Shown in pieces: positions 1 through 64,000 of a stretch of 64,000 nucleotides of DNA (positions are counted from its first letter, which is position 1; the number at the start of each line of letters is the position of its first letter). This DNA comes from Candidatus Omnitrophota bacterium (GTDB lineage Bacteria > Omnitrophota > Gorgyraeia > B26-G9), in NCBI GenBank assembly GCA_043805415.1, contig JAZDHZ010000034.1, positions 101,478-165,477 on the forward strand. Reading direction: 5' to 3'. The position numbers were made by a program, and so were the translations under genes. The notes below the pieces were generated by a model, which saw nothing but the letters and a program-made list of their open reading frames with translations, did not search any database and was not told where the DNA came from.

Positions 1-2
1 AG

Positions 3-614
3 CAGGCGGGAGTTAATAGAATTAATAAAATATTTTTTAAGAAAAAAGCGGATAATTTCATTAAAAGTGTTTACAGAGAATATGATTTGCTAACTGATGA
101 TTATTTTAAAGAGGCAATCCAATGCGCTAAAAAAAATGAGCTGACATTATTAGAAAACAGAAAGTTGCAGGAGGAGGAATTTAGAAAACCATTTAATATC
201 CTTAAGCTGGGCCTAAAAAAATTTATAGTTGAAAGAAAAAGCATTATGCGGATAAAAGCTGAAATCATTGCCGATATTTTAGCAGCTATAGCTCAACCGG
301 ATATTTCTAATATTATTACGTATTATCATATTTTCTATAATAAATTAAATCTATGCAGGACTGTTTTAGCTGTAAAATTATATAAATCAGCTAAAGGAAG
401 CTTGCCGGATAGTTTAGCCTTGCTTGTGCCGGAGTATTTAGAAGAAATTCCCATGGATACCTATAATGACTTCAAGCCATTATCATATATTAAAACAGAA
501 AATACAGCTAAAATATACAGTATTGGACCGGACAGAAAAGATGATTCAGGAGCAATCGAGTTTAAAGAGGAGGATCTCTCTAAGGGAGGAGATATCCTGA
601 TTTCTGTTGAATGA
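3..614 (+). CDS. hypothetical protein, 5' end outside the window
   Basis: The frame is open from nt 3, with no in-frame stop upstream of the TTG at 87 used by the ORF track. Stop TGA 612-614. The C-terminal 'SIGPDRKDDSG' weakly recalls GspG-type pseudopilin tails. Confidence 0.45.
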   Translation, partial: QAGVNRINKIFFKKKADNFIKSVYREYDLLTDDYFKEAIQCAKKNELTLLENRKLQEEEFRKPFNILKLGLKKFIVERKSIMRIKAEIIADILAAIAQPDISNIITYYHIFYNKLNLCRTVLAVKLYKSAKGSLPDSLALLVPEYLEEIPMDTYNDFKPLSYIKTENTAKIYSIGPDRKDDSGAIEFKEEDLSKGGDILISVE

Positions 615-727
615 AAATAAAGAGAAACATTTCTGTAAAATTTTTAAATCAGGAAAACATGATCTTAAAAAACAGCCGGAGCAGTATTTACTTGTAGTTT
701 GATTAAGGAAAATAAATAGGAGAAAGC

Positions 728-1858
728 ATGAAAAATTGTCCAAAGTGCGCGAAAAAGTATGATGATTCATGCGAGGTGTGTCTTAATTGCAATGTGAAAT
801 TAGTCGATGTCAATGTCAGGCTTGCTCAGCTTGAAGCACAGGCCGATGCCCTGCGCCAAGAGGATCAAGGCATTGCTCGGGTGTCAGCAGTTGACCGCAA
901 CTCGTACCTTATCAGGAATGAGCTCAGAGAGATTCCAGCTGAGCTTGCCGGGAAGTTCTATTTCCAGGTTGAATCCCCGGTTGATCTGCCATGTGTCGGC
1001 GATTGGGTAACTGTGCGATATCACAGTAATGACACTGCGGCAATTATCCACGATGTGTTTCCGAGAAAGACCTTTCTCCGCCGTAAATCCGCTGGTGAAA
1101 AGGTGGATTTCCAGATGATTGGAGCCAACATTGATATTGCTTTCATTGTCCAGTCGTGCCATTTTGATTTTAACATGCAGAGAATGGATCGGTACCTGGT
1201 GATGGCAGCAGACGGGGGTGTTGAACCGATTGTTGTTCTTACTAAGACGGATTTGATTAGTTCCGAAGAACTGGAACACAAGCTTGTTGCCATTAAATCA
1301 AGCACCAGTACAGCCAGAGTCCTTGCTCTCAGCAATATCACGGGCAATGGTTTTGACGAATTTCAGCAGGTATTAGTTCCGGGAAAAACATATTGTCTTC
1401 TCGGTTCATCAGGAGTCGGCAAGACTACTCTGATCAACCGCTTGATTGGGCAGGACGCCTTTGACACAAAGGCAGTGAGTGGAACAGGAGAAGGTACGCA
1501 TACAACTGCGCGCCGCCAGCTTATTGTGCTTAAGCAAGGCTCCATGCTTATTGACACCCCAGGAATGCGGGAGCTGGGCCTTCTCGGTGCAGGCGCAGGG
1601 GTCAATCAAGGTTTTCAAGAAATCTTCCGGCTTTCGCTGGATTGTCGTTATCTGAATTGCGGCCATACCCATGAACCCGGTTGCGCGGTTCGAGCCGCGG
1701 TATCAAACGGGGGATTGAATGAAGAGCGCTATTCCAGCTTTATGAAGCTCAAGAAAGAGTCGGAGTTTCACGACATGTCTTACCTGGACAAACGGAAAAA
1801 GGACAGGGCATTCGGACGCTTTGTTAAGACCGCAAAAAAGAATATGAAAAATAAATGA
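728..1858 (+). CDS. rsgA: ribosome small-subunit-dependent GTPase A (RsgA/YjeQ) with an extra N-terminal zinc ribbon
   Basis: Walker A 'GSSGVGKTTLINRL', 'DTPGMRE', and the C-terminal Zn knuckle 'CRYLNCGHTHEPGCAV' are typical of the circularly permuted GTPase RsgA. The N-terminal 'CPKC...CLNC' is an add-on. Confidence 0.9.
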   Translation: MKNCPKCAKKYDDSCEVCLNCNVKLVDVNVRLAQLEAQADALRQEDQGIARVSAVDRNSYLIRNELREIPAELAGKFYFQVESPVDLPCVGDWVTVRYHSNDTAAIIHDVFPRKTFLRRKSAGEKVDFQMIGANIDIAFIVQSCHFDFNMQRMDRYLVMAADGGVEPIVVLTKTDLISSEELEHKLVAIKSSTSTARVLALSNITGNGFDEFQQVLVPGKTYCLLGSSGVGKTTLINRLIGQDAFDTKAVSGTGEGTHTTARRQLIVLKQGSMLIDTPGMRELGLLGAGAGVNQGFQEIFRLSLDCRYLNCGHTHEPGCAVRAAVSNGGLNEERYSSFMKLKKESEFHDMSYLDKRKKDRAFGRFVKTAKKNMKNK

Positions 1859-1925
1859 CGTGTGTCGAACAATCAGCTCCAGCGGACGCGCGCGGCTGAC
1901 CCATGTTTCTTAAACGAGAAAATAA

Positions 1926-2903
1926 ATGATGAAAACAAAAACAATTACAGTATTAGTAATGGCTTTTATCTTTGTTTCTGCAGGATTAGTTTTTCCTGAT
2001 TCTACCCAGGTAAAAGGAAAACCGCTTCCAGGTAAAATATTACTGATTGTGGGCCAGGACAACAAAACAATAGATGCGTATATTGAATCAACGGGAATAG
2101 TGCCCGGGGGATTCATGGGATATACTTCTATTCAGAAAATGGAAGGGCTCAATAGTCCTTCACCAGACTATGGGTCAGGTATTTTTTACGCGGATGAACT
2201 TATTCAAAAATACCCCAATACGGTTTTGCAGATCGGCTTATATATGGTAGATGGCCTGGAATCAACGTACCAGGGAGTATATGACGATAATATTAAAATA
2301 TTGGCAGATTGGTTGAAAAAAATAAATATCCCGGTATTCTTACGTATTGGCTATGAATGTGAAGGAATGCATAACCATTATGATCCCGAAAACTATAAGA
2401 AAGCTTACTGTTACTTGGTAGATAAATTGAAAGCTGCCGGCATTGGTAACGCGGTGTATGTATGGCATTTGCACGCGCACAGGACAGATACCAACCTTGA
2501 TCTTTGGTACCCGGGAAAAGATTATGTTGATTGGGTAGGTATTTCTTACTTCGCGCAAGACCCTAAAGCAATGGAACATGTAGTTAACTTCGCGAGAAAA
2601 GAGAATAAACCTGTGATGATTGCTGAATCTACCCCCTTAGGAGTAGGAACTATATGGGGAGAAATGTCCTGGAAAAGATGGTTTGAACGTTTTTTCCAGC
2701 TTATCGACGAATATGACATTAAAGCAGTCAGCTATATTAACAGCAATTGGGAAGAACAATCTATGTGGAAAGATCAAGGCTGGGGTGACGCGCGGATTCA
2801 AGCTAATTCCTATATAAAAGAACAGTGGCTCAAAGAAATCAGCAAAGATAAATATCTTAAATCATCCAAAGATTTATTTAGAAACCTGGGATTTGCTAAT
2901 TAA
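1926..2903 (+). CDS. secreted glycoside hydrolase, GH26-like
   Basis: N-terminal signal-like segment. 'RIGYECEG', 'WYPGKDYVDWVGISYF' and 'KPVMIAESTP' follow the GH26 pattern (R.G.E..., YYPGD.YVDW.G.D.Y, kP..i.E), recalled from memory. Confidence 0.6.
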   Translation: MMKTKTITVLVMAFIFVSAGLVFPDSTQVKGKPLPGKILLIVGQDNKTIDAYIESTGIVPGGFMGYTSIQKMEGLNSPSPDYGSGIFYADELIQKYPNTVLQIGLYMVDGLESTYQGVYDDNIKILADWLKKINIPVFLRIGYECEGMHNHYDPENYKKAYCYLVDKLKAAGIGNAVYVWHLHAHRTDTNLDLWYPGKDYVDWVGISYFAQDPKAMEHVVNFARKENKPVMIAESTPLGVGTIWGEMSWKRWFERFFQLIDEYDIKAVSYINSNWEEQSMWKDQGWGDARIQANSYIKEQWLKEISKDKYLKSSKDLFRNLGFAN

Positions 2904-3056
2904 ATATCGAACAATTTTATCCGCCTGACTTTTTCCGCGTTTTCTTTGCTCCAAAAACAGAGAAGACTTGCTAACCCTAATCATTGGCATAAATTAGAGA
3001 AATAGTGTATAGTTAGGCAATATGTTTTGCGGATTACTTTAGAAAAAGCGGGAATC

Positions 3057-3809
3057 ATGGTTATGAAAAATATTGTTATAGGCTTTATTTTGCTGATTAG
3101 TGTGTGTGTTGGCAACTGCTTTGCCCTGGATGCTCTGTCTCCGCGTTTGAGTCTGGATAAAACTACTTTTCAGGGATACTTGCTTAAACCTCAATTGGAG
3201 CTGCTAAAAACCGCTCAGGAATTTACCGCGGAATCTCCGAGTCCGGCGGATAAACTGGGTAAAGTTATTTTTCGAGTAAATCTTAATGGAGAAAAACTAA
3301 TTGTCCGCAAGCGCGTAGAAGATTACGGCGATGAGGTGGAAGTTCATCATGCCTTGACCCGGGTAGAGGCCAAGGGCAGGGAAAAATACTTAGGACAATG
3401 CTGGTACACTATTGATGATGTTCAGGCTGTGTTGCAGGAATCCTATGATATGACTCCTGCTGTGCGGATTGAAGACAAAGACAAAGGCAAAGGATATGGC
3501 AGCGTGCTTTTTGCCGCGGTTATTGAAAACGCTGGGCAAAATGGAATTAATCGCTTTCTTATTTACCAGCCGACAACTTCTTTGTACGAAAAATTCGGAT
3601 TTGAGGAAATTGGTGATTATGGCCTGTCTTATAAAAACCTCAAGCCAGATGATCCATCCGCGTTTAGCATAGCGCGGGATTTGGCTGGGCAGCGCGGCAA
3701 ATTACTTAGTGTTGAAGGCATGTTTTTATTTGCCTTAAAAACCGCGCGGCAGCCGATAGCTAAGTTGCAGTTTGAGATAGTAAATGATGTTCTCGATGGT
3801 TCAGTCTGA
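3057..3809 (+). CDS. terminal-signature family member with GNAT acetyltransferase motif
   Basis: Leader 'MVMKNIVIGFILLISVCVGNCFA', N-box 'ALSPRLSLDKTTFQGYL', tail 'LDGSV-stop'. GNAT motif A 'KGKGYGSVLFAAVIENAGQNG...LYEKFGFEEIG'. ATG 3057 preferred over TTG 3027. Confidence 0.7.
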   Translation: MVMKNIVIGFILLISVCVGNCFALDALSPRLSLDKTTFQGYLLKPQLELLKTAQEFTAESPSPADKLGKVIFRVNLNGEKLIVRKRVEDYGDEVEVHHALTRVEAKGREKYLGQCWYTIDDVQAVLQESYDMTPAVRIEDKDKGKGYGSVLFAAVIENAGQNGINRFLIYQPTTSLYEKFGFEEIGDYGLSYKNLKPDDPSAFSIARDLAGQRGKLLSVEGMFLFALKTARQPIAKLQFEIVNDVLDGSV

Positions 3810-3959
3810 TCCACGCCTTGTGCTGGTTCAAGCAGTAAGATATAATCAAAGTTTTCCTTCCGCGATGATTTTCCAAAGCAAAACAAGCCAGTTTCCTTTT
3901 ATCGGTTTTTAAGGTAAAATAAGATTAACCAGCGGAGAAGTCGGACGGGTCAAAAAAAT

Positions 3960-4424
3960 ATGCTGATGAACCTATACATTGACGGCGATGCTTTTCCCAA
4001 TAGTCTGAAGCAAATTTTATTTCGGGCGATTGAACGCTTTGCTTTGCCGACATTTGTAATCTCAAACAAGCGGATCAATATTGGAAATTCAAAGCACATA
4101 AATTATATTATTGTTGACGCTGGACCTGATGAAGCTGACCAGCGGATTGTGGAAATGGCTGAAGAAGGGGATCTGATCATTACCGCGGATATTCCTTTAG
4201 CTGACAAAGTGATAACAAAAAAAGCTTATGCCTTAGACCACCGCGGAAAGTTTTTCAGCGAGGATAATATCAAATACTATTTATCCATGCGTAATCTGAT
4301 GCAAGAGATCCGGGATAATGGGATGATGACTAAAGGCCCGGCGGCTTTTAGCCAAAAAGACGCGCATGAATTTGCTAATCAATTGAACCAATTTTTAATA
4401 GAGCAAAAACAGCTTAGGGGATAG
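3960..4424 (+). CDS. yaiI: UPF0178/YaiI (DUF188) family protein
   Basis: 'LYIDGDAFP...IVEMAEEGDLIITADIPLA' matches the YaiI/YqxD family pattern. Confidence 0.75.
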   Translation: MLMNLYIDGDAFPNSLKQILFRAIERFALPTFVISNKRINIGNSKHINYIIVDAGPDEADQRIVEMAEEGDLIITADIPLADKVITKKAYALDHRGKFFSEDNIKYYLSMRNLMQEIRDNGMMTKGPAAFSQKDAHEFANQLNQFLIEQKQLRG

Positions 4425-4484
4425 AAGCTGGAAGAATAGAAATGTGCTAAGCATTGAATGTAATAATAATTGAAAGGGACAAAA

Positions 4485-5399
4485 ATGTCAGCAGAATGCG
4501 TGTATCCTCTGGACAATGAGACGCTTGAGTTATTTGCGGGAACACAGAATCCACAGGGTTTTAATCCTAATGCAGTTAAGATAAGACGGATTATGCAGAT
4601 TACCCGCGACTTGGCAAAAAAGCCTTTTGATCAGCTAAAGATTCTGGACTTAGCCTGCGGCCAGGGTGTTTATGCTATTGAAGCAGCATTGCGAGGCGCA
4701 AAGGTATTAGCCATTGATGCCAGAACTGAGCGGATGAACCAAGGAATAAAAATCGCGGAAAGTCTTAAACTTAAGAATCTTAAGTTTGAGCAGGTTGATG
4801 TCCGCGAGGTTAATCTTGCCTTAAAGGGAAGTTTTGATGTTGTGTTTTTCCTGGGGATTTTGTATCATCTTGATAAAAGCGATATATTTACTGTTTTAAA
4901 GAATATTTATGATATCTGCCAAGAGTTTATGATTATTGATACGCATATCTCCTTAAACGGAGAGCAGACAGTTGAGTATAAGGGACAGATATACTATGGT
5001 AAACAGGTGCGTGAGCATGATAATCGGGATTCAGCTGATATCCGGAGAAACAGATTATTATCTTCATTGGATAATGAAATGAGTTTCTGGTTTACCAAAC
5101 AGTCTTTATTTAAACTGCTTAATGATCTTGGGTTCACTAGTGTCTGTGAGTGCATGGTGCCGCTGGAACCGCTTAAGCCGCAAGATAGGATTTCGCTTAT
5201 TGCTTTTAAGGGAGAACCAGTAAAAATTTCCGCATATCCCTGGATCAATGGAAAAAGCGAGGATGAAATAAAGCGGATTCTCGCTGATGCGGAGGACATG
5301 TCTCGCGGGAAAAATAAAAAAACCGGGGTCAAAGGATTTATTAAATCCTTAATCAATGGGATATTGAATTGGTTTGGACTGGAGATTAGGCGGCTGTAA
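4485..5399 (+). CDS. class I SAM-dependent methyltransferase
   Basis: Motif I 'ILDLACGQGVYA' and post-I 'VLAIDAR'. The AAAGGGA Shine-Dalgarno sequence sits 5 nt before ATG 4485. The ORF track starts at TTG 4470. Confidence 0.75.
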   Translation: MSAECVYPLDNETLELFAGTQNPQGFNPNAVKIRRIMQITRDLAKKPFDQLKILDLACGQGVYAIEAALRGAKVLAIDARTERMNQGIKIAESLKLKNLKFEQVDVREVNLALKGSFDVVFFLGILYHLDKSDIFTVLKNIYDICQEFMIIDTHISLNGEQTVEYKGQIYYGKQVREHDNRDSADIRRNRLLSSLDNEMSFWFTKQSLFKLLNDLGFTSVCECMVPLEPLKPQDRISLIAFKGEPVKISAYPWINGKSEDEIKRILADAEDMSRGKNKKTGVKGFIKSLINGILNWFGLEIRRL

Positions 5400-5455
5400 G
5401 ATTGAATGGATCGCAACCCGCTGCAAAATAGCGTTGATCAAATATTATCTGAGCG

Positions 5456-5926
5456 GTGAGACCTTTGAGCTTGTCGGCATTTCAGAACCTTGCTCAGAAA
5501 ATCGGAATTAAAACCACGCGGCTGTGGATTAAAAAAATCAGCTATGGCAATCAGGATATATCCGCGGGAATCGACTGTTTCTGGCTTGCAGCCAAAGCTA
5601 GGAAGACGATTCTTATTTCGCCAATGGAACAGGCGCAGTTAATGTCTAGGCTTATTTCCGGGAACACGGCTTTTTCCGCTAAATCAATCGCTGTACTCAA
5701 GGAAATGATGCGAACTAAACAGACAGAACAGGGAACTGTTTATGGAAAAACCGGTTCTGGTGTAAATGAAACCGGCAGCTATGATTTGGGATGGTATGTT
5801 GGTTTTGTGGAAAACAAACAAAAAACATATGCCTTTGCTTGTCTGGTCAAAGGGGATAATCTTATGGGAAAAGACGCCAAAGAGATTGTGGAAACAGTTT
5901 TTTTCAACAAGGCTGATTATAAATAA
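5456..5926 (+). pseudogene. class D (OXA-like) beta-lactamase / BlaR-sensor-type penicillin-binding domain, C-terminal remnant
   Basis: 'YGNQDISAGIDCFWL...ISPMEQAQLMSRL', the 'GKTGSG' KTG box and 'GWYVGFVE' match the C-terminal ~60% of class D enzymes. The STFK active-site region is absent, and only 56 nt separate this ORF from the upstream gene. Confidence 0.6.
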
Positions 5927-6156
5927 TCGCGGAAAATATTGTTTCGCTGATTTTTAATATCTGCAAATATGGAAAAAAGATGTATTTTGATTAATAATTG
6001 TTTTATTATCCTTGCCTGAAAATACCCTGGAGTTAATAAAAACAGCAAAGAACAATAAACCCAGCCATGTTTTACTCTTATAATAAACCTAATACCTTAG
6101 TCATAACTAACTAAAAATAAAAGAGTAGTGTTTATTATAAAAAGCTCGCTAGTCCA

Positions 6157-6185
6157 TTGAAAAACATTGTTTTATGTGGTATACT
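6157..6185 (+). promoter_or_regulatory. extended -10 promoter for the 6256-15142 operon
   Basis: TTGAAA (6157-62), 17-nt spacer, TGg TATACT (6180-85). A second TATAAT lies at 6196-6201. Confidence 0.6.
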
Positions 6186-6255
6186 TTCACGGTTTTTATA
6201 ATTTTTTATAACTCTAAATATGTCGGCTTGTTAGGTTAAGGTCAAAGGAGTAAAA

Positions 6256-9200
6256 ATGTTTTTTAGAAAAAGAAATAGTTATCGCGTTAAAATCACAACT
6301 TTTATTATTTTACAGTGTTTTATAATTATAAATAGTCAAAGTATTTTTGCCCAGGAACAGCGGATTGTTTTAAGCCGCCAGCAAACAAGTACTCTTTCTC
6401 CGCACTTAAGCATCGGAATGAACTTGATTCAAGCAATTTTTTCCGAAAAAAGTCAACAGCCGATTGCCGCATCCAATCTTCCCGGAACACTGATATCATT
6501 GCGTGATACCGGAAGTATCAAAGAATTATTAAGCGGCAAAGACGTATTTTTGAATGACCTTTGGGCTAGAAAAACCTTAGGAGTACCCACGGCAATCAGT
6601 AGCCTGCGCAGTGAAGATAATAATTTTGATTTATGGGATTGGGGAAAAGGGGACATGGGTGAATCCAGCCGCCAGCATATTTTATGGTTAGCCAAGAATG
6701 GCTTTTCCCGCTGGATGCGCTTACCTAACCGGAAAACCCGGGCTTTATTCGGAGACCCCAGCCCCTATGCTTCACGCAGCGCGTTTGCCGGGGAAGATTC
6801 GGATATTGCTGTGCCGGAAGTGGAGGAATTTATTAATTCAAAACAAGCGCAGGCTTGGTATGAGCAAAATAAAAACCGGATTAAGGATTTACATAATGCG
6901 AATAGAGTAAATGGAATGGAAGTAGCGAGATTGAAAAATGAGGCTTTGTGGCTGGCAATGGAGTATTTTAAAGAAAATCATTTAAATAAAAATACTTCGC
7001 GCGGTAAAGCTTTTGATAGTTTTTTAAATGATAAAGATAATGACTGGGTAAGTGAATACGCGGAATATATGGCCATAAGCGAATATTACTGGGATACAAA
7101 AAAAGCTGTTTTTTTTGAGATAAATGAAGATATCTGGTCAAACATCGACCAAAAATTAAAAGGCCTGGTGCATGACCTGAACGTGGCCATAAGCACTGAT
7201 AAAATTAAAGATGTCGGGCGTTTATATGAAATGATTGATGATTTTTTCGCGCAGTATTACCAGAATAGTATTGTGGCAAACGAAACCGATATCTTTAGAT
7301 TGAATATTTATCAGTCATTGCTGGACAAAATAAAACAGGGAATTTTAAAAGACCTTGTGCGGGGCAATATTAAATCGCTTGTTGAGGCAGATGAACCGGA
7401 ATGCGCGAAAATACTTTTGGATGGTTATGAGCGTTCCAAACAAGCGTTTCGCTATGATATCAAAGACGCGATTGGCCAGGAATGTATGGCTGACTGGAGA
7501 AATTGGGACAATGCCGGATTGGTGGAGCGCGATCCTATTGTTTTAGCCCAATTCCGGGAAAAACTGGAAGATAAAATATTGTTTCATAAGTACGCGCAGT
7601 TTATTTTTAATGAGCAGGAAAAAAACATGAAAGAATTTGCCAACAGCAATGGCATTGCCATAGAAGGAGATATTCCTTTTTATGTGTCAACCATAAGCTG
7701 TGAAACCTGGGTGTATAAAGATAAGATATTCCGGCTTGATCCGAAAAACCGCTATCAGCAGATGGCTGACAGCGGAGCGCCGCCAGACCAGTATGACCGC
7801 GAATACGGACAAAACTGGGGCGGGACTCCTTATTATATAAATGCGGCGTTTAAGCAATTTTTCTATAAACGCACAAAACATGAATTAAAGAACGCGGATG
7901 GTATCAGGATTGATCACTTCCGGGCGCTTAATGATTTCTGGGTAATTCCTCATGGCAAGCTTGGCCGGGACGGTAAGTTTGAAGATGGGCCAAAAGATGA
8001 ATTATTGCAGCCTTTGCTTAATCTGGCATTGGGACAGTTTAAACGTTTTTTTGCCGAAGATCTGGGCTCATATCTGGAAGGAGTCTGGGATCTGATGCGG
8101 GATAATGAAGTTAAGGGCTTTCGGGTAGCGATATTCGGCCATGGTGATGATGATGACATAGTTCATCGGCAATATTCCGGGCAGATTGCTTTTTCCGGCA
8201 CGCATGATACTCAGACCTGGTTTGGCGCTTGGAATCAATGGGATAGTGTTAAACGGAGAATATTCCTGGACAGGTTTACGCATGATGATATTCCGGAGAT
8301 TTGGCAGCGCTTAACATCTGAACAGAGAAAAGGGTTTTTAAAATACCTTAATTATTTAGTAAAGCAGTTAAAAGCAGATACAGCAAACATAAACAAACAT
8401 AGCGAGTTTCAATCTGAAAGCAAAGATTTTTTCACAGAGAATAATTTTAAAACGCAGTTGAAAAAAGTCCGCGTTATTACAAGGAGTTTGGTTGATCTTG
8501 AAGAATTGCCATTTGGCGTGCAAACCGCTGTTTTCGGAATCCTGGCTTTTTCCGAAGCAGATACAGTATTTCTGCCGATGCAGGATATATTCCGGCAGGG
8601 TGAAGAGTTTCGGATAAATGTTCCGGGCAGGCCCGGAGATTGGGGCTACCGCCATCCTTATACCGGACAGGAATTGAATAAAGCAATAAATGAAGAAATA
8701 AAAAAAGCTGATGAATTAATGCGGCTGCTGGCGCAAACTTCCGGCCGGGATGTTAGCGTGCCTTTGTACAAAAAAGGCCAAGGCGTGCATATTCTGGGTG
8801 TTTCTCCGGGTGTTAATGCCAAGAAGATGTGCAAACCAGGCGAGGAGTTTATTATCTGGGCGGCAGTACAGGGTGATAAACCAGCTAAGGTTAATCTGCT
8901 GACAAATATGCCTGAGCATAATGGCGCGTATCCTAAAGAACAGGCAGTGGCCATGGAATTAGTAAAAGAATTAAAGAGCGGAACCTATCTTTATGGAGTA
9001 AGAATAAGAGCAACACAGCCAGGCAAATGGGGAGTCGCGGTTGAGGCGGATAATGTAAGAGCCGGAGAGGTTAAGGAGAATACCAGTCTGGTTGTAAGCG
9101 CTTTGGATAAAATAGCGCCTTTGGCTAAAGAACAAGAAGCTGTGCTGCGGATCGCGGCCGGGATTTCCAAGGAAAAACTGCAAAGGATTTTAAATGAGTT

Positions 9201-11184
9201 GAATCCTGATTTGGCGCAGGCCCTGCGGCAGGCATTAAAAAATTATCAGGTAGAATATGCCGGTAATGATGAGGAAAAAATCATTAATCCCAGCGGACTG
9301 GATAAAGATTTATTATATGCGAATGTGAATTTAATCCGCGAAAAATTACTTAACCTTGATTACCAACAGTTAATCAAGGAAAATTATCCTGCTTTGAATA
9401 ATAAACTTATTGCTGAGTATATGAACAGGTCGGGATGGTATTCCGCGGCAGTGCCAAATAAAATAGCGCAGACTTTGCTTAATATCGCGGTTTTACCTGG
9501 AAATCCAGAGTCTGTTATGGAAAGTCTTACCACTATTCTTGGCCACGACAACACTATTAGCGGGGAAAAGCGGGTATTATTAGATCAGGCGTTTGCCAAT
9601 GCCGCCGCGATTGCTCATGACTCGGTATTTAGAAAAGGAGATTTGTTTGTCTTAAACAAGTTTAATGATCCTGAAGCTAATCAGAAGGTGCTGTCTTTTG
9701 CCCGGTATATGGGAAATGGCAGAAAGGCGATGGTAATCAGTAATTTCAATGACTCGCGCATTAACGGAACCCTTTTGCTCAATCAGCATAATTTTGACAA
9801 AATATTTAATATCTCCAGCACTCCAGGCAGTTATTATGCTTTGATTGACAGGGTAAGCGGAGAAATATACCTGCGTGAAGGAAAAGATTTGATCGCGCAT
9901 GGTTTGTATTTTGATCTTCCGGCTCAGTCCACGCATGTTTTTATGGTTCAGAGTTTACAGGATAATACAGCCAATGTTTTGCGGTCTAAATGTAATTATT
10001 ATAATGGCAAATCTCTGCCGCTGGAAGAAATTCTTTCGCTATTAAATAATTTTGGGCTGACTTTGGATTTTCCCTGTGTGGGAAAAACAGCGCGGGCTTT
10101 TGTTCTCCAGGGTCTTTTAAACAATGTTCCGGCAAATCAATTGATCCAGGCTTTTAAAAACAATCCGGAAATCAAGATAATCGAATTTGGGTTAAACCCG
10201 GCGGAAATCGCCGCTGAGATTAGCAAATTAGCGCAAGAGTATCAAGCTGATAAGCAAGTTCAGGCTTTATGCCAGGGCCTGCGGTTTTTAAATCAAAGAG
10301 GAGCATTAAATGAAATAAATCTTGTCCTGGTTTTAAATCAGGACAAAACATCAGTTGAGGCTGTTCAGTATTTTGATCATGGTTCAAAAAGCAGGAAAAG
10401 TTATTTGTATGTTAATTTGTCGCGGCTGAATCTGGATTCAAATAATAATTCTGAAACTAAACTTTCCGCCGCGTTAATAATCGGCGCGCGGATATCACGC
10501 CAAGGGTCGATCGCGGATTATGAATTAAGCCGAACCCTTAAAGCATTTTTAGCGCTTTGGGCGCGAGACGACGCGACTTTGCCAGGGTTAATCGACAGTG
10601 AACACAAAAGGATAAAAGGCATGTTGGAATATCTTGAAACAAATCTTAATTCAGTAATAGATGAATGGAAGCTGCCGTTTCATTATAACCTGGGACATGA
10701 TACGCTGTTAAGCCACTCTTTAAGGCGCGTAGTCATGGATTTGTTTTTAAAACAAAATACTGATAATCAAGTCAGTTTAGCCACTGTGCATAATTTTGCT
10801 TATTTCTTGGCGTATTATTTGGCTGATTCCGGACAGGCAGATAAGCTTCGCGATATTTTGCTTCAAGGATTTTCTGGAAAAAAAGCATCTTTTTATGAAC
10901 AATATTTTCTTACCAGCTTTATCTCCGGAGCACTGGTTTTAAGGGACAGCAGCATAGACGCGATTTTTATTGATTTACTGGAAAATCCTTTGCCGCAAAC
11001 GGATCTTGCCTTGCGGGAAAAAATTATAAAAACAATGTGCGGTCTAAACCGTTTTGATTTAAAATTAAACAAAATCTCAGTCAAAGAGTTGGGGGCGGTT
11101 CTCCAATCCGGCAAAGCTATTGAATCACTTCCTGAGGCAACAGTCGCGATCAGGCAGTATCAGGCGATTGGACAGGCGATTTAA
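6256..11184 (+). CDS. giant terminal-signature family protein carrying a GH77 4-alpha-glucanotransferase (amylomaltase) domain
   Basis: Leader 'FIILQCFIIINSQSIFA', N-box 'TLSPHLSIGMNLIQAIF', tail 'GQAI-stop'. GH77 blocks 'GDIPFYVS', 'GAPPDQYDREYGQNWGGTPY', 'GIRIDHFRA', 'FAEDLG' and 'GTHDTQTW' lie at nt 7666-8220. AAAGGAG Shine-Dalgarno sequence. Confidence 0.9.
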   Translation: MFFRKRNSYRVKITTFIILQCFIIINSQSIFAQEQRIVLSRQQTSTLSPHLSIGMNLIQAIFSEKSQQPIAASNLPGTLISLRDTGSIKELLSGKDVFLNDLWARKTLGVPTAISSLRSEDNNFDLWDWGKGDMGESSRQHILWLAKNGFSRWMRLPNRKTRALFGDPSPYASRSAFAGEDSDIAVPEVEEFINSKQAQAWYEQNKNRIKDLHNANRVNGMEVARLKNEALWLAMEYFKENHLNKNTSRGKAFDSFLNDKDNDWVSEYAEYMAISEYYWDTKKAVFFEINEDIWSNIDQKLKGLVHDLNVAISTDKIKDVGRLYEMIDDFFAQYYQNSIVANETDIFRLNIYQSLLDKIKQGILKDLVRGNIKSLVEADEPECAKILLDGYERSKQAFRYDIKDAIGQECMADWRNWDNAGLVERDPIVLAQFREKLEDKILFHKYAQFIFNEQEKNMKEFANSNGIAIEGDIPFYVSTISCETWVYKDKIFRLDPKNRYQQMADSGAPPDQYDREYGQNWGGTPYYINAAFKQFFYKRTKHELKNADGIRIDHFRALNDFWVIPHGKLGRDGKFEDGPKDELLQPLLNLALGQFKRFFAEDLGSYLEGVWDLMRDNEVKGFRVAIFGHGDDDDIVHRQYSGQIAFSGTHDTQTWFGAWNQWDSVKRRIFLDRFTHDDIPEIWQRLTSEQRKGFLKYLNYLVKQLKADTANINKHSEFQSESKDFFTENNFKTQLKKVRVITRSLVDLEELPFGVQTAVFGILAFSEADTVFLPMQDIFRQGEEFRINVPGRPGDWGYRHPYTGQELNKAINEEIKKADELMRLLAQTSGRDVSVPLYKKGQGVHILGVSPGVNAKKMCKPGEEFIIWAAVQGDKPAKVNLLTNMPEHNGAYPKEQAVAMELVKELKSGTYLYGVRIRATQPGKWGVAVEADNVRAGEVKENTSLVVSALDKIAPLAKEQEAVLRIAAGISKEKLQRILNELNPDLAQALRQALKNYQVEYAGNDEEKIINPSGLDKDLLYANVNLIREKLLNLDYQQLIKENYPALNNKLIAEYMNRSGWYSAAVPNKIAQTLLNIAVLPGNPESVMESLTTILGHDNTISGEKRVLLDQAFANAAAIAHDSVFRKGDLFVLNKFNDPEANQKVLSFARYMGNGRKAMVISNFNDSRINGTLLLNQHNFDKIFNISSTPGSYYALIDRVSGEIYLREGKDLIAHGLYFDLPAQSTHVFMVQSLQDNTANVLRSKCNYYNGKSLPLEEILSLLNNFGLTLDFPCVGKTARAFVLQGLLNNVPANQLIQAFKNNPEIKIIEFGLNPAEIAAEISKLAQEYQADKQVQALCQGLRFLNQRGALNEINLVLVLNQDKTSVEAVQYFDHGSKSRKSYLYVNLSRLNLDSNNNSETKLSAALIIGARISRQGSIADYELSRTLKAFLALWARDDATLPGLIDSEHKRIKGMLEYLETNLNSVIDEWKLPFHYNLGHDTLLSHSLRRVVMDLFLKQNTDNQVSLATVHNFAYFLAYYLADSGQADKLRDILLQGFSGKKASFYEQYFLTSFISGALVLRDSSIDAIFIDLLENPLPQTDLALREKIIKTMCGLNRFDLKLNKISVKELGAVLQSGKAIESLPEATVAIRQYQAIGQAI

Positions 11185-11185
11185 T

Positions 11186-14100
11186 ATGTCAGGAATTTTT
11201 AAAACTAAAATTTTAAATAGATTTCTCTGTCTGGTTATTTTGCAGATATTTCTTGTTTCCAATTTTTCCTGGGCCGCGGATGATTTGCGCGCGAATGATT
11301 TAGTTTATTCCAGCGCAACGCTTTCTCCTTCGCTTCAAATCAGCGCTGATGCGCTAAAACAATATTTTGCCCAATCCTTTGATTTAAAAACCGCGGCAAA
11401 TATAGATCCGGTTATAAAAGATATTTGCTTAGAGCTGTATAAGGCCAAGGATAAAACCACAAAAATAGAAGTTCTGGCCCTTGAGCAAGGCTATAGAGTA
11501 AAGATCAGGACTCAGAGCAATACGCCGCTTGTTTTACATTGGGGGTTTAATAATTGGCAAAAGCCTTTTAAGGAAATCTGGCCCCAGGCAGAGAATATCC
11601 GCACTTATTTTGATGAGCAGACCAAAGCAATGCGGACCATAGTCGAGGCTTCAGCTGAGGGAGATTATGTTTTTAATATTGATATCCCCTGGGAATTAGT
11701 TTCAGGAATAAACAATATTGATTTCACCTTCTTTTGCCCAGAAACCAAAGAATATAAGAAAGCAATTGAAAATAAGGATTATGTTGTGCCGGTTTCTAAT
11801 GTCTTGAACCTGGCCTTGGCGCGCTTGGCTGAAAATGCCGGGGCAGATGATCCTGAAAAAAAGCACGATCTGCTTAATTTGATAAACAAAAGGCTGGCTG
11901 CGGCCAAAGATTCAGCGGAAATAGATGAAAACAATATTCCTTTGTTTTATGACGCGCATGAAAATATTATTACCCAGATTGTGAAAAACAAAGCAGGAAT
12001 CAGAATTGATTTCTGGGTTGTAAGTAATGAGCCGCTGGTTTTACATTGGGGAATAAATGATTGGCAGTTGCCGCCAAAAAGCATTTGGCCGGACCGGACA
12101 TTATATAAAACCCGGGCTTATGAAAAAAAAGCAGTGCAAACTCAGATGCATTTGGCTTCTAAAGACGGTTTGTACCAGACCTCGATTTACATCCCTAACC
12201 AGAATTTAAAAGAAGTTAAAAACATCAAGTACAATGTACATTATCCAAATAATGGGTATTGGGATAATAATAATGAAGAGGATTATAGTTTATCGCTGCA
12301 AGCCCAGGATCTTATAGCCGCTTTGCTGCCTTACGCGACAGGCAGATTCGCTGCCCACATAAACGCCAAACAAGCTCGCGGCTTGTTAAAGAACATGGCG
12401 TTTTTCTACGCTGAGAATATGAATTACACTGATTTGTTAAAGCTTTTTCAGGGGATGGAAGGCATTGCCCCTGGGGATGATCTTGAAAAAAAAGATGTTT
12501 TGGGATTAATCCTTATTGCCAAATTAATGAACGAAGGCGCGGTTTGGGATAGTGACAAAGCTAAGATTATTATCAGTAAACAAAAGATCAGCGCCGCGAT
12601 AGCGGAGTTGATTGATAAACTTGACCCCTTAAGTGTGCAGTGGGCATTATATATATTCGGACTGCTTGACCCTTCCTGGGTCTCAATCCTTACGCATCAG
12701 CTTGATTATAAGCAGATATACCAGGATGTGCAAAACAGCAAGATCAAAGACCTGCCGAAATTTATCCAAGGGATAATCAACAGTTATGATGATTTGGAAG
12801 GAGCGCCGCAGGTTCTTTCCGCTGAGAGTATTGATGAAACCTGCCTGATCATAAAATTGAAATTCAATGATCAGATCATCAGTACAAAATGGGGCTATCC
12901 GACAAAACAGCAAAAGTATTATTATCAAAATGGGATTTTTGAACTAAGAGATTTCGGGGGAAATGAATTTTCGCCGGTAGGCCGTAAGCTTTCGCGTTAT
13001 GTGGATAAAGAAGTGATAAAAACCCAGATCTCCAGGCTGCGTGGCAAAGGCAAAAAGGCGATTGTTGACGGAATTTCCTGGCAGTCTCCGGAAGCGCTTA
13101 ATTCGGATAATTATATGTATTATCATCATAGTCTGCTGGAAAAAGACGCGGATGTCAGGAATTTATTGCTTTCCCGTGGTTCTTCCACGATCTTAGAACT
13201 TCCGGACGGGAAAAAAGCCTGGGTATTTCATCGGCCTGATTCATCAGATCAGCTTTCGCCTAATCTTAAATTCGGAACAAAGGCAGCGGAATACTGGAGA
13301 AATTATTGGCTGGAGTATTATAAATATTTTATCAATGAATTTGACGTGGATGGATTCAGGGTGGATTTACCCGGAGAGTTGAATCATCATGGAGATTATT
13401 CGGTATTTAAGAGTGTTTGTTTTGATATAGTGCGGTACGCGGCGGCAAAAGGCAAAAAAATATATTTTATTTTAGAAACATATCATGGGTACGCGAATAT
13501 CTGGGGCTGGGATGAGTTTTCCGCGTTAAATCATGATCCGCAGATAGCGCAATACGGCTATAAACCTTTCCGCTGTTATTATAAGCCGGTAATGACCAGT
13601 ATTTACCGCGGCAGCGCGTTTGATCTAAGAGCTGCTTTTGAACGCATAGCCGGCAGTGTTCAGGAATTGGTTATTTCAATTACTAATTTTGACGAGAAAA
13701 AAGCCGAGGATATTATTCCTGAAAAACAAAGGCTTAAGCGTTATATGGAGCTTTTGTATAATTTTGCCCGCGCGGGATTTGATGTAATGATTTATTTACG
13801 GGATTTAGGTCTGGGCGATATTTTGCCGATGTGCGGCGGAGATCGGGTTCTCTGGGGCGGAAAGCTGAGGGTTGTGGCGCATAAGCCGGCTACTCCGCGT
13901 CAGTTTCGGCAGAGATTGGAGCAAAGCACAGGCGATTTGCTTGAACAATCTCCTTTATATCAGGCGTTTAAAAAATCGCCGCAAAGCCCCTTATCGCGGC
14001 TGTTCTTCCGCGGCAATAAGTTAGTTTTTTATCAGCCGGGAAAAACTCCGGAAGTGTTTGATCTGGATAAGATGGCTAAGCCTGCTCCACCGGTAAAAGT

Positions 14101-15142
14101 TATGGACAGTGAGGAGGATATAAATATTTGGCTGCAGCAGCAGGTTTATTCATTAACAAATAATGAGCCGCAAACCCAAGCCTTAAGAGAAATTGAAAAT
14201 ACTTTAAAACGATTTAAGCATAGTGCAAGTGCAATGGCGGGAAAAGCTGTTTTGGCTCTGGTCTGTTCTGAGACTAAGAATTTCGCGGTTTGGGATCAGG
14301 CAAAAGGCCAAACTCAATGCCTGCGCATGCCGGTAAATAAAGTATTGGCCATAAAAAATGACCATGCTTTTGTTGTGGATATTAAACAAGCTGGCAAAAG
14401 CGAATCCCGCAGAATCCCGGCGCTGCAAATCAAGCAAAGCGGCAAATATTTGGCAATGGTTTTTGGCTTGGCTCCGGGTAAATACAGGTTTAATTTTTTG
14501 TGGCAGGAAAAACATGAAAACCAGGGCTGGGAAGAAGGCAATGGCTATGAGCTTGAAGTCAGTTCTCCGAAGACCGGGCAACCAGAGCTGGCGGTCTATA
14601 TCCCGCGTTTATCCGCTGAATATTTAAGGGATTGGGATGAAATGTTTTATCAGGCAAAAGATGCTGGCCGCAATCTGCTGACCGGAGATATGCTTACAAA
14701 GGGAATGCTTGAAAATATAGAATCCTCGATTGATTTTACCCTGCGTTATGAGTATGGCCGGGAGATTTTAGAACAAATTAAAGACAAAAAGAAAAAGCAG
14801 GTTTTCAATATTTTATATAATCAAATTTCGCAAAACCCGCGAGGCCGATACAGTTTACTGCATCATCACCATGAAAAAGATTTTTTTAAATTAGCGGAAA
14901 CTGTGCTTGAGAGTATCCCGGGTTTAGCAAGACCAGAGGCAGCCCCAATATGGCAATATTTGGACGCGCTCAAACAAGCGGATAATCCTGACCAAGGAGA
15001 ACAAAGCCAAATAGCCGTAAATATAAAACTGCTTGGTTTTATGTCTGGTTTGTTCGCGCAGATCGAAGCCCTGTCCGCGGCTAAACCCCTTGAGCTTTGG
15101 CTTAATATTGAAGCGGAGTTTTTGATTGGACAGGCAATATAG
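11186..15142 (+). CDS. terminal-signature family protein with GH13-like alpha-amylase-family core and two starch-binding-like modules
   Basis: The ATG lies 1 nt after the upstream TAA. Leader 'FLCLVILQIFLVSNFSWA', N-box 'TLSPSLQISADALKQYF', tail 'GQAI-stop'. 'VDGFRVDLPGEL', 'YFILETYHG' and 'ITNFDE' resemble GH13 regions II-IV. Tandem 'PLVLHWG.N.WQ.P' modules. Confidence 0.85.
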   Translation: MSGIFKTKILNRFLCLVILQIFLVSNFSWAADDLRANDLVYSSATLSPSLQISADALKQYFAQSFDLKTAANIDPVIKDICLELYKAKDKTTKIEVLALEQGYRVKIRTQSNTPLVLHWGFNNWQKPFKEIWPQAENIRTYFDEQTKAMRTIVEASAEGDYVFNIDIPWELVSGINNIDFTFFCPETKEYKKAIENKDYVVPVSNVLNLALARLAENAGADDPEKKHDLLNLINKRLAAAKDSAEIDENNIPLFYDAHENIITQIVKNKAGIRIDFWVVSNEPLVLHWGINDWQLPPKSIWPDRTLYKTRAYEKKAVQTQMHLASKDGLYQTSIYIPNQNLKEVKNIKYNVHYPNNGYWDNNNEEDYSLSLQAQDLIAALLPYATGRFAAHINAKQARGLLKNMAFFYAENMNYTDLLKLFQGMEGIAPGDDLEKKDVLGLILIAKLMNEGAVWDSDKAKIIISKQKISAAIAELIDKLDPLSVQWALYIFGLLDPSWVSILTHQLDYKQIYQDVQNSKIKDLPKFIQGIINSYDDLEGAPQVLSAESIDETCLIIKLKFNDQIISTKWGYPTKQQKYYYQNGIFELRDFGGNEFSPVGRKLSRYVDKEVIKTQISRLRGKGKKAIVDGISWQSPEALNSDNYMYYHHSLLEKDADVRNLLLSRGSSTILELPDGKKAWVFHRPDSSDQLSPNLKFGTKAAEYWRNYWLEYYKYFINEFDVDGFRVDLPGELNHHGDYSVFKSVCFDIVRYAAAKGKKIYFILETYHGYANIWGWDEFSALNHDPQIAQYGYKPFRCYYKPVMTSIYRGSAFDLRAAFERIAGSVQELVISITNFDEKKAEDIIPEKQRLKRYMELLYNFARAGFDVMIYLRDLGLGDILPMCGGDRVLWGGKLRVVAHKPATPRQFRQRLEQSTGDLLEQSPLYQAFKKSPQSPLSRLFFRGNKLVFYQPGKTPEVFDLDKMAKPAPPVKVMDSEEDINIWLQQQVYSLTNNEPQTQALREIENTLKRFKHSASAMAGKAVLALVCSETKNFAVWDQAKGQTQCLRMPVNKVLAIKNDHAFVVDIKQAGKSESRRIPALQIKQSGKYLAMVFGLAPGKYRFNFLWQEKHENQGWEEGNGYELEVSSPKTGQPELAVYIPRLSAEYLRDWDEMFYQAKDAGRNLLTGDMLTKGMLENIESSIDFTLRYEYGREILEQIKDKKKKQVFNILYNQISQNPRGRYSLLHHHHEKDFFKLAETVLESIPGLARPEAAPIWQYLDALKQADNPDQGEQSQIAVNIKLLGFMSGLFAQIEALSAAKPLELWLNIEAEFLIGQAI
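11460..12295 (+). repeat. two tandem ~110-aa starch-binding-like modules (intragenic duplication)
   Basis: 'NTPLVLHWGFNNWQKPFKEIWP' (about nt 11520) and 'NEPLVLHWGINDWQLPPKSIWP' (about nt 12029), each followed by 'A(M/V)(R/Q)T...' and a Y/W-rich beta region. Confidence 0.6.
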
Positions 15143-15196
15143 ACTTAGGTTTGTTTTTGTTTGCATTCCGCGCTAGAACTATTTATAATAGTAAAC

Positions 15197-15937
15197 ATGT
15201 CAAATTCTTCTGAGAAAAAACTGATTCCTTTTCCGATTTTAATCATCTCGATTTCCGTCGGGGTGCTGGGCGTGCTCCTGGCTTTTGATCTGCCGCCGGT
15301 GAGCGCTTATGAGCGGCAGCTGCTAAAAGACTTGATCCTGATCCTGCTATTTATAATCTTTTCCTATTTTATTCTGCGCGCACCAATTAAAAAAATCAGA
15401 GAAAAAATTTTTACAATCGTAAATAATAAGCTTTTTGATTCAAAGAAAATCACGGCCTTAATTCCCGAGGATTTTGCTCAGGAGATAGTCAAAGAAAAAG
15501 GATTCGCGTTTTGCTATCCAAAGACTTGGTTTCTTACCGCTGCCTGCGAACCTGGTTTGTATAAAGAAGCCAGAGAACAGCTGCTTGAGCCGGGGATCAG
15601 CGGAACAAGAAATTTTAATATTTCTTATCATGATATCCGGCTTGCTCCGGACCTGGAGAAAATGTTTAAAGCGATTATTAATGCCGTGCTCGAGGTTTTA
15701 AAATCCTCGAAGCTTGAGTTTAAGCAGAGCTTTAAGAATGATCAATTTCTCGGCATGCGCTATAAAGTAGTTTATCGAAATGCGCAAGGATTAGACTTGG
15801 CTTGCTACCAAGTGGTGCTTACAAACCAGCATAAGCGGAATATGCTGATCTTTACCTTTACTTCCCAGACAAATGATTTTGATAAATCAAAGCCTTTATT
15901 TGATAAAATCGCCGGTCTGGCAAAAATCTTCGATTAA
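15197..15937 (+). CDS. hypothetical membrane protein
   Basis: Two N-terminal hydrophobic helices ('FPILIISISVGVLGVLLAF', 'LILILLFIIFSYFIL'). No family recognised. ATG 15197 preferred over 15161. Confidence 0.6.
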   Translation: MSNSSEKKLIPFPILIISISVGVLGVLLAFDLPPVSAYERQLLKDLILILLFIIFSYFILRAPIKKIREKIFTIVNNKLFDSKKITALIPEDFAQEIVKEKGFAFCYPKTWFLTAACEPGLYKEAREQLLEPGISGTRNFNISYHDIRLAPDLEKMFKAIINAVLEVLKSSKLEFKQSFKNDQFLGMRYKVVYRNAQGLDLACYQVVLTNQHKRNMLIFTFTSQTNDFDKSKPLFDKIAGLAKIFD

Positions 15938-16038
15938 ATTTAAATCCGCGGGAACTTTTTGTTTAAAAATTTGTCTAACTATATACAGAGGAAATGAGCC
16001 GGATTAAGGTCAGAGTTTAAGAATTAAAGGAGGCAAAG

Positions 16039-17487
16039 ATGAAGAAAATTCTGGTTTTATTAAGCTTTTGTTTATTGGTTAATCTGAACGCGAATGCGAT
16101 TGCTTTGGCTGGCGAAGAGACAAGCACGGCTTTAGATCAAAAACAAGTGGCGATTACGATTTACAATAATAACCTGGGCTTAGTTAAAGATGTGCGGGAG
16201 ATTAAATTAAGTTCCGGCGTGCATGATCTGAAATTCATGGATGTGGCCAGTCAAATCAGGCCGGTGACAGTGAATATAAAATCATTATCCGCGCCGGATA
16301 AACTCTCTGTGCTTGAGCAGAATTATGAATATGATCTATTGAACGCGCAAAAACTTTTGGATAAATATGTGGGCAAACAGGTAAAACTATTGGATAAAAA
16401 TTATTATACCGGTAAAGAAGAAATAGTAACCGCCGAGCTTTTAAGTAATAATGGTTCGCCAATATACAAAATTAATAATGAGATCCAGGTTAATCCTTTG
16501 GGCCGGATAATTCTCCCGGAGATTCCGGATAACTTAATTGCCAAGCCCACGCTGATCTGGATGTTGAAAAACAGCAATCCCAAGCAGCAGGATATTGAAG
16601 CCTCGTATTTGACTAATGGGATTAACTGGAAGGCTGACTATATCGCGGTGATTAATCAGGATAATACAATCGCGGATTTAAGCGGCTGGGTTACGATTGA
16701 GAATAATAGCGGAGCAACATATAAAAATGCTCAGATAAAACTGGTTGCCGGAGATGTAAACCGGGTGCAGGAAGATCGGGGTTATGCTGGCCGGGCAAAG
16801 GCAAGCAGGATGATGGAACAAGACGCGGTGAAAAGCTTTGCCGAAGAAGCGTTTTTCGAATATCATTTATATACATTGCAAAGACAATCGACAATTAAAG
16901 ATAATCAAACCAAGCAGCTCGAATTATTAAAAGCAATGGATATTCCGATCAATGAAAAATTGATTTATTATGGAGCGGATTATTATTTCCGCAACCAGTA
17001 TACCGGACAGGCGCAGTCAAAGGAAAAAATCGGGGTGTTTTTGGAAATTGAAAATAAGCAGAAAAATAATTTAGGCATGCCGCTTCCGGCCGGAGTTATC
17101 CGCGCTTATAAAAAAGATAAAGAAGGCAGTCTGCAATTTATCGGAGAAGATAAAATCGATCATACTCCTAAAGATGAGAAAATCACAATTAAAATGGGCG
17201 ATGCTTTTGATGTAGTTGGAGAAAGAAAACAGCTGGAGTATCGGATTCTTTCAAAAAACGCCGCGCAGCGTTTTGATACAGAGCAGCAATGGCAGATCAA
17301 GCTGCGCAATCACAAGGAAAAACCAGTGGAAGTGGAAGTTGTTGAGCCGATTCCCGGAGACTGGCAAATAGTTAATGCTTCGGAAAAATATATTAAAACC
17401 GAAGCCAATACCATTAAATTTGTGGTAAAATTAAATAAAGATGAAGAAAAAACAATTGATTATCAAGTAAAAATCAGATACTGGTAA
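16039..17487 (+). CDS. DUF4139 domain protein (MuiA-like), secreted
   Basis: Signal peptide 'LVNLNANAIALA'. 'VAITIYNNNLGLVKDVREI' and the overall beta-rich layout match my recollection of DUF4140/DUF4139. GGAGG Shine-Dalgarno sequence. Confidence 0.7.
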   Translation: MKKILVLLSFCLLVNLNANAIALAGEETSTALDQKQVAITIYNNNLGLVKDVREIKLSSGVHDLKFMDVASQIRPVTVNIKSLSAPDKLSVLEQNYEYDLLNAQKLLDKYVGKQVKLLDKNYYTGKEEIVTAELLSNNGSPIYKINNEIQVNPLGRIILPEIPDNLIAKPTLIWMLKNSNPKQQDIEASYLTNGINWKADYIAVINQDNTIADLSGWVTIENNSGATYKNAQIKLVAGDVNRVQEDRGYAGRAKASRMMEQDAVKSFAEEAFFEYHLYTLQRQSTIKDNQTKQLELLKAMDIPINEKLIYYGADYYFRNQYTGQAQSKEKIGVFLEIENKQKNNLGMPLPAGVIRAYKKDKEGSLQFIGEDKIDHTPKDEKITIKMGDAFDVVGERKQLEYRILSKNAAQRFDTEQQWQIKLRNHKEKPVEVEVVEPIPGDWQIVNASEKYIKTEANTIKFVVKLNKDEEKTIDYQVKIRYW

Positions 17488-17590
17488 GAAAACGTAGGGC
17501 CACGGCGTGACGTGGCCGTATCATTAACCATAATTATTATATCCGTACCCACCATATATTGTGTTTAAAAAGTTTTTTTTAGCAAATATG

Positions 17591-17619
17591 TTGCATATAT
17601 TGCGTTAATCTGATATAAT
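17591..17619 (+). promoter_or_regulatory. extended -10 promoter for smc
   Basis: TTGCAT (17591-96), 17-nt spacer, TGa TATAAT (17614-19). Confidence 0.6.
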
Positions 17620-17668
17620 TTTTCCATGCAAGGGATTGCCCCTGCTTAAGATAATATAGGGATATAAA

Positions 17669-20600
17669 ATGTATTTTAAAAAGCTCGAACTCTTTGGATT
17701 TAAATCTTTCGTTGATAAAACAACTCTTATTTTTGAACCAGGCGTAACCGCGATTGTTGGCCCCAATGGTACAGGAAAAAGTAATATTTCTGACGCGATT
17801 AAATGGGTATTGGGAGAACAAAGTGCCAAGTCTATGCGTGGGGCAAAGATGGAAGATGTTATTTTTAATGGCACAGAAACCCGCCCTCCGGTAAATATGT
17901 CAGAAGTTTCGCTGACGCTTTCTAATGAAGAAAGAGTTTTGGCGATTGATTATGATGAAGTAACTGTAACCAGAAGGCTTTATCGCTCAGGAGAAAGTGA
18001 GTATCTTCTTAATAAAACCCCGGTTAGGTTAAGAGATATAAATGAACTATTAATGGGCACTGGCATAGGCACGGAATCGTATTCTTTGCTCGAGCAGGGC
18101 CGGATTGACGCGATTATTAGTTCCAAGCCGGAAGAACGCAGAGTGGTGTTTGAAGAAGCCAGCGGCATTACCAGATATAAGAAACAAAAAAATGAGGCAA
18201 TGCGCAAGCTGCAGGCAACAGAAGAAAACCTTTTACGGGTTAATGATATAATTGTAGAGGTTAATCGTCAGTTAAATTCCATAGCGCGTCAGGTAAGTAA
18301 AGCGCGCCGCTTTCAGGAAAATTTTGATGAACTTAAAACATTAGATACGCAGTATACATACCTTCAATATAAACAGCTTAAGGAAAAAAATGATTTACTT
18401 GCCAGTGAAGAGACTGCTTTTCATGCTGAGCAGGCGGGATTAGAAAAAGAGCTTGCTGTTTTTTCTGAAGAGTTTGACGCCTTAAAAGTAACCCTTTCTG
18501 AAGTGGAACATAATTACAGTCACTTGAACAATCAATTTGTCAGGACTACTTCGCAGATTGAGCAGAATGTTCACGCTGTGTCCATTAATAATGAACGCAT
18601 CCAGGAATTCAGCCAAAGAGTGCGGGATTATAACCGCGATCTGGAAAACTCCCAAAAGAAAATCAAAGAACTGCAGGAGCAGATAAACCAACTGCAAATC
18701 CGGATTTCCGCTTTTTCCGACGAGAAAAGCGCGAAAGAACTTAATTTAAATTTACGCCAGACAACAATCGCGGAAATTGAAAACCAAATAAAACTCGCGC
18801 AAAAATCCGGAGAAGAAAACCGGATCGTGGCGGTAAAATTACTCAGTGAACACGCGCAGATTAAAAATGAACTGGCCAAGCTTTCGGCGAATATCAGCAA
18901 TGCTAACGCGCGCTTATTGCGGCTTAATCAGGAAAAAGCGAAAACTAATCAGGAACGCGAGAAGATTGACGCGGAATTAAAAAGCAAAATAGCGGAAGTT
19001 GAAAATTTAAGAGGTAAGGTTAATAAAGAAGAAGGCGACGCTCAGAATCTTAAAAATAATTATGAAGAGCTTAATACTCAGATAAAAGAGCTGGAAGTAA
19101 ATATCCAAGACAGCAAGCAAGCTTTAGTCGGCTGTAAATCCCAGCTGGAAATGCTGGAAAGATTGAGCAAGGAATACGAATGGTTTTCCAGCTCAGTGAA
19201 ATCATTTATGCTCCAAAAAGAAAACTATCCCGAAGCTTTTGCCGGAGTCCATGATGTACTGGTAAATCTTATGGAGGTAAAGCCGGGATATGAAGTTTGC
19301 GTGGAAACCGCGCTAGCCGAATACTTGCAGGCCGTTGTTGTTGATAGCCGACAAGTGGCTTTAAGGCTGAGAGAATTTCTTAATCAGCATAATATCGGCA
19401 GAATTCGGTTTATTACTCTGGATTCAATTCCGCAAATAGCTAATCAGCAGTCTCAGATTGAAAATACAAAGAATTTTTTAGAAGTAATTACCTGCGATGA
19501 TAAATACGCGAAAGTTTTAGCGTTTCTGGTTAAGAACACTTTTATTTTACAAGAAAATATTTTTGACAATCCGTCAAATCCTTTGACTAATATCAAAGAT
19601 ACGCTGAGTGCTGAGCCAGATGCTTCTGGCTTGCTTGAAGCTGAGCTTTTGTTTTCTTTTAAAACAAACGCGGCCAATAGCGTTAAAATAGTCGGCGATT
19701 TTAATCGATGGAATGCTTCTTTTGACAGTGATCTGGAACGCAAAGACACGGAGCTTTGGCAAAAGGTTCTAAAGCTCGCGCCAGGACGCTATACTTATAA
19801 GCTGGTGGTTGATGGCCAATGGATCATTGACCCGAACAATCCGCTTAAAGAAATAGATGTAAACGGACATGAAAACTCAGTTATCGAAGTGCTGGCAAAA
19901 TCCCAGGATGCTTTGGTTGCTGAGGCTGATAAGCCGGCGGCATTTGATTTTAATTTTCTGGAAACGCTGGTGAGTATGAGCGGCGAGCTGCATTCAACCG
20001 CGGGATTAATCAGCCGGCCGGTTGCTGACCAGACAACAGGCCTGTTTTATCAAAAAGCAAAAATAAGGCAGCTTAAGCAGGAAAGTGTCGGCCTGGAACA
20101 AGCCGTAGTTAAATATAAACAAGAAATCGACACTAAAATCCAGCAGCTTAAGTTTGTGGAAACAGAATTTACTCAATTAAATGATGCTTTGCACGAAGAA
20201 AAGATTAGTCTGGCGAATCGGGACTCGGAAAAATCCAGTATTGAAATAAACCGGAAAAAACTTGTGGATGAGCTTTTAGTCATTGATCTGGAAATTGATG
20301 AAACAACTCTTGATGTTCAGGAGTTTGAAGAAAAAGAAGCGGCTAAGAGAGCTAGGCTGAGCATTGTGGATCAGGAAATAGTCGGCAATGAACAGACAAT
20401 GGCAAGTAATCATCAATTGATCGGGATAAAAAACAAGGAGCGGGAAGAGCTTTTAGTTATTATCGCGGAAATGAAAACAGAATTTTCTTTGCTCAATGAA
20501 CAGGAAGAATCTTTAAATCAGAGTTTTTCAATGCTGTATAATACGCTCAAAGAATTAACCCTGAACTCGGAAGAATTTGTCCGGTATAAGGATGAGAGTA

Positions 20601-21625
20601 TAAAGCGGATCGAGGCGCTGACGATTCAGGTAAGTGAACTGAATAAATCCACGCTTGTCCTTGAGCAGGAAAAAGAAGAAATCGGCATGTCTTTAGAAGA
20701 ATTTAAAGAAAAACGCGGTCAATTATTAAGTAAATTTGAAGATATCCAGAATAAAATAAAAGAAAAAGAAAACCGATTAAATTATACCAAGAATCGGATT
20801 CGCGATATTGATGTTAAAAAAGTCGAGATGAATTTTAAAACCGAGTCATTGGTAAATTCAGCGAGGCAGGCTTATAAAATCGAACTGGAAACCCTGGAAC
20901 TTGAATTGCCGGAAGATATAGACTGGCAGGCGCGGAAAGAACAGATCGATGGTTTAAAAAATAAGATTGACCGGATTGGGGCAGTTAATCTGGCGGCAGT
21001 AGAAGAAGAGGAAGAATTAAGACAGCGCGCTGACTTTCTTAATAGTCAAAGCGAGGATTTGTTCGCGGCTAAGCAGACATTAATGCAGGCAATCCAAAAA
21101 ATCAACCGCACAACTAAAGCGCTTTTTCTCGAGACTTTTGAGAAATCAAAAATCGCTTTTAAAGAGTATTTCAAGCTTTTATTCAGCGGCGGCGACGCGC
21201 AGCTTCTGCTTACCGAGGGAAAAGATGTTTTAGAATGCGGGGTGGAAATCGTGGTGCGGCCTCCAGGCAAAAGACTGCAAAGCATAACCCTGCTTTCCGG
21301 AGGCGAGAAAACGCTTACGGCAATTGCCTTATTGTTCGCGATTTTTAAGATTAAGCCAACACCGTTTTGCGTATTAGATGAAATGGATGCCCCCTTAGAC
21401 GAATCGAATATTGATCGGTTCACCCGGGTTTTACAGGAATTTTTGAAAAGCTCACAATTCATAATTATTACCCATAATAAAAAGACTATTTCCATGGCGG
21501 ATGTTATGTATGGGGTAACAATGGAGCAGCCGGGTATTTCTCGGCTGGTGAGTGTGAAATTCAGCGAATTTAAAGACTCGGATAAATTAAAACAAGAGCT
21601 TATTCCTGAAGAAGCTATAATCTAG
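17669..21625 (+). CDS. smc: chromosome partition protein Smc, with an inserted CBM48-like module in the hinge
   Basis: N-terminal 'LELFGFKSF...IVGPNGTGKSNISDAIKWVLGEQS', signature 'LSGGEKTLTAIALLFAI', Walker B 'FCVLDEMDAPLD', and long coiled coils. Confidence 0.95.
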   Translation: MYFKKLELFGFKSFVDKTTLIFEPGVTAIVGPNGTGKSNISDAIKWVLGEQSAKSMRGAKMEDVIFNGTETRPPVNMSEVSLTLSNEERVLAIDYDEVTVTRRLYRSGESEYLLNKTPVRLRDINELLMGTGIGTESYSLLEQGRIDAIISSKPEERRVVFEEASGITRYKKQKNEAMRKLQATEENLLRVNDIIVEVNRQLNSIARQVSKARRFQENFDELKTLDTQYTYLQYKQLKEKNDLLASEETAFHAEQAGLEKELAVFSEEFDALKVTLSEVEHNYSHLNNQFVRTTSQIEQNVHAVSINNERIQEFSQRVRDYNRDLENSQKKIKELQEQINQLQIRISAFSDEKSAKELNLNLRQTTIAEIENQIKLAQKSGEENRIVAVKLLSEHAQIKNELAKLSANISNANARLLRLNQEKAKTNQEREKIDAELKSKIAEVENLRGKVNKEEGDAQNLKNNYEELNTQIKELEVNIQDSKQALVGCKSQLEMLERLSKEYEWFSSSVKSFMLQKENYPEAFAGVHDVLVNLMEVKPGYEVCVETALAEYLQAVVVDSRQVALRLREFLNQHNIGRIRFITLDSIPQIANQQSQIENTKNFLEVITCDDKYAKVLAFLVKNTFILQENIFDNPSNPLTNIKDTLSAEPDASGLLEAELLFSFKTNAANSVKIVGDFNRWNASFDSDLERKDTELWQKVLKLAPGRYTYKLVVDGQWIIDPNNPLKEIDVNGHENSVIEVLAKSQDALVAEADKPAAFDFNFLETLVSMSGELHSTAGLISRPVADQTTGLFYQKAKIRQLKQESVGLEQAVVKYKQEIDTKIQQLKFVETEFTQLNDALHEEKISLANRDSEKSSIEINRKKLVDELLVIDLEIDETTLDVQEFEEKEAAKRARLSIVDQEIVGNEQTMASNHQLIGIKNKEREELLVIIAEMKTEFSLLNEQEESLNQSFSMLYNTLKELTLNSEEFVRYKDESIKRIEALTIQVSELNKSTLVLEQEKEEIGMSLEEFKEKRGQLLSKFEDIQNKIKEKENRLNYTKNRIRDIDVKKVEMNFKTESLVNSARQAYKIELETLELELPEDIDWQARKEQIDGLKNKIDRIGAVNLAAVEEEEELRQRADFLNSQSEDLFAAKQTLMQAIQKINRTTKALFLETFEKSKIAFKEYFKLLFSGGDAQLLLTEGKDVLECGVEIVVRPPGKRLQSITLLSGGEKTLTAIALLFAIFKIKPTPFCVLDEMDAPLDESNIDRFTRVLQEFLKSSQFIIITHNKKTISMADVMYGVTMEQPGISRLVSVKFSEFKDSDKLKQELIPEEAII
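19646..19891 (+). other. AMPK-beta/CBM48-type glycogen-binding module inserted in the SMC hinge
   Basis: 'FSFKTNAANSVKIVGDFNRWN...ELWQKVLKLAPGRYTYKLVVDGQWIIDPNNP' follows the CBM48 pattern (V.l.GsFn.W...W...L.pG.Y.YKf.VDG.W..DP). Confidence 0.7.
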
Positions 21626-21657
21626 CCGATTATTTGATTATCCCCGCGAACCGCGAA

Positions 21658-22851
21658 TCAGATAAATTCTGTGCTGAACATGCACACCCGATTTCTTCCG
21701 GTTTCTTTAGCTACATACAGAGCCTTATCAGCAAAAGCAATTAAATCATCTTTGTTCGAGGCATCCTGGGGAAAACTGGCGACTCCGATACTGATCGTGA
21801 TTCTTTTGGAAGGTTGTCCCTCTTTATAATGGCAAGGGTGAGCGGCAGTTAATTTTCTTATTCGCTCAGCAGAGGAATAAGCTTTTTCTTTAAATGTTTC
21901 CGGCAGAATAATCGCGAATTCCTCTCCGCCATAGCGGGCGACCAGATCAACTTCCCGGCAGGTGGACTGGAGAATTTCCGAGATTTCCTGCAATAATTTA
22001 TCTCCGGCCAAATGCCCCAGGCTATCATTAAATTTCTTAAAATGATCGATATCGATCATTAATAAGCTGACATGGCGGTTAAACCGGTTTGCTCTTTTAA
22101 CTTCTTCCGCTAATTGGTGCTGAAAATATCCATAGTTCCAAAGACTTGTCAGGCGGTCGGTGTTGGATAAGATAAGGGTTTTTTCAAATTCCTGAGAGTT
22201 GCCGATTGCCAGTCCGGCATTATTGGCAAACATAGTCAGTTTCCAGATATCATCTTTGGTAAGATCTCTTTTGGAATAGAAATTATCAACCAGCATTACT
22301 CCGAGAACCCGGTTTTTTGCCATTAAAGGAATCGTCAGACCGTATTCCATATTAAATAAGGAGATGATCGGGTCGTTTTTTTAAATTTGTTTTTTATACG
22401 TAGGGGTTATTATCTCAAACTGTTTTTTCTGAAGCACTGTTTGGGCTAAAATTCCCGAACTTGGATTAATCGGCAGCTTGATATTTTTAACATTATTATT
22501 AAAATGCGAATCCTGTTTGCGGCCGAATTCTTTATAATCTTTTAACAGCTCCTCAAGAGTTTTATGCGTGTTTTCAATAAACTCCCAAATATTTTTCGCG
22601 TCAGCTTCTGAATCAGGGCCAATACCCATCCGGCCTTCCAGGATATTTTCTTTCTCATTAACCAGAAAAACCATAGCCCGGTTAAACCCCAGGCCTTCGC
22701 CGGAAGTAACACTGGTAAGAATAATGTATAAAATTTCATCCAGCCTGAGAGTCGAGCTCATGGCCATGCTGATTTCATAAAGCATCAGCAGTTCGGCGTG
22801 ATATTTATCTTGTAGGTTTTTCGGTGTTTCTTCGATTGACATAGCCTTCAT
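21658..22851 (-). pseudogene. GAF-GGDEF diguanylate cyclase interrupted by a single in-frame TAA
   Basis: ORFs 22851-22381 (first half of the GAF domain) and 22350-21658 (rest of GAF plus 'RYGGEEF') share one frame. They are separated by TAA (22383-22381) plus 10 sense codons: '...TYKKQI*KNDPIISLFNMEYG...'. There is no Shine-Dalgarno sequence before ATG 22350. Confidence 0.65.
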
Positions 22852-23060
22852 TGTATAATTAGTGTCTTTAGTTTGTCAATCTCTTAGTTAGAAAATCGAT
22901 TAACTGAAATTAAGCTTTAAACTATTAAAAAAGAATAATTTAAATTTTCGCTTAAACTGTGTAAAATGTAAGCAGGTCAAGGCAGTTTATGCCCGGGCTG
23001 ATAAAGGAATCAATCTTAAGATCATAAGCTGGTTTAACTTTGTTTTGATTGGGGGAATGA

Positions 23061-24440
23061 GTGGTTAAGAAAAAAATAAATTCAGCAGGCATAATATGCG
23101 TGGTTTTTGTATTTCTCGCTTTACTTTTTGCTGCTTCTGGTTTTTGTGAGACTGAAGCGGAGTTTAAAGCTTTGATAAAAGAGTATGAGCAGAAATACGC
23201 TTATGATCCTTATGATGAAAATATTAAAAAACAATTAAGCGTTTTATATCATAATTACGCGATGGAGCTGGCTAATGAGGGTTTATGGGATGAAGCGATA
23301 GAACATGAAAAAAGAGCATTGGATATTGAGCCGGAGATCGCGAGCATAAAGAATGCTCTGGCGTATATGTACAATTGCCGGGGTTTGGAGCGGAAAGACG
23401 AAGGCTTGTATGATAAAGCGATTAGCGATTTAAAATCAGCGATAGAGTATAGCCCAGAAGAGCTGGTGCTTAAAAAAAATATCGCGGCAATTTATTTGGG
23501 CTGGGCTTATCAGTTTTTTGAAAACAATGAATATTCCAATGCTGAACGGATGCTGCTTCAGGTGCAGCATTATGATGATCAGAATCCATATCTCTATGTT
23601 GTCAGGGGAGACATTGCTTATACCCGGGATAGCTATTTTGCTACGCGTGATAATTGGCAGAAAGCTTTAAAGTTAAATCCCAGCCTTTATCAGGTTAGGA
23701 TGAAGCTGGAAAAACTGGAAAAGGAACAGGATGTGGAGAGAAATTTTAGTGTTCGGGAATTTGAGAACTTTAAATTAAAATTTGAAGGCATTGCCAGTGA
23801 GGGCTTAGCGGATAAAGCGGCGGAAATATTAAGAAATGCTTATAAGCAAGTGGGTAAAGACTTTGATCTTTATCCTCGGGCAACTGTTCCGGTTATTATT
23901 TATCCTTTTGTTAAGCTGAAAAAACTCGATTATTTTCCAGATTGGGCAGCTGGTACCTATGACGGGAAAATCAGGTTTGGCGAAGATTTAGGCAAAGACC
24001 CATTGCTGATGCAGGGAGTTTTATATCATGAATATACGCATGTTATTGTCAGGATGCTGGGCGGGGATAATGTTCCGCTCTGGTTAAATGAAGGCTTAGC
24101 GGAATATGAGGCAAAACAATTTAAAACCGCGCTTGTCAATAAATCAAGAAAAGAATTAATATCCAAGGCCATTGAAAAAGGAACAATCTTCCCTTTAGAT
24201 AAATTAGGAACAATGGATTTAAGTAAATTATCCTATCTTGCTCCGCACAGGATCGAGCTGGTTTATGCCCAGTCCGAGGCTTTTGTCCAGTATATTATTA
24301 ATCGCTCATCGCTTTATGACATAAAAAAGCTTTTGCAGGAGCTGGGCAAAGGCACGAATATTTATAAAGCGGTTAAAGATGTGCTGTATGTTGAAGTAGA
24401 GGTTTTGGAAAGAGACTGGAAAAATGAATATCAAAAATAA
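23061..24440 (+). CDS. TPR-repeat protein with C-terminal peptidase-MA-like HExxH domain
   Basis: GTG start, N-terminal TM/signal segment, TPR-like repeats, 'LYHEYTHVIV' plus 'LNEGLAEYEA'. Confidence 0.7.
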   Translation: MVKKKINSAGIICVVFVFLALLFAASGFCETEAEFKALIKEYEQKYAYDPYDENIKKQLSVLYHNYAMELANEGLWDEAIEHEKRALDIEPEIASIKNALAYMYNCRGLERKDEGLYDKAISDLKSAIEYSPEELVLKKNIAAIYLGWAYQFFENNEYSNAERMLLQVQHYDDQNPYLYVVRGDIAYTRDSYFATRDNWQKALKLNPSLYQVRMKLEKLEKEQDVERNFSVREFENFKLKFEGIASEGLADKAAEILRNAYKQVGKDFDLYPRATVPVIIYPFVKLKKLDYFPDWAAGTYDGKIRFGEDLGKDPLLMQGVLYHEYTHVIVRMLGGDNVPLWLNEGLAEYEAKQFKTALVNKSRKELISKAIEKGTIFPLDKLGTMDLSKLSYLAPHRIELVYAQSEAFVQYIINRSSLYDIKKLLQELGKGTNIYKAVKDVLYVEVEVLERDWKNEYQK

Positions 24441-24466
24441 AATGAAATAAGTTTAAAGGATTTTTT

Positions 24467-25600
24467 ATGCAGCCTATTGGTATCTATGTCCACATTCCCT
24501 TTTGTGTTAAAAAATGCGGTTATTGCGGCTTTAATTCTCTGGTTGCCAACAGCGCCGGGCAAATAAAAGCATATCTTAAGGCTTTATTCCTGGATATTCA
24601 ATTATCCGCTAAAAACCGGCAAGCCTTTGCGGTGGAAAGTATTTATATCGGAGGCGGGACGCCTTCTATATTAGAGGCAAAAGACATTGCTCATATCATA
24701 GCTGAAATTAAACAGTGTTTTCCGGTAGCAAGAGAATCAGAGATTACAATTGAGGTAAATCCGGCCAGTGTATCCAGGCAAAAGCTTCTCGAGTATAAAA
24801 AATCCGGGATTAATCGGATCAGCATGGGAGTCCAATCGTTTAAACCTAAGAATTTAAAATTTCTCGGCAGAGCGCACAGCGCTTTGGATGTGTTCAAGGC
24901 GCTTAAAATGCTTAAAAACCTGGAATTTAATAATATCAGTATTGACCTGATTTATGGCTTACCGGATCAGTCTTTAAAAGACTGGGAGGATGATTTAAAT
25001 CAATTCATTGATTGCGAGCTGAGTCATTTATCGCTGTATGATTTAACCATTGAAAAGGGAACGCCTTTTTATGAAATTAAAAATACGCTGTTGATCGCGG
25101 ATAATGATTTGCAGGCTTTAATGTATAAGAAAGCAGATGGTTTATTAAAAAAAAACCAGTTTAACCATTATGAGATTTCCAGTTTCGCTAAAAAAGGCAG
25201 GCAGTCAAAACACAATCTGATATATTGGAATAACTTAGATTATATTGGCTTGGGAGCAGGCGCTTATTCATATATTAATCGCCAGAGGTTTAGCAAAGCA
25301 AATGATCTTTATCTTTATGAACAGCAGGCAAAAAAAAACAAGTTTGAGCATTATGATTCAGAAAAGCTTAGTTTGGTAAAGCTGATGCAAGAAACATTAA
25401 TCCTCAGGCTAAGGCTGTTAAAAGGCTTTAGGCTTAAGGATATAGAGAATAAGCTGAATCATAAGATCAGGCAGGATAGTATGAACATTTTAAATGAATT
25501 TGTTAGGCAGGGCTTTATTTTGCTTCATAATAATCACTATAAACTGAGCAAAAAAGGTTTATTGCAATATGATACTATTGCCAGTGAACTATTATCATAG
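24467..25600 (+). CDS. hemW: radical SAM heme chaperone HemW (HemN-like)
   Basis: 'IYVHIPFCVKKCGYCGF' CxxxCxxC cluster motif, 'YIGGGTPS', and a HemN_C-like tail. Confidence 0.9.
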   Translation: MQPIGIYVHIPFCVKKCGYCGFNSLVANSAGQIKAYLKALFLDIQLSAKNRQAFAVESIYIGGGTPSILEAKDIAHIIAEIKQCFPVARESEITIEVNPASVSRQKLLEYKKSGINRISMGVQSFKPKNLKFLGRAHSALDVFKALKMLKNLEFNNISIDLIYGLPDQSLKDWEDDLNQFIDCELSHLSLYDLTIEKGTPFYEIKNTLLIADNDLQALMYKKADGLLKKNQFNHYEISSFAKKGRQSKHNLIYWNNLDYIGLGAGAYSYINRQRFSKANDLYLYEQQAKKNKFEHYDSEKLSLVKLMQETLILRLRLLKGFRLKDIENKLNHKIRQDSMNILNEFVRQGFILLHNNHYKLSKKGLLQYDTIASELLS

Positions 25601-25613
25601 AGCAAATAAATTC

Positions 25614-25641
25614 CAAATGACAAATGTCAAATGACAAAAAT
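25614..25641. repeat. heptamer tandem repeat (CAAATGA)x4, degenerate
   Basis: caaatga caaatgt caaatga caaaaat, directly after the hemW stop. Confidence 0.8.
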
Positions 25642-25806
25642 TGAAAGCAGAGAACAGAAACCGAGGGATGATCCTCCTTTGCCAAGGCTATGGAGGACAG
25701 ATGGACGATTGATGTGTTAGGATGAAGGACGAAAGAGCAGAAACAGAGAGTAGAAATTTGTTATTGTCCTTGTGTCTTGTGACTTTGTGTCTTGAGTCTA
25801 AATTGC

Positions 25807-25835
25807 TTGATATTTTTTTTGGTTCATGGTATAAA
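25807..25835 (+). promoter_or_regulatory. sigma70-type promoter for tRNA-Leu
   Basis: TTGATA (25807-12), 17-nt spacer containing TGg, then TATAAA (25830-35). About 18 nt upstream of the tRNA 5' end. Confidence 0.55.
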
Positions 25836-25853
25836 TAGAACACTCAATATTTT

Positions 25854-25939
25854 GCGGGGATGGTGGAATGGCAGACACGCTAGCTTGAGGGGCTAGTGGG
25901 AGCAATCTCGTGAGGGTTCAAATCCCTCTCTCCGCACCA
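25854..25939 (+). tRNA. tRNA-Leu (anticodon GAG), type II with long variable arm, CCA encoded
   Basis: Manual fold: acceptor GCGGGGA/UCUCCGC, D stem GUG/CAC, anticodon stem CUAGC/GCUAG, loop UUGAGGG, 15-nt variable arm, T arm GAGGG-UUCAAAU-CCCUC, ACCA. Confidence 0.9.
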
Positions 25940-25966
25940 AAAAACTCCTGAAATGGAGTTTTTTTG
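25940..25966 (+). terminator. intrinsic terminator after tRNA-Leu
   Basis: AAAAACUCC-UGAAAU-GGAGUUUUUUU hairpin plus U tract. Confidence 0.7.
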
Positions 25967-26023
25967 CTATTTATGATGATTTTTTCCTCGAAGCAAGTTT
26001 TTTTAAAAAATTCTTTGCCAGCC

Positions 26024-26052
26024 TTGTAATTTAAAAAAACCTATGGTATACT
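26024..26052 (+). promoter_or_regulatory. extended -10 promoter for the 26245 gene
   Basis: TTGTAA (26024-29), 17-nt spacer, TGg TATACT (26047-52). Confidence 0.6.
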
Positions 26053-26110
26053 TGCACTCCGTTGTAGCTGAATCTCAATATGTAACTATTAGTTAAAATG
26101 AAATATTAAG

Positions 26111-26193
26111 GGAATGCGAAGTTGAAACGTTCTTATTTATTAAGGCGTTTACGAAGACCCCTACTTCCCCCGTTCTTCGCATTCCTTTTTTTT
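26111..26193 (+). promoter_or_regulatory. structured 5'-leader element, copy 1 (long hairpin, C-rich internal loop, U8)
   Basis: GGAAUGCGAAG (26111-21) pairs perfectly with CUUCGCAUUCC (26175-85). Inner CUUA-N5-UAAGG hairpin, unpaired CCCCUACUUCCCC, then U8 (26186-93). Lies between the promoter and ATG 26245. Confidence 0.65.
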
Positions 26194-26244
26194 ATTTGTT
26201 TGAGATCTAACACATTTAAACCAAAGTATTTATCCAGATAAGCT

Positions 26245-27012
26245 ATGAAAAATCCGCTGCATAACAAAATAATCTGTATGGTTTGCTTATTTATTGCAAT
26301 CAGCAATACTGCTTTACCGGTTTTTGCTTTGAATAATCCGGAATCAAGCCGAAAATATTGCCTTTCCCCGTTTTTACGTATAATCAATTCTGATTTTCAA
26401 TCCAGATTTGAGAGTCTAAACTCTGACTTATTAGACAATAATTTAAACATGCCAGGGGATCTGAAAAGCCGCGCGCTGGTAGTTGGCAGGACAAGCATAA
26501 TTTTTAATAACAAAGAAATGAGCTTTTTTGAATTAACAAAAAGCCTAAACCTTTTACTTGCCAATGATCGATTTACTTACTTTGCCAGAATTGAAAAAGA
26601 TATGGTTAAATATGCGGCATTAAGCACTGTAGAGCAGCTTTTACTTGCTTTAAAGCAGTCAGAATTATCAGAATATGCTGAGCAAATTGATATTATTCTG
26701 GCAATTTTGCATCTTTCCGCTGAAGACGCGGCAATTATCCTTAGCGGCATTGAACCTTTGCAGCAAAAATCAATTACTAATCTTACTGATAAGGCCTGGA
26801 CGAATAAATTCAGAATGAAACGATTCAGCTTAACCATGGGCTATGAGCTTGATATTGCTAAAGCTTGGTATGTTAAAACATTGGAAACAGAGGCTGAGGA
26901 AAGACAGTGGTGGCATGCTATGTGCCGCAATTCAATGCCTATGAATATGTTTAAGGGTTTGAATGCTGATTTGCAGAAAAAAAATCATGGCTTAATTGAT
27001 GCTTCAATTTAA
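26245..27012 (+). CDS. terminal-signature family protein, function unknown
   Basis: Leader 'IICMVCLFIAISNTALPVFA', N-box 'CLSPFLRIINSDFQSRF', tail 'DASI-stop'. Confidence 0.7.
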   Translation: MKNPLHNKIICMVCLFIAISNTALPVFALNNPESSRKYCLSPFLRIINSDFQSRFESLNSDLLDNNLNMPGDLKSRALVVGRTSIIFNNKEMSFFELTKSLNLLLANDRFTYFARIEKDMVKYAALSTVEQLLLALKQSELSEYAEQIDIILAILHLSAEDAAIILSGIEPLQQKSITNLTDKAWTNKFRMKRFSLTMGYELDIAKAWYVKTLETEAEERQWWHAMCRNSMPMNMFKGLNADLQKKNHGLIDASI

Positions 27013-27045
27013 TTCTATTCATGGCTTAAAAAAATCCTCTGAACA

Positions 27046-27074
27046 TTGAAATTCCTGGAATAATATGGTATAAT
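27046..27074 (+). promoter_or_regulatory. extended -10 promoter for the 27275 gene
   Basis: TTGAAA (27046-51), 17-nt spacer, TGg TATAAT (27069-74). Confidence 0.6.
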
Positions 27075-27176
27075 TCTAATGAAGTAAGGAAGTTATGGAA
27101 AAACGGGGGTTTTGGGGCTTTTTTATCGTCTAAAATTAAACAATTTTAAAAAGTAATTTAAAACTATATGTAAAAT

Positions 27177-27258
27177 AGGGATACGAAGACCAGAATCGCC
27201 TTATCCCCTAAGGTGATTATTGGCCCCTACTTCCCCTGTCTTCGTATCCCTATTTTTT
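27177..27258 (+). promoter_or_regulatory. structured 5'-leader element, copy 2
   Basis: AGGGAUACGAAGAC (27177-90) pairs perfectly with GUCUUCGUAUCCCU (27238-51). Inner 14-bp hairpin 27190-27223 with apical CCUUA-UCCCC-UAAGG, unpaired CCCCUACUUCCCCU, then U6. The AAGGAAGG ribosome-binding site follows at 27263-70. Confidence 0.65.
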
Positions 27259-27274
27259 AAAAAGGAAGGTTTAA

Positions 27275-28969
27275 ATGCATTGTATTTTTTTAAAAAACTT
27301 AGCAAGAGGATTGTTAGTTAATACTGGTTTGCTTGGTTTGCTGGTATTAGCGCAGCTGGTATTACCAGCAAGTTATTTGCACGCGCAGCAAAGCACTAGT
27401 TTTCTCAGCACCAAGATAGAAACATTGGAAGGCCCGAAGCTAAAGAAAACCGCCAAAGTAGAGCAAGTACTGAGGAACCTGGATATTCCCGCGGAATTAG
27501 GGTTTATTAAAGAAATCCACGTGCCCAAGACTCCGACAGAAAAAATGATCATCAATATCCAGGATCTGCATTGTAATTATAAAGCCCAGAAAAACATAGC
27601 CGGCATACTTGAATATTTAACCCAGACCTATGGCTTAAAACTAATCAGCGTAGAAGGCGGATCCGGGAAAATTGATACCAGTTTTTATCAGGATTTACCG
27701 GATGAAAAAATCAAAGAACAAGTCGCGGATTATTTTTTACGCGAAGCCAGAATAAACGGCACAGAATACTTTGCCATTACCACTGATCGGTTGATCCGCT
27801 TATATGGAGCGGAAGATGAAAAATACTATGATAAAAACCTGGACGCGTTTATGCGGGCCCTGCCGGCAAGGGAAATTATTCTGGAGACAATCGCTGTATT
27901 AGAAAATGATCTGAACATTCTAAAAAACAAAAGCTATAATAAAAAGCTCAGAGAACTTGATGATCATATCGTGGCCTATGACAATGGAGAAATGGGATTT
28001 GAAGACTATATCCAATACATATCCAGATTATCCGCGGAACAAAACGTAAAGCAGGAATTTGACCAGGTAAACCAGCTGGTAGAAAGCATTAAATTCAAAG
28101 ACTCGATAAGCATAGAAAAAGCCGAAGCCCAGAGAAAAGAACTGATTGATCATCTGACCAGTAATTTGTCTCGATACGAGATGGAAGAATTTTTAAAAGC
28201 AACCGTAGAATATAAAGCAAAAACCATGGACAATCTGACCTATCACAGCACCTTGCAGAAACTATACAATCAAATGGATAAAAAGAGCCTGACTTTAGAT
28301 CGGAAATGGCCGGATTTAAATGGATACATTGAATACTTAAAAAGACATGAGACCTTGGATAAATTCGCTTTATTTACCCAGATCGACAAACTAGTGGAAC
28401 GGATAAAAAACAGTTTATATACCAGCTATACGCAAAAGACATTAGATTATAATTTAAAGATCGTCAGACTAGCCAGAAGCTTATTTTCCACCAAGCTGCT
28501 GAATAAAGATCTAACTTTAGTCAGCAAATACCACACAGACTTTAATGCTAAAAAGATGAAGACATATATTCAAAAAGAAGCCAAGCGGTTAAAGCTTGAT
28601 TTAGCTATACCGGATGATGAGCGGTTAAAGCAAATGGAAGAGACTTTACCGGCAGTAGAAGATTTTTATCGCTATGCTTCGAAGCGCAATGATATCCTGG
28701 CCAATAATACTTTGGACGGCATGGCTAAAGAAAACGAAGACATCGGAATCCTGATCACCGGAGGATTTCATACTGATGGTATAACCGATTACTTAAAAGA
28801 CAAAAGAATAACTTATATTGTAATCGTGCCCAAGATCGAAGAGCTGGAAACAGATGATACCCGCTATATTAATGCTTTGCAGGGCAAGAAAACGCCGTTT
28901 GAGGAAATGATTGAAAAAGAAGATAAATCAGCAGTAACTCCAGAAACTGCTGATTCAGCAACCCCTTGA
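27275..28969 (+). CDS. secreted hypothetical protein (possible Tiki/TraB/ChaN-like fold)
   Basis: Signal-like 'LLVNTGLLGLLVLAQLVLPASYLHA' and a weak N-box 'SFLSTKIETL', but the tail 'DSATP' is not the family tail. 'IINIQDLHCNY...ISVEGG' and 'ILITGGFHTDG' weakly recall GxxH-type Tiki/ChaN motifs. Confidence 0.65.
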   Translation: MHCIFLKNLARGLLVNTGLLGLLVLAQLVLPASYLHAQQSTSFLSTKIETLEGPKLKKTAKVEQVLRNLDIPAELGFIKEIHVPKTPTEKMIINIQDLHCNYKAQKNIAGILEYLTQTYGLKLISVEGGSGKIDTSFYQDLPDEKIKEQVADYFLREARINGTEYFAITTDRLIRLYGAEDEKYYDKNLDAFMRALPAREIILETIAVLENDLNILKNKSYNKKLRELDDHIVAYDNGEMGFEDYIQYISRLSAEQNVKQEFDQVNQLVESIKFKDSISIEKAEAQRKELIDHLTSNLSRYEMEEFLKATVEYKAKTMDNLTYHSTLQKLYNQMDKKSLTLDRKWPDLNGYIEYLKRHETLDKFALFTQIDKLVERIKNSLYTSYTQKTLDYNLKIVRLARSLFSTKLLNKDLTLVSKYHTDFNAKKMKTYIQKEAKRLKLDLAIPDDERLKQMEETLPAVEDFYRYASKRNDILANNTLDGMAKENEDIGILITGGFHTDGITDYLKDKRITYIVIVPKIEELETDDTRYINALQGKKTPFEEMIEKEDKSAVTPETADSATP

Positions 28970-29064
28970 TTTATTTTTTAAGGCTTATGAATATATCTTT
29001 ATATTTAGCAGTAAGTTAAGCGTTTTAAGCTAAAGAGTAAATACTGGCGGGAAATTTAATAATG

Positions 29065-29073
29065 TGGTATAAT
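29065..29073 (+). promoter_or_regulatory. extended -10 element upstream of the 29258 gene
   Basis: TGgTATAAT. No good -35 at 17-nt spacing. A second TATAAT lies at 29096-29101. Confidence 0.45.
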
Positions 29074-29257
29074 TTACCAGCTTTTTTACGGTTTTATAAT
29101 AGTGCAAGTAATTGAATATTAAAAATTAACAGCATTTTATTGCTGAAATAGTGATTATTTTATATTGCTACTTGTAGTGATTCTAAAAAAAAATAGAATG
29201 ACGAAAAGGTAGTGATTTATTCATTTTTATTTATTTACTTACCAAAAGCAAGGGAAA

Positions 29258-32200
29258 ATGAATTATAAACAGAAATCAAAATTCAGGCTGATATTTAGAG
29301 TCATTGCCAGCGTGCTTTTACAGGCATTTTTATTTACAAATTTTGCCTGGTGCGGTGCTGATCAGTTTATTCAAGGCAATACTGTTTGCGCGCCGGCAAT
29401 TAGCAGTACAACTATTTCTCCCGCGATCCAAGTCACTGAAGCTTCAATTCAAACTCTTTTTGTTCAATCCGCCGCGTTCCAAATGGGCAAAAGAGCAGAG
29501 TTTAAAGGCCTTGATTCTTTAAAGCAGGCAGAAGTGGAAAATGCTTTAGGCGATAAATTTAGTTTAAGCCTGAATCTAAAAGGAAAGCTAAACACCGCGT
29601 CAGTTATTCAAAATATCGAAAAAAGAACAGATATCAAAGCGGATTATAAGAAGATCCTAAACGCGATGATCCTTGAATTCGGCAAACTGGATGTTAAGTT
29701 CTATTCATATGAGACATTAGTTGAGGACTTGTTCGGGTTTGCTTCTGCTGGCAATAAGATGATCGCGATTCATTCCTCGGTATTCAGTAATCCGATTGCT
29801 CAGACGCATGAAATCGGGGAATTCTTAGCGCAAGCAGGAATGCTGAATTTTTCGCTTGGCCAGGATGACCAGCTATTGATCAGCTTAAATGGCAGTTTAA
29901 TCGGCAGGATAAAATTATCGGAAGATGCTTTGGCAATCGCGAAGAAAGATCCGTCCAGTAACCATTATTTGCTGCGGGCTTTTCAACGGGAGGTTTTTCA
30001 GGATAAGGATCGGGCTTTAACCGCTGGGATTAAAAACAAGCAGGGGGATTTATCTTCCGCGATGAAAATTTTTCTTAAAACCATAAATGCTGAGACTGGA
30101 AACAAAGTTGAAGCAAGTATGTCTTTGTCTAAACTTAATGACCCGATGTTCGAGGCGCTGTTTAAAGATATTGAGTTTAATCGGTTTTCCGAAAACGATG
30201 CGGCAAAATTAAAGATAGCGATACTATTGCAGAATAACATTGCTATTGAGCCTATTGCTGAACCCTTGCTTCAAGAGTGCGGGATGCTGAATAAGGAATC
30301 CGCTGATCTTTATGAAACCATATTCCCGGCTGCGGGAACTCCTGGTTTTAGCCCAAAAAAATTATTCGCGAAAGAAAATGTTAATCCGGATAATCTGCAT
30401 CTTATCTTTGAATTAGCTAAGCGCTATAGTCCGATTAAAGCGTTTAGCGATAAGTTAGACAGAATCTACCGCGAGCTTGCCTTATACACATTGCCGGTAA
30501 GTCCGGGAGCAAGATATCATATATCTTTGCTTAAAGATCTAAACAGTATTTTATTGTCCGGAGGACGGATTAAAGAATCAAAGCACTCGCTTAGCGGTCA
30601 GGGTGTTTATTTCTTTGAAATGGGAAATTCCGGCTTAGTCAATGCGCAGACACGCTTAGCTGAGTTTTTCCCTTTTATCTCCAGCTCGCCGCATGATCTG
30701 GCAGATGCGGATTATGTGGTTAAGGCGTTCAGGCAAAAGATTGCCCGAGACGCGAAAGATAATGCCCGGATATTCCCGGTTGTAATCCAGGTTGCTGAGG
30801 ATATCCCGGCTGAAGCTGCGATGGGCTGGGCTTTTCGTGAGGATTATAAAAAGGCGGGAAAGCTTATCCGCGATGAACTTAATGCCCAAGAGTATGAATT
30901 TTTAATCAACCTGAATTATTTATATCTTAGCGAGAACCAAGCGGTTAAAAACCATTTGCTCGCGAAAAATATTATTAGAGAAGAAAACGGGATAATCAGG
31001 CTGGTTGATGCTTCGCGGGCGATTCAGGATGAAAACAAAAAGAATACGGGTTGGGCCAGAATGAGATTTGCTGACTTGCGTTATGAAGTGATCAATCTTT
31101 CCTACACAAAGCTGGATAGTGATATCCAGAAGCTTAGCGCCAAGATGGCTCAATTACTCCAGAATCTTCTCGCTGATAAAATGAGCGTATCTTCGGTTGT
31201 GGATACAGGCTCATCAAATCGCGGGCTTACTGTGGAAAATCCGGATTTTGATTTTCTGATTAAAATTAATTCCCCAGAGGATTTTACGGCAATTGTTAAG
31301 CTGCTGCTTGATGAAAAAATATTAGAAAATTTTCTCAAGGAGCATAAAGCTGCTTTTGAAGCGATCTATGGCGATAAGTCCGTGAGTATTGTCACCGAAC
31401 AGCCGCATGCCGTAGGCAAAGGCAATTTATATTTGTTTCCGTTTAAATTTGTCGCGGCTAACCGGATTGTCGGCGGGGTTGATTTTAATTTTTCCAAGCT
31501 TTCAGCGGGAAAAGCCGAGACTTTGAGCTATCACGAGACAGCGCGGCAGCAGCTGCAAGCCATACTGGATAAAGTTCCCGAAGCAGAACAAAAACAGCTT
31601 TCCCGCTATCTTGCCGGAGAAATTAAAACCCTTAAAAAATTAATTATAAATCAGGGTTTATATAAAGATAAGGATACAAAACGAAATAGATTTATCGGCG
31701 TGGCAGTAGAACAAATGATCTACAATCTCAGCGATTATCTGTCTATGCCAAGCAATATTTCCACTGCTGAAATTAAGAGCATATTTTCAATAAAAACCGC
31801 GCTTTATTTAATCAGCCGGATGGAAAGCGAAAGATTAAATGGTCTGTCATTTTCTCTGTATCAAAGAGCAAATGGAAGCGGGTTTTCTAATCAATCGGTA
31901 AAATACGATTTAAGGGATAATGAAAAATCAGTTATCCCTAAAGTTGGGACGGCTTTTGCCGGTTTTAAAGAGTTTTCAGAAGCGGAAAATGCCGGAGTGA
32001 AAAATAAAATTAAAGGATTAATAACTGATTTTATTAGCCGGCCGGGGAATAAGGTAAAAATTATTGAGTTTTTTGCCAGGTACAATAATGAAGTTGACGC
32101 GGCGATTGCTTTAGGTCAGGCGAAACCTTTTAGTAACTGGGAATTTTTTGAAAGATGGGAATTCACGCACCGGTTTTTTACTCTGCATAAAACAGAGATT

Positions 32201-32560
32201 GATATATTCGCGATAGATAAGACTGATATGTCTCAGGACGCGAAGCTGAAAATAGCGGAAATGATCAACGGATTAAAAGCCGGGATAACTGAGTCAATGG
32301 GTGTGAGTGAAGATAAAATTACCGGTCGGGAAATCACGCGGTGGTTTAAAACTCCTTCTTCGCGGAATAAGCAGCTGAGAGATTTTTATTTTCAATATGG
32401 GGCAATAACAGCAGAACCTATATCCATCCTGGGTTTTGCTGGGTTTTTAATGAATATTCCGGCATTGCGTTCGGCAGCTGATGCTGAGCGAAAAGCGGCG
32501 CCTTTAAGCGGTATTATAAACCGCAAGCCGCTCGAACAATTAGTCGGACAGTCAATATGA
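29258..32560 (+). CDS. terminal-signature family protein with PARP-like ADP-ribosyltransferase motif and Pol-beta-type nucleotidyltransferase motif
   Basis: Leader 'MNYKQKSKFRLIFRVIASVLLQAFLFTNFAWC', N-box 'TISPAIQVTEASIQTLF', tail 'GQSI-stop'. Internal 'YHIS..LNSILLSGGRI...SGQGVYFFEM' and 'DTGSSNRGLTVENPDFDFLI'. Confidence 0.85.
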   Translation: MNYKQKSKFRLIFRVIASVLLQAFLFTNFAWCGADQFIQGNTVCAPAISSTTISPAIQVTEASIQTLFVQSAAFQMGKRAEFKGLDSLKQAEVENALGDKFSLSLNLKGKLNTASVIQNIEKRTDIKADYKKILNAMILEFGKLDVKFYSYETLVEDLFGFASAGNKMIAIHSSVFSNPIAQTHEIGEFLAQAGMLNFSLGQDDQLLISLNGSLIGRIKLSEDALAIAKKDPSSNHYLLRAFQREVFQDKDRALTAGIKNKQGDLSSAMKIFLKTINAETGNKVEASMSLSKLNDPMFEALFKDIEFNRFSENDAAKLKIAILLQNNIAIEPIAEPLLQECGMLNKESADLYETIFPAAGTPGFSPKKLFAKENVNPDNLHLIFELAKRYSPIKAFSDKLDRIYRELALYTLPVSPGARYHISLLKDLNSILLSGGRIKESKHSLSGQGVYFFEMGNSGLVNAQTRLAEFFPFISSSPHDLADADYVVKAFRQKIARDAKDNARIFPVVIQVAEDIPAEAAMGWAFREDYKKAGKLIRDELNAQEYEFLINLNYLYLSENQAVKNHLLAKNIIREENGIIRLVDASRAIQDENKKNTGWARMRFADLRYEVINLSYTKLDSDIQKLSAKMAQLLQNLLADKMSVSSVVDTGSSNRGLTVENPDFDFLIKINSPEDFTAIVKLLLDEKILENFLKEHKAAFEAIYGDKSVSIVTEQPHAVGKGNLYLFPFKFVAANRIVGGVDFNFSKLSAGKAETLSYHETARQQLQAILDKVPEAEQKQLSRYLAGEIKTLKKLIINQGLYKDKDTKRNRFIGVAVEQMIYNLSDYLSMPSNISTAEIKSIFSIKTALYLISRMESERLNGLSFSLYQRANGSGFSNQSVKYDLRDNEKSVIPKVGTAFAGFKEFSEAENAGVKNKIKGLITDFISRPGNKVKIIEFFARYNNEVDAAIALGQAKPFSNWEFFERWEFTHRFFTLHKTEIDIFAIDKTDMSQDAKLKIAEMINGLKAGITESMGVSEDKITGREITRWFKTPSSRNKQLRDFYFQYGAITAEPISILGFAGFLMNIPALRSAADAERKAAPLSGIINRKPLEQLVGQSI
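30509..30640 (+). other. PARP/H-Y-E-clade ADP-ribosyltransferase-like signature
   Basis: 'ARYHISLLKDLNSILLSGGRIKESKHSLSGQGVYFFEMGNS' parallels the PARP1 sequence '[20 protein letters not shown]...GKGIYFADMVSKS'. This is pattern recall, not a search. Confidence 0.4.
31190..31265 (+). other. Pol-beta superfamily nucleotidyltransferase signature (GS-x9-12-DxD)
   Basis: 'VVDTGSSNRGLTVENPDFDFLIK'. Confidence 0.45.
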
Positions 32561-32602
32561 ATATTCTCTAGGGCAATATGATTGGGTAAATGGAACAAGA
32601 TA

Positions 32603-35600
32603 ATGAATTATAAAAAATCAAAATTCAGGCTAATCTTTAGAATAATCTCATTAGTGCTTATCCAGGCATTTCTGGTGCTTGATTTTGCCTGGGCAATAGG
32701 CGGAGAATTTCCTATTGCTGATAAAATTTCTCAGGCTGCTACGCTTGCCCCGAAAATTAGTTTAAACACTCAGGAAGTCTGGGATGCTTATGTTTACAGT
32801 TCGCAAAATTCAGCTAAGATCAATGAACTTTCCTTACCTTCTGATCAGCCGATGGTTAATATTCCCAACCAATCTCCCCTGATCAGCCGGAGAGCGTTTT
32901 TCAAAACTGTTGGGCAAAAGGTTATTGGGGCTGCCGCGGTATTAACCGGAGCGGATCTGATATTGTCGGCGCCGGCAGAAGCCAGAGACTTAACCGTGGC
33001 TTTAAGCGATTTAGTGATCAATTTTGATAAAGGGGTTGCTGAAGCGGAGTTAAATAAATATATCGCGATTATTGAAGCTCAGGGTTTTAAAGAGTTATAC
33101 AGTTTAGAAAAAAAACAAGCGCAGACATTAATCAGAATTAAGGGGTTATTCCCGCTGAACGCGGAAAAATTATCTTACGCGCTTAATGCTCAGGCTAAAG
33201 CCAGAGGTCTGGCCAAAGGGTTTGTGGTCACAGCTAGTGACGCGAGCTGGAAGCAATCGCTTACTTATCGGAGCATGCAGGCTTTTGCGAATAAAGTAGC
33301 GCGTCTTTCAGCCAGCCTGGGATTCGGGGAGATCGATTCTCCGCAGCTTATTGGGCTTTATGAGGGGATTACCTGGGTTGAGAGTAAATTTAACCAATGG
33401 GAAACCGATGCCCAGGGCAGAATCAGACCAGTAAGGTCATATACCAATGCTATCGGAGTTACCCAGGTTATAGAATCTCAGGCTGTTAAGCAGATTGCCA
33501 GGTGGATAGTAACGCATAAGGGTGGAATATCCCGCTACGCGGAAATCATGAATGAGCTGGAAAGAATGATTTCCTCTGATAGTGAAAAGCTAAAGAAATC
33601 ACTCAAGGCGAATAAGAAATTCGGGGAAGAAGCCGAAGCCCTGAAACAGTTTAATGTCTATGCTGATTTCGCGGCTTATAAAAATGCCGGATCAGATATT
33701 GAAAAACAAAAACAGATAATTCAACGAATTCACAGAAAGATCAATAGTAATCCTAAGCTTATCGGCGTGAATTTATATTACGCGCTTGCTGTTTGGCAGT
33801 ATTTACAAAACAGGAATAATCTGCGAGCGGGAGTTACCGCTGAGCTTGCCGAATCAATGGGGCAAACCGGACAAGGGCTGACCAGAAAAAATCTTCCGCT
33901 TATTGAATCCGGTTCCGGGGCATATCAGCCAATGGATCTGGAAAAAGCCGGCTTGCAGTTTGAGAGTGATTATTTCCGCTTAAATCTGCTTTATCAAATG
34001 ATTAATCCCGAGAAGATTGCTGAGCTTTTGCAAGGCGCGGAAAGTAAAATATTAGTCAACACCATGGAATACTTATCGCGGCAGATGATGACAAAAATAG
34101 GCAACCAAAAGCTTGGCTATACTTATCTTACGCTGAACTGGGATCGATACCGCCGCCTGGAACTAAGGAAAAATAAAAATAATCAATATGAGTTTACCGA
34201 AAGGCCTTTAAGTTATTTTCAAAATAAGCCTAATGGTTTTTCCGTGAGTCTTGCCGCGGCAGCTTCATATAATTCCGGGACTGGCAGTGTGGACGATGCT
34301 TTGCTGAATTTTGGTAATGCCGTAGACGCGAATAATCTTCCCTTATGGATTAAAAATATGATCGGAGCCAATCCCCAAAATATTCGGGAGCCGATAAATT
34401 ATTTAAGGGTTTTTCTGGAAGATAAGTTTAATAATACCGGAGATCTCTCGGCCCAAGAGCAAAAAATTAAAAACGAGCTTATTGCCGAACGCTATAAACG
34501 CGTTTATAAAATCCAAGACCGATTGCTGGAAAAAAGAGCTTTAATCCACAAAAACAAGGTTCGGATATACGCGGCTTATCGGCGCGATGATGGTTTTGAT
34601 TATAAGCTGGCTGCCTGGGTTGCCCAGATCGCGGGCAGTGATTATGTGGATAGTTTTTTAAGAACCCATGGATTGGATAAAAAATGGCAAGAGGAAATTC
34701 TTAAATCTTCCCAGACACTTGATATTTTAGCACCGGCTTTGGCAGATGTGAATTCGCCGGGATATGCTGCCGCGGTAAATATCCGGCGGTATTTAGATTC
34801 AAAACAGCTGGCTTCTTTGGCTAAGCGGCAAGAAGCCTTTAAGTCTAAAGAACAGGCCCGGATCGCGAGAATTGAACTGGCTAAACAAATATCTAAGGAA
34901 AAACAATGGCAGAAAACCCTGGAGGGAATGACCAGCTGGGCAATGCGTTCCACGGTCGGGGTTGCTTCGCTTGGCGCGGCCGGCGCGATTGCCTGGATTA
35001 TAAACCGCAGGGTCAAGCTGGGTAAAAAACCAGTGCCTTCGCTTATCTATCGGCTGCCATTGCAGGGTTTTTGGATTCTGGGATTTGTTACTGTCCGGCT
35101 GTTCGCGATAGTTGGAAAAATTCTGTTTGGAACCGGTAAATATGTATTCAGCTTTTTTGCTAAAGCAAAACCGCGGATAAATAAACCAAGAAGCGCGCTT
35201 CTTGCCGATCAAAAGGTAGTTAGAAATAACCGGGTTAAACAAGCGGAAAACAGATATAAAAATAAGAACCGCTTTTTTTCAATAGCTAATTTAAAAAAAC
35301 TGATTCTGGGATCAATCTTACTGGCAATAATTGCCTGGCCTTTTGCTTCCCCGGCTTTTTCTCACGCGTCGCAAAAGCAGGCACAAGCTCCTCCGGCAAT
35401 TAGTTTAAGCCAAGAATTTAAAAAAGGCTTAATTGAAATCAGTAAGAAAAGTGACCATAAGCAGCTGAATGCTCAGGGCGAGCTTACCACAATAAAAGCT
35501 AATTTAAAAAAGAATCTTGAATTCAGCAATAGCAAAGCCCGGGAAAGGGTAGAGCAGATCAATCAGTTAGCGGAAAGAAATTGGCAAAAAGCGTATGTTA

Positions 35601-38600
35601 ATGGCGAATTAGATGAATACATAACAAAAAGAGGGCAGTCAGAAGATGCTCTTGCGATTGGCAAGGCGCTGTTTATTTTGCAAAGCGCTGCTCCGGAAAT
35701 TTATCAAGGTTTAAAAAAATATAATGCTTCTATATATCTGGCAGAGATCCCCTTCTATGGTTACGCGCGCGGTTCACGAGTATTTGGGCTTGGCGGCAAA
35801 CCAATGGTATTTGTAAATAAAGATTTTCTGAATAATCCTTTCAAAATCGCGCTTGTTTTATCTCACGAAGGTCATCACGCGATTCTTTTGCCCAAAGATT
35901 TACTGGAATCCGCGCTGCGGTATAATTTTTTTACTTTTATCAGGGATGTATTGTACAGTATTCCCCAGGGGGAAAAAGAAGCTTTCGAGATCCAGGCGGG
36001 AGTGGCCAGAGTTTTTTATATTGAGCCGATAAAAGGAAATATGTCTTATGACCCGCTTGATGTGGAAATTGCTTATGGTAGTCAGAAATGGCAAATAGTT
36101 GGGTTGGATATTTTAGGTACCGGCTTGTTCAATGTTATTCCTTTGATTGCCGGATGGTTAATCCTAAAGTTTTTTATGAATAGCAGCCGCGCTGGAAAAA
36201 GCCGAGATTATCAAAGATCAGGCAGCGGGGGATTGTCTAATCTGATAAACAGCAATTCAAGAAATAACAAGCGTCTGATTAGAAAAGGACGCGGTAAACG
36301 CAAAGGGAATTTCTTTTGGTCAATTATTTTAATCCCTTTGCTTGCTTTTCAATTCAGCAGTTTTCTTAGTCCCGCGATTACTCAAGCAAGTGATGTTTTT
36401 ATCCAGCCTCAGGAGAAAACAGAAATAACCGAGTATAAAAATGAACAGATTATAAATCCGATCCTTGGCACTGATCTTAAAGTAAACTCCCATTTTGGCC
36501 CACAGGAAGGAAAGCATAATAACGCGTTAGCTGATTGGTCCGAGGCGGTGATCAGAGGAGTTATTCAGCCCAACGCGGATATAATCCATGTTGATTTTCA
36601 TGCTGATGATTCCGGCGCGGTAATGGACGCGGATATGCTGGCCTTGAACGAAGTTAAGAATTTAAAAACTTCTCAGGAAAAAATCCAGGCAGTGCGGGAT
36701 ATCGCGGCTCATCTGAGAATAGATTCGTTTTATTACCCGGCTTATTTAACCGGACCAACCGGTCAATCAATATTGGGCACAACCTTTTGGGTTCGTCCGG
36801 AAGCAGAATGGCAGGGCGCGGCGAAAGAGCAATATATTGTCAGTGCTCCCTATGGAACGTTCCCCACGGATCATCCTGAGAAATATCCAAATGACAAGAG
36901 GATCAAAAGGTATGAGCTTAATGCCGATGATTTATCTTTAGTCGGGAAAAATGCTCAGTTAAAAAATGGGTTTATTCTGGACATTGATCTGGATTATTTT
37001 ACTTTGCATCGGGAAGATATGAATTGGGTTTATATGCGGGAGCTGCTTGAAAGAAAAGATGAAGCTTCTCAGAAATTAGCAAAGTCGATTCTTAAGACAG
37101 TCCACTATCAGCCGACCAGGCAGCAGCTGCAAAAAAATATTGATTTGTTTATTGACCAGCTCGCGAAGCTGCATGAACGCGGTATAGACCCGGGAATCAT
37201 TTCTGTTTTTGAATCACCGAATTTTACAGCTTATGCTGATGCTAAATGGGTAAATGACCAGTTAGTAAAGGGGTTCAAAGCTATTTACGGCAAAGGCTCT
37301 GCTTTAGCCGCGAAAGACCAGAAACCAAAGAGCGCGGCAAGCTCTGGCTGGAAAAAAATCTCAATCATGGGATTGGTGTCTGTAATCTCCGCGTCTTTTG
37401 CTAATTTGTTTTCCGTGGCTAATCTCTGGGCCATGGAAAATGGAGCGGATAAGGCTTTTGCTTCCTCTGATTTTAAATCAATAGTAACCTACCTTATCAC
37501 AATCGCCTTAATTGGCTTTTTAGTTAAATCGGGATTAAAAGCGCTTAGTTTAGCTAAACAAAAAAACGCGGAACAGCAGGCCGCGGTGATTGTTCCCAGC
37601 CAGGCGGCTTTGGATAAATTAAAAAAATTAGACACTGACATCAGCGCTTTATTTGCTCAAGGGAAAACTCAGGTTATTATCGCCTTTGACGGTCCCTCCG
37701 GCGCGGGCAAGACAACATTGGCTAATTATATTAAGGCAGTTGGTATTGCCGGAATACAGCCATCTGAAATACAGGTATTGTCGCGTGATGATTACGCGGT
37801 TGGCGGTGATTATAATGAGGCGAATATCGTGATTTTAGAAAAAATCTGGCATCGCGGAAAATTAGTTATTGTTGAGGGCAATGGAATCCAGTGGGCCAGT
37901 GCGGTATTAGCAGCAGATGCCGCGTATGCTAATCCGGATATATTTGTTAAAATAACCGCTGCTGAACAGCTGCGCAAACAAAGGCTATTAGAAAAAGGCT
38001 TGTCAGAGTCAGCGGCAAGTGAGCGGATTAGAACAGCATCTGGTCCTGATTCCGGTTTGTTTGATATTATTATTCAAGATCCTTATATCGAGGTTAACAG
38101 CTTGCGCAAGTCCGCGGAATATATAAAGGCTGAGAGCATATTGCGTTCATATCCTAATGACTCCGGCCTTGCTTTAATTCGTGAATTTGTCTTAGATCAA
38201 ATGCTTAGTTCTGATCGGCGCGGTATTATTGTTTATCATAATGAGCGCCATCTTAATGAGTTGTTTGAGTTTTTTGATGCAATATCAAAGCATTTACCGT
38301 TTAAAAATAAAGCCAGCGCCGAGCGTTTGATCCGCATGGCGATTTATCTGCATGATCTGGGCTACTTTTATTCAGAAGATGGATTGCTTATTCCTGGGCA
38401 TGAACAAAGAAGTAAAGATGAGGTTCTTGAATTTGTTAAGAAAAATCCCGGAATATTGTCCGCGGTTGAAGTCCAGTCGATTATGTATCTGATTGATAAA
38501 ACGCAGCTTAAAACCGGTGACGCGATTAAAAATGAAATCAGCGATGATAATAAAACCTATGACTTGCTGGATCGAATTAATAACGCGCAAGAATCAGGTT

Positions 38601-41542
38601 TAACTGCTGAGGATCAACAGTTTTTAGCAAGTTTTATGGAAAAAAACTTTCCGGACGCGAATCCGCGGAATCCGCGAGACCGGCAGCTGGTGCTGGATAC
38701 TATTTTGGGTGGCAAAGCCTTGGCTTTAGCGGATATCTGGGGCCAGGACCAGACATATCTTTATCAGGTTGCTTTATTAAGTCAGGAATTCCGTTATGAT
38801 AAACAGATAATGCTGAATAATAATGATCCTAACGCAGCCAAAAGCCCGGCAGCTATGAGCAATCTGGAACAGGTCGGGGGAAGCAGCGGATTCCAAAGCT
38901 TTGCTCAAGACATGAGGTTTGTTTTCTTTTTAAATAGCGCGGATTATCCGATGCTGGGCATGCAGCAGTATCTTGACGCGGAACAAAAGGAAAAACAAGC
39001 AAAAGGGGAAAAAGAAAAAGCGCTTATTGACCGCAGAACAGCGATGATTGAAAAGAGCAATCAGGTTCAATCTTTAACCAATGTTTTGACCAGCGGAGTT
39101 GATGAAAACCTTAATATCATCGGCCTGGCTAAAGACACTGATCAGCTTCCTCAGGTTATAGCTTTAAAAGAATTTATCGATGAAGGCCTTGGATTAGGCA
39201 TATACGATGACGCGCAAAAAGCGCAGTTAATCTCGGAAATAAACAGCAGAAACGGACTGATTTTCCGGGGAATAGACAATCAGTTTGATCTAGCGGTAGA
39301 CGCTGCTTACATCGCGGAGCTTGCTCCGACTGTTGATGATATATTAATCAGTTCAAAATTTGCTGAAATTTTAAGTGAGCAGGAATTAGCGGAATTGACT
39401 TCTTCCTGGGAGATTAAGAAGTTTTCTCCTGGTCAAGCGATTGTCCAACAGGATATTCCTGATGCGCAAGGGGTTTTTCTGATCCTATCCGGAAATCTGG
39501 ATGTTTTTGTCAATGGATATCATGTGGGGGAAATTCCTCAGGGTGAGCTGTTTGGGGAAATGTCAGTGCTTGATAGTGCTTTGCGCAGCGCCACTGTAAG
39601 AGTTTCTCAGCTTGCCAGCCAGCAGGCGGTAATCGCGGAAATACCAGCGCCTGTATTCACTAAATTATTCGGGGCAAACCGACAGCTGAAACAAAAGATT
39701 AAAGCCCTGATTCAGACAAGAAAAGAAAATTCGCGAAAGGTTTTGGACGCGGAAGAAGAAAAAGATGATGAAGTAAAATTAAAACATAAATTTGAAAGCG
39801 GCCAGCTGGATACAGTGGTTTTTGTTGATGTTGATCTGATGCGTTTAACCAATCAGTATGTTGCCAAGAAAAATGTGAATGTTTTGCTTGATGTTCTGGA
39901 AACAGAATTTGAAAAAGTGATAAAAGCTCTGGGCGCTGAAAATGCCGTAAGCCTGCGCCGCGGAGGAGATGAATTTATTCTGGCAATTAATTCCCGCGAA
40001 AATAAGCAGCAAGCGATTGATATTGCCGCAAAACTTAAAAATAATGTTCAGAGCGCGAAATTTTCGCTTGCTTCAATCGGAACTGACAGGCTTTCTCAGG
40101 AAAGAATCGCGGAAATCGAAAGTTTTGGATGCGGCATAGACACGATCGGTAAGCATAATATTATAATTGTTGGGCAGAAAACAGGCGGTAAAACAGGCCG
40201 GGCTTGTGTGCAGGAATTTCTCGATACAGTCAATGCCATTAGCAGCTTAAAAAATCCGGAAAACCCGGAAGCGGAAGTTTTAAGCATTCAAAGCTCTTGG
40301 CTGGACCAGCCGGCTGTTAACAATGAAGTTAGTTTTACCTTGTCAATCGGCTTGGCAAATGTATCTGAAATTGACAATGTGCCTGGATCTAATCTTTATG
40401 AAAAAGCGCGCAACTTCGCGGCGCAAAGAAAAGATAAATCAAAAGAAATATTTAAAAAACTCGGAGATGGACATATTGAAGCTGTTTCCAGTTTCGCGCC
40501 CTTGGGCGTGGCTGGGGAGAGTATTCTTTTGACTGAGCAAGCAATTGCTGAGCACGCAGATTTCGAACAGCTGCAGGCTGAAGCTAATCGCCTGGAAGCT
40601 GAGCAAATGGAAGCTGAGCAAATCCCGACAGGCATCAGGCATAAGTTTGCCGAAGGTGAGGAGGTATTGTATTTTTCTTCAGAAAATGCCGCGCGGAGTC
40701 ATCTTAACGCGATGCGAGACAATCAGGAACTTAATGCGGCGATTGCTTTTTCGCTGCAAGGATTGGGTTATTATGATCAGGAAGGAAAGATTGATCAATA
40801 TAAAGCGGAATACTACACTTCCCCTGGGGCAGTTAAAGATAATCGGATAGATATCCGTGATTTTAAAGTGGTTAATGAAGCGCATGGCTATGTGGCGGGT
40901 GATGAAATTATCGCGCGCCTGCGCATCGGCGCGATGCGCTTTGCCAGGTTATTTGAGAACTTTGATCTGGTATTTGCCCGCGGCCCTCCGGCAGGACCAA
41001 ATGGATTTCTTATTCCAAAAACAAAACAAGCCGCTGAAATGAACCCAACAGAAGTGCAGGTAATGTTTGTTGAATATATGCGGCAAATAAGAGATTATTT
41101 TAATAAACCGAATGAATCGGCTGTAAAAGTCGGGCAGTTAAGAGTTGTTTGGGATCGAGTTAGCCAAGAGGATAAAAATATCGGAAATGTGATCGAGCGG
41201 ATTAGTCAGACACGCGCGGTTTATGAACAAAAAACTAAACCGAAAAAAGGCAGAAACATGGTTTTAAGATATGATCCTAGTATCCCGGATAAGTGGAGCT
41301 CATTAGCGGAACTTAATGCCCCGGATGCTGTCGCGCAGCTTGAGAATCTTAAAATTATATGGCAGCAAAATAAGCAGCAGTTAGATGCTTTTGCTAATTC
41401 CCGGAAAGTTAGCGGAACCCTGAGACTTGGCACAAAGATTGATTCCATAGATCCTGGATTGCGCGGACCTGCGTTTTCTCTGCAAGGTGATAATCTTAAT
41501 CAGCAATCAAAAAATATCTCTCTTCTGGAACAAGCGATTTAA
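32603..41542 (+). CDS. 2,979-aa mosaic terminal-signature family protein (SLT / HExxH / arginase-fold-like / P-loop / HD / cNMP-binding / GGDEF x2) with multiple TM segments
   Basis: Leader 'MNYKKSKFRLIFRIISLVLIQAFLVLDFAWA', N-box 'TLAPKISLNTQEVWDAY', tail 'EQAI-stop'. ATG 32603 preferred over TTG 32582 by homology to the 29258 leader. Confidence 0.9.
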   Translation: MNYKKSKFRLIFRIISLVLIQAFLVLDFAWAIGGEFPIADKISQAATLAPKISLNTQEVWDAYVYSSQNSAKINELSLPSDQPMVNIPNQSPLISRRAFFKTVGQKVIGAAAVLTGADLILSAPAEARDLTVALSDLVINFDKGVAEAELNKYIAIIEAQGFKELYSLEKKQAQTLIRIKGLFPLNAEKLSYALNAQAKARGLAKGFVVTASDASWKQSLTYRSMQAFANKVARLSASLGFGEIDSPQLIGLYEGITWVESKFNQWETDAQGRIRPVRSYTNAIGVTQVIESQAVKQIARWIVTHKGGISRYAEIMNELERMISSDSEKLKKSLKANKKFGEEAEALKQFNVYADFAAYKNAGSDIEKQKQIIQRIHRKINSNPKLIGVNLYYALAVWQYLQNRNNLRAGVTAELAESMGQTGQGLTRKNLPLIESGSGAYQPMDLEKAGLQFESDYFRLNLLYQMINPEKIAELLQGAESKILVNTMEYLSRQMMTKIGNQKLGYTYLTLNWDRYRRLELRKNKNNQYEFTERPLSYFQNKPNGFSVSLAAAASYNSGTGSVDDALLNFGNAVDANNLPLWIKNMIGANPQNIREPINYLRVFLEDKFNNTGDLSAQEQKIKNELIAERYKRVYKIQDRLLEKRALIHKNKVRIYAAYRRDDGFDYKLAAWVAQIAGSDYVDSFLRTHGLDKKWQEEILKSSQTLDILAPALADVNSPGYAAAVNIRRYLDSKQLASLAKRQEAFKSKEQARIARIELAKQISKEKQWQKTLEGMTSWAMRSTVGVASLGAAGAIAWIINRRVKLGKKPVPSLIYRLPLQGFWILGFVTVRLFAIVGKILFGTGKYVFSFFAKAKPRINKPRSALLADQKVVRNNRVKQAENRYKNKNRFFSIANLKKLILGSILLAIIAWPFASPAFSHASQKQAQAPPAISLSQEFKKGLIEISKKSDHKQLNAQGELTTIKANLKKNLEFSNSKARERVEQINQLAERNWQKAYVNGELDEYITKRGQSEDALAIGKALFILQSAAPEIYQGLKKYNASIYLAEIPFYGYARGSRVFGLGGKPMVFVNKDFLNNPFKIALVLSHEGHHAILLPKDLLESALRYNFFTFIRDVLYSIPQGEKEAFEIQAGVARVFYIEPIKGNMSYDPLDVEIAYGSQKWQIVGLDILGTGLFNVIPLIAGWLILKFFMNSSRAGKSRDYQRSGSGGLSNLINSNSRNNKRLIRKGRGKRKGNFFWSIILIPLLAFQFSSFLSPAITQASDVFIQPQEKTEITEYKNEQIINPILGTDLKVNSHFGPQEGKHNNALADWSEAVIRGVIQPNADIIHVDFHADDSGAVMDADMLALNEVKNLKTSQEKIQAVRDIAAHLRIDSFYYPAYLTGPTGQSILGTTFWVRPEAEWQGAAKEQYIVSAPYGTFPTDHPEKYPNDKRIKRYELNADDLSLVGKNAQLKNGFILDIDLDYFTLHREDMNWVYMRELLERKDEASQKLAKSILKTVHYQPTRQQLQKNIDLFIDQLAKLHERGIDPGIISVFESPNFTAYADAKWVNDQLVKGFKAIYGKGSALAAKDQKPKSAASSGWKKISIMGLVSVISASFANLFSVANLWAMENGADKAFASSDFKSIVTYLITIALIGFLVKSGLKALSLAKQKNAEQQAAVIVPSQAALDKLKKLDTDISALFAQGKTQVIIAFDGPSGAGKTTLANYIKAVGIAGIQPSEIQVLSRDDYAVGGDYNEANIVILEKIWHRGKLVIVEGNGIQWASAVLAADAAYANPDIFVKITAAEQLRKQRLLEKGLSESAASERIRTASGPDSGLFDIIIQDPYIEVNSLRKSAEYIKAESILRSYPNDSGLALIREFVLDQMLSSDRRGIIVYHNERHLNELFEFFDAISKHLPFKNKASAERLIRMAIYLHDLGYFYSEDGLLIPGHEQRSKDEVLEFVKKNPGILSAVEVQSIMYLIDKTQLKTGDAIKNEISDDNKTYDLLDRINNAQESGLTAEDQQFLASFMEKNFPDANPRNPRDRQLVLDTILGGKALALADIWGQDQTYLYQVALLSQEFRYDKQIMLNNNDPNAAKSPAAMSNLEQVGGSSGFQSFAQDMRFVFFLNSADYPMLGMQQYLDAEQKEKQAKGEKEKALIDRRTAMIEKSNQVQSLTNVLTSGVDENLNIIGLAKDTDQLPQVIALKEFIDEGLGLGIYDDAQKAQLISEINSRNGLIFRGIDNQFDLAVDAAYIAELAPTVDDILISSKFAEILSEQELAELTSSWEIKKFSPGQAIVQQDIPDAQGVFLILSGNLDVFVNGYHVGEIPQGELFGEMSVLDSALRSATVRVSQLASQQAVIAEIPAPVFTKLFGANRQLKQKIKALIQTRKENSRKVLDAEEEKDDEVKLKHKFESGQLDTVVFVDVDLMRLTNQYVAKKNVNVLLDVLETEFEKVIKALGAENAVSLRRGGDEFILAINSRENKQQAIDIAAKLKNNVQSAKFSLASIGTDRLSQERIAEIESFGCGIDTIGKHNIIIVGQKTGGKTGRACVQEFLDTVNAISSLKNPENPEAEVLSIQSSWLDQPAVNNEVSFTLSIGLANVSEIDNVPGSNLYEKARNFAAQRKDKSKEIFKKLGDGHIEAVSSFAPLGVAGESILLTEQAIAEHADFEQLQAEANRLEAEQMEAEQIPTGIRHKFAEGEEVLYFSSENAARSHLNAMRDNQELNAAIAFSLQGLGYYDQEGKIDQYKAEYYTSPGAVKDNRIDIRDFKVVNEAHGYVAGDEIIARLRIGAMRFARLFENFDLVFARGPPAGPNGFLIPKTKQAAEMNPTEVQVMFVEYMRQIRDYFNKPNESAVKVGQLRVVWDRVSQEDKNIGNVIERISQTRAVYEQKTKPKKGRNMVLRYDPSIPDKWSSLAELNAPDAVAQLENLKIIWQQNKQQLDAFANSRKVSGTLRLGTKIDSIDPGLRGPAFSLQGDNLNQQSKNISLLEQAI
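32882..32986 (+). other. internal twin-arginine (Tat)-like signal motif
   Basis: 'ISRRAFFKTVGQKVIGAAAVLTGADLILSAPAEA' has SRRxF(F/L)K, an h-region and AxA, about 95 aa after the protein's own Sec-type leader. Confidence 0.5.
33347..33505 (+). other. lytic transglycosylase (SLT) catalytic motif
   Basis: 'ITWVESKFNQ...SYTNAIGVTQVI' follows the E-S ... GLMQ-type SLT signature. Confidence 0.65.
35251..35440 (+). other. internal copy of the family leader plus N-box module
   Basis: 'RYKNKNRFFSIANLKKLILGSILLAIIAWPFASPAFSHA-SQKQAQAPPAISLSQEFKKGL' has a basic n-region, hydrophobic core, AxA-like site and an 'PAISLSQEF' box. Compare 'DFAWA...TLAPKISLNTQEV' at the true N-terminus. Confidence 0.5.
35864..35878 (+). 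other. HExxH zincin-like motif
   Basis: 'LVLSHEGHHAILLP'. Confidence 0.4.
37691..37717 (+). other. P-loop (Walker A) of a nucleoside/nucleotide-kinase-like domain
   Basis: 'IIAFDGPSGAGKTTLANYI'. Confidence 0.7.
38240..38560 (+). other. HD phosphohydrolase domain
   Basis: 'NERHLNELFEFF ... AIYLHDLGY'. Confidence 0.6.
39421..39610 (+). other. cyclic-nucleotide-binding domain
   Basis: 'FSPGQAIVQQDIPDAQGVFLILSGNLDV...GELFGEMSVLDSALRSATVRV'. Confidence 0.8.
39814..40340 (+). other. GGDEF domain (intact RGGDEF at 39959-39976)
   Basis: 'VVFVDVDLMRLTNQY...SLRRGGDEFILAI'. A second, degenerate GGDEF-like region lies at about 40850-41010 ('FKVVNEAHGYVAGDEIIARL'). Confidence 0.75.
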
Positions 41543-41620
41543 ATTATTCCTAATTTATAAGTAATTACTTGCCAAGCACTTACAATCCTGGAAAACCCTG
41601 CGCCAAAACCCCTGATTTGC

Positions 41621-41649
41621 TTGTAAAACCATAAGCTTTATGGTATACT
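41621..41649 (+). promoter_or_regulatory. extended -10 promoter for the 41723 gene
   Basis: TTGTAA (41621-26), 17-nt spacer, TGg TATACT (41644-49). Confidence 0.6.
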
Positions 41650-41722
41650 TAAAACCTTTTTAAATTAATACAAAAGTGTGTAACATCTTTATTTACTATT
41701 AGTTAATGTTTAATGCGAGGAG

Positions 41723-43429
41723 TTGATTTTGAACTTAAAATTTCTTAAATGCGCAATGATTTTATTTATGGTTTTTCTCCTGAATACAAAAAATTGCTTT
41801 GCTGATTTGCTTTCTGAATCTTTTCTTAGCCCGGTATCAAATATTGATCTGGGATCATTGCAAAAAACATTTACCTATTTAGTAAATGAGCAAACTTATT
41901 CAGAATATAAAGCAATCTTTGAAATCAATGATCAGGATAAACCGCGGCGCGATCTTAAAGCGCGGGATTTAGAAGATTTTTTACAAGTCATAACCGATAT
42001 TCGCTTGATCCTGGAAATGTTTTCCCAGGGAAATGCGTTTAAAGGAATTATGAACCAGGCAGATAAAGAAACAATAGATGATTTCCTGAGCAATCATCCG
42101 GATGAGATTGAGCTGCTGAAAGATTCAGGAATTAAACCTGTTCTTAGCGCTATCCTTGAGCGCGCTTTGGCGCAGCTGGCTGCAAGGCAAAGAGCGGTCC
42201 CGTCTTTGGCTGAAACCATGTATAAGGAATTAATTTTTAGATTAAAAACAAAGCTGGAAACAGCCGCGGGAATGCTTAAGACAGGCATGCCGATTAAATC
42301 AATCAATTTTAATCAGGAAATACTTTCCTATCTAAAACCAGAAACCCTTAACCGGATAATCGAAAACATTAACTGGCAAAATCAAGACCCTGATGATTAT
42401 AGCGGGCAAAGAAAGATTATTTTAAACCTGGATAAACCAATTGTTTTGGAAAACGGTAAAATAATCAACTCAATTGAAATCAAAGGAGTTGTTTACCGAA
42501 AAGATGAGGTTGCGGTTACTCCTTTACAGGAGAGGTTTAACACAATAAAAGTTCCAAGATTAGACAAAAACAATCTAACTGCTTTGAAAAAAAGAGTACA
42601 TTTAAAAGGCGGAATGCCTTTTGCCGCGGCTAAAAGAGAATATATGATTTTAGAAAAACTTTACGCGCAAGGTAATTACCAGTATGATTATCCCATCGGA
42701 TACGGCAGGTATAAGAATTATACGTTCCAGGGCAAACAATTTGGATTTATCATCACAGGTGTGGAAAATTCAAGGCGAACAAGAATGGGCGACTGGTTTT
42801 TTGATAACTATCAGGAGATTTTTGATTTACTCACGATTGATAAAGTCAGATTCGCTAATTTAGCAGTAGAACTCTTTGAGGTTCATGAAACTTTTCTCAG
42901 GCATTATGGCCGGGAGTTGCGGAGGTTTCATGACAGCGGATTTTATCATGGTTATCCGCATACTTTAAATGTAAGCTGGGATAAAGAATTTAAAAATATC
43001 GTGCTTAATGATTTTGAAGCCAGCAAGCTGATTTCCCATTTGCCTGTTGAAAAAAGAGTTGGCTACCGATTGATAGATCTAAGCTCGGCTTATGCCCATT
43101 TTATTTACTTTCTTACCAATGATCGGGATTTAATGGAACTAGCGGCGTTTTCCGAAGGCATGAATCATCTGAATAATCCTTTTCGCTATTTTCTTCAGGG
43201 GTATTTTGGCAATGATTTGCCAAATTTTAATTTTGATGGTTTTATGAGTGAAGCTATTTATCCGGCGGTTGTGTCCGGGGTAGATGTGATTAATGACCTG
43301 GATCAGGATATTGTGAGTAAACTTTTGAATATTGAAGGCGCGGATTATAAGCGAGTTAAGTATATTGATCAAATTGTTTTTGATGCGCAGGGCTTTGTAA
43401 ATGAACTTGCCTGTCAAGAAGCGATCTAG
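41723..43429 (+). CDS. terminal-signature family protein with atypical protein-kinase-like (Kdo/WaaP-like) motif
   Basis: Leader 'FLKCAMILFMVFLLNTKNCFA', N-box 'FLSPVSNIDLGSLQKTF', tail 'QEAI-stop'. 'FHDSGFYHGYPHTLNV...VLNDFEAS' resembles the HGD.H..N / DF(G) kinase core. The start is TTG 41723 or 41729, after a GAGGAG Shine-Dalgarno sequence. Confidence 0.75.
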   Translation: MILNLKFLKCAMILFMVFLLNTKNCFADLLSESFLSPVSNIDLGSLQKTFTYLVNEQTYSEYKAIFEINDQDKPRRDLKARDLEDFLQVITDIRLILEMFSQGNAFKGIMNQADKETIDDFLSNHPDEIELLKDSGIKPVLSAILERALAQLAARQRAVPSLAETMYKELIFRLKTKLETAAGMLKTGMPIKSINFNQEILSYLKPETLNRIIENINWQNQDPDDYSGQRKIILNLDKPIVLENGKIINSIEIKGVVYRKDEVAVTPLQERFNTIKVPRLDKNNLTALKKRVHLKGGMPFAAAKREYMILEKLYAQGNYQYDYPIGYGRYKNYTFQGKQFGFIITGVENSRRTRMGDWFFDNYQEIFDLLTIDKVRFANLAVELFEVHETFLRHYGRELRRFHDSGFYHGYPHTLNVSWDKEFKNIVLNDFEASKLISHLPVEKRVGYRLIDLSSAYAHFIYFLTNDRDLMELAAFSEGMNHLNNPFRYFLQGYFGNDLPNFNFDGFMSEAIYPAVVSGVDVINDLDQDIVSKLLNIEGADYKRVKYIDQIVFDAQGFVNELACQEAI

Positions 43430-43570
43430 GCTCAAATATTAAAATTTTTAAAAAAATTGTAATCTTTATACTTATTCAAAAGAGGTTGTTTTTTTTAGTG
43501 GCTGTTCTGCCGCGGGTAGTGAGCTTATTGAGTTTTTTGTGGCTCAATCAATATAGTCGAAGTATTTATC

Positions 43571-43599
43571 TTGCCTTGTTGTTTCTCCCTTGCTAAAAT
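43571..43599 (+). promoter_or_regulatory. extended -10 promoter for the GH116 gene
   Basis: TTGCCT (43571-76), 17-nt spacer, TGc TAAAAT (43594-99). An AAGGAGG Shine-Dalgarno sequence follows. Confidence 0.55.
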
Positions 43600-43625
43600 G
43601 ATATTTATCAAGGAGGACACTAAAA

Positions 43626-45791
43626 ATGCCTTTATATAATTCCCAGCAAAAAGTACAATCCGGAATGCCTTTGGGCGGTATCGGCGCCGGCAAATTCGAA
43701 ATCACGCCTTATGGGACCATTGATTATATAACCTATCAAAATAACTGGAGCCGGCCGATAGCCAATCAAAGTAATAAAGCCCAAGGTAAGGCTCTGGGAA
43801 TTACGGGTTTTCACTTTGCCTTATATGTTAATACGCAGGCAGCGGCGATCTGCAAGCTTCTGCAAACCGAACCCATCAGCGCTTATAATACAATTCAAGC
43901 CATAGATTTCTTTGGAAAGTTTCCCTTGGCGCGGCTGGTATATAAAGACGATAATCTGCCGGTGGACATATCGCTGACTGTTTATTCCCATCTTATTCCC
44001 GGGGATATTAAAAACTCCAGCTTGCCAGGGGCGGTGTTTGAATTTGATCTTAGCAATAAACTGGATAAAAATATTGAAGTGGCAATAATGTTTATCGGCC
44101 GAAATCTTGTTTCAAGAAATTCCGTGGGCAGAATTAATAATTTTAAGCAGGAACATGATTTGGCTGGTCTGGAGTTTACCCACACAAAACCTTTAAGCCA
44201 TGATGAACAAGCTGGAGATACTTTTATCTGTTTGCCCAAAGACATTGGTAAAATCAGTTTTTTAAGCGGCTGGAACATGCAAAAGGAAAACTTTATTTTT
44301 GAGCCAAAAGTCGGGCTGGATGCTTTGGATTATTTTAGCAGTCATGGCAGATTGCCGAATATTAAAATGAAAGAACCGACCCAAAGCCAGAGCATTGAAT
44401 TAGGCGGGGCATTAGCAGTTAGTTTTAATTTAGCGGCGCGGCAGAATAAAAAAGTTCCGTTTATTTATTCTTGGCATTTCCCCCAGCATTTTCAAGGCCA
44501 TGTTTATGAAAAGTATTTTAAAAAAAGCCGCGATGTCGCGGTATATATTAATCGCAACAAAGATGAGCTTTTTAAAAAAACCGCTTGCCTGCCGAATATA
44601 TTGGAGCGCATGGGCTTAGAAGACTGGCTGTCTGACGCCTTATTAAATAATCTATATACCTTGTTTTCTTCGAGCTGGCTTACCCGCAAAGCTGACTTTA
44701 CCATGTATGAGGCCCCGATAATCTGTCCTTTAATGGGTACGCTGGATGTTTATTTTTACGCTTCAACGGCAATTGGTTTATTGTTTCCTTCATTAGATAA
44801 AAAAGCATTGAGTTTATTTAAACAGCATATTCGTAAATCAGGATATGTGCCGCATGATATTGGTTTAGAGCGGATTGATCTTCCTTCTAATGGGACTACG
44901 ATGGTATTGTGGAAAGATTTAAATCCCAAGTTTATTCTTTCCTGTTACCGCGCTTTCTGCGAGACAAAGGACCTTAAGTTTTTAAAAGAAGTTTATCCGG
45001 TTATGAAAAAAGCCTTTGAATATAGTTTAAAACTGGATAAAGACGGAGATGGTTTGCCGGATAATGAAGGTTTTGACACCACCTTTGATACTTGGGGATT
45101 TAAAGGCGCCAGTGCTTATAATGGCGGAGTGTTTCTGGTCAGCCTTTTGGCTTTAAGACGCGTGGCTGAGCAGTTTAATGATAAAAAACTGGCGAAAAGA
45201 TGCATTGATCTATTTAGCAAAGGAAGAAAGAGTTTTGAGCAAAAACTCTGGAACGGCAAATATTATATTACTGCCAAAAGCGCGGAGCAAAGTTATGAAT
45301 CCTGCATTCTTGGCCAGCTGACGGGCCAATGGTACGCTTATTTACTCGGCCTGGGCAGAATTTTCCCTGAAGAAAATATTAAAAGCGCGATAAAGTGGAT
45401 TTTAAAATTAAATGAAAAAGATTCAAAATACGGCGCGACCAATTCAGTATTTATGGATAAAAAAAGAGATCTGGAATCTTATCACTCCCAGAATATCTGG
45501 CCTGGAGTGTGTTATTCTTTTGCTGCTTTAGCCATATATGAGGGATTTGTTAAAGAAGGTTTGAAATTAACTAAAAAAGTCTGGAATACAATATCAGTAA
45601 AAAATAAAAATCCCTGGAACCAGTCGGATGTGATTATTGCTAAAGACGGCAGTTATGGTTTTGGCGATTATTATATGCGCAATTCAGTTATTTGGGCTGT
45701 GCTGATTGCTTTGGCTGAGAATAATCCCGCAGTTGCCAGCGGAATAGCTGAGATCCGGAAAATGGTTCAGTCTTCAGAGCCAAAAGGATAG
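43626..45791 (+). CDS. GH116 family glycoside hydrolase (GBA2-type beta-glucosidase-like)
   Basis: N-terminal 'MPLGGIGAGKFEITPYGTI...QNNW' and C-terminal (alpha/alpha)6 block 'GLPDNEGFDTTFDTWGFKGASAYNGGVFLVSL'. No signal peptide. Confidence 0.75.
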   Translation: MPLYNSQQKVQSGMPLGGIGAGKFEITPYGTIDYITYQNNWSRPIANQSNKAQGKALGITGFHFALYVNTQAAAICKLLQTEPISAYNTIQAIDFFGKFPLARLVYKDDNLPVDISLTVYSHLIPGDIKNSSLPGAVFEFDLSNKLDKNIEVAIMFIGRNLVSRNSVGRINNFKQEHDLAGLEFTHTKPLSHDEQAGDTFICLPKDIGKISFLSGWNMQKENFIFEPKVGLDALDYFSSHGRLPNIKMKEPTQSQSIELGGALAVSFNLAARQNKKVPFIYSWHFPQHFQGHVYEKYFKKSRDVAVYINRNKDELFKKTACLPNILERMGLEDWLSDALLNNLYTLFSSSWLTRKADFTMYEAPIICPLMGTLDVYFYASTAIGLLFPSLDKKALSLFKQHIRKSGYVPHDIGLERIDLPSNGTTMVLWKDLNPKFILSCYRAFCETKDLKFLKEVYPVMKKAFEYSLKLDKDGDGLPDNEGFDTTFDTWGFKGASAYNGGVFLVSLLALRRVAEQFNDKKLAKRCIDLFSKGRKSFEQKLWNGKYYITAKSAEQSYESCILGQLTGQWYAYLLGLGRIFPEENIKSAIKWILKLNEKDSKYGATNSVFMDKKRDLESYHSQNIWPGVCYSFAALAIYEGFVKEGLKLTKKVWNTISVKNKNPWNQSDVIIAKDGSYGFGDYYMRNSVIWAVLIALAENNPAVASGIAEIRKMVQSSEPKG

Positions 45792-45798
45792 AAAACTT

Positions 45799-46215
45799 AT
45801 GCGCCGGTTCAGAGTTCCCGATAGCTTATCAATGCTTACGGTTTTTATTTATAAATATCCGCTGTTTTGTTTGTTTGTGTTTTTAAGCGTGGTTTTAATG
45901 CTCATAACCATGGCCTTATCTTTTGGCGCGATAAATTATAAATGGGAAAAACGCTGCGCCAGAATGCTGATTTTTTGCATGATTCCGGTTTGCAGCTGGA
46001 TGGCGTATTTTCTTCAGCCGGTTTTCTCTCCTTGGTTAATTACTGCGCTGCTCTGGCTGATTTTTCCTTTGAGTTTTCTTAAAAACAAAATCAAAGCCAA
46101 AATAGAAAAAAATATTCAGGTTTCTAAAATAAAAGGCTGGGTATGCAAGCAGTGTAAAACTGTTAATGAAGATCTGTTTCTGGTTTGCAAAAAATGTAAA
46201 GTTCCTAAGCAATAA
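45799..46215 (+). CDS. small membrane protein with C-terminal zinc ribbon
   Basis: Three hydrophobic helices and 'WVCKQCKTVNEDLFLVCKKCK'. Confidence 0.55.
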   Translation: MRRFRVPDSLSMLTVFIYKYPLFCLFVFLSVVLMLITMALSFGAINYKWEKRCARMLIFCMIPVCSWMAYFLQPVFSPWLITALLWLIFPLSFLKNKIKAKIEKNIQVSKIKGWVCKQCKTVNEDLFLVCKKCKVPKQ

Positions 46216-46238
46216 CTTGTTTGTCAGCAGTGAAGTAA

Positions 46239-46267
46239 TTGCAAACATATCGCTACTGTGGTATAAT
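46239..46267 (+). promoter_or_regulatory. extended -10 promoter for smpB (predicts a leaderless or near-leaderless mRNA)
   Basis: TTGCAA (46239-44), 17-nt spacer, TGg TATAAT (46262-67). ATG at 46276 with no Shine-Dalgarno sequence. Confidence 0.55.
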
Positions 46268-46275
46268 CCTCGTCT

Positions 46276-46731
46276 ATGGAAAAAAAAATCATTGCGTCTA
46301 ATAAGCGGGCAGCGCATCGCTATGAGATTATTGAAAAAATCGAAGCTGGCATTGAATTGCAAGGCACAGAGGTTAAATCACTCAGAGCCAATCAGGTTGA
46401 CTTAAAAGACAGCTTTGCCAGAATTGACGGCGGACAGATTTTTTTGCATAGTTTATACTTAAGTCCCTATGAAAAAGCAAGTTATAATAATGCTGATCCC
46501 AAAAGAGTCAGAAAGCTTTTACTGCATAAAAAGCAGATTACCAAGCTGTTTGCGAAAATGCGGGAAAAAGGCTATACTTTAATAGCTTTGAATATTTACT
46601 TTAATGATAAAGGCCGGGCAAAAGTCGAACTGGCTTTGGCCAAAGGCCGCAAATTGTACGATCAGCGGGAAAAGATTAAAGATAAAGAAACTGAACAGCG
46701 TTTGCGCAAGATAAGCAGCATTCGGAAATAA
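46276..46731 (+). CDS. smpB: SsrA-binding protein SmpB
   Basis: 'NKRAAHRYEIIEKIEAGIELQGTEVKSLR' and a basic C-terminal tail. Adjacent to tmRNA. Confidence 0.95.
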   Translation: MEKKIIASNKRAAHRYEIIEKIEAGIELQGTEVKSLRANQVDLKDSFARIDGGQIFLHSLYLSPYEKASYNNADPKRVRKLLLHKKQITKLFAKMREKGYTLIALNIYFNDKGRAKVELALAKGRKLYDQREKIKDKETEQRLRKISSIRK

Positions 46732-46765
46732 ATGGCTAATGGTCAATGGTCGATAGTCAATAGTT
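46731..46765. repeat. heptamer tandem repeat (AATGGTC)x5, degenerate
   Basis: aatggct aatggtc aatggtc gatagtc aatagtt, directly after the smpB stop. Confidence 0.8.
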
Positions 46766-46813
46766 TTTACTTTAAACTATAAGCCATAAGCTATTAGCTA
46801 TCGACTTTTTTTT
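46750..46813 (+). terminator. long-loop hairpin plus U8 between smpB and ssrA
   Basis: UCGAUAGUCAAUAG (46750-63) pairs with CUAUUAGCUAUCGA (46791-804) at 13 of 14 positions. A C and then U8 (46806-13) follow. Confidence 0.5.
46777..46804. repeat. heptamer tandem repeat (CYATWAG)x4
   Basis: ctataag ccataag ctattag ctatcga. Confidence 0.75.
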
Positions 46814-46819
46814 AGATTG

Positions 46820-47252
46820 GGGGGTGAAGGGTTTCGACTTATGTGGATGTTATAAGGGCAGCATGTCGAGGTGGTCGGGAGGCCTCGTTAAACACCTGGC
46901 AAAATAATAAATGCTGAAACTAAAGTTCCAGTAAGTGTAGATGCACTTCTTGAGAGAATTGGATCGGGCATTGCTCATCCGACTTTCACAGGATTTGTAC
47001 CTGCAGCAGTGTTACTTTAATAAAATAAAGTAACCCGTTTTTTGGCCTTTTGTCTGGGGGGTCAGAGAACGTCATTTACAGGCTCGCTTTACCTGGTTGG
47101 TTTTTGACAGGTAAGGTTAAACACTCAAAAGCTGCCTGTTTAAGTACCTCGCCTATTGGGGATTTAAACAGAAAGATAAACAATAGGCTAAACATGTAGA
47201 TACTCTTATTTGTCGCTTAAGGACGCGAGTTCGATTCTCGCCACCTCCACCA
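46820..47252 (+). ncRNA. ssrA: tmRNA (SsrA), about 433 nt
   Basis: 5' GGGGGUGAAGGGUUUCGAC. The 3' end is the tRNA-like GGACGCGAGUUCGAUUCUCGCCACCUCCACCA, and the acceptor GGGGGUG/CACCUCC pairs. Internal tag frame GCU(46913)...UAAUAA(47018-23). Confidence 0.9.
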
Positions 47253-47261
47253 AATAAACAA

Positions 47262-47298
47262 AAACCTCTGTTCTGAGAAATCAGGGCAGGGGTTTTTT
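47262..47298 (+). terminator. conserved terminator-like repeat, copy 1 (immediately 3' of tmRNA)
   Basis: AAACCUCUGUUCUGA-GAAA-UCAGGGCAGGGGUUUUUU. The stem uses G-U pairs, so it folds only in the + sense. Confidence 0.7.
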
Positions 47299-47469
47299 GT
47301 GTGCGGAGATCAGGGAGATTTCTCCTGTTTTAAGAGAATAAATTTGGTTTTTAATCAGCAGAGATTAATCGTTTTAACGGTTTTTTTATTTAGCTTTTTT
47401 AAATAAAAAGAGTATAATTATAATGTGGAAAATTTAATTTAAACTTAAACAGTCAAAAAGGGGGGGGGT

Positions 47470-47886
47470 ATGAACAAAATTAAGGCAAAGCTTATTCTGG
47501 GTATTTGTGTTTGTTTTCTTCTGTTTGCGGCCTCAGTGGTTAAAGCCGAAGAGGGATCAACAATTGTTAATCAGCTGAGCAATGAACTGCAGCATGAAGG
47601 TAAGATTACGTCTGATGAGGCAAAGGCGCTAGAGCCTTCGATTCAAGAGATGATTGAAAAAGGGGAAAGTAAGCAAGAAATAAAAACTTTTATTGCTCAG
47701 GCAGTAGCCCAGGCTCATGCCCAAGGACTTAAAGGCAAAGATTTGGCAGCTAAAGTTCATGTTGCAATTCAGGAGCGCAAAATGCAGAGGACTGAAGCTA
47801 AAACAGCGGCTAAAGATAAAAGTAGTAAAACGGACGGAGCAACTAAAGGAAAAAGCAGCAAAAAGAATAGTAAAGGAAAAAAATAG
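47470..47886 (+). CDS. small secreted Lys/Ala-rich protein
   Basis: Signal peptide 'LILGICVCFLLFAASVVKA', then a low-complexity basic tail. The ribosome-binding site is a G9 run. Confidence 0.6.
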   Translation: MNKIKAKLILGICVCFLLFAASVVKAEEGSTIVNQLSNELQHEGKITSDEAKALEPSIQEMIEKGESKQEIKTFIAQAVAQAHAQGLKGKDLAAKVHVAIQERKMQRTEAKTAAKDKSSKTDGATKGKSSKKNSKGKK

Positions 47887-47936
47887 TTTAAATAGTTAGA
47901 GATTGTTCTGGAAACGCTTATGCTTGCGGAGGAATT

Positions 47937-48470
47937 GTGAAGTATTTACTAGTTTGTGTTTTTTTTGTTTGCTTTGTCTGCGGCTGCGCCGGAGCAATAC
48001 AACCGTATATACTTTATTCCGATGCCGGGGTATCGCCGGAAGACATTGTGGTATTAACATCAAAAAACAATGCTGAGGTTAAAGAATTAGTTTGCCAAAA
48101 AATAGGATCATCTGCTGGGCAGCTAATCTCTATGGCGGTTGTTAAATCTGTCGATGGAGAGACCGGAGATTCTACGTTGCCGTATATGGGGCAGGTTTTT
48201 AACAGTGGGTTTAATTGTCAGTTTGAAATTCAATTAATGCCTGGGAAGCATCAATTAGTAGTATTGCCGAATTGTTATCTGGCAAGCGGAAGAGATTCCG
48301 TGCCTATGACTATCAATGCCCTTGCCGGTCATCACTATTTTATCGGGAATATTCTCGAGATTCTTCAAGTTCCGAGCCTGGGTGTACGCGGAAAATACCG
48401 CTGGCGGCCGTTTATTGTTGATATGACAACAAATGAAATGGTCAGTCTTTATCCATTTATATCTCACTAA
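47937..48470 (+). CDS. putative lipoprotein
   Basis: GTG start after a GGAGG Shine-Dalgarno sequence. 'LLVCVFFVCFVCGCAGA' is lipobox-like (VCGC). Confidence 0.6.
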   Translation: MKYLLVCVFFVCFVCGCAGAIQPYILYSDAGVSPEDIVVLTSKNNAEVKELVCQKIGSSAGQLISMAVVKSVDGETGDSTLPYMGQVFNSGFNCQFEIQLMPGKHQLVVLPNCYLASGRDSVPMTINALAGHHYFIGNILEILQVPSLGVRGKYRWRPFIVDMTTNEMVSLYPFISH

Positions 48471-48482
48471 TCAGTGGGGTAT

Positions 48483-48504
48483 AAGGCAGCACAATACTTA
48501 ATTA
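48483..48504 (+). repeat. 22-nt dispersed element 'AAGGCAGCACAATACTTAATTA'
   Basis: The reverse complement recurs at 48779-48800 (AAGGGGACACAATACTTAATTA, 19 of 22 identical with a 15-nt perfect core). An interrupted copy lies at 52848-52887. Confidence 0.7.
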
Positions 48505-48525
48505 ACCGATTATGCTTTTTAAACT

Positions 48526-48566
48526 AAACCTTTGTTCTGATAATTTATCAGGGCAGGGGTTTTTTT
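48526..48566 (+). terminator. conserved terminator-like repeat, copy 2
   Basis: AAACCUUUGUUCUGA-UAAUUUA-UCAGGGCAGGGGUUUUUUU. Confidence 0.7.
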
Positions 48567-48778
48567 GTTTTGGGCGGGGATTATCGCAAAAATAATAGCA
48601 GTATTTCGAGACCTTTTTAGGGAGCCAATTAAAAATCCAAACTTTTTATGCTTACTTTCTGTAATATGATGTGGGTATAATGTATCTTAAGTGGACTATG
48701 GAAATAGTTCGGATATTAGAGGCAATTGAGGTAGTTAATTAGAATTAATGTCCCAATACCTGATCTTACCCTGTTAAG

Positions 48779-48800
48779 TAATTAAGTATTGTGTCCCCTT
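48779..48800 (-). repeat. inverted copy of the 22-nt element
   Basis: The + strand reads TAATTAAGTATTGTGTCCCCTT. It sits 15 nt upstream of the -35 of the 48991 gene promoter. Confidence 0.7.
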
Positions 48801-48814
48801 ATATGATGTTAACG

Positions 48815-48843
48815 TTGTAAATTATTGAATTATATGGTATATT
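48815..48843 (+). promoter_or_regulatory. extended -10 promoter for the 48991 gene
   Basis: TTGTAA (48815-20), 17-nt spacer, TGg TATATT (48838-43). Confidence 0.55.
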
Positions 48844-48990
48844 TTACAGTCCAAGTTGAGGCTAATTAATAAAGTTATTATAAATATAAGAACAGGTTAT
48901 AGCATTTAATTGCTGGTTTGGACTTTAAAGATATAAGTTGTTTTCTCAAAACTTATTAGACGAAATTAATTTTTTCTGGAATAGGCAGGT

Positions 48991-51357
48991 ATGAGAAAGT
49001 TTAAAAATATTTTCATAAAGGTACTTATAGCAGCGTTTCTGTTGCAGACGCCATCTGCTTTTGCGTTGAAAAGTGCCCAAGACAGTGTATGTGCCAACGC
49101 GGGTACAGTTTTTCTGGCGCCTTATCTGACCATTGATGCCACATCAATTCAAACGAGTGCCTCCAAACTATATGATTTTTCCCAACAGGCTGCTTTACAA
49201 CCTGTTCTCGAAACTCTTACAGATAATTTCGGATGGCCGGAAGAGATTGCTGTTTCTGTTAGCCAGCGAGTGGCGTTTACACTCAGTCAAACAGAGACAT
49301 CAGTAGATTATCGGCCGGATATTGCCATTATTGCTACCGCGACTACGTCAGATCAACAGTATATCCGTTATGTTTTTCCGTTAAACCAGGAAAATTCTAT
49401 TAGCGTGGTTGATCAAGACATGAGGATAATCCGTTTTGTCTGGAATGGAAACGAGTTATCAATCGCGGAAATTGGAACAGGGGATCGAGGAACTGTGCGC
49501 TATGCGGATCAACAGATGCTTTTATCGCTTAAGGATCACATTAAAGATAGAATGGAAGAACTGCTTAAAAGAGATTCTGTAACATTAGAAGACTTGCAAG
49601 AATTATTGTGGATGGACCCCCTAACTTTTTTAAAAGACCAAGACTATGAGCCGCGACCCTTAGAAAACGACGAAATATTTTTTCTCATGAAGCGTTTAAA
49701 CGATTTATTCTTTGAATTGAAGGTTGATGATCCATGGGTTCTTCCCAAGATTAACGATCCTAATGCTTTGGCGGCAGATGATCCGTATCACCTGTTAACC
49801 TCCAGACGACGTGTCCAGATTGATGAGCGTGTTGTTGATCATGGAATTTTGTTTGAAGCAATGAAGTTAGAAGCTGATGAGTTTGCTCTGTTTCTCGCTC
49901 GGGATGCGATGAGCGCGCATGAATTTATCACCCATCTGCAAACCTTACAAGGCAACTCACAAGCCCTGTCAGGATTAGTTTATCAGCCAGGGCTTCGCAG
50001 CGCGTTTCAAACTGATTTTGACAAGAAACATAAGCGGACAGCATATGTGGATGAGGAAAGTTTAGAACATACCATGAGAAGAATAACCCAGGCTTTTCAG
50101 GGCACTTTGCAAAAATTGGGAAAGCCTGTTCAGAGAATAACCCGAGGCGAGGCTGATAATAAAGAATTTAACGCTGATGAATACAATGAGTTTTATTCGC
50201 TTTTTAAGCAGAAAATAATCGAGCTGATTAATTCCGAAGAGCATGTTCGCAAAGAATCGGAACTTATATTGAACCAGATAAAAAGAGCGATTCATGGAGA
50301 TTTTAAGAAGATCCGGGTTATTGATTTGGATGCGACAGGGAAAACAGCGCTTTATGTAAGAGCGGTTATTGAGTATTATGCTGAGAAGGGAGAGCTTGAT
50401 GTGGAGAGCGCTGAAGTATTTATCGGCAACGGACGTGGAAGCTCGGTAAATGTTCCCAAGGTGCGTCAAGGCGCGACAGACCCTCAGGTGAGTTTTGTTG
50501 ATTTGAACTGGCCATTTATTGCTGAGCAAAGAGATGCTGCTACGGGAATGGTTAACTTTAGAGTTACTAAGTCTCGCTATCGCTTCCTTGAGCTTACGTA
50601 TCAGAGTTTGCGTTTGTACAATGAAGCAATCAGTTTTTTTGAAAACGGGCAGAAAGGCTCAGTGTCCAGGCTTTCAAAGAAAGAGAATGCGAAGGCGTCC
50701 AAAGCTAAACCAAATAATATACTGGATATGACAAAGTATGAATTTTTAAACCAGTATCAGAGAAACGGGTTTTTCCGTCCAGGGTTTTATGGAAGCAAAC
50801 GATTGGCAATTGAAGCGCGGCTCAATGAGTGGTTTGGAAAAGGTAATTGGCAGGAGCGTTATGCGATCAATGGGAATCTTAGTACTAAGGATGAGATGCT
50901 TGTGTTTTATGAAGATGCCTATGTCGCGTATTTACGGGATAATAGTCCTCTAGCCACTTGGTTGGAAGAAACAGCAATCGACGTATTTGATAATAGTACA
51001 TCTAATCTGGATAGCAGGATGGATTATTCCATTCAGGAAACGACAAGCAACCATTACCAGGATATTGCTATACGCAGAGCATTTGATCGTTTAGGCAAAA
51101 GTTTTGGAGGTTCTGAACTGATTCAAGTTCGCGGAAAGGATTCGAAAGGGGCTAAATTAAGTCCAGGGGTGGTACCTTTTAATAAGCCGTATCTGCTTTT
51201 CAATCCTCCGCTCAAAGGTTGGTGGAACAAAGGTTCTATCGAAGAATTTTTGCAAAGCTCAAAAGTTATTGTTATCCTGCCGGCTACCTTTAATATTGAA
51301 ATAAAAAGTGCTGTTCAATACAGCAGAGAGCAGTTTGTTATCGAGCATTCGATATAA
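48991..51357 (+). CDS. terminal-signature family protein, function unknown
   Basis: Leader 'IFIKVLIAAFLLQTPSAFA', N-box 'FLAPYLTIDATSIQ', tail 'EHSI-stop'. Confidence 0.8.
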   Translation: MRKFKNIFIKVLIAAFLLQTPSAFALKSAQDSVCANAGTVFLAPYLTIDATSIQTSASKLYDFSQQAALQPVLETLTDNFGWPEEIAVSVSQRVAFTLSQTETSVDYRPDIAIIATATTSDQQYIRYVFPLNQENSISVVDQDMRIIRFVWNGNELSIAEIGTGDRGTVRYADQQMLLSLKDHIKDRMEELLKRDSVTLEDLQELLWMDPLTFLKDQDYEPRPLENDEIFFLMKRLNDLFFELKVDDPWVLPKINDPNALAADDPYHLLTSRRRVQIDERVVDHGILFEAMKLEADEFALFLARDAMSAHEFITHLQTLQGNSQALSGLVYQPGLRSAFQTDFDKKHKRTAYVDEESLEHTMRRITQAFQGTLQKLGKPVQRITRGEADNKEFNADEYNEFYSLFKQKIIELINSEEHVRKESELILNQIKRAIHGDFKKIRVIDLDATGKTALYVRAVIEYYAEKGELDVESAEVFIGNGRGSSVNVPKVRQGATDPQVSFVDLNWPFIAEQRDAATGMVNFRVTKSRYRFLELTYQSLRLYNEAISFFENGQKGSVSRLSKKENAKASKAKPNNILDMTKYEFLNQYQRNGFFRPGFYGSKRLAIEARLNEWFGKGNWQERYAINGNLSTKDEMLVFYEDAYVAYLRDNSPLATWLEETAIDVFDNSTSNLDSRMDYSIQETTSNHYQDIAIRRAFDRLGKSFGGSELIQVRGKDSKGAKLSPGVVPFNKPYLLFNPPLKGWWNKGSIEEFLQSSKVIVILPATFNIEIKSAVQYSREQFVIEHSI

Positions 51358-51458
51358 CAAGCCATGACTGAGCCTGGATGCAGTTGCTTGAGACTATTTT
51401 GTTTATGTGTAATCCCCTTTTTGCTTAAGTAATAATCGCTAACTTTCTTTGGATATAG

Positions 51459-51493
51459 CCCCAGTTACCTATCGTAGCTGGGGATTTTTATTT
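51459..51493 (+). terminator. intrinsic terminator candidate
   Basis: CCCCAG-13 nt-CUGGGG followed by AUUUUUAUUU. Confidence 0.5.
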
Positions 51494-51737
51494 GTTTAAT
51501 AATTAAAGTATAATGAGTTATAATATATTTATTATAGATTGAAAAATTTTGGATATTTGGGTCACTTGAGAAAGGAATCGAAAATTAAAACTTCCTGAAT
51601 AAGGAAATGCGCTAAAGCATTTTTTGAGTAAATATGCCTATTTAACGTTGGATATGAGAATTGAAAATATAGGCGGATTTTGACTCGTGCGGTTTTAGTG
51701 TTTGTGATGTATTCGGGAATATTATTGGGAAATAAAT

Positions 51738-52823
51738 ATGATTAAATTAAAAATAAAATTTAGCATATTGCTTTTAGCTTTATGCCTTGTGTTTATCATC
51801 GGCTCTAAGGTTAACGCGGCGGATAACACTCCTTTTGGTGTCGGCACATTCCTTTCTTGGAACCATGAGTGGAATAATTATATGTACAATAATGAAGAGG
51901 AAGTAGATAAGGCTGTAGCGATCCTAAAAAAGCTCGGAGTTTCCATTATTAGAAATGAATTCTCTTGGAATGAAATAGAATCAAATCAAGGGGTTTTTAA
52001 CTTTGAGCGATATGATTATATTGTAAAGGTCTGCCAGGAGAAGGACATTGAAATATTAGCTATATTAGGATTTTCAGCTCCATGGACAGGAAAACAGTGG
52101 AATGATGCTCCGACCGATGAAACAGCATTCCTGAATTATGTGAAGGTTGTTGTGCGACGCTATAAAAATTCAATAAAATATTGGGAATTTTGGAATGAGC
52201 CGGATACAAACCTATACTGGAATCCGCAGGACAAAATGAAAACATATACACAAATGCTAAAGAAAGTGTATAAAACTATTAAAGAAATTGATCCCTCCGC
52301 CGTAGTTGTTTTAGGTGGATTAGCAAACAGTCCCTATTTTTCCTTAAAGAATGTATTGAAAAATGACGGGGCTGACTACTTTGACATTGTTAATATCCAT
52401 CCCTATGTAAGCCCGAATAATGGCGAGGGGATAAAGCAGGTGAGATCTTTACTGAATAGTATAGATAAGGAACTAGTTAAACGTAATCTTAATAAAAAGA
52501 TCTGGATAACCGAAATAGCATGTCCTGGCATAGACCAATCCAGCGCAAGCAAATGGTGGCTTGGTGAATCTCAAAATGAGCAGCAACAAGCTCAATTTTT
52601 AAATGAAGTCTATTCTTTAATAGATACGCATAAAAATGTAGAAAAAATATTTTGGTCAATGTTTCGGGATACAGATCATTTTAAGGATGGGGTTGATTAT
52701 TTTGGATTGCTGTCTTGGGATTATGGCCCCAAGACAGCATATTTTGCCTATAAGCAGCTGATTGATGATGCTTATAAAAAAAGTGAAACAGGTCTTACCC
52801 CGAATAATAAAATATATAAATAG
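51738..52823 (+). CDS. secreted clan GH-A glycoside hydrolase (GH5/GH39-like)
   Basis: Signal peptide. 'YWEFWNEPD' (acid/base NEP) and 'IWITEIACPG' (nucleophile TE). Confidence 0.65.
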   Translation: MIKLKIKFSILLLALCLVFIIGSKVNAADNTPFGVGTFLSWNHEWNNYMYNNEEEVDKAVAILKKLGVSIIRNEFSWNEIESNQGVFNFERYDYIVKVCQEKDIEILAILGFSAPWTGKQWNDAPTDETAFLNYVKVVVRRYKNSIKYWEFWNEPDTNLYWNPQDKMKTYTQMLKKVYKTIKEIDPSAVVVLGGLANSPYFSLKNVLKNDGADYFDIVNIHPYVSPNNGEGIKQVRSLLNSIDKELVKRNLNKKIWITEIACPGIDQSSASKWWLGESQNEQQQAQFLNEVYSLIDTHKNVEKIFWSMFRDTDHFKDGVDYFGLLSWDYGPKTAYFAYKQLIDDAYKKSETGLTPNNKIYK

Positions 52824-52913
52824 TCAAATCCTCTTGCCTGGATATACGGGGGCACAATTGAAAATGCATGGATGCAATCCTTAATTATCCAATCATGTTT
52901 TTTTAACAAACTA

Positions 52914-52951
52914 AAACCTCTGTTCTGAGAATTTATCAGGGCAGGGGTTTT
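52914..52951 (+). terminator. conserved terminator-like repeat, copy 3
   Basis: AAACCUCUGUUCUGA-GAAUUUA-UCAGGGCAGGGGUUUU. Confidence 0.7.
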
Positions 52952-53146
52952 CTGGTTTTAGGCTTCAGAAAGTTAATTAGCCGGATTATTTGCTTTTTTA
53001 GCTGAATTCAGGTATATTTTTGGTAGTTTTTGTTAGGCTGATTTTGCTGTTTATCGTTAATTTTCAAATGGTTGCGTTCCTGGCAGCTGTTTATACGCTA
53101 ATTTTCAGACATATCCGCCTTATTCATAATTAAGAAAGCAAAAAAA

Positions 53147-55489
53147 ATGATTTATCAAATAAGAAAATTTATTTTATTGCTCCGATTTATATGCCTAATC
53201 CTGGGACAGTTATTGCTGATTAATGGCTTTGCCTGGGCAGGGCAGATGAATACTTTGTCTCCGGTAGCAGTTGTAAGCAATGCTAATTTTAAAAAAGCTT
53301 TTGATGATAATTTAGACGAGATATACGCGCTTAATAATAAAATTAAAAGCATCAAACAGGTTTATAGCATGATCACGGAATTAGATGCTTATCCGGGTTT
53401 TACCCGAATGCTTGATTCAGATGATGGATACAGAGATATCGGCATTTTTCTGGTTTCTGATCTTGATGAGGTAAATAAAATTATAAACATATTGCCAGTA
53501 GATAAACATTCTGAGGTTTGTGAGCTGGGCAGCGGCATTGGTAATGTCAGTGCTTTATTTGCCGCCAGAGGGGCAAATGTAATTGGTTATGAAATTGACC
53601 AAAAGCTGGTATGGTTAAGTAATAATATAGCGCAAATTGATTTAAAAGATATTCTTGCTCCGGAAAGAATAAAGTTTGAGCGCGCGAATTTTTTAAGCAA
53701 GGATCTTTCTAAATTTGACATTATATTCTATTACTGGAACAGCATGGTTTCTGAATATAAAGATGAGCTGCAGAATAAAATTTTAAAAGAACTTAAGCCC
53801 GGTGCTTTATTGGTATTGTTCGGGGTGAGCAAGGATAAAGCATATTTCTCGGGATTAAAAGAGATGACTGGCTTACCGGGCTATGAATCAATAAGCGCGT
53901 ATGCCAAGGTATATGCGCAGCCGGATAAACCTATTGCCCAAACCAATGAACAATCAAAGCTGCAATCATTTCGCGATGATTTAGATTCGCCGGATACAGA
54001 GGCGCGTTTGCAGGCAGCGCTTGCTTTAGCGCAAAGCAAGCATGCTGATGATAAAGCATACGCGATTATTAAGGAATCAGCAATTAATAAAAACTTAACG
54101 CTGAATGAAAGAATAAGAGCGGCGAGATTCTTAAGCGATTCAGACCGGATGGAATATGCCGGGCAGCTTATAAGCGATGAACAACAGTTTGCCAGAATAG
54201 AACGCGACGATAAAAAAGACTTTGACAGTTTGGAGCTATCAGCGGCAAGTCTAGAGCAAGTTCAAGGGCAAATAAAAATGATATCAGGCATAGATAAGCA
54301 AGTTGCTGATGAACTTATGCTCAAGGCGGGTAAACTTGCTTTTTTAAGTGAGGAGCTTTCCCGGCTTAGTAACGCGATAAGATATTTTGAGGGAAATTGG
54401 CATGCGCTTTTAGAGGAAAAACTGGATAGCGAATATGGCTATGCCAAAGAAGTAAATGAGGCAATGATCGCGGACGATATGCTAGGGGTTGAGCTTTTTA
54501 ATGCCGTAGATTATGTAAAAGCTTATTTGGTTTGCCAAAAGTTAATATCCCGGCTTAGAGATAAAGGGATAATAGTTATGGGCGGAGATAGAGAATGGTT
54601 TTTGCTTGAGGCTTTTCAGTATATTTTTAAGAGAAATTATACAATGGAACAAGCAGAAAAGATGCTGGAAAATAAATGGGAAGTATCAACAGCGGCAATA
54701 AGAGCAAAAGAAATATTTAAAGATTTAATAACAATTGGCCTTAGCCCGAGTGGGTTTATGTCAGAAGTGAAAATAGGATTTTTCGCTAATACGGCGCAGC
54801 AGTTCATCTATCGGGGTTATGACGACGCGAATCATCTTGAATACGCGCCCGGCCCGAATTATGATGCCAGAAATATTTCCATTGGAGTGGAGAACAATAT
54901 TGGTTCAGTAAATGCCATGCACATTAATCTTGGGGTGCCCTGGGCCTCAAAATATATCTGGGCATCATATTTGGCATTGCATAATTTTATTGATTCAAAT
55001 ACTATGGCCAAAGGTTATTATGATTATTTTTATGATCAGCAAATCAAAGACAGCAGTCAATTATTCCCCGGCCAGCGCAGGGTTTCTTATATCGGGGTTT
55101 GGACCGAAGACCTTGATGATCTGGATTCAATAATCGAGACTTTTGTGCCCTTGAGCATTGGTTTAAATAATTATATGTCAAAAGAAAATCCGGAAATAGC
55201 GGAAATCTGGAAAACTTTTAGAATCGAATTTGAAGAGATTATAAATTCGCAAAATGATCAACAGTTAAAAACGGAATTTTTTGAACAAGCCAGGATGGTA
55301 AGATTCGTGGAATTGATATCGGAAAAAAATCGCGGCAATATTTTTTACCAGCAAGTTGAAAATCTTATTCAAAAAACAATCAAACAAATTAATCATAATC
55401 TCGCGAATCAAAACAAGAATCAGGCTTTAATCAAACATTCCCCGGAATTTCTTCAATTTCCAGAAACCGCGGTACTTAATTCAATTTAG
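53147..55489 (+). CDS. terminal-signature family protein with SAM-dependent methyltransferase domain
   Basis: Leader 'FILLLRFICLILGQLLLINGFAWA', N-box 'TLSPVAVVSNANFKKAF', tail 'LNSI-stop'. Motif I 'VCELGSGIGNVSALFAARGANVIGYEID' at nt 53518-53600. Confidence 0.8.
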   Translation: MIYQIRKFILLLRFICLILGQLLLINGFAWAGQMNTLSPVAVVSNANFKKAFDDNLDEIYALNNKIKSIKQVYSMITELDAYPGFTRMLDSDDGYRDIGIFLVSDLDEVNKIINILPVDKHSEVCELGSGIGNVSALFAARGANVIGYEIDQKLVWLSNNIAQIDLKDILAPERIKFERANFLSKDLSKFDIIFYYWNSMVSEYKDELQNKILKELKPGALLVLFGVSKDKAYFSGLKEMTGLPGYESISAYAKVYAQPDKPIAQTNEQSKLQSFRDDLDSPDTEARLQAALALAQSKHADDKAYAIIKESAINKNLTLNERIRAARFLSDSDRMEYAGQLISDEQQFARIERDDKKDFDSLELSAASLEQVQGQIKMISGIDKQVADELMLKAGKLAFLSEELSRLSNAIRYFEGNWHALLEEKLDSEYGYAKEVNEAMIADDMLGVELFNAVDYVKAYLVCQKLISRLRDKGIIVMGGDREWFLLEAFQYIFKRNYTMEQAEKMLENKWEVSTAAIRAKEIFKDLITIGLSPSGFMSEVKIGFFANTAQQFIYRGYDDANHLEYAPGPNYDARNISIGVENNIGSVNAMHINLGVPWASKYIWASYLALHNFIDSNTMAKGYYDYFYDQQIKDSSQLFPGQRRVSYIGVWTEDLDDLDSIIETFVPLSIGLNNYMSKENPEIAEIWKTFRIEFEEIINSQNDQQLKTEFFEQARMVRFVELISEKNRGNIFYQQVENLIQKTIKQINHNLANQNKNQALIKHSPEFLQFPETAVLNSI

Positions 55490-55737
55490 CAGAAAGATTA
55501 TAAAGGATAATAACCGCGAGCTTGTTGTTAACCTAAATGGATATATTTTTTTTAGTGTAAATATCGCCTATTTTAAACAGGGAATATGGTGAGCAAAGAG
55601 TAAATTAAGTGCGGGAAATAAGGGGAAATCCCGGTTTATTTGCGCGATGTTTGTTTTCTACTGGAGAATAATAAGTTTGCATGATATAATACATTTTACA
55701 TAATAAAACTATGACAGATAATTAGTGAGCAGGATTT

Positions 55738-56805
55738 ATGCTTTTTAAGAAGAAAATAGAGATAATATTATTAGTAGTGCTTTTTTGTGTTTTATCAGGA
55801 TGTGCTGGTTCTCAAAAGGGGCTAAGGTTAAACAAGGACAAATATCGATCTATTGCTCAGGTTTGTGCTGATATTAATTTAACCTGGGATTGGGACGGTT
55901 TTTCCAATATTATCACTGTTAAAAATCTTAAAGTCAGCGCTAAGTTGTATCCGGGCAGCAGCTTAGTTCTCTATGATAATCAAGTATGTGATTTAAAAAG
56001 CCCGGTAATAATAGACCAGGGTATAATCAAGGTGCCAGCGTCTTTTGCTAGGTTGTTTGCTGGAAAAGTAGTGCCTTATAGAGAAACAAAAGCAAAGCCA
56101 AGCAATTTCAGTATTCGGAAAATTGTAATTGATCCTGGCCATGGATCCCAAGACCCCGGAGCGATTGGGACCAAAGGAATTCAGGAAAAAGATATTGTCC
56201 TGGATATTGCCCTGCGTTTAAAAAAAGAACTGGTTGCTGATGGAATGGAAGTTGTCTTAACCCGGCAAACAGATGTTTTTCATGCTTTGGAAAAAAGGGC
56301 GGAAATCGCTAATCAGGCAAAAGCGGATTTTTTTATCAGCATCCATGCTAATGCCGCGGAAGCAAAATCCGCCAATGGCTTTGAGGCCTACTTTTTATCA
56401 ACAGCTTATGATGATTTTAGCAAAGCCGTGCAGATCAGGGAAAACGCGGTTATTAAATATGAAGAAAACGCGGATTATAATAAAGCCGATGACTTAAATG
56501 CCACGCTTTGGGATATGATCTTGTCGGAAAATAGAATCGAGTCAATTGAAATGGCAAACTCGATTGCCGAAGAATTAAGAAAAAGCTTAAAGTTAAGAAC
56601 CCGCTTTGTAAAAGGCGCGAAGTTTTTAGTGTTAAAAGGAACGCGGATGCCGGCGGTATTACTGGAAGCCGGGTATTTGAGTAATCCGGAAGAAGGGGCG
56701 AAATTAAATAACCCTTATTATCGTCAGATGCTTGCTGAGTCAATTGCTCAGGGAATTATAAGTTATAAAAAAATGTTTGAACTAAGTGATGGGTTTAGCA
56801 GATGA
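55738..56805 (+). CDS. N-acetylmuramoyl-L-alanine amidase (Amidase_3), lipoprotein
   Basis: Lipobox 'VLSGCAG'. 'IVIDPGHGSQDPGAIG', 'FISIHANA'. Confidence 0.85.
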   Translation: MLFKKKIEIILLVVLFCVLSGCAGSQKGLRLNKDKYRSIAQVCADINLTWDWDGFSNIITVKNLKVSAKLYPGSSLVLYDNQVCDLKSPVIIDQGIIKVPASFARLFAGKVVPYRETKAKPSNFSIRKIVIDPGHGSQDPGAIGTKGIQEKDIVLDIALRLKKELVADGMEVVLTRQTDVFHALEKRAEIANQAKADFFISIHANAAEAKSANGFEAYFLSTAYDDFSKAVQIRENAVIKYEENADYNKADDLNATLWDMILSENRIESIEMANSIAEELRKSLKLRTRFVKGAKFLVLKGTRMPAVLLEAGYLSNPEEGAKLNNPYYRQMLAESIAQGIISYKKMFELSDGFSR

Positions 56806-57611
56806 ATGATCCAAGGCCAATTGGAATTTTTGATTCAGGAATGGGCGGGTTGACTGTGGTTAAAGAAGTCATGCGCAATCTTCCCAATGAAAAGATTGTT
56901 TATTTCGGCGATACAGCGCGGGTGCCTTATGGTCCGAAATCCAAAGAAACAGTTATCCGCTTTTCGATTGAAAATATTTTATTTTTGCTGAAAAATAATG
57001 TAAAACTGATTATTGTCGCCTGTAATACCGCCTCGAGCGTAGCTTTATCGGCTATAGAGAAAAACTTTAAAGTGCCGATAATGGGAGTAATCGAGCCCGG
57101 GGTCAGTGAAGCAATCCGGATAACGAAAAATAAACGCATTGGGATCATCGGCACAAAAACCACGGTTAATAGTCTGGCTTATGAAAAACAAATAAAAAAA
57201 ATTGACCCCAGGATCAAAGTTTATAGCAGCGCCTGTCCTTTATTTGTGCCTTTGGTTGAAGAAGGCTGGCTTAAGACAAAGATCACCAAAGAGATTGTGG
57301 CTAAGTACTTATTGCCGCTTAAAAACAAAAATATTGATACAATTGTTCTGGGATGCACGCATTATCCCTTGCTTAAACCAGTGATAAAAGATGTTTTAGG
57401 GCCAAACGTTAAGCTGATTGACTCAGCAAGACAAGTAGCTTATCAAGCAAAATACATTCTTGAAACCCAGGGTTTATTAACAACTAAAAAAAATACTAAG
57501 CAACCCAATGTTTATTTTTATGTCAGTGATGAACCTGACAATTTTGCCCATCAGGGTCAAAAATTCCTTGGTTTTGCCTTGAAAAATGTAAGGAAGGTAG
57601 CTAATGTTTGA
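56802..57611 (+). CDS. murI: glutamate racemase
   Basis: 'IGIFDSGMGGLTV', 'VACNTAS', 'LGCTHYP'. 4-nt overlap with the amidase gene. Confidence 0.95.
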   Translation: MNDPRPIGIFDSGMGGLTVVKEVMRNLPNEKIVYFGDTARVPYGPKSKETVIRFSIENILFLLKNNVKLIIVACNTASSVALSAIEKNFKVPIMGVIEPGVSEAIRITKNKRIGIIGTKTTVNSLAYEKQIKKIDPRIKVYSSACPLFVPLVEEGWLKTKITKEIVAKYLLPLKNKNIDTIVLGCTHYPLLKPVIKDVLGPNVKLIDSARQVAYQAKYILETQGLLTTKKNTKQPNVYFYVSDEPDNFAHQGQKFLGFALKNVRKVANV

Positions 57612-57972
57612 AATCAGCGTGATTATGGATTTTAGCGCGGCGCATAATTTAAGAGATTATAAAGGCAAGTGTGAGAATCTGCATGGACATAACTGGCAGG
57701 TAGAAGCGGTTTTTGCCGCAGAACAGCTGGCTAAAGGCGATATGGTAATGGATTTTAATGCGGCAAAGAAAATGCTGAAAAAGCTGCTGCAGTATTTTGA
57801 CCATGGCTATATTAATGAAACTGAATATTTTAAAAAATATAACCCGACTTCGGAAAACATTGCCAAATTTATTTTTCAAACTCTGGTTAAAAAAGTAAAA
57901 AAATATAAATGTATTGTTAAGCAAGTTAGCGTTTGGGAAAGCCCGCGGAGTAAAGCAACATACTACGAGTAA
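57604..57972 (+). CDS. queD: 6-carboxy-5,6,7,8-tetrahydropterin synthase
   Basis: 'FSAAHNLRDYKGKCENLHGHNW'. Confidence 0.9.
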   Translation: MFEISVIMDFSAAHNLRDYKGKCENLHGHNWQVEAVFAAEQLAKGDMVMDFNAAKKMLKKLLQYFDHGYINETEYFKKYNPTSENIAKFIFQTLVKKVKKYKCIVKQVSVWESPRSKATYYE

Positions 57973-57986
57973 TGGGGATTACTCGT

Positions 57987-58021
57987 AAATGACAAATTAC
58001 AAATGACAAATTACAAATTCA
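57987..58021. repeat. heptamer tandem repeat (AAATKAC)x5
   Basis: aaatgac aaattac aaatgac aaattac aaattca. It contains the queC ATG (58003). Confidence 0.8.
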
Positions 58022-58692
58022 AAAAAAACAGAAAAAAGAAGGCTGTTGTTCTATTGTCCGGAGGATTGGATTCTTCGGTCAGCTTGTATTATGCCTTAAG
58101 TAAAGGTTATGAGGCGCATTGCCTGACTTTTGATTATGGCCAAAGGCATAAAAAAGAGATTGAGTTAGCGCGGCAAATCGCCAAAAAAGCGAAAAGTAAA
58201 TGGCAGCTGGTAAAAATCGCGTTGCCCTGGAAAGGCTCATCTTTACTGGATCGAAAACAAAAGATTCCCCAGCAGAGAAAAATTGACGCGGCAGTGCCAT
58301 CGACTTATGTTCCGGCAAGAAATATTATTTTCTTAAGTTTTGCCGCCTCTTTTGCTGAGAGCGTAAATGCCCAGGCGATTTTTATCGGCGCAAATGAAAT
58401 TGATTATTCCGGTTATCCTGATTGCCGGGAGGAATTTTTAAATGCTTTTTCCCTGGCTTTGGAAAAAGGCACAAAATGCGGAATACAGGGATTTAAGACG
58501 AGAATTCGCGCTCCCCTGGTTAAAAAGAATAAACAGCAGATTGTGAAATTAGCTGTGCGTTTAGGAGTGCCGCTGGAATTAACCTGGTCTTGTTATCTGG
58601 GCGGTAAAAAACCCTGCGGCGTGTGTGACAGTTGCCGTTTGCGGCAAAAGGGTTTTGCCCAAGCAAAAACGAAAGACCCGGCAGGATGTTAA
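58003..58692 (+). CDS. queC: 7-cyano-7-deazaguanine synthase
   Basis: 'AVVLLSGGLDSSV' and the C-terminal 'CGVCDSCRLR' Zn cluster. Confidence 0.9.
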   Translation: MTNYKFKKNRKKKAVVLLSGGLDSSVSLYYALSKGYEAHCLTFDYGQRHKKEIELARQIAKKAKSKWQLVKIALPWKGSSLLDRKQKIPQQRKIDAAVPSTYVPARNIIFLSFAASFAESVNAQAIFIGANEIDYSGYPDCREEFLNAFSLALEKGTKCGIQGFKTRIRAPLVKKNKQQIVKLAVRLGVPLELTWSCYLGGKKPCGVCDSCRLRQKGFAQAKTKDPAGC

Positions 58693-59366
58693 AAGCTAAA
58701 ATATCGGAAATATTTTTTAGTCTTCAGGGCGAAGGGATTTACGCCGGCACGGCGCATGTTTTTATCCGGTTTTTCGGCTGTAATATTAAGTGTCGATATT
58801 GCGACACAAATAAAAACAGTTTTAAAGAATATAGTGTTGCCCAACTGATTGCCCGGGTCCGGAAACTAGTAAAAGAGCATAAGGCAAAGTATATTACCCT
58901 AACCGGCGGCGAACCGCTTTTACAAGCTGATTTCATTAATCGGTTTTTAATTAAATCGCAATCAAATAAAACTCGGATTTATCTGGAAACAAATGGGCTG
59001 CTGTGTTCTGAGTTTTTAAAAATAAAAAATCAGGTTGATCTTGTGGCAATGGATTTTAAGCTGCCTGGGGCAACCGGGCTGAGTGATTTTTGGGCTGAGC
59101 ATGAGCGGTTTTTAAAATTATGCAAACCAAAGTCGGTATTTATTAAAGCAGTTATCAGTCTGAAAACAAAAGCAGCGGAAATAAAAAAAGCAGCGGAATT
59201 AATCAGCCAGGTAAATAAGGATATAGTTTTGGTATTACAGCCAAATCATGATGAATTATCTCCTGAGCTGATAAAAAAAGCCATGCTTTGGCAAACAAAT
59301 AGCCAGCAGTATTTAACTGATGTCAGAGTAATTCCGCAGATGCATAAACTTATAGGAGTCCGTTAA
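58686..59366 (+). CDS. queE: 7-carboxy-7-deazaguanine synthase (radical SAM)
   Basis: 'ISEIFFSLQGEGIYAGTAHVFIRFFGCNIKCRYCDT'. ATG 58686 overlaps the queC stop. Confidence 0.85.
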   Translation: MLKAKISEIFFSLQGEGIYAGTAHVFIRFFGCNIKCRYCDTNKNSFKEYSVAQLIARVRKLVKEHKAKYITLTGGEPLLQADFINRFLIKSQSNKTRIYLETNGLLCSEFLKIKNQVDLVAMDFKLPGATGLSDFWAEHERFLKLCKPKSVFIKAVISLKTKAAEIKKAAELISQVNKDIVLVLQPNHDELSPELIKKAMLWQTNSQQYLTDVRVIPQMHKLIGVR

Positions 59367-59779
59367 TGAAAAAGCAAACACAAAAGAAAAGCTTGTATGA
59401 GAATCTGCAAAAAGACATTCGCGACTTAAAACTGCCGGATATTGAAGTTTGGCAGAATATGTACGCGGATAAAGATTATTTGATTCAAATGGATGTGCCG
59501 GAATTTACCTGTATCTGTCCCAAAACCGGATTGCCGGATTTTGCTAAGATCACGATCGCGTACACTCCGGATAAATCCTGTCTTGAGTTAAAATCATTCA
59601 AGCTGTATATTAATGCCTATCGTGATGTCGGGATTTTTCATGAACATGTGGTTAACAAGATCTTAGATGATTTAGTCATAGCTTGTAAACCCCGTTCAAT
59701 CAGCGTTAAGGGTGAATTTAATCTCCGCGGGGGAATTAAAACCAGTGTCTCGGCTGAGTATAAAACAAGGAAAAAATAA
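59366..59779 (+). CDS. queF: NADPH-dependent 7-cyano-7-deazaguanine reductase
   Basis: 'EFTCICPKTGLPDFAKITIAY', 'FHEHV'. Confidence 0.9.
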   Translation: MKKQTQKKSLYENLQKDIRDLKLPDIEVWQNMYADKDYLIQMDVPEFTCICPKTGLPDFAKITIAYTPDKSCLELKSFKLYINAYRDVGIFHEHVVNKILDDLVIACKPRSISVKGEFNLRGGIKTSVSAEYKTRKK

Positions 59780-59783
59780 TAGG

Positions 59784-60623
59784 ATGAGAAAAATATCATC
59801 TGAATTAATTAAAAATAAAGTGACAAAACTGGCTATTGAGGCAAATACCAAATTGCGTTCAGACGTATTGGTATTGCTTAAAAAAGCATTATTAAAAGAA
59901 GACCGGGCTTTATCCAAAAAAGCGATTGCCGCGATTATTGAAAATGCCAGGATTGCTTTAAGCCGGAAATTGGCGATTTGCCAGGATACCGGCATGCCGG
60001 TAGTATTTGTCGAAATGGGAAGCAATGTTTATATTAAAGATAATATTAATCAGCTTATCACTCAAGGCATAAGCCTGGGCTATAAGCAGGGCGGCTTAAG
60101 GGCATCGATTCAAAAAGATCCGATATTCAGACAAAGTAAATTAGCTTATGACCCGATTATTACGCATATTGATATTGTAAAAGGGGATAAACTTAAAATA
60201 ACTGTTTTGCCTAAAGGATTTGGCAGCGAAAATAAAGCGCAGGTTAAAATGCTCAATCCCACTGCTTCTATCGCGGAGATTGAGGATTTTATTGTTCAGG
60301 CTGTGAAAGTTGCCGGAGCTGGAGCTTGTCCGCCTTATATTATCGGCGTGGGCATTGGCGGCACTCAGGATTATGCTTGTTTGCTGGCAAAAAAAGCATT
60401 ATTAAAACCAATTACAGCTAGAAACAGGAATAAAGAATTAGCGGGATTAGAGCAAAGCTTACTTGAAAAAATCAATAAACTTGATATCGGGCCATTTGGC
60501 TTTGGGGGTAAGGCAACCGCGCTTAAAGTAAATATTTTAACTTATCCCACGCATATAGCAGGATTGCCGGTCAGCGTTAATATCAGCTGTCATGCTTTGC
60601 GCAGCGCGAGTATTATTATTTAA
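59784..60623 (+). CDS. class I fumarate hydratase / Fe-S hydro-lyase, alpha subunit
   Basis: 'ICQDTGMPVVFVE', 'GVGIGGT'. ATG 59784 preferred over the track start at 59712. Confidence 0.85.
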   Translation: MRKISSELIKNKVTKLAIEANTKLRSDVLVLLKKALLKEDRALSKKAIAAIIENARIALSRKLAICQDTGMPVVFVEMGSNVYIKDNINQLITQGISLGYKQGGLRASIQKDPIFRQSKLAYDPIITHIDIVKGDKLKITVLPKGFGSENKAQVKMLNPTASIAEIEDFIVQAVKVAGAGACPPYIIGVGIGGTQDYACLLAKKALLKPITARNRNKELAGLEQSLLEKINKLDIGPFGFGGKATALKVNILTYPTHIAGLPVSVNISCHALRSASIII

Positions 60624-60647
60624 ATTAAAAAACTGATATAGGATAAA

Positions 60648-61178
60648 ATGAATAAATTAAATGTAAGTTTAACCAAAGAAAGCATAAAAGACCTGGTTGT
60701 CGGTCAGGAAATTCTGTACACTGGAGTTTTATATACAGCCCGCGATCAGGCGCATAAGCGTTTGATTGAGCTGATTGATACAGGTAAAAAACTCCCTTTT
60801 GATATTCAGGATAAAATAATTTATTACTGCGGTCCGACTCTTGGCCTGAAAGGCCAGATAGTGGGTTCCTGCGGGCCGACAACTTCCAGCCGCATGGATA
60901 TGTTTACTCCCAGGCTTTTGGAAAACGGATTATTAGCCACTGTGGGCAAAGGAGAGCGGTCGCTTGAGGTTATTAACGCGATCAAAAAAAACAAGTCAGT
61001 TTATTTTTCCACTTATGCCGGCTGCGGCGCGCTTTTAGCTCAATATGTGATAAAAAAACAGCTGGTTTGTTTTAAAGACTTAGGCGCGGAAGCTGTTTTC
61101 GCGTTTACGGTCAAAGATTTTCCATTAATTGTGGCCATTGATTCCAAGGGGGGTAATATTTATGCCAAGAACAGCTAA
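60648..61178 (+). CDS. class I fumarate hydratase / Fe-S hydro-lyase, beta subunit
   Basis: '[11 protein letters not shown]', 'GPTTSSRMD'. Confidence 0.85.
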
Positions 61179-61896
61179 AAAAAAGCCGGATGCTTTGCGC
61201 AAGGTTTGCATTACCCGAAATTATATGAAATATGCCGAGGGTTCCTGTTTGATTGAAGTCGGCAATACAAAAGTTATCTGCACTGCTTCGGTTGAAGATA
61301 AAGTGCCGGCTTTTTTGCGGGATAAAGGTACCGGCTGGATAACTGCCGAGTACTCAATGCTGCCCAGATCCTGTCTTACCCGCAGTCCGCGGGAATCAAG
61401 CAAAGGCAAGGTCGGCGGCCGGACGCATGAAATTCAGCGCTTGATCGGCAGATCGCTGCGCACAGTAGTTGATTTAAAAAAATTAGGAGAACGCACGATT
61501 TGGATTGATTGTGATGTTATTCAAGCAGACGGCGGCACACGCACAGCCAGTATTACCGGCAGTTTTGTCGCGCTGGTAGATGCTTTATACGCTTTGCAGA
61601 AAGCAGGCAAAATACAGTTATTTCCAGTAAAGAAATATGTCGCGGCAACTAGTGTCGGGATTGTTGCCGGAACGCCGACATTAGACCTTGATTATGAGCA
61701 GGATTCTAACGCTGATGTGGATATGAATGTTGTCATGACCTCATCCGGAGAATTCATCGAACTGCAGGGAACAGCAGAGCGCGTGCCGTTTAATCAAAAG
61801 CAGCTTATCCAATTAACCAAACTGGCGAAAAAAGGCATTGATAAACTGATCAAGCTGCAGAAAAAAGCCTTGGATGATTTACCATTTAACATATAG
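61162..61896 (+). CDS. rph: ribonuclease PH
   Basis: '[24 protein letters not shown]', '[16 protein letters not shown]', '[18 protein letters not shown]'. ATG 61162. Confidence 0.95.
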
Positions 61897-61906
61897 AATA
61901 ATTATT

Positions 61907-61934
61907 AATGACAAGTTATGAATTATGAGTTTAA
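61907..61934. repeat. heptamer tandem repeat (ARTTATG-like)x4
   Basis: aatgaca agttatg aattatg agtttaa, just after the rph stop. Confidence 0.6.
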
Positions 61935-62020
61935 AAATAAAGAAGGTAAAAGTATTCAGCATATATAAAAAATTAAAAAACGCGCAAACACGATAACTCT
62001 AAAACTTTTTGTTATCAATT

Positions 62021-62048
62021 TGACTATAGACTATTAGCTATTAACTGT
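62021..62048. repeat. heptamer tandem repeat (WRACTAT-like)x4
   Basis: tgactat agactat tagctat taactgt. It shares the 10-mer CTATTAGCTA with 46791-46800. Confidence 0.65.
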
Positions 62049-62083
62049 GATCTGGCAACCGGTGAACTGGAGAACTCTTAGAA

Positions 62084-62713
62084 ATGGAAGTTATCGTATC
62101 AACGAGAAATAAAAATAAGTTTCAGGAAATAAGCAAGATCTTATCTGATGCCAAGATCAAAGCGCTTAACTTGCAAGGATTTCCGCTTGCGCCTAAAAGA
62201 ATAAAAGAAGACGGCGATACTTTTAGCGCTAATGCTTGTATCAAAGCTTTAAAAATTGCCCGCAGTACCAAGCGGTTAACCGTGGCAGATGATTCGGGTT
62301 TGGAAGTAAAATCCTTAGCCGGCGCTCCCGGGGTTTATTCCGCGAGATTTTCCGGACAAGGGGCTACCTATCAATCAAATAATACTAAATTGCTGAAACT
62401 TTTAAACCATTTGCCGAATAAAAAGGACCGCAAGGCCAGGTTTGTCTGCGCTGTGGCGATTGCCGATGCTAAGGGGATTATTGCTGTAGTCGAAGGAATT
62501 TGCCCTGGCTATATCGCTCTGGAAGAAAAAGGGACAAAAGGATTTGGCTATGATCCATTGTTTGAAGTCAGCCGATATAAAAAAACATTCGCTCAATTGA
62601 GTCCTAAGCTTAAAAACCAAATAAGCCATCGGGCAAAAGCGTTTGCCAAAGCAAAAAAAGTTGTTCTGAGATATATCAATAAAGCTCAAAGAACAAATAA
62701 AATTTTTACTTAG
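62084..62713 (+). CDS. rdgB: dITP/XTP pyrophosphatase (RdgB/HAM1)
   Basis: 'VSTRNKNKFQEI', 'DDSGLEV', 'GFGYDPLF', 'SHRAKA'. Conserved rph-rdgB pairing. Confidence 0.9.
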   Translation: MEVIVSTRNKNKFQEISKILSDAKIKALNLQGFPLAPKRIKEDGDTFSANACIKALKIARSTKRLTVADDSGLEVKSLAGAPGVYSARFSGQGATYQSNNTKLLKLLNHLPNKKDRKARFVCAVAIADAKGIIAVVEGICPGYIALEEKGTKGFGYDPLFEVSRYKKTFAQLSPKLKNQISHRAKAFAKAKKVVLRYINKAQRTNKIFT

Positions 62714-62730
62714 TCTGGAAAGGTGATTTC

Positions 62731-64000
62731 ATGAAACTGTATTACCGCTTATTAAAAAACTTTATTGGGCCGCACTTATTCACATTGGGGCTTTCGGTGC
62801 TGTTTATGTTTTTATCAGCTATTTTTGACAGCGCGTCCTTAACTATGCTCGTTCCTTTAAGTGATAAAGTTCTTGGACAAAATAAGATTGTTTTTGATAA
62901 GCCGCTGCCGGAGTTTTTGGCAAAAATTGTTGAACAGATAAATGAAACTCCTCCTTTAGAAATGCTGAATATAATTGTAGTTATAATTCTAGTGGTATTT
63001 ATCTTAAAGGGAATATTTTCTTTTGGCCGGACATATTTAGTAACTAAATTAAGTCAATTGGTTATTCGGGATATTAGAGATACGATTTACCGAAAAATAC
63101 AGAATTTTTCTCTGGATTATTTTACCCAAAGCGTTACCGGGCATTTGGTTTCCCGGATTACTTATGATGTTGATATTTTAAAAGGCACAATATCCGTTGG
63201 CTTGACAATGATCTACAATTGCCTGACCATGGTTTTTTTGGCAGCGATTGTATTTTATATAAATTGGAAATGGGCGCTGATGTCCGTGGCGCTTGTGCCT
63301 TTAGTTGCTTGGCCAATTGTTAGCATCGGACGGATGATAAAGAAAATCAGTACGCAAGCGCAGGAAAAAATGGGAGATTTAAATCGGAAATTATTTGAAA
63401 CAATTTCCGGAGTGAGAATTGTAAAAGCTTTTTCCATGGAAGATAAGGAAATTATTAAAGTCGGTAATCATAATCTTTCTTTTTATAAAATAATGATGAG
63501 ACTGGAAAAAAGGTCTCAAATCCTTGGGCCGTTTACTGAATTTATCGGTGCCTGTGGCGGTCTGGCTTTTCTTTATTATGGAGGCAGGAGTGTTATTAAC
63601 GGCAATATGTCTTTTGGAATTTTTGTGCTTTTTCTTACTGCTTTATTGTCATTAATTAAGCCGTTTAGGCGATTAAGTGAAATCCACAGCATAAATCAAC
63701 AGGGCTTGGCAGCGGCAAAAAGGGTTTTTGATGTTTTAGATTCGCCGATAAAAGTAGCGGAAGCTAAAAACGCGATCAAATTGCCGGGGTTTAAAAAGGA
63801 TTTGGTGTTTACCAACGTGAGTTTTGGTTATGACGAAACAATGATTTTAAATCAGATTAATTTAACCGTAAGCAAAGGTGATATTATTGGCTTGGTGGGA
63901 GCCAGCGGTGTGGGAAAAACTACTTTAGTTAATTTAATCCCCAGATTCTATGACCCGACTCAAGGTTCAATAAAGCTGGATGGAATAGACATAAAGGATG
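62731..64000 (+). CDS. ABC transporter permease/ATPase (MsbA-like), 3' end outside the window
   Basis: My own translation from ATG 62731 gives 'MKLYYRLLKNFIGPHLFTLGLSVLFMF...' through to Walker A 'LVGASGVGKTTLVNLIPRFYDP' at the window edge. It is not in the ORF track because no stop is reached. Confidence 0.85.
   Translation, partial: MKLYYRLLKNFIGPHLFTLGLSVLFMFLSAIFDSASLTMLVPLSDKVLGQNKIVFDKPLPEFLAKIVEQINETPPLEMLNIIVVIILVVFILKGIFSFGRTYLVTKLSQLVIRDIRDTIYRKIQNFSLDYFTQSVTGHLVSRITYDVDILKGTISVGLTMIYNCLTMVFLAAIVFYINWKWALMSVALVPLVAWPIVSIGRMIKKISTQAQEKMGDLNRKLFETISGVRIVKAFSMEDKEIIKVGNHNLSFYKIMMRLEKRSQILGPFTEFIGACGGLAFLYYGGRSVINGNMSFGIFVLFLTALLSLIKPFRRLSEIHSINQQGLAAAKRVFDVLDSPIKVAEAKNAIKLPGFKKDLVFTNVSFGYDETMILNQINLTVSKGDIIGLVGASGVGKTTLVNLIPRFYDPTQGSIKLDGIDIKD

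Follow-up and report, generated by a model that had tools for sequence, protein, structure and literature searches.

Direct repeats containing a predicted terminator at the edges of variable gene blocks downstream of ssrA in an Omnitrophota bacterium

The window, by which we mean the whole 64-kb stretch of Candidatus Omnitrophota DNA that was analyzed, carries the tmRNA gene ssrA behind smpB. Two small gene blocks of 1.2 and 4.4 kb follow, and then a long conserved flank. A hairpin-containing element lies next to ssrA and recurs behind each of the two blocks. The features are as follows, all on the plus strand:

46276..46731, + strand: smpB, SsrA-binding protein (Pfam SmpB, E 5e-54)
46820..47252, + strand: ssrA, tmRNA gene (ARAGORN; Rfam RF00023, 176 bits)
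47253..47315, + strand: copy 1 (ssrA type), composed of trailer AATAAACAA, hairpin (47262-47298), U-tract and tail GTGTGCGGAGAT
47470..48470, + strand: block A, two ORFs
47470-47886, + strand: block A gene 1, 138-aa secreted Lys-rich protein
47937-48470, + strand: block A gene 2, 177-aa putative lipoprotein
48481..48580, + strand: copy 2 (box-A type; nhmmer E 4e-25, covariance model 73 bits), composed of box A (~48489-48520), linker, hairpin (48526-48562), U-tract and tail GTTTTGGGCGGGGAT
48991..52823, + strand: block B, two ORFs
48991-51357, + strand: block B gene 1, 788-aa secreted protein
51738-52823, + strand: block B gene 2, PslG-like glycoside hydrolase (GH)
52856..52963, + strand: copy 3 (box-A type; nhmmer E 3.5e-32, covariance model 84.7 bits), composed of box A (~52870-52905), linker, hairpin (52913-52951) and tail
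52963..62713, + strand: conserved flank, assigned by Pfam and synteny
53147-55489, + strand: 780-aa methyltransferase-like gene that opens the conserved flank, followed by amidase, murI, queD/C/E/F, fumarase, RNase PH and Ham1 genes

A first-pass annotation of this DNA had reported three plus-strand copies of the hairpin, at 47262-98, 48526-66 and 52914-51, and both the copies and these positions were confirmed. The sequence TCAGGGCAGGGGTTTT was found exactly three times in the 64-kb window, and a search with the 5' arm AAACCTYTGTTCTGA returned the identical three sites. When up to three mismatches were allowed, two further matches to TCAGGGCAGGGGTTTT appeared, both of which were 5' arms on the opposite strand. 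The chance expectation for TCAGGGCAGGGGTTTT was ~0.57 matches, and none of 100 shuffles gave five or more. The hairpins are 37-39 nt long and consist of a 16-bp stem with a 4- or 7-nt loop, an A-tract upstream and a U-tract behind the stem, on the same strand as the upstream gene. Strand-specific folding had also been proposed, and the energies agree with it. The plus-strand RNA of copies 1, 2 and 3 folds with -24.7, -20.2 and -24.2 kcal/mol (z -6 to -7), the minus strand with only -14.0, -10.3 and -12.7 kcal/mol, because 4 of the 16 stem pairs are U-G. The three hairpins were the top-ranking terminator-like structures of the window, where most other gene ends have a weak structure or none.

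Conservation of the stem was then compared over eight copies from three genomes. All stem changes retain Watson-Crick or G-U pairing in the plus sense, and 96.8% of cells are paired, versus 48-66% when the partner is slid. Covariation statistics gave no significance for these copies; divergence is too low, there is one double change, and shuffles equaled the observed values. In the window one copy each follows ssrA, the 177-aa lipoprotein gene and the GH gene; copies in relatives come after ssrA, GH, FGase, AbiEii and antitoxin genes. With its stem-loop, its U-tract and its location at gene 3' ends, the hairpin is a predicted Rho-independent transcription terminator. In Rfam 15 only tmRNA and tRNA passed within the window, and a relaxed search of 47200-53200 gave only miRNA matches at chance level on the hairpin. 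The arms are nearly identical among the window copies. Moreover, the hairpin of copy 3 is identical at 39/39 positions to the ssrA hairpin of a relative (locus L020), while the flanking genes are 84-89% identical. Based on this identity, the hairpin sequence appears to be conserved beyond what pairing demands.

Similarity of the flanks had been noted in the first-pass annotation as well, but was understated for copies 2 and 3. These two share ~45 nt upstream, of the form CAAT[A/C]CTTAATTA..CATG[C/T]TTTTT..AAC, which contains the 35-nt box A, and a tail of ~20 nt downstream. Thus copies 2 and 3 are elements of ~100-110 nt. The ends of these elements are not mutual inverted repeats, and no duplicated flanks were seen in the alignments, so that features of a MITE were not found. 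A fragment of the tmRNA 3' end was present neither at copies 2 and 3 nor elsewhere in the window. Several identities of box A were considered and rejected. As a decayed tmRNA 3' end, it would be represented by AAGGACGC, which copy L029c of a related contig has in almost the register of the tmRNA; this sequence is missing from the other copies, the resemblance is non-significant (p ~0.03 as a rough estimate), and this reading was not accepted. RNAalifold predicted the main hairpin alone and no RNA structure in box A. A promoter-like TTGAAA-17-TTAATT is present in only two copies, and a small ORF spanning copy 2 meets an immediate stop in copy 3.

Copy 1 lies at the 3' end of the tmRNA, as had been claimed. 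The tmRNA ends at 47252, and the hairpin of copy 1 therefore begins 10 nt past its CCA end. In L007/L020, whose SmpB is 95% identical, the same hairpin follows directly after the tmRNA, so the relative also appears to use it as ssrA terminator. L024 (SmpB 91%) has a variant hairpin copy 670 nt past the tmRNA, behind an inserted GIY-YIG gene, plus a further, diverged one behind a toxin-antitoxin pair. From its sequence, copy 1 is predicted to terminate ssrA; it also marks the left boundary of a variable region.

The comparison of ssrA loci that the first-pass annotation had proposed revealed that the right side of ssrA varies among relatives. Orthologues of smpB are 86-96% identical in relatives with the same upstream synteny, and the order GH116-144aa-smpB-ssrA is kept, while beyond CCA(AAT) each relative differs. 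At the ssrA loci of all relatives, homology with the window ends at 47252-47263, just past the tmRNA CCAAAT. In L027 the distance from ssrA to the amidase operon is ~0.4 kb, versus 8.4 kb in the window. L020 has a type I R-M system downstream of ssrA, L024 has toxin-antitoxin, MazG-like and helicase genes, and these defence-type islands begin exactly after CCAAAT. Further breakpoints coincide with the elements. Homology between the window and L029c begins at ~47256, right behind the tmRNA, and synteny with L036 begins at ~52963, ~12 nt past hairpin 3; L027, L033 and L035 are syntenic with the window from the amidase gene onwards. By these alignments copy 3 is the right edge of the variable region, and each copy borders a small accessory block that related genomes lack or carry elsewhere. 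Breakpoints fall in intergenic DNA, where terminators also sit, and some coincidence is therefore expected.

Four element copies are present on the contig L029, which may represent a second related population of the same metagenome. Its segment 18147-18794 is 89% identical to the window region that holds the 138-aa gene together with hairpin 1 and the gene's promoter region. The contig also carries an orthologue of the block B GH (85% amino acid and 89% nucleotide identity), again followed by a box-A copy. As far as these alignments tell, the two block genes travel with element copies, and their surroundings in L029 are different. Simple vertical descent of a gene together with its terminator would also account for the GH-element linkage found in two species. 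In the copy L029a, 16 nt of tmRNA end plus trailer (TCCACCAAATAAACAA) are joined to the hairpin beside AbiEii. The tmRNA part amounts to 7 nt, and this is the only copy with a tmRNA end fragment; by analogy, L029a looks like an attR.

The genes within the blocks gave no sign of foreign composition, for which the first-pass annotation had proposed a test. Their GC content and codon usage are ordinary and lie within the range of the window. The block A proteins had no matches in Pfam, NCBIfam, PHROGs or PADLOC. The 788-aa gene has its own terminator at 51459-51483, unrelated to the repeated hairpin. Its product had been called a family member; a weak N-terminal motif does exist, but it is the only basis for that label. 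The 788-aa and 780-aa proteins are unrelated, so that paralogy of the flanking proteins was rejected, and apart from the motif no paralogues were found within the window. Domains of integrases, transposases or other recombinases were absent from all window ORFs, and no recombinase gene was recognisable among the gene calls of L020, L024 and L029.

Overall, at least 10 copies were found across three genomes, all of them just past gene ends on the gene strand. Those in the window, L020 and L024 lie downstream of ssrA and bound variable content. Beyond the copies, ~140 kb of clade DNA was scanned in all (the remainder of the window plus loci of relatives). No further copy was detected in the other 58 kb of the window, nor in ~80 kb of other loci from relatives, including 18 kb (L033) of an element-bearing MAG. 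Exact-pattern scans of genome, metagenome and viral contig collections returned a single related organism, with one copy in the only related species representative, and nothing from viruses. An exact pattern misses diverged copies; thus no copy number is derivable from these collection scans.

The sequences compared show the anatomy of the element and the homology of its copies; they also show that relatives have it at ssrA, that the locus is variable and that breakpoints fall at the element edges. The reading we prefer, and to which we give about an even chance of being correct, is an ssrA-anchored array of terminator-containing direct repeats that delimit accreted or reshuffled modules. Here the home copy of the hairpin would end the tmRNA gene. 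Hairpin, short trailer and tail (~60-65 nt) would form the direct repeat, present three times in the window, with the extra conserved 35-nt box on the left of the non-ssrA copies. The layout would be ssrA-R1-(two genes)-R2-(two genes)-R3-core, the repeats marking the block edges. The blocks would most likely have been brought in or reshuffled via recombination at or in the repeats, carried out by a recombinase in trans or by homologous recombination between copies. Recombination at the repeats would retain a strong terminator at each block's 3' end and at ssrA. The first-pass annotation had suggested either serial cassette insertion or a mobile or recombining terminator module. A recombining terminator module next to ssrA fits the variable locus, the copies at breakpoints, the relative's terminator and the traveling genes; the absence of tmRNA-end repeats and of an integrase or transposase does not speak for insertion. 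Against the array of direct repeats we also count the lack of a recognisable recombinase gene, the ordinary composition of the blocks and the L029 contig, which carries no ssrA, as well as the GH-element linkage and the intergenic position of the breakpoints discussed above.

Serial insertion by island integrases that were since lost, with the copies as attL/attR at the ssrA 3' end, would be the classical form of such an array. ssrA is a known island target and tandem repeat arrays are documented (PMC3146451; PMC11915505), and both the islands starting exactly after CCAAAT and the attR-like L029a would agree with it. Copies 2 and 3, however, lack the repeat of the tmRNA 3' end that defines such islands and are not duplicates of that end, and no integrase or remnant was found. 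The blocks measure just 1.2 and 4.4 kb with ordinary composition; they code for secreted proteins and for a glycoside hydrolase that is common in the phylum. We regard this classical origin as very unlikely, and the earlier suggestion of serial insertion was not upheld in this form. The resemblance to tmRNA island arrays is nevertheless considerable, except that a terminator would be the repeated unit and no recombinase gene is visible. In Dehalococcoides, tandem ssrA islands are bounded by ssrA repeats and have a further conserved motif on the island side, and some are without integration genes (PMC3146451). As in that system, a direct-repeat array lies within a few to tens of kb downstream of a single tmRNA gene, strain-specific blocks lie between the repeats, an extra motif is found on the island side, some blocks have no integration genes, and relatives carry defence genes at the same spot; box A may be comparable to the island-side arm beside their ssrA repeats. 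In contrast, trailer and terminator are repeated here and the last ~20 bp of the tmRNA gene there. Moreover, no serine or tyrosine integrase was seen here, the blocks are very small, and their composition is native.

If the element were a dispersed intergenic repeat specific to the lineage, similar to REP, MITE or ERIC elements, and served genome-wide as a generic terminator at many operon ends, the ssrA cluster and the link to variable DNA would be sampling effects. We consider this improbable, yet the strongest competitor. It would account for copies that occur in three genomes, four of them on a contig without ssrA, always right after gene ends on the gene strand, with common flanks beyond the hairpin as dispersed repeats have, and with near-identical arms within the window as in homogenised repeat families. 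REP/BIME, ERIC and Correia-type repeats, which act as terminators or mRNA stabilisers, are likewise short, conserved, imperfect palindromes that occur several times per genome at the 3' ends of genes, and they can mediate rearrangements (PMC2817692; PMC3184786). REP/BIME-type repeats are defined by more than 100 copies per genome across the chromosome, whereas in the DNA scanned the copy number appears low and local, with none in the ~80 kb from relatives or the remaining 58 kb of the window. No RAYT (IS200/IS605-like) or other transposase was found in the window, nor were terminal inverted repeats, target duplications, a composite BIME or an alternating BIME-like arrangement seen. The element also differs in its long non-palindromic box and in that one copy is the predicted ssrA terminator, and a dispersed repeat would not explain the tmRNA end fragment on one L029 copy. 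No mobility at all would be required if a good terminator had been duplicated locally, or copied by gene conversion, to neighbouring operon ends and then inherited vertically, the variable neighbourhood being due to fast rearrangement in the clade. GH plus element, and the 138-aa gene plus upstream hairpin, are each a conserved unit in two species. Synteny is also interrupted in L020, ahead of smpB, and in L033 and L035, ahead of the amidase gene; rearrangement is thus frequent in general. We doubt this explanation, which leaves the conserved box A, the L029a tmRNA fragment and the 39/39 identity between species unexplained and gives no reason why three independent breakpoints should coincide exactly with element edges.

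If the repeats of the array are exchange points, this would be a tmRNA-gene array whose duplicated site is the terminator and not the gene 3' end, and in which no block has its own recombinase. The known routes by which accessory and defence genes gather at ssrA loci would then be extended to an uncultured phylum about which little is known, and covariance model R1 or the 39-nt hairpin could serve as a simple marker of the flexible gene pool in Omnitrophota MAGs. As a generic repeated terminator, the element would be an ordinary finding, but still useful for operon annotation and as a warning on assembly breaks at repeats.

A bolder and rather unlikely extension of the array is that the hairpin doubles as the core recombination site, with imperfect 16-bp arms and an asymmetric 7-bp spacer, GAATTTA. 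A recombinase in trans would then exchange modules at ssrA, with box A as an accessory arm. Promoter-gene-terminator modules holding secreted proteins, glycosidases, toxin-antitoxin pairs or defence genes would be inserted, excised and reshuffled. The array would thereby be an Omnitrophota chromosomal counterpart of dif modules or integron cassettes. On Acinetobacter plasmids, dif modules carry accessory genes including toxin-antitoxin systems and are shuffled between replicons in a Xer-dependent manner (PMC6449649; PMC13141974). Like the blocks here, they are small modules without their own recombinase, bounded by short imperfect-palindrome sites. Their sites are 28-bp XerC/XerD sites of alternating orientation on plasmids, whereas here 16-7-16 hairpins with an RNA-type G-U asymmetry lie in direct orientation on a chromosome. 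Assignment as a dif site was rejected, as neither core motifs nor an integrase were found. Similarly, an integron attC site was rejected, since there is no intI, no attI and no R''/R' (RYYYAAC/GTTRRRY) core site in the element. Integron cassettes with attC share the order of gene(s) followed by a strand-specific imperfect hairpin in an array of fixed orientation. In contrast to these, the stems described here rely on G-U wobble pairs and lead into a U-tract, as in a terminator.

The three terminator-like repeats reported by the first-pass annotation were recovered at 47262-98, 48526-66 and 52914-51, all on the + strand. There are exactly three occurrences of their 3' arm, TCAGGGCAGGGGTTTT, in the 64 kb, and neither an nhmmer profile nor a covariance model, both built from all known copies, detected a further copy in the window. 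The RNA of each copy folds into a 16-bp stem that includes four U-G pairs. As had been proposed, folding depends on the strand, with -20 to -25 kcal/mol for the + strand versus -10 to -14 kcal/mol for the - strand. A T-run lies directly behind each of the hairpins, and no other terminator-like structure in the window is as strong. At most of the remaining gene ends such a structure is weak or missing, and the others found, e.g. at 51459-51483, are unrelated in sequence to the repeats.

The element extends beyond the hairpin that had been described, and two forms of it exist. Its copies and the adjoining genes are as follows.

46276-46731: smpB, upstream of the tmRNA gene
46820-47252: tmRNA gene (ssrA), downstream of smpB
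Copy 1, + strand, directly downstream of ssrA: tmRNA end, 9-nt trailer, hairpin and tail
48481-48580, + strand: copy 2, box A, linker, hairpin and tail
52856-52963, + strand: copy 3, box A, linker, hairpin and tail

Box A, an upstream box of ~35 nt common to copies 2 and 3, reads CAAT[A/C]CTTAATTA..CATG[C/T]TTTTT.AAC. These two copies, about 100-110 nt in total length, also have the linker AAAC(T)AAAACC and the tail TTTTTTTGTTTTGGGC in common. For box A, no conserved RNA fold and no Rfam match were found, and neither a promoter nor an ORF was convincing.

Pattern scans led to one related organism, represented by L007 (MAG JAHITY01) and L020 (a JGI contig), whose SmpB protein is 95% and whose smpB-ssrA DNA is 84% identical to the window. 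The same hairpin lies directly 3' of its tmRNA and is identical to window copy 3 at 39 of 39 positions. Five more ssrA loci were obtained via SmpB homologues. Across the loci of relatives the upstream order GH116, 138-144-aa gene, smpB, ssrA is kept, and in every genome compared divergence starts at the base past CCA(AAT). The DNA beside ssrA is variable, as a synteny check suggested in the first-pass annotation was meant to reveal: the distance from ssrA to the amidase-murI-queDCEF-fumarase block is ~0.4 kb in the relative L027 and 8.4 kb in the window. Downstream of ssrA, L020 carries a type I restriction-modification system, L021 a GIY-YIG gene and an HTH gene followed by more unannotated sequence, and L024 a GIY-YIG gene, a HigB-like toxin-antitoxin pair, a MazG-like gene and helicases. 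A variant hairpin with the same flanks lies 670 nt past the tmRNA in L024, its pairing retained via wobble-compatible changes and one double change. A second, diverged hairpin was detected directly past the toxin-antitoxin pair (12866-12925; covariance model 28 bits, E 0.002), so that this 0.7-kb module, too, has a hairpin on either side. Terminator anatomy and wobble-compatible evolution together give good support to the prediction that the hairpin is an intrinsic terminator.

Several features of these loci were observed besides. In the closest of the relatives with a hairpin, a group I intron (Rfam RF00028, 50.8 bits, E 7e-12; L020 3526-3795, corresponding to L007 ~6199-6468) interrupts the T-loop of the tmRNA gene, and ARAGORN misses the gene for this reason. 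Intron-split tmRNA genes are a known gene form (PMC11915505), found here in Omnitrophota. In L021 (7952-8503) and L024 (11445-11869) an 81-aa GIY-YIG gene, preceded by repeated AATTTGGTGTCCTCCAT segments, follows directly past the tmRNA CCAAAT; in L024 the ssrA-type hairpin stands behind it, as if the module were inserted between tmRNA and terminator. For the window tmRNA (tag region 46943-47023) ARAGORN predicted a long tag peptide, ALLERIGSGIAHPTFTGFVPAAVLL, that ends in LL and not in the usual ALAA; tags of relatives are similar and end in ALI or ALF. The smpB-ssrA spacer (46730-46810) is filled by period-7 repeats ATTAGCC/ATAAGCT in inverted blocks (hairpin -16.8 kcal/mol), which recur at L024 10506-10520 and 10961-10990.

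The PslG-like glycoside hydrolase between copies 2 and 3 has an 85% identical orthologue on L028/L029, another contig of the metagenome from which L020 derives. The 21-kb stretch L029 contains four element copies.

L029a: a hairpin joined to 16 nt (TCCACCAAATAAACAA) that match the end of the window tmRNA and its trailer exactly; adjoins an AbiEii gene
L029b: directly past the hydrolase orthologue; box A and decayed 3' arm
L029c: box A and hairpin, then a segment orthologous to window 47256-47895 (hairpin 1, promoter region and 138-aa gene), 89% identity
L029d: directly past AbiEii; box A and decayed hairpin

Two units, hydrolase plus element and element plus 138-aa gene, are therefore conserved between two species in differing surroundings. 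The period-7 repeats also occur here, immediately past L029a (2555-2645).

Against L029c, homology starts at 47256, right past the tmRNA end; to the left stands tmRNA in one genome and box A in the other. Against L036, a relative that has the 780-aa gene and amidase operon in common with the window, it starts at about 52963, 12 nt past hairpin 3, where the tail ends. Against all ssrA loci, homology stops at 47252-47263. The unshared DNA is therefore bordered exactly by copy 1 on the left and copy 3 on the right, and copy 2 splits it.

We interpret the repeats as an array anchored at ssrA and marking off accessory modules. The recombining or inserted module proposed earlier is partly supported, in that the variable ssrA neighbourhood and the borders at the copies were borne out. 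Classical islands are argued against by the absence of an integrase, transposase or RAYT domain from every window ORF, by the absence of a tmRNA fragment at copies 2 and 3, by unremarkable block GC content and codon usage, and by the types of protein encoded (a secreted Lys-rich protein, a putative lipoprotein, a secreted 788-aa protein and the PslG-like hydrolase, which is common in the phylum). A generic terminator repeat, dispersed through the genome, is the main competing explanation. No copy was found in the remaining 58 kb of the window, in L021, L026, L027, L031, L033 (18 kb, JAHITY MAG), L035 or L036, or in the 11 kb upstream of ssrA in L024; about 140 kb of copy-free DNA was examined in total. 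This restricted distribution is suggestive only, given a small sample whose members were in part selected via the element itself.

Among known systems, where tmRNA genes are frequent island targets generally (PMC11915505), the tandem ssrA islands of Dehalococcoides come closest to the array. They are bounded by ssrA-end repeats, which are flanked on the island side by an extra conserved motif, and integration genes are missing from some of the islands (PMC3146451). In contrast, the repeated unit of the window is trailer plus terminator, outside the gene, and its modules are tiny and without recombinase. The base-for-base match across species, together with arms that are almost identical among the window copies, suggests recent exchange, or gene conversion, or a sequence-specific constraint beyond pairing. 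Exchange could proceed by homologous recombination between copies or through a recombinase acting in trans, like dif modules.

Other observations concern neighbouring genes. The amidase (55738-56805) has a 100% identical counterpart among the proteins of an Omnitrophota MAG. A promoter-like box, CTTGTAA..TATGGTATAnTT, is conserved upstream of three secreted-protein genes (26023-26053, 41620-41650 and 48814-48844). The proteins have only a short N-terminal motif past the signal peptide in common (FLxPxLxI-like) and are probably the 'family' of the first-pass annotation. In the 780-aa protein (53147-55489), a methyltransferase-like region matches the PADLOC model mad2 (E 1e-12); its gene lies beside the amidase operon also in L036 and is absent from L027, L033 and L035. 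A 78-nt repeat of 74% identity (29273-29350 and 32615-32692) is common to the 5' ends of two giant genes that lie side by side (1100 aa and 2986 aa) and encodes similar N-termini.
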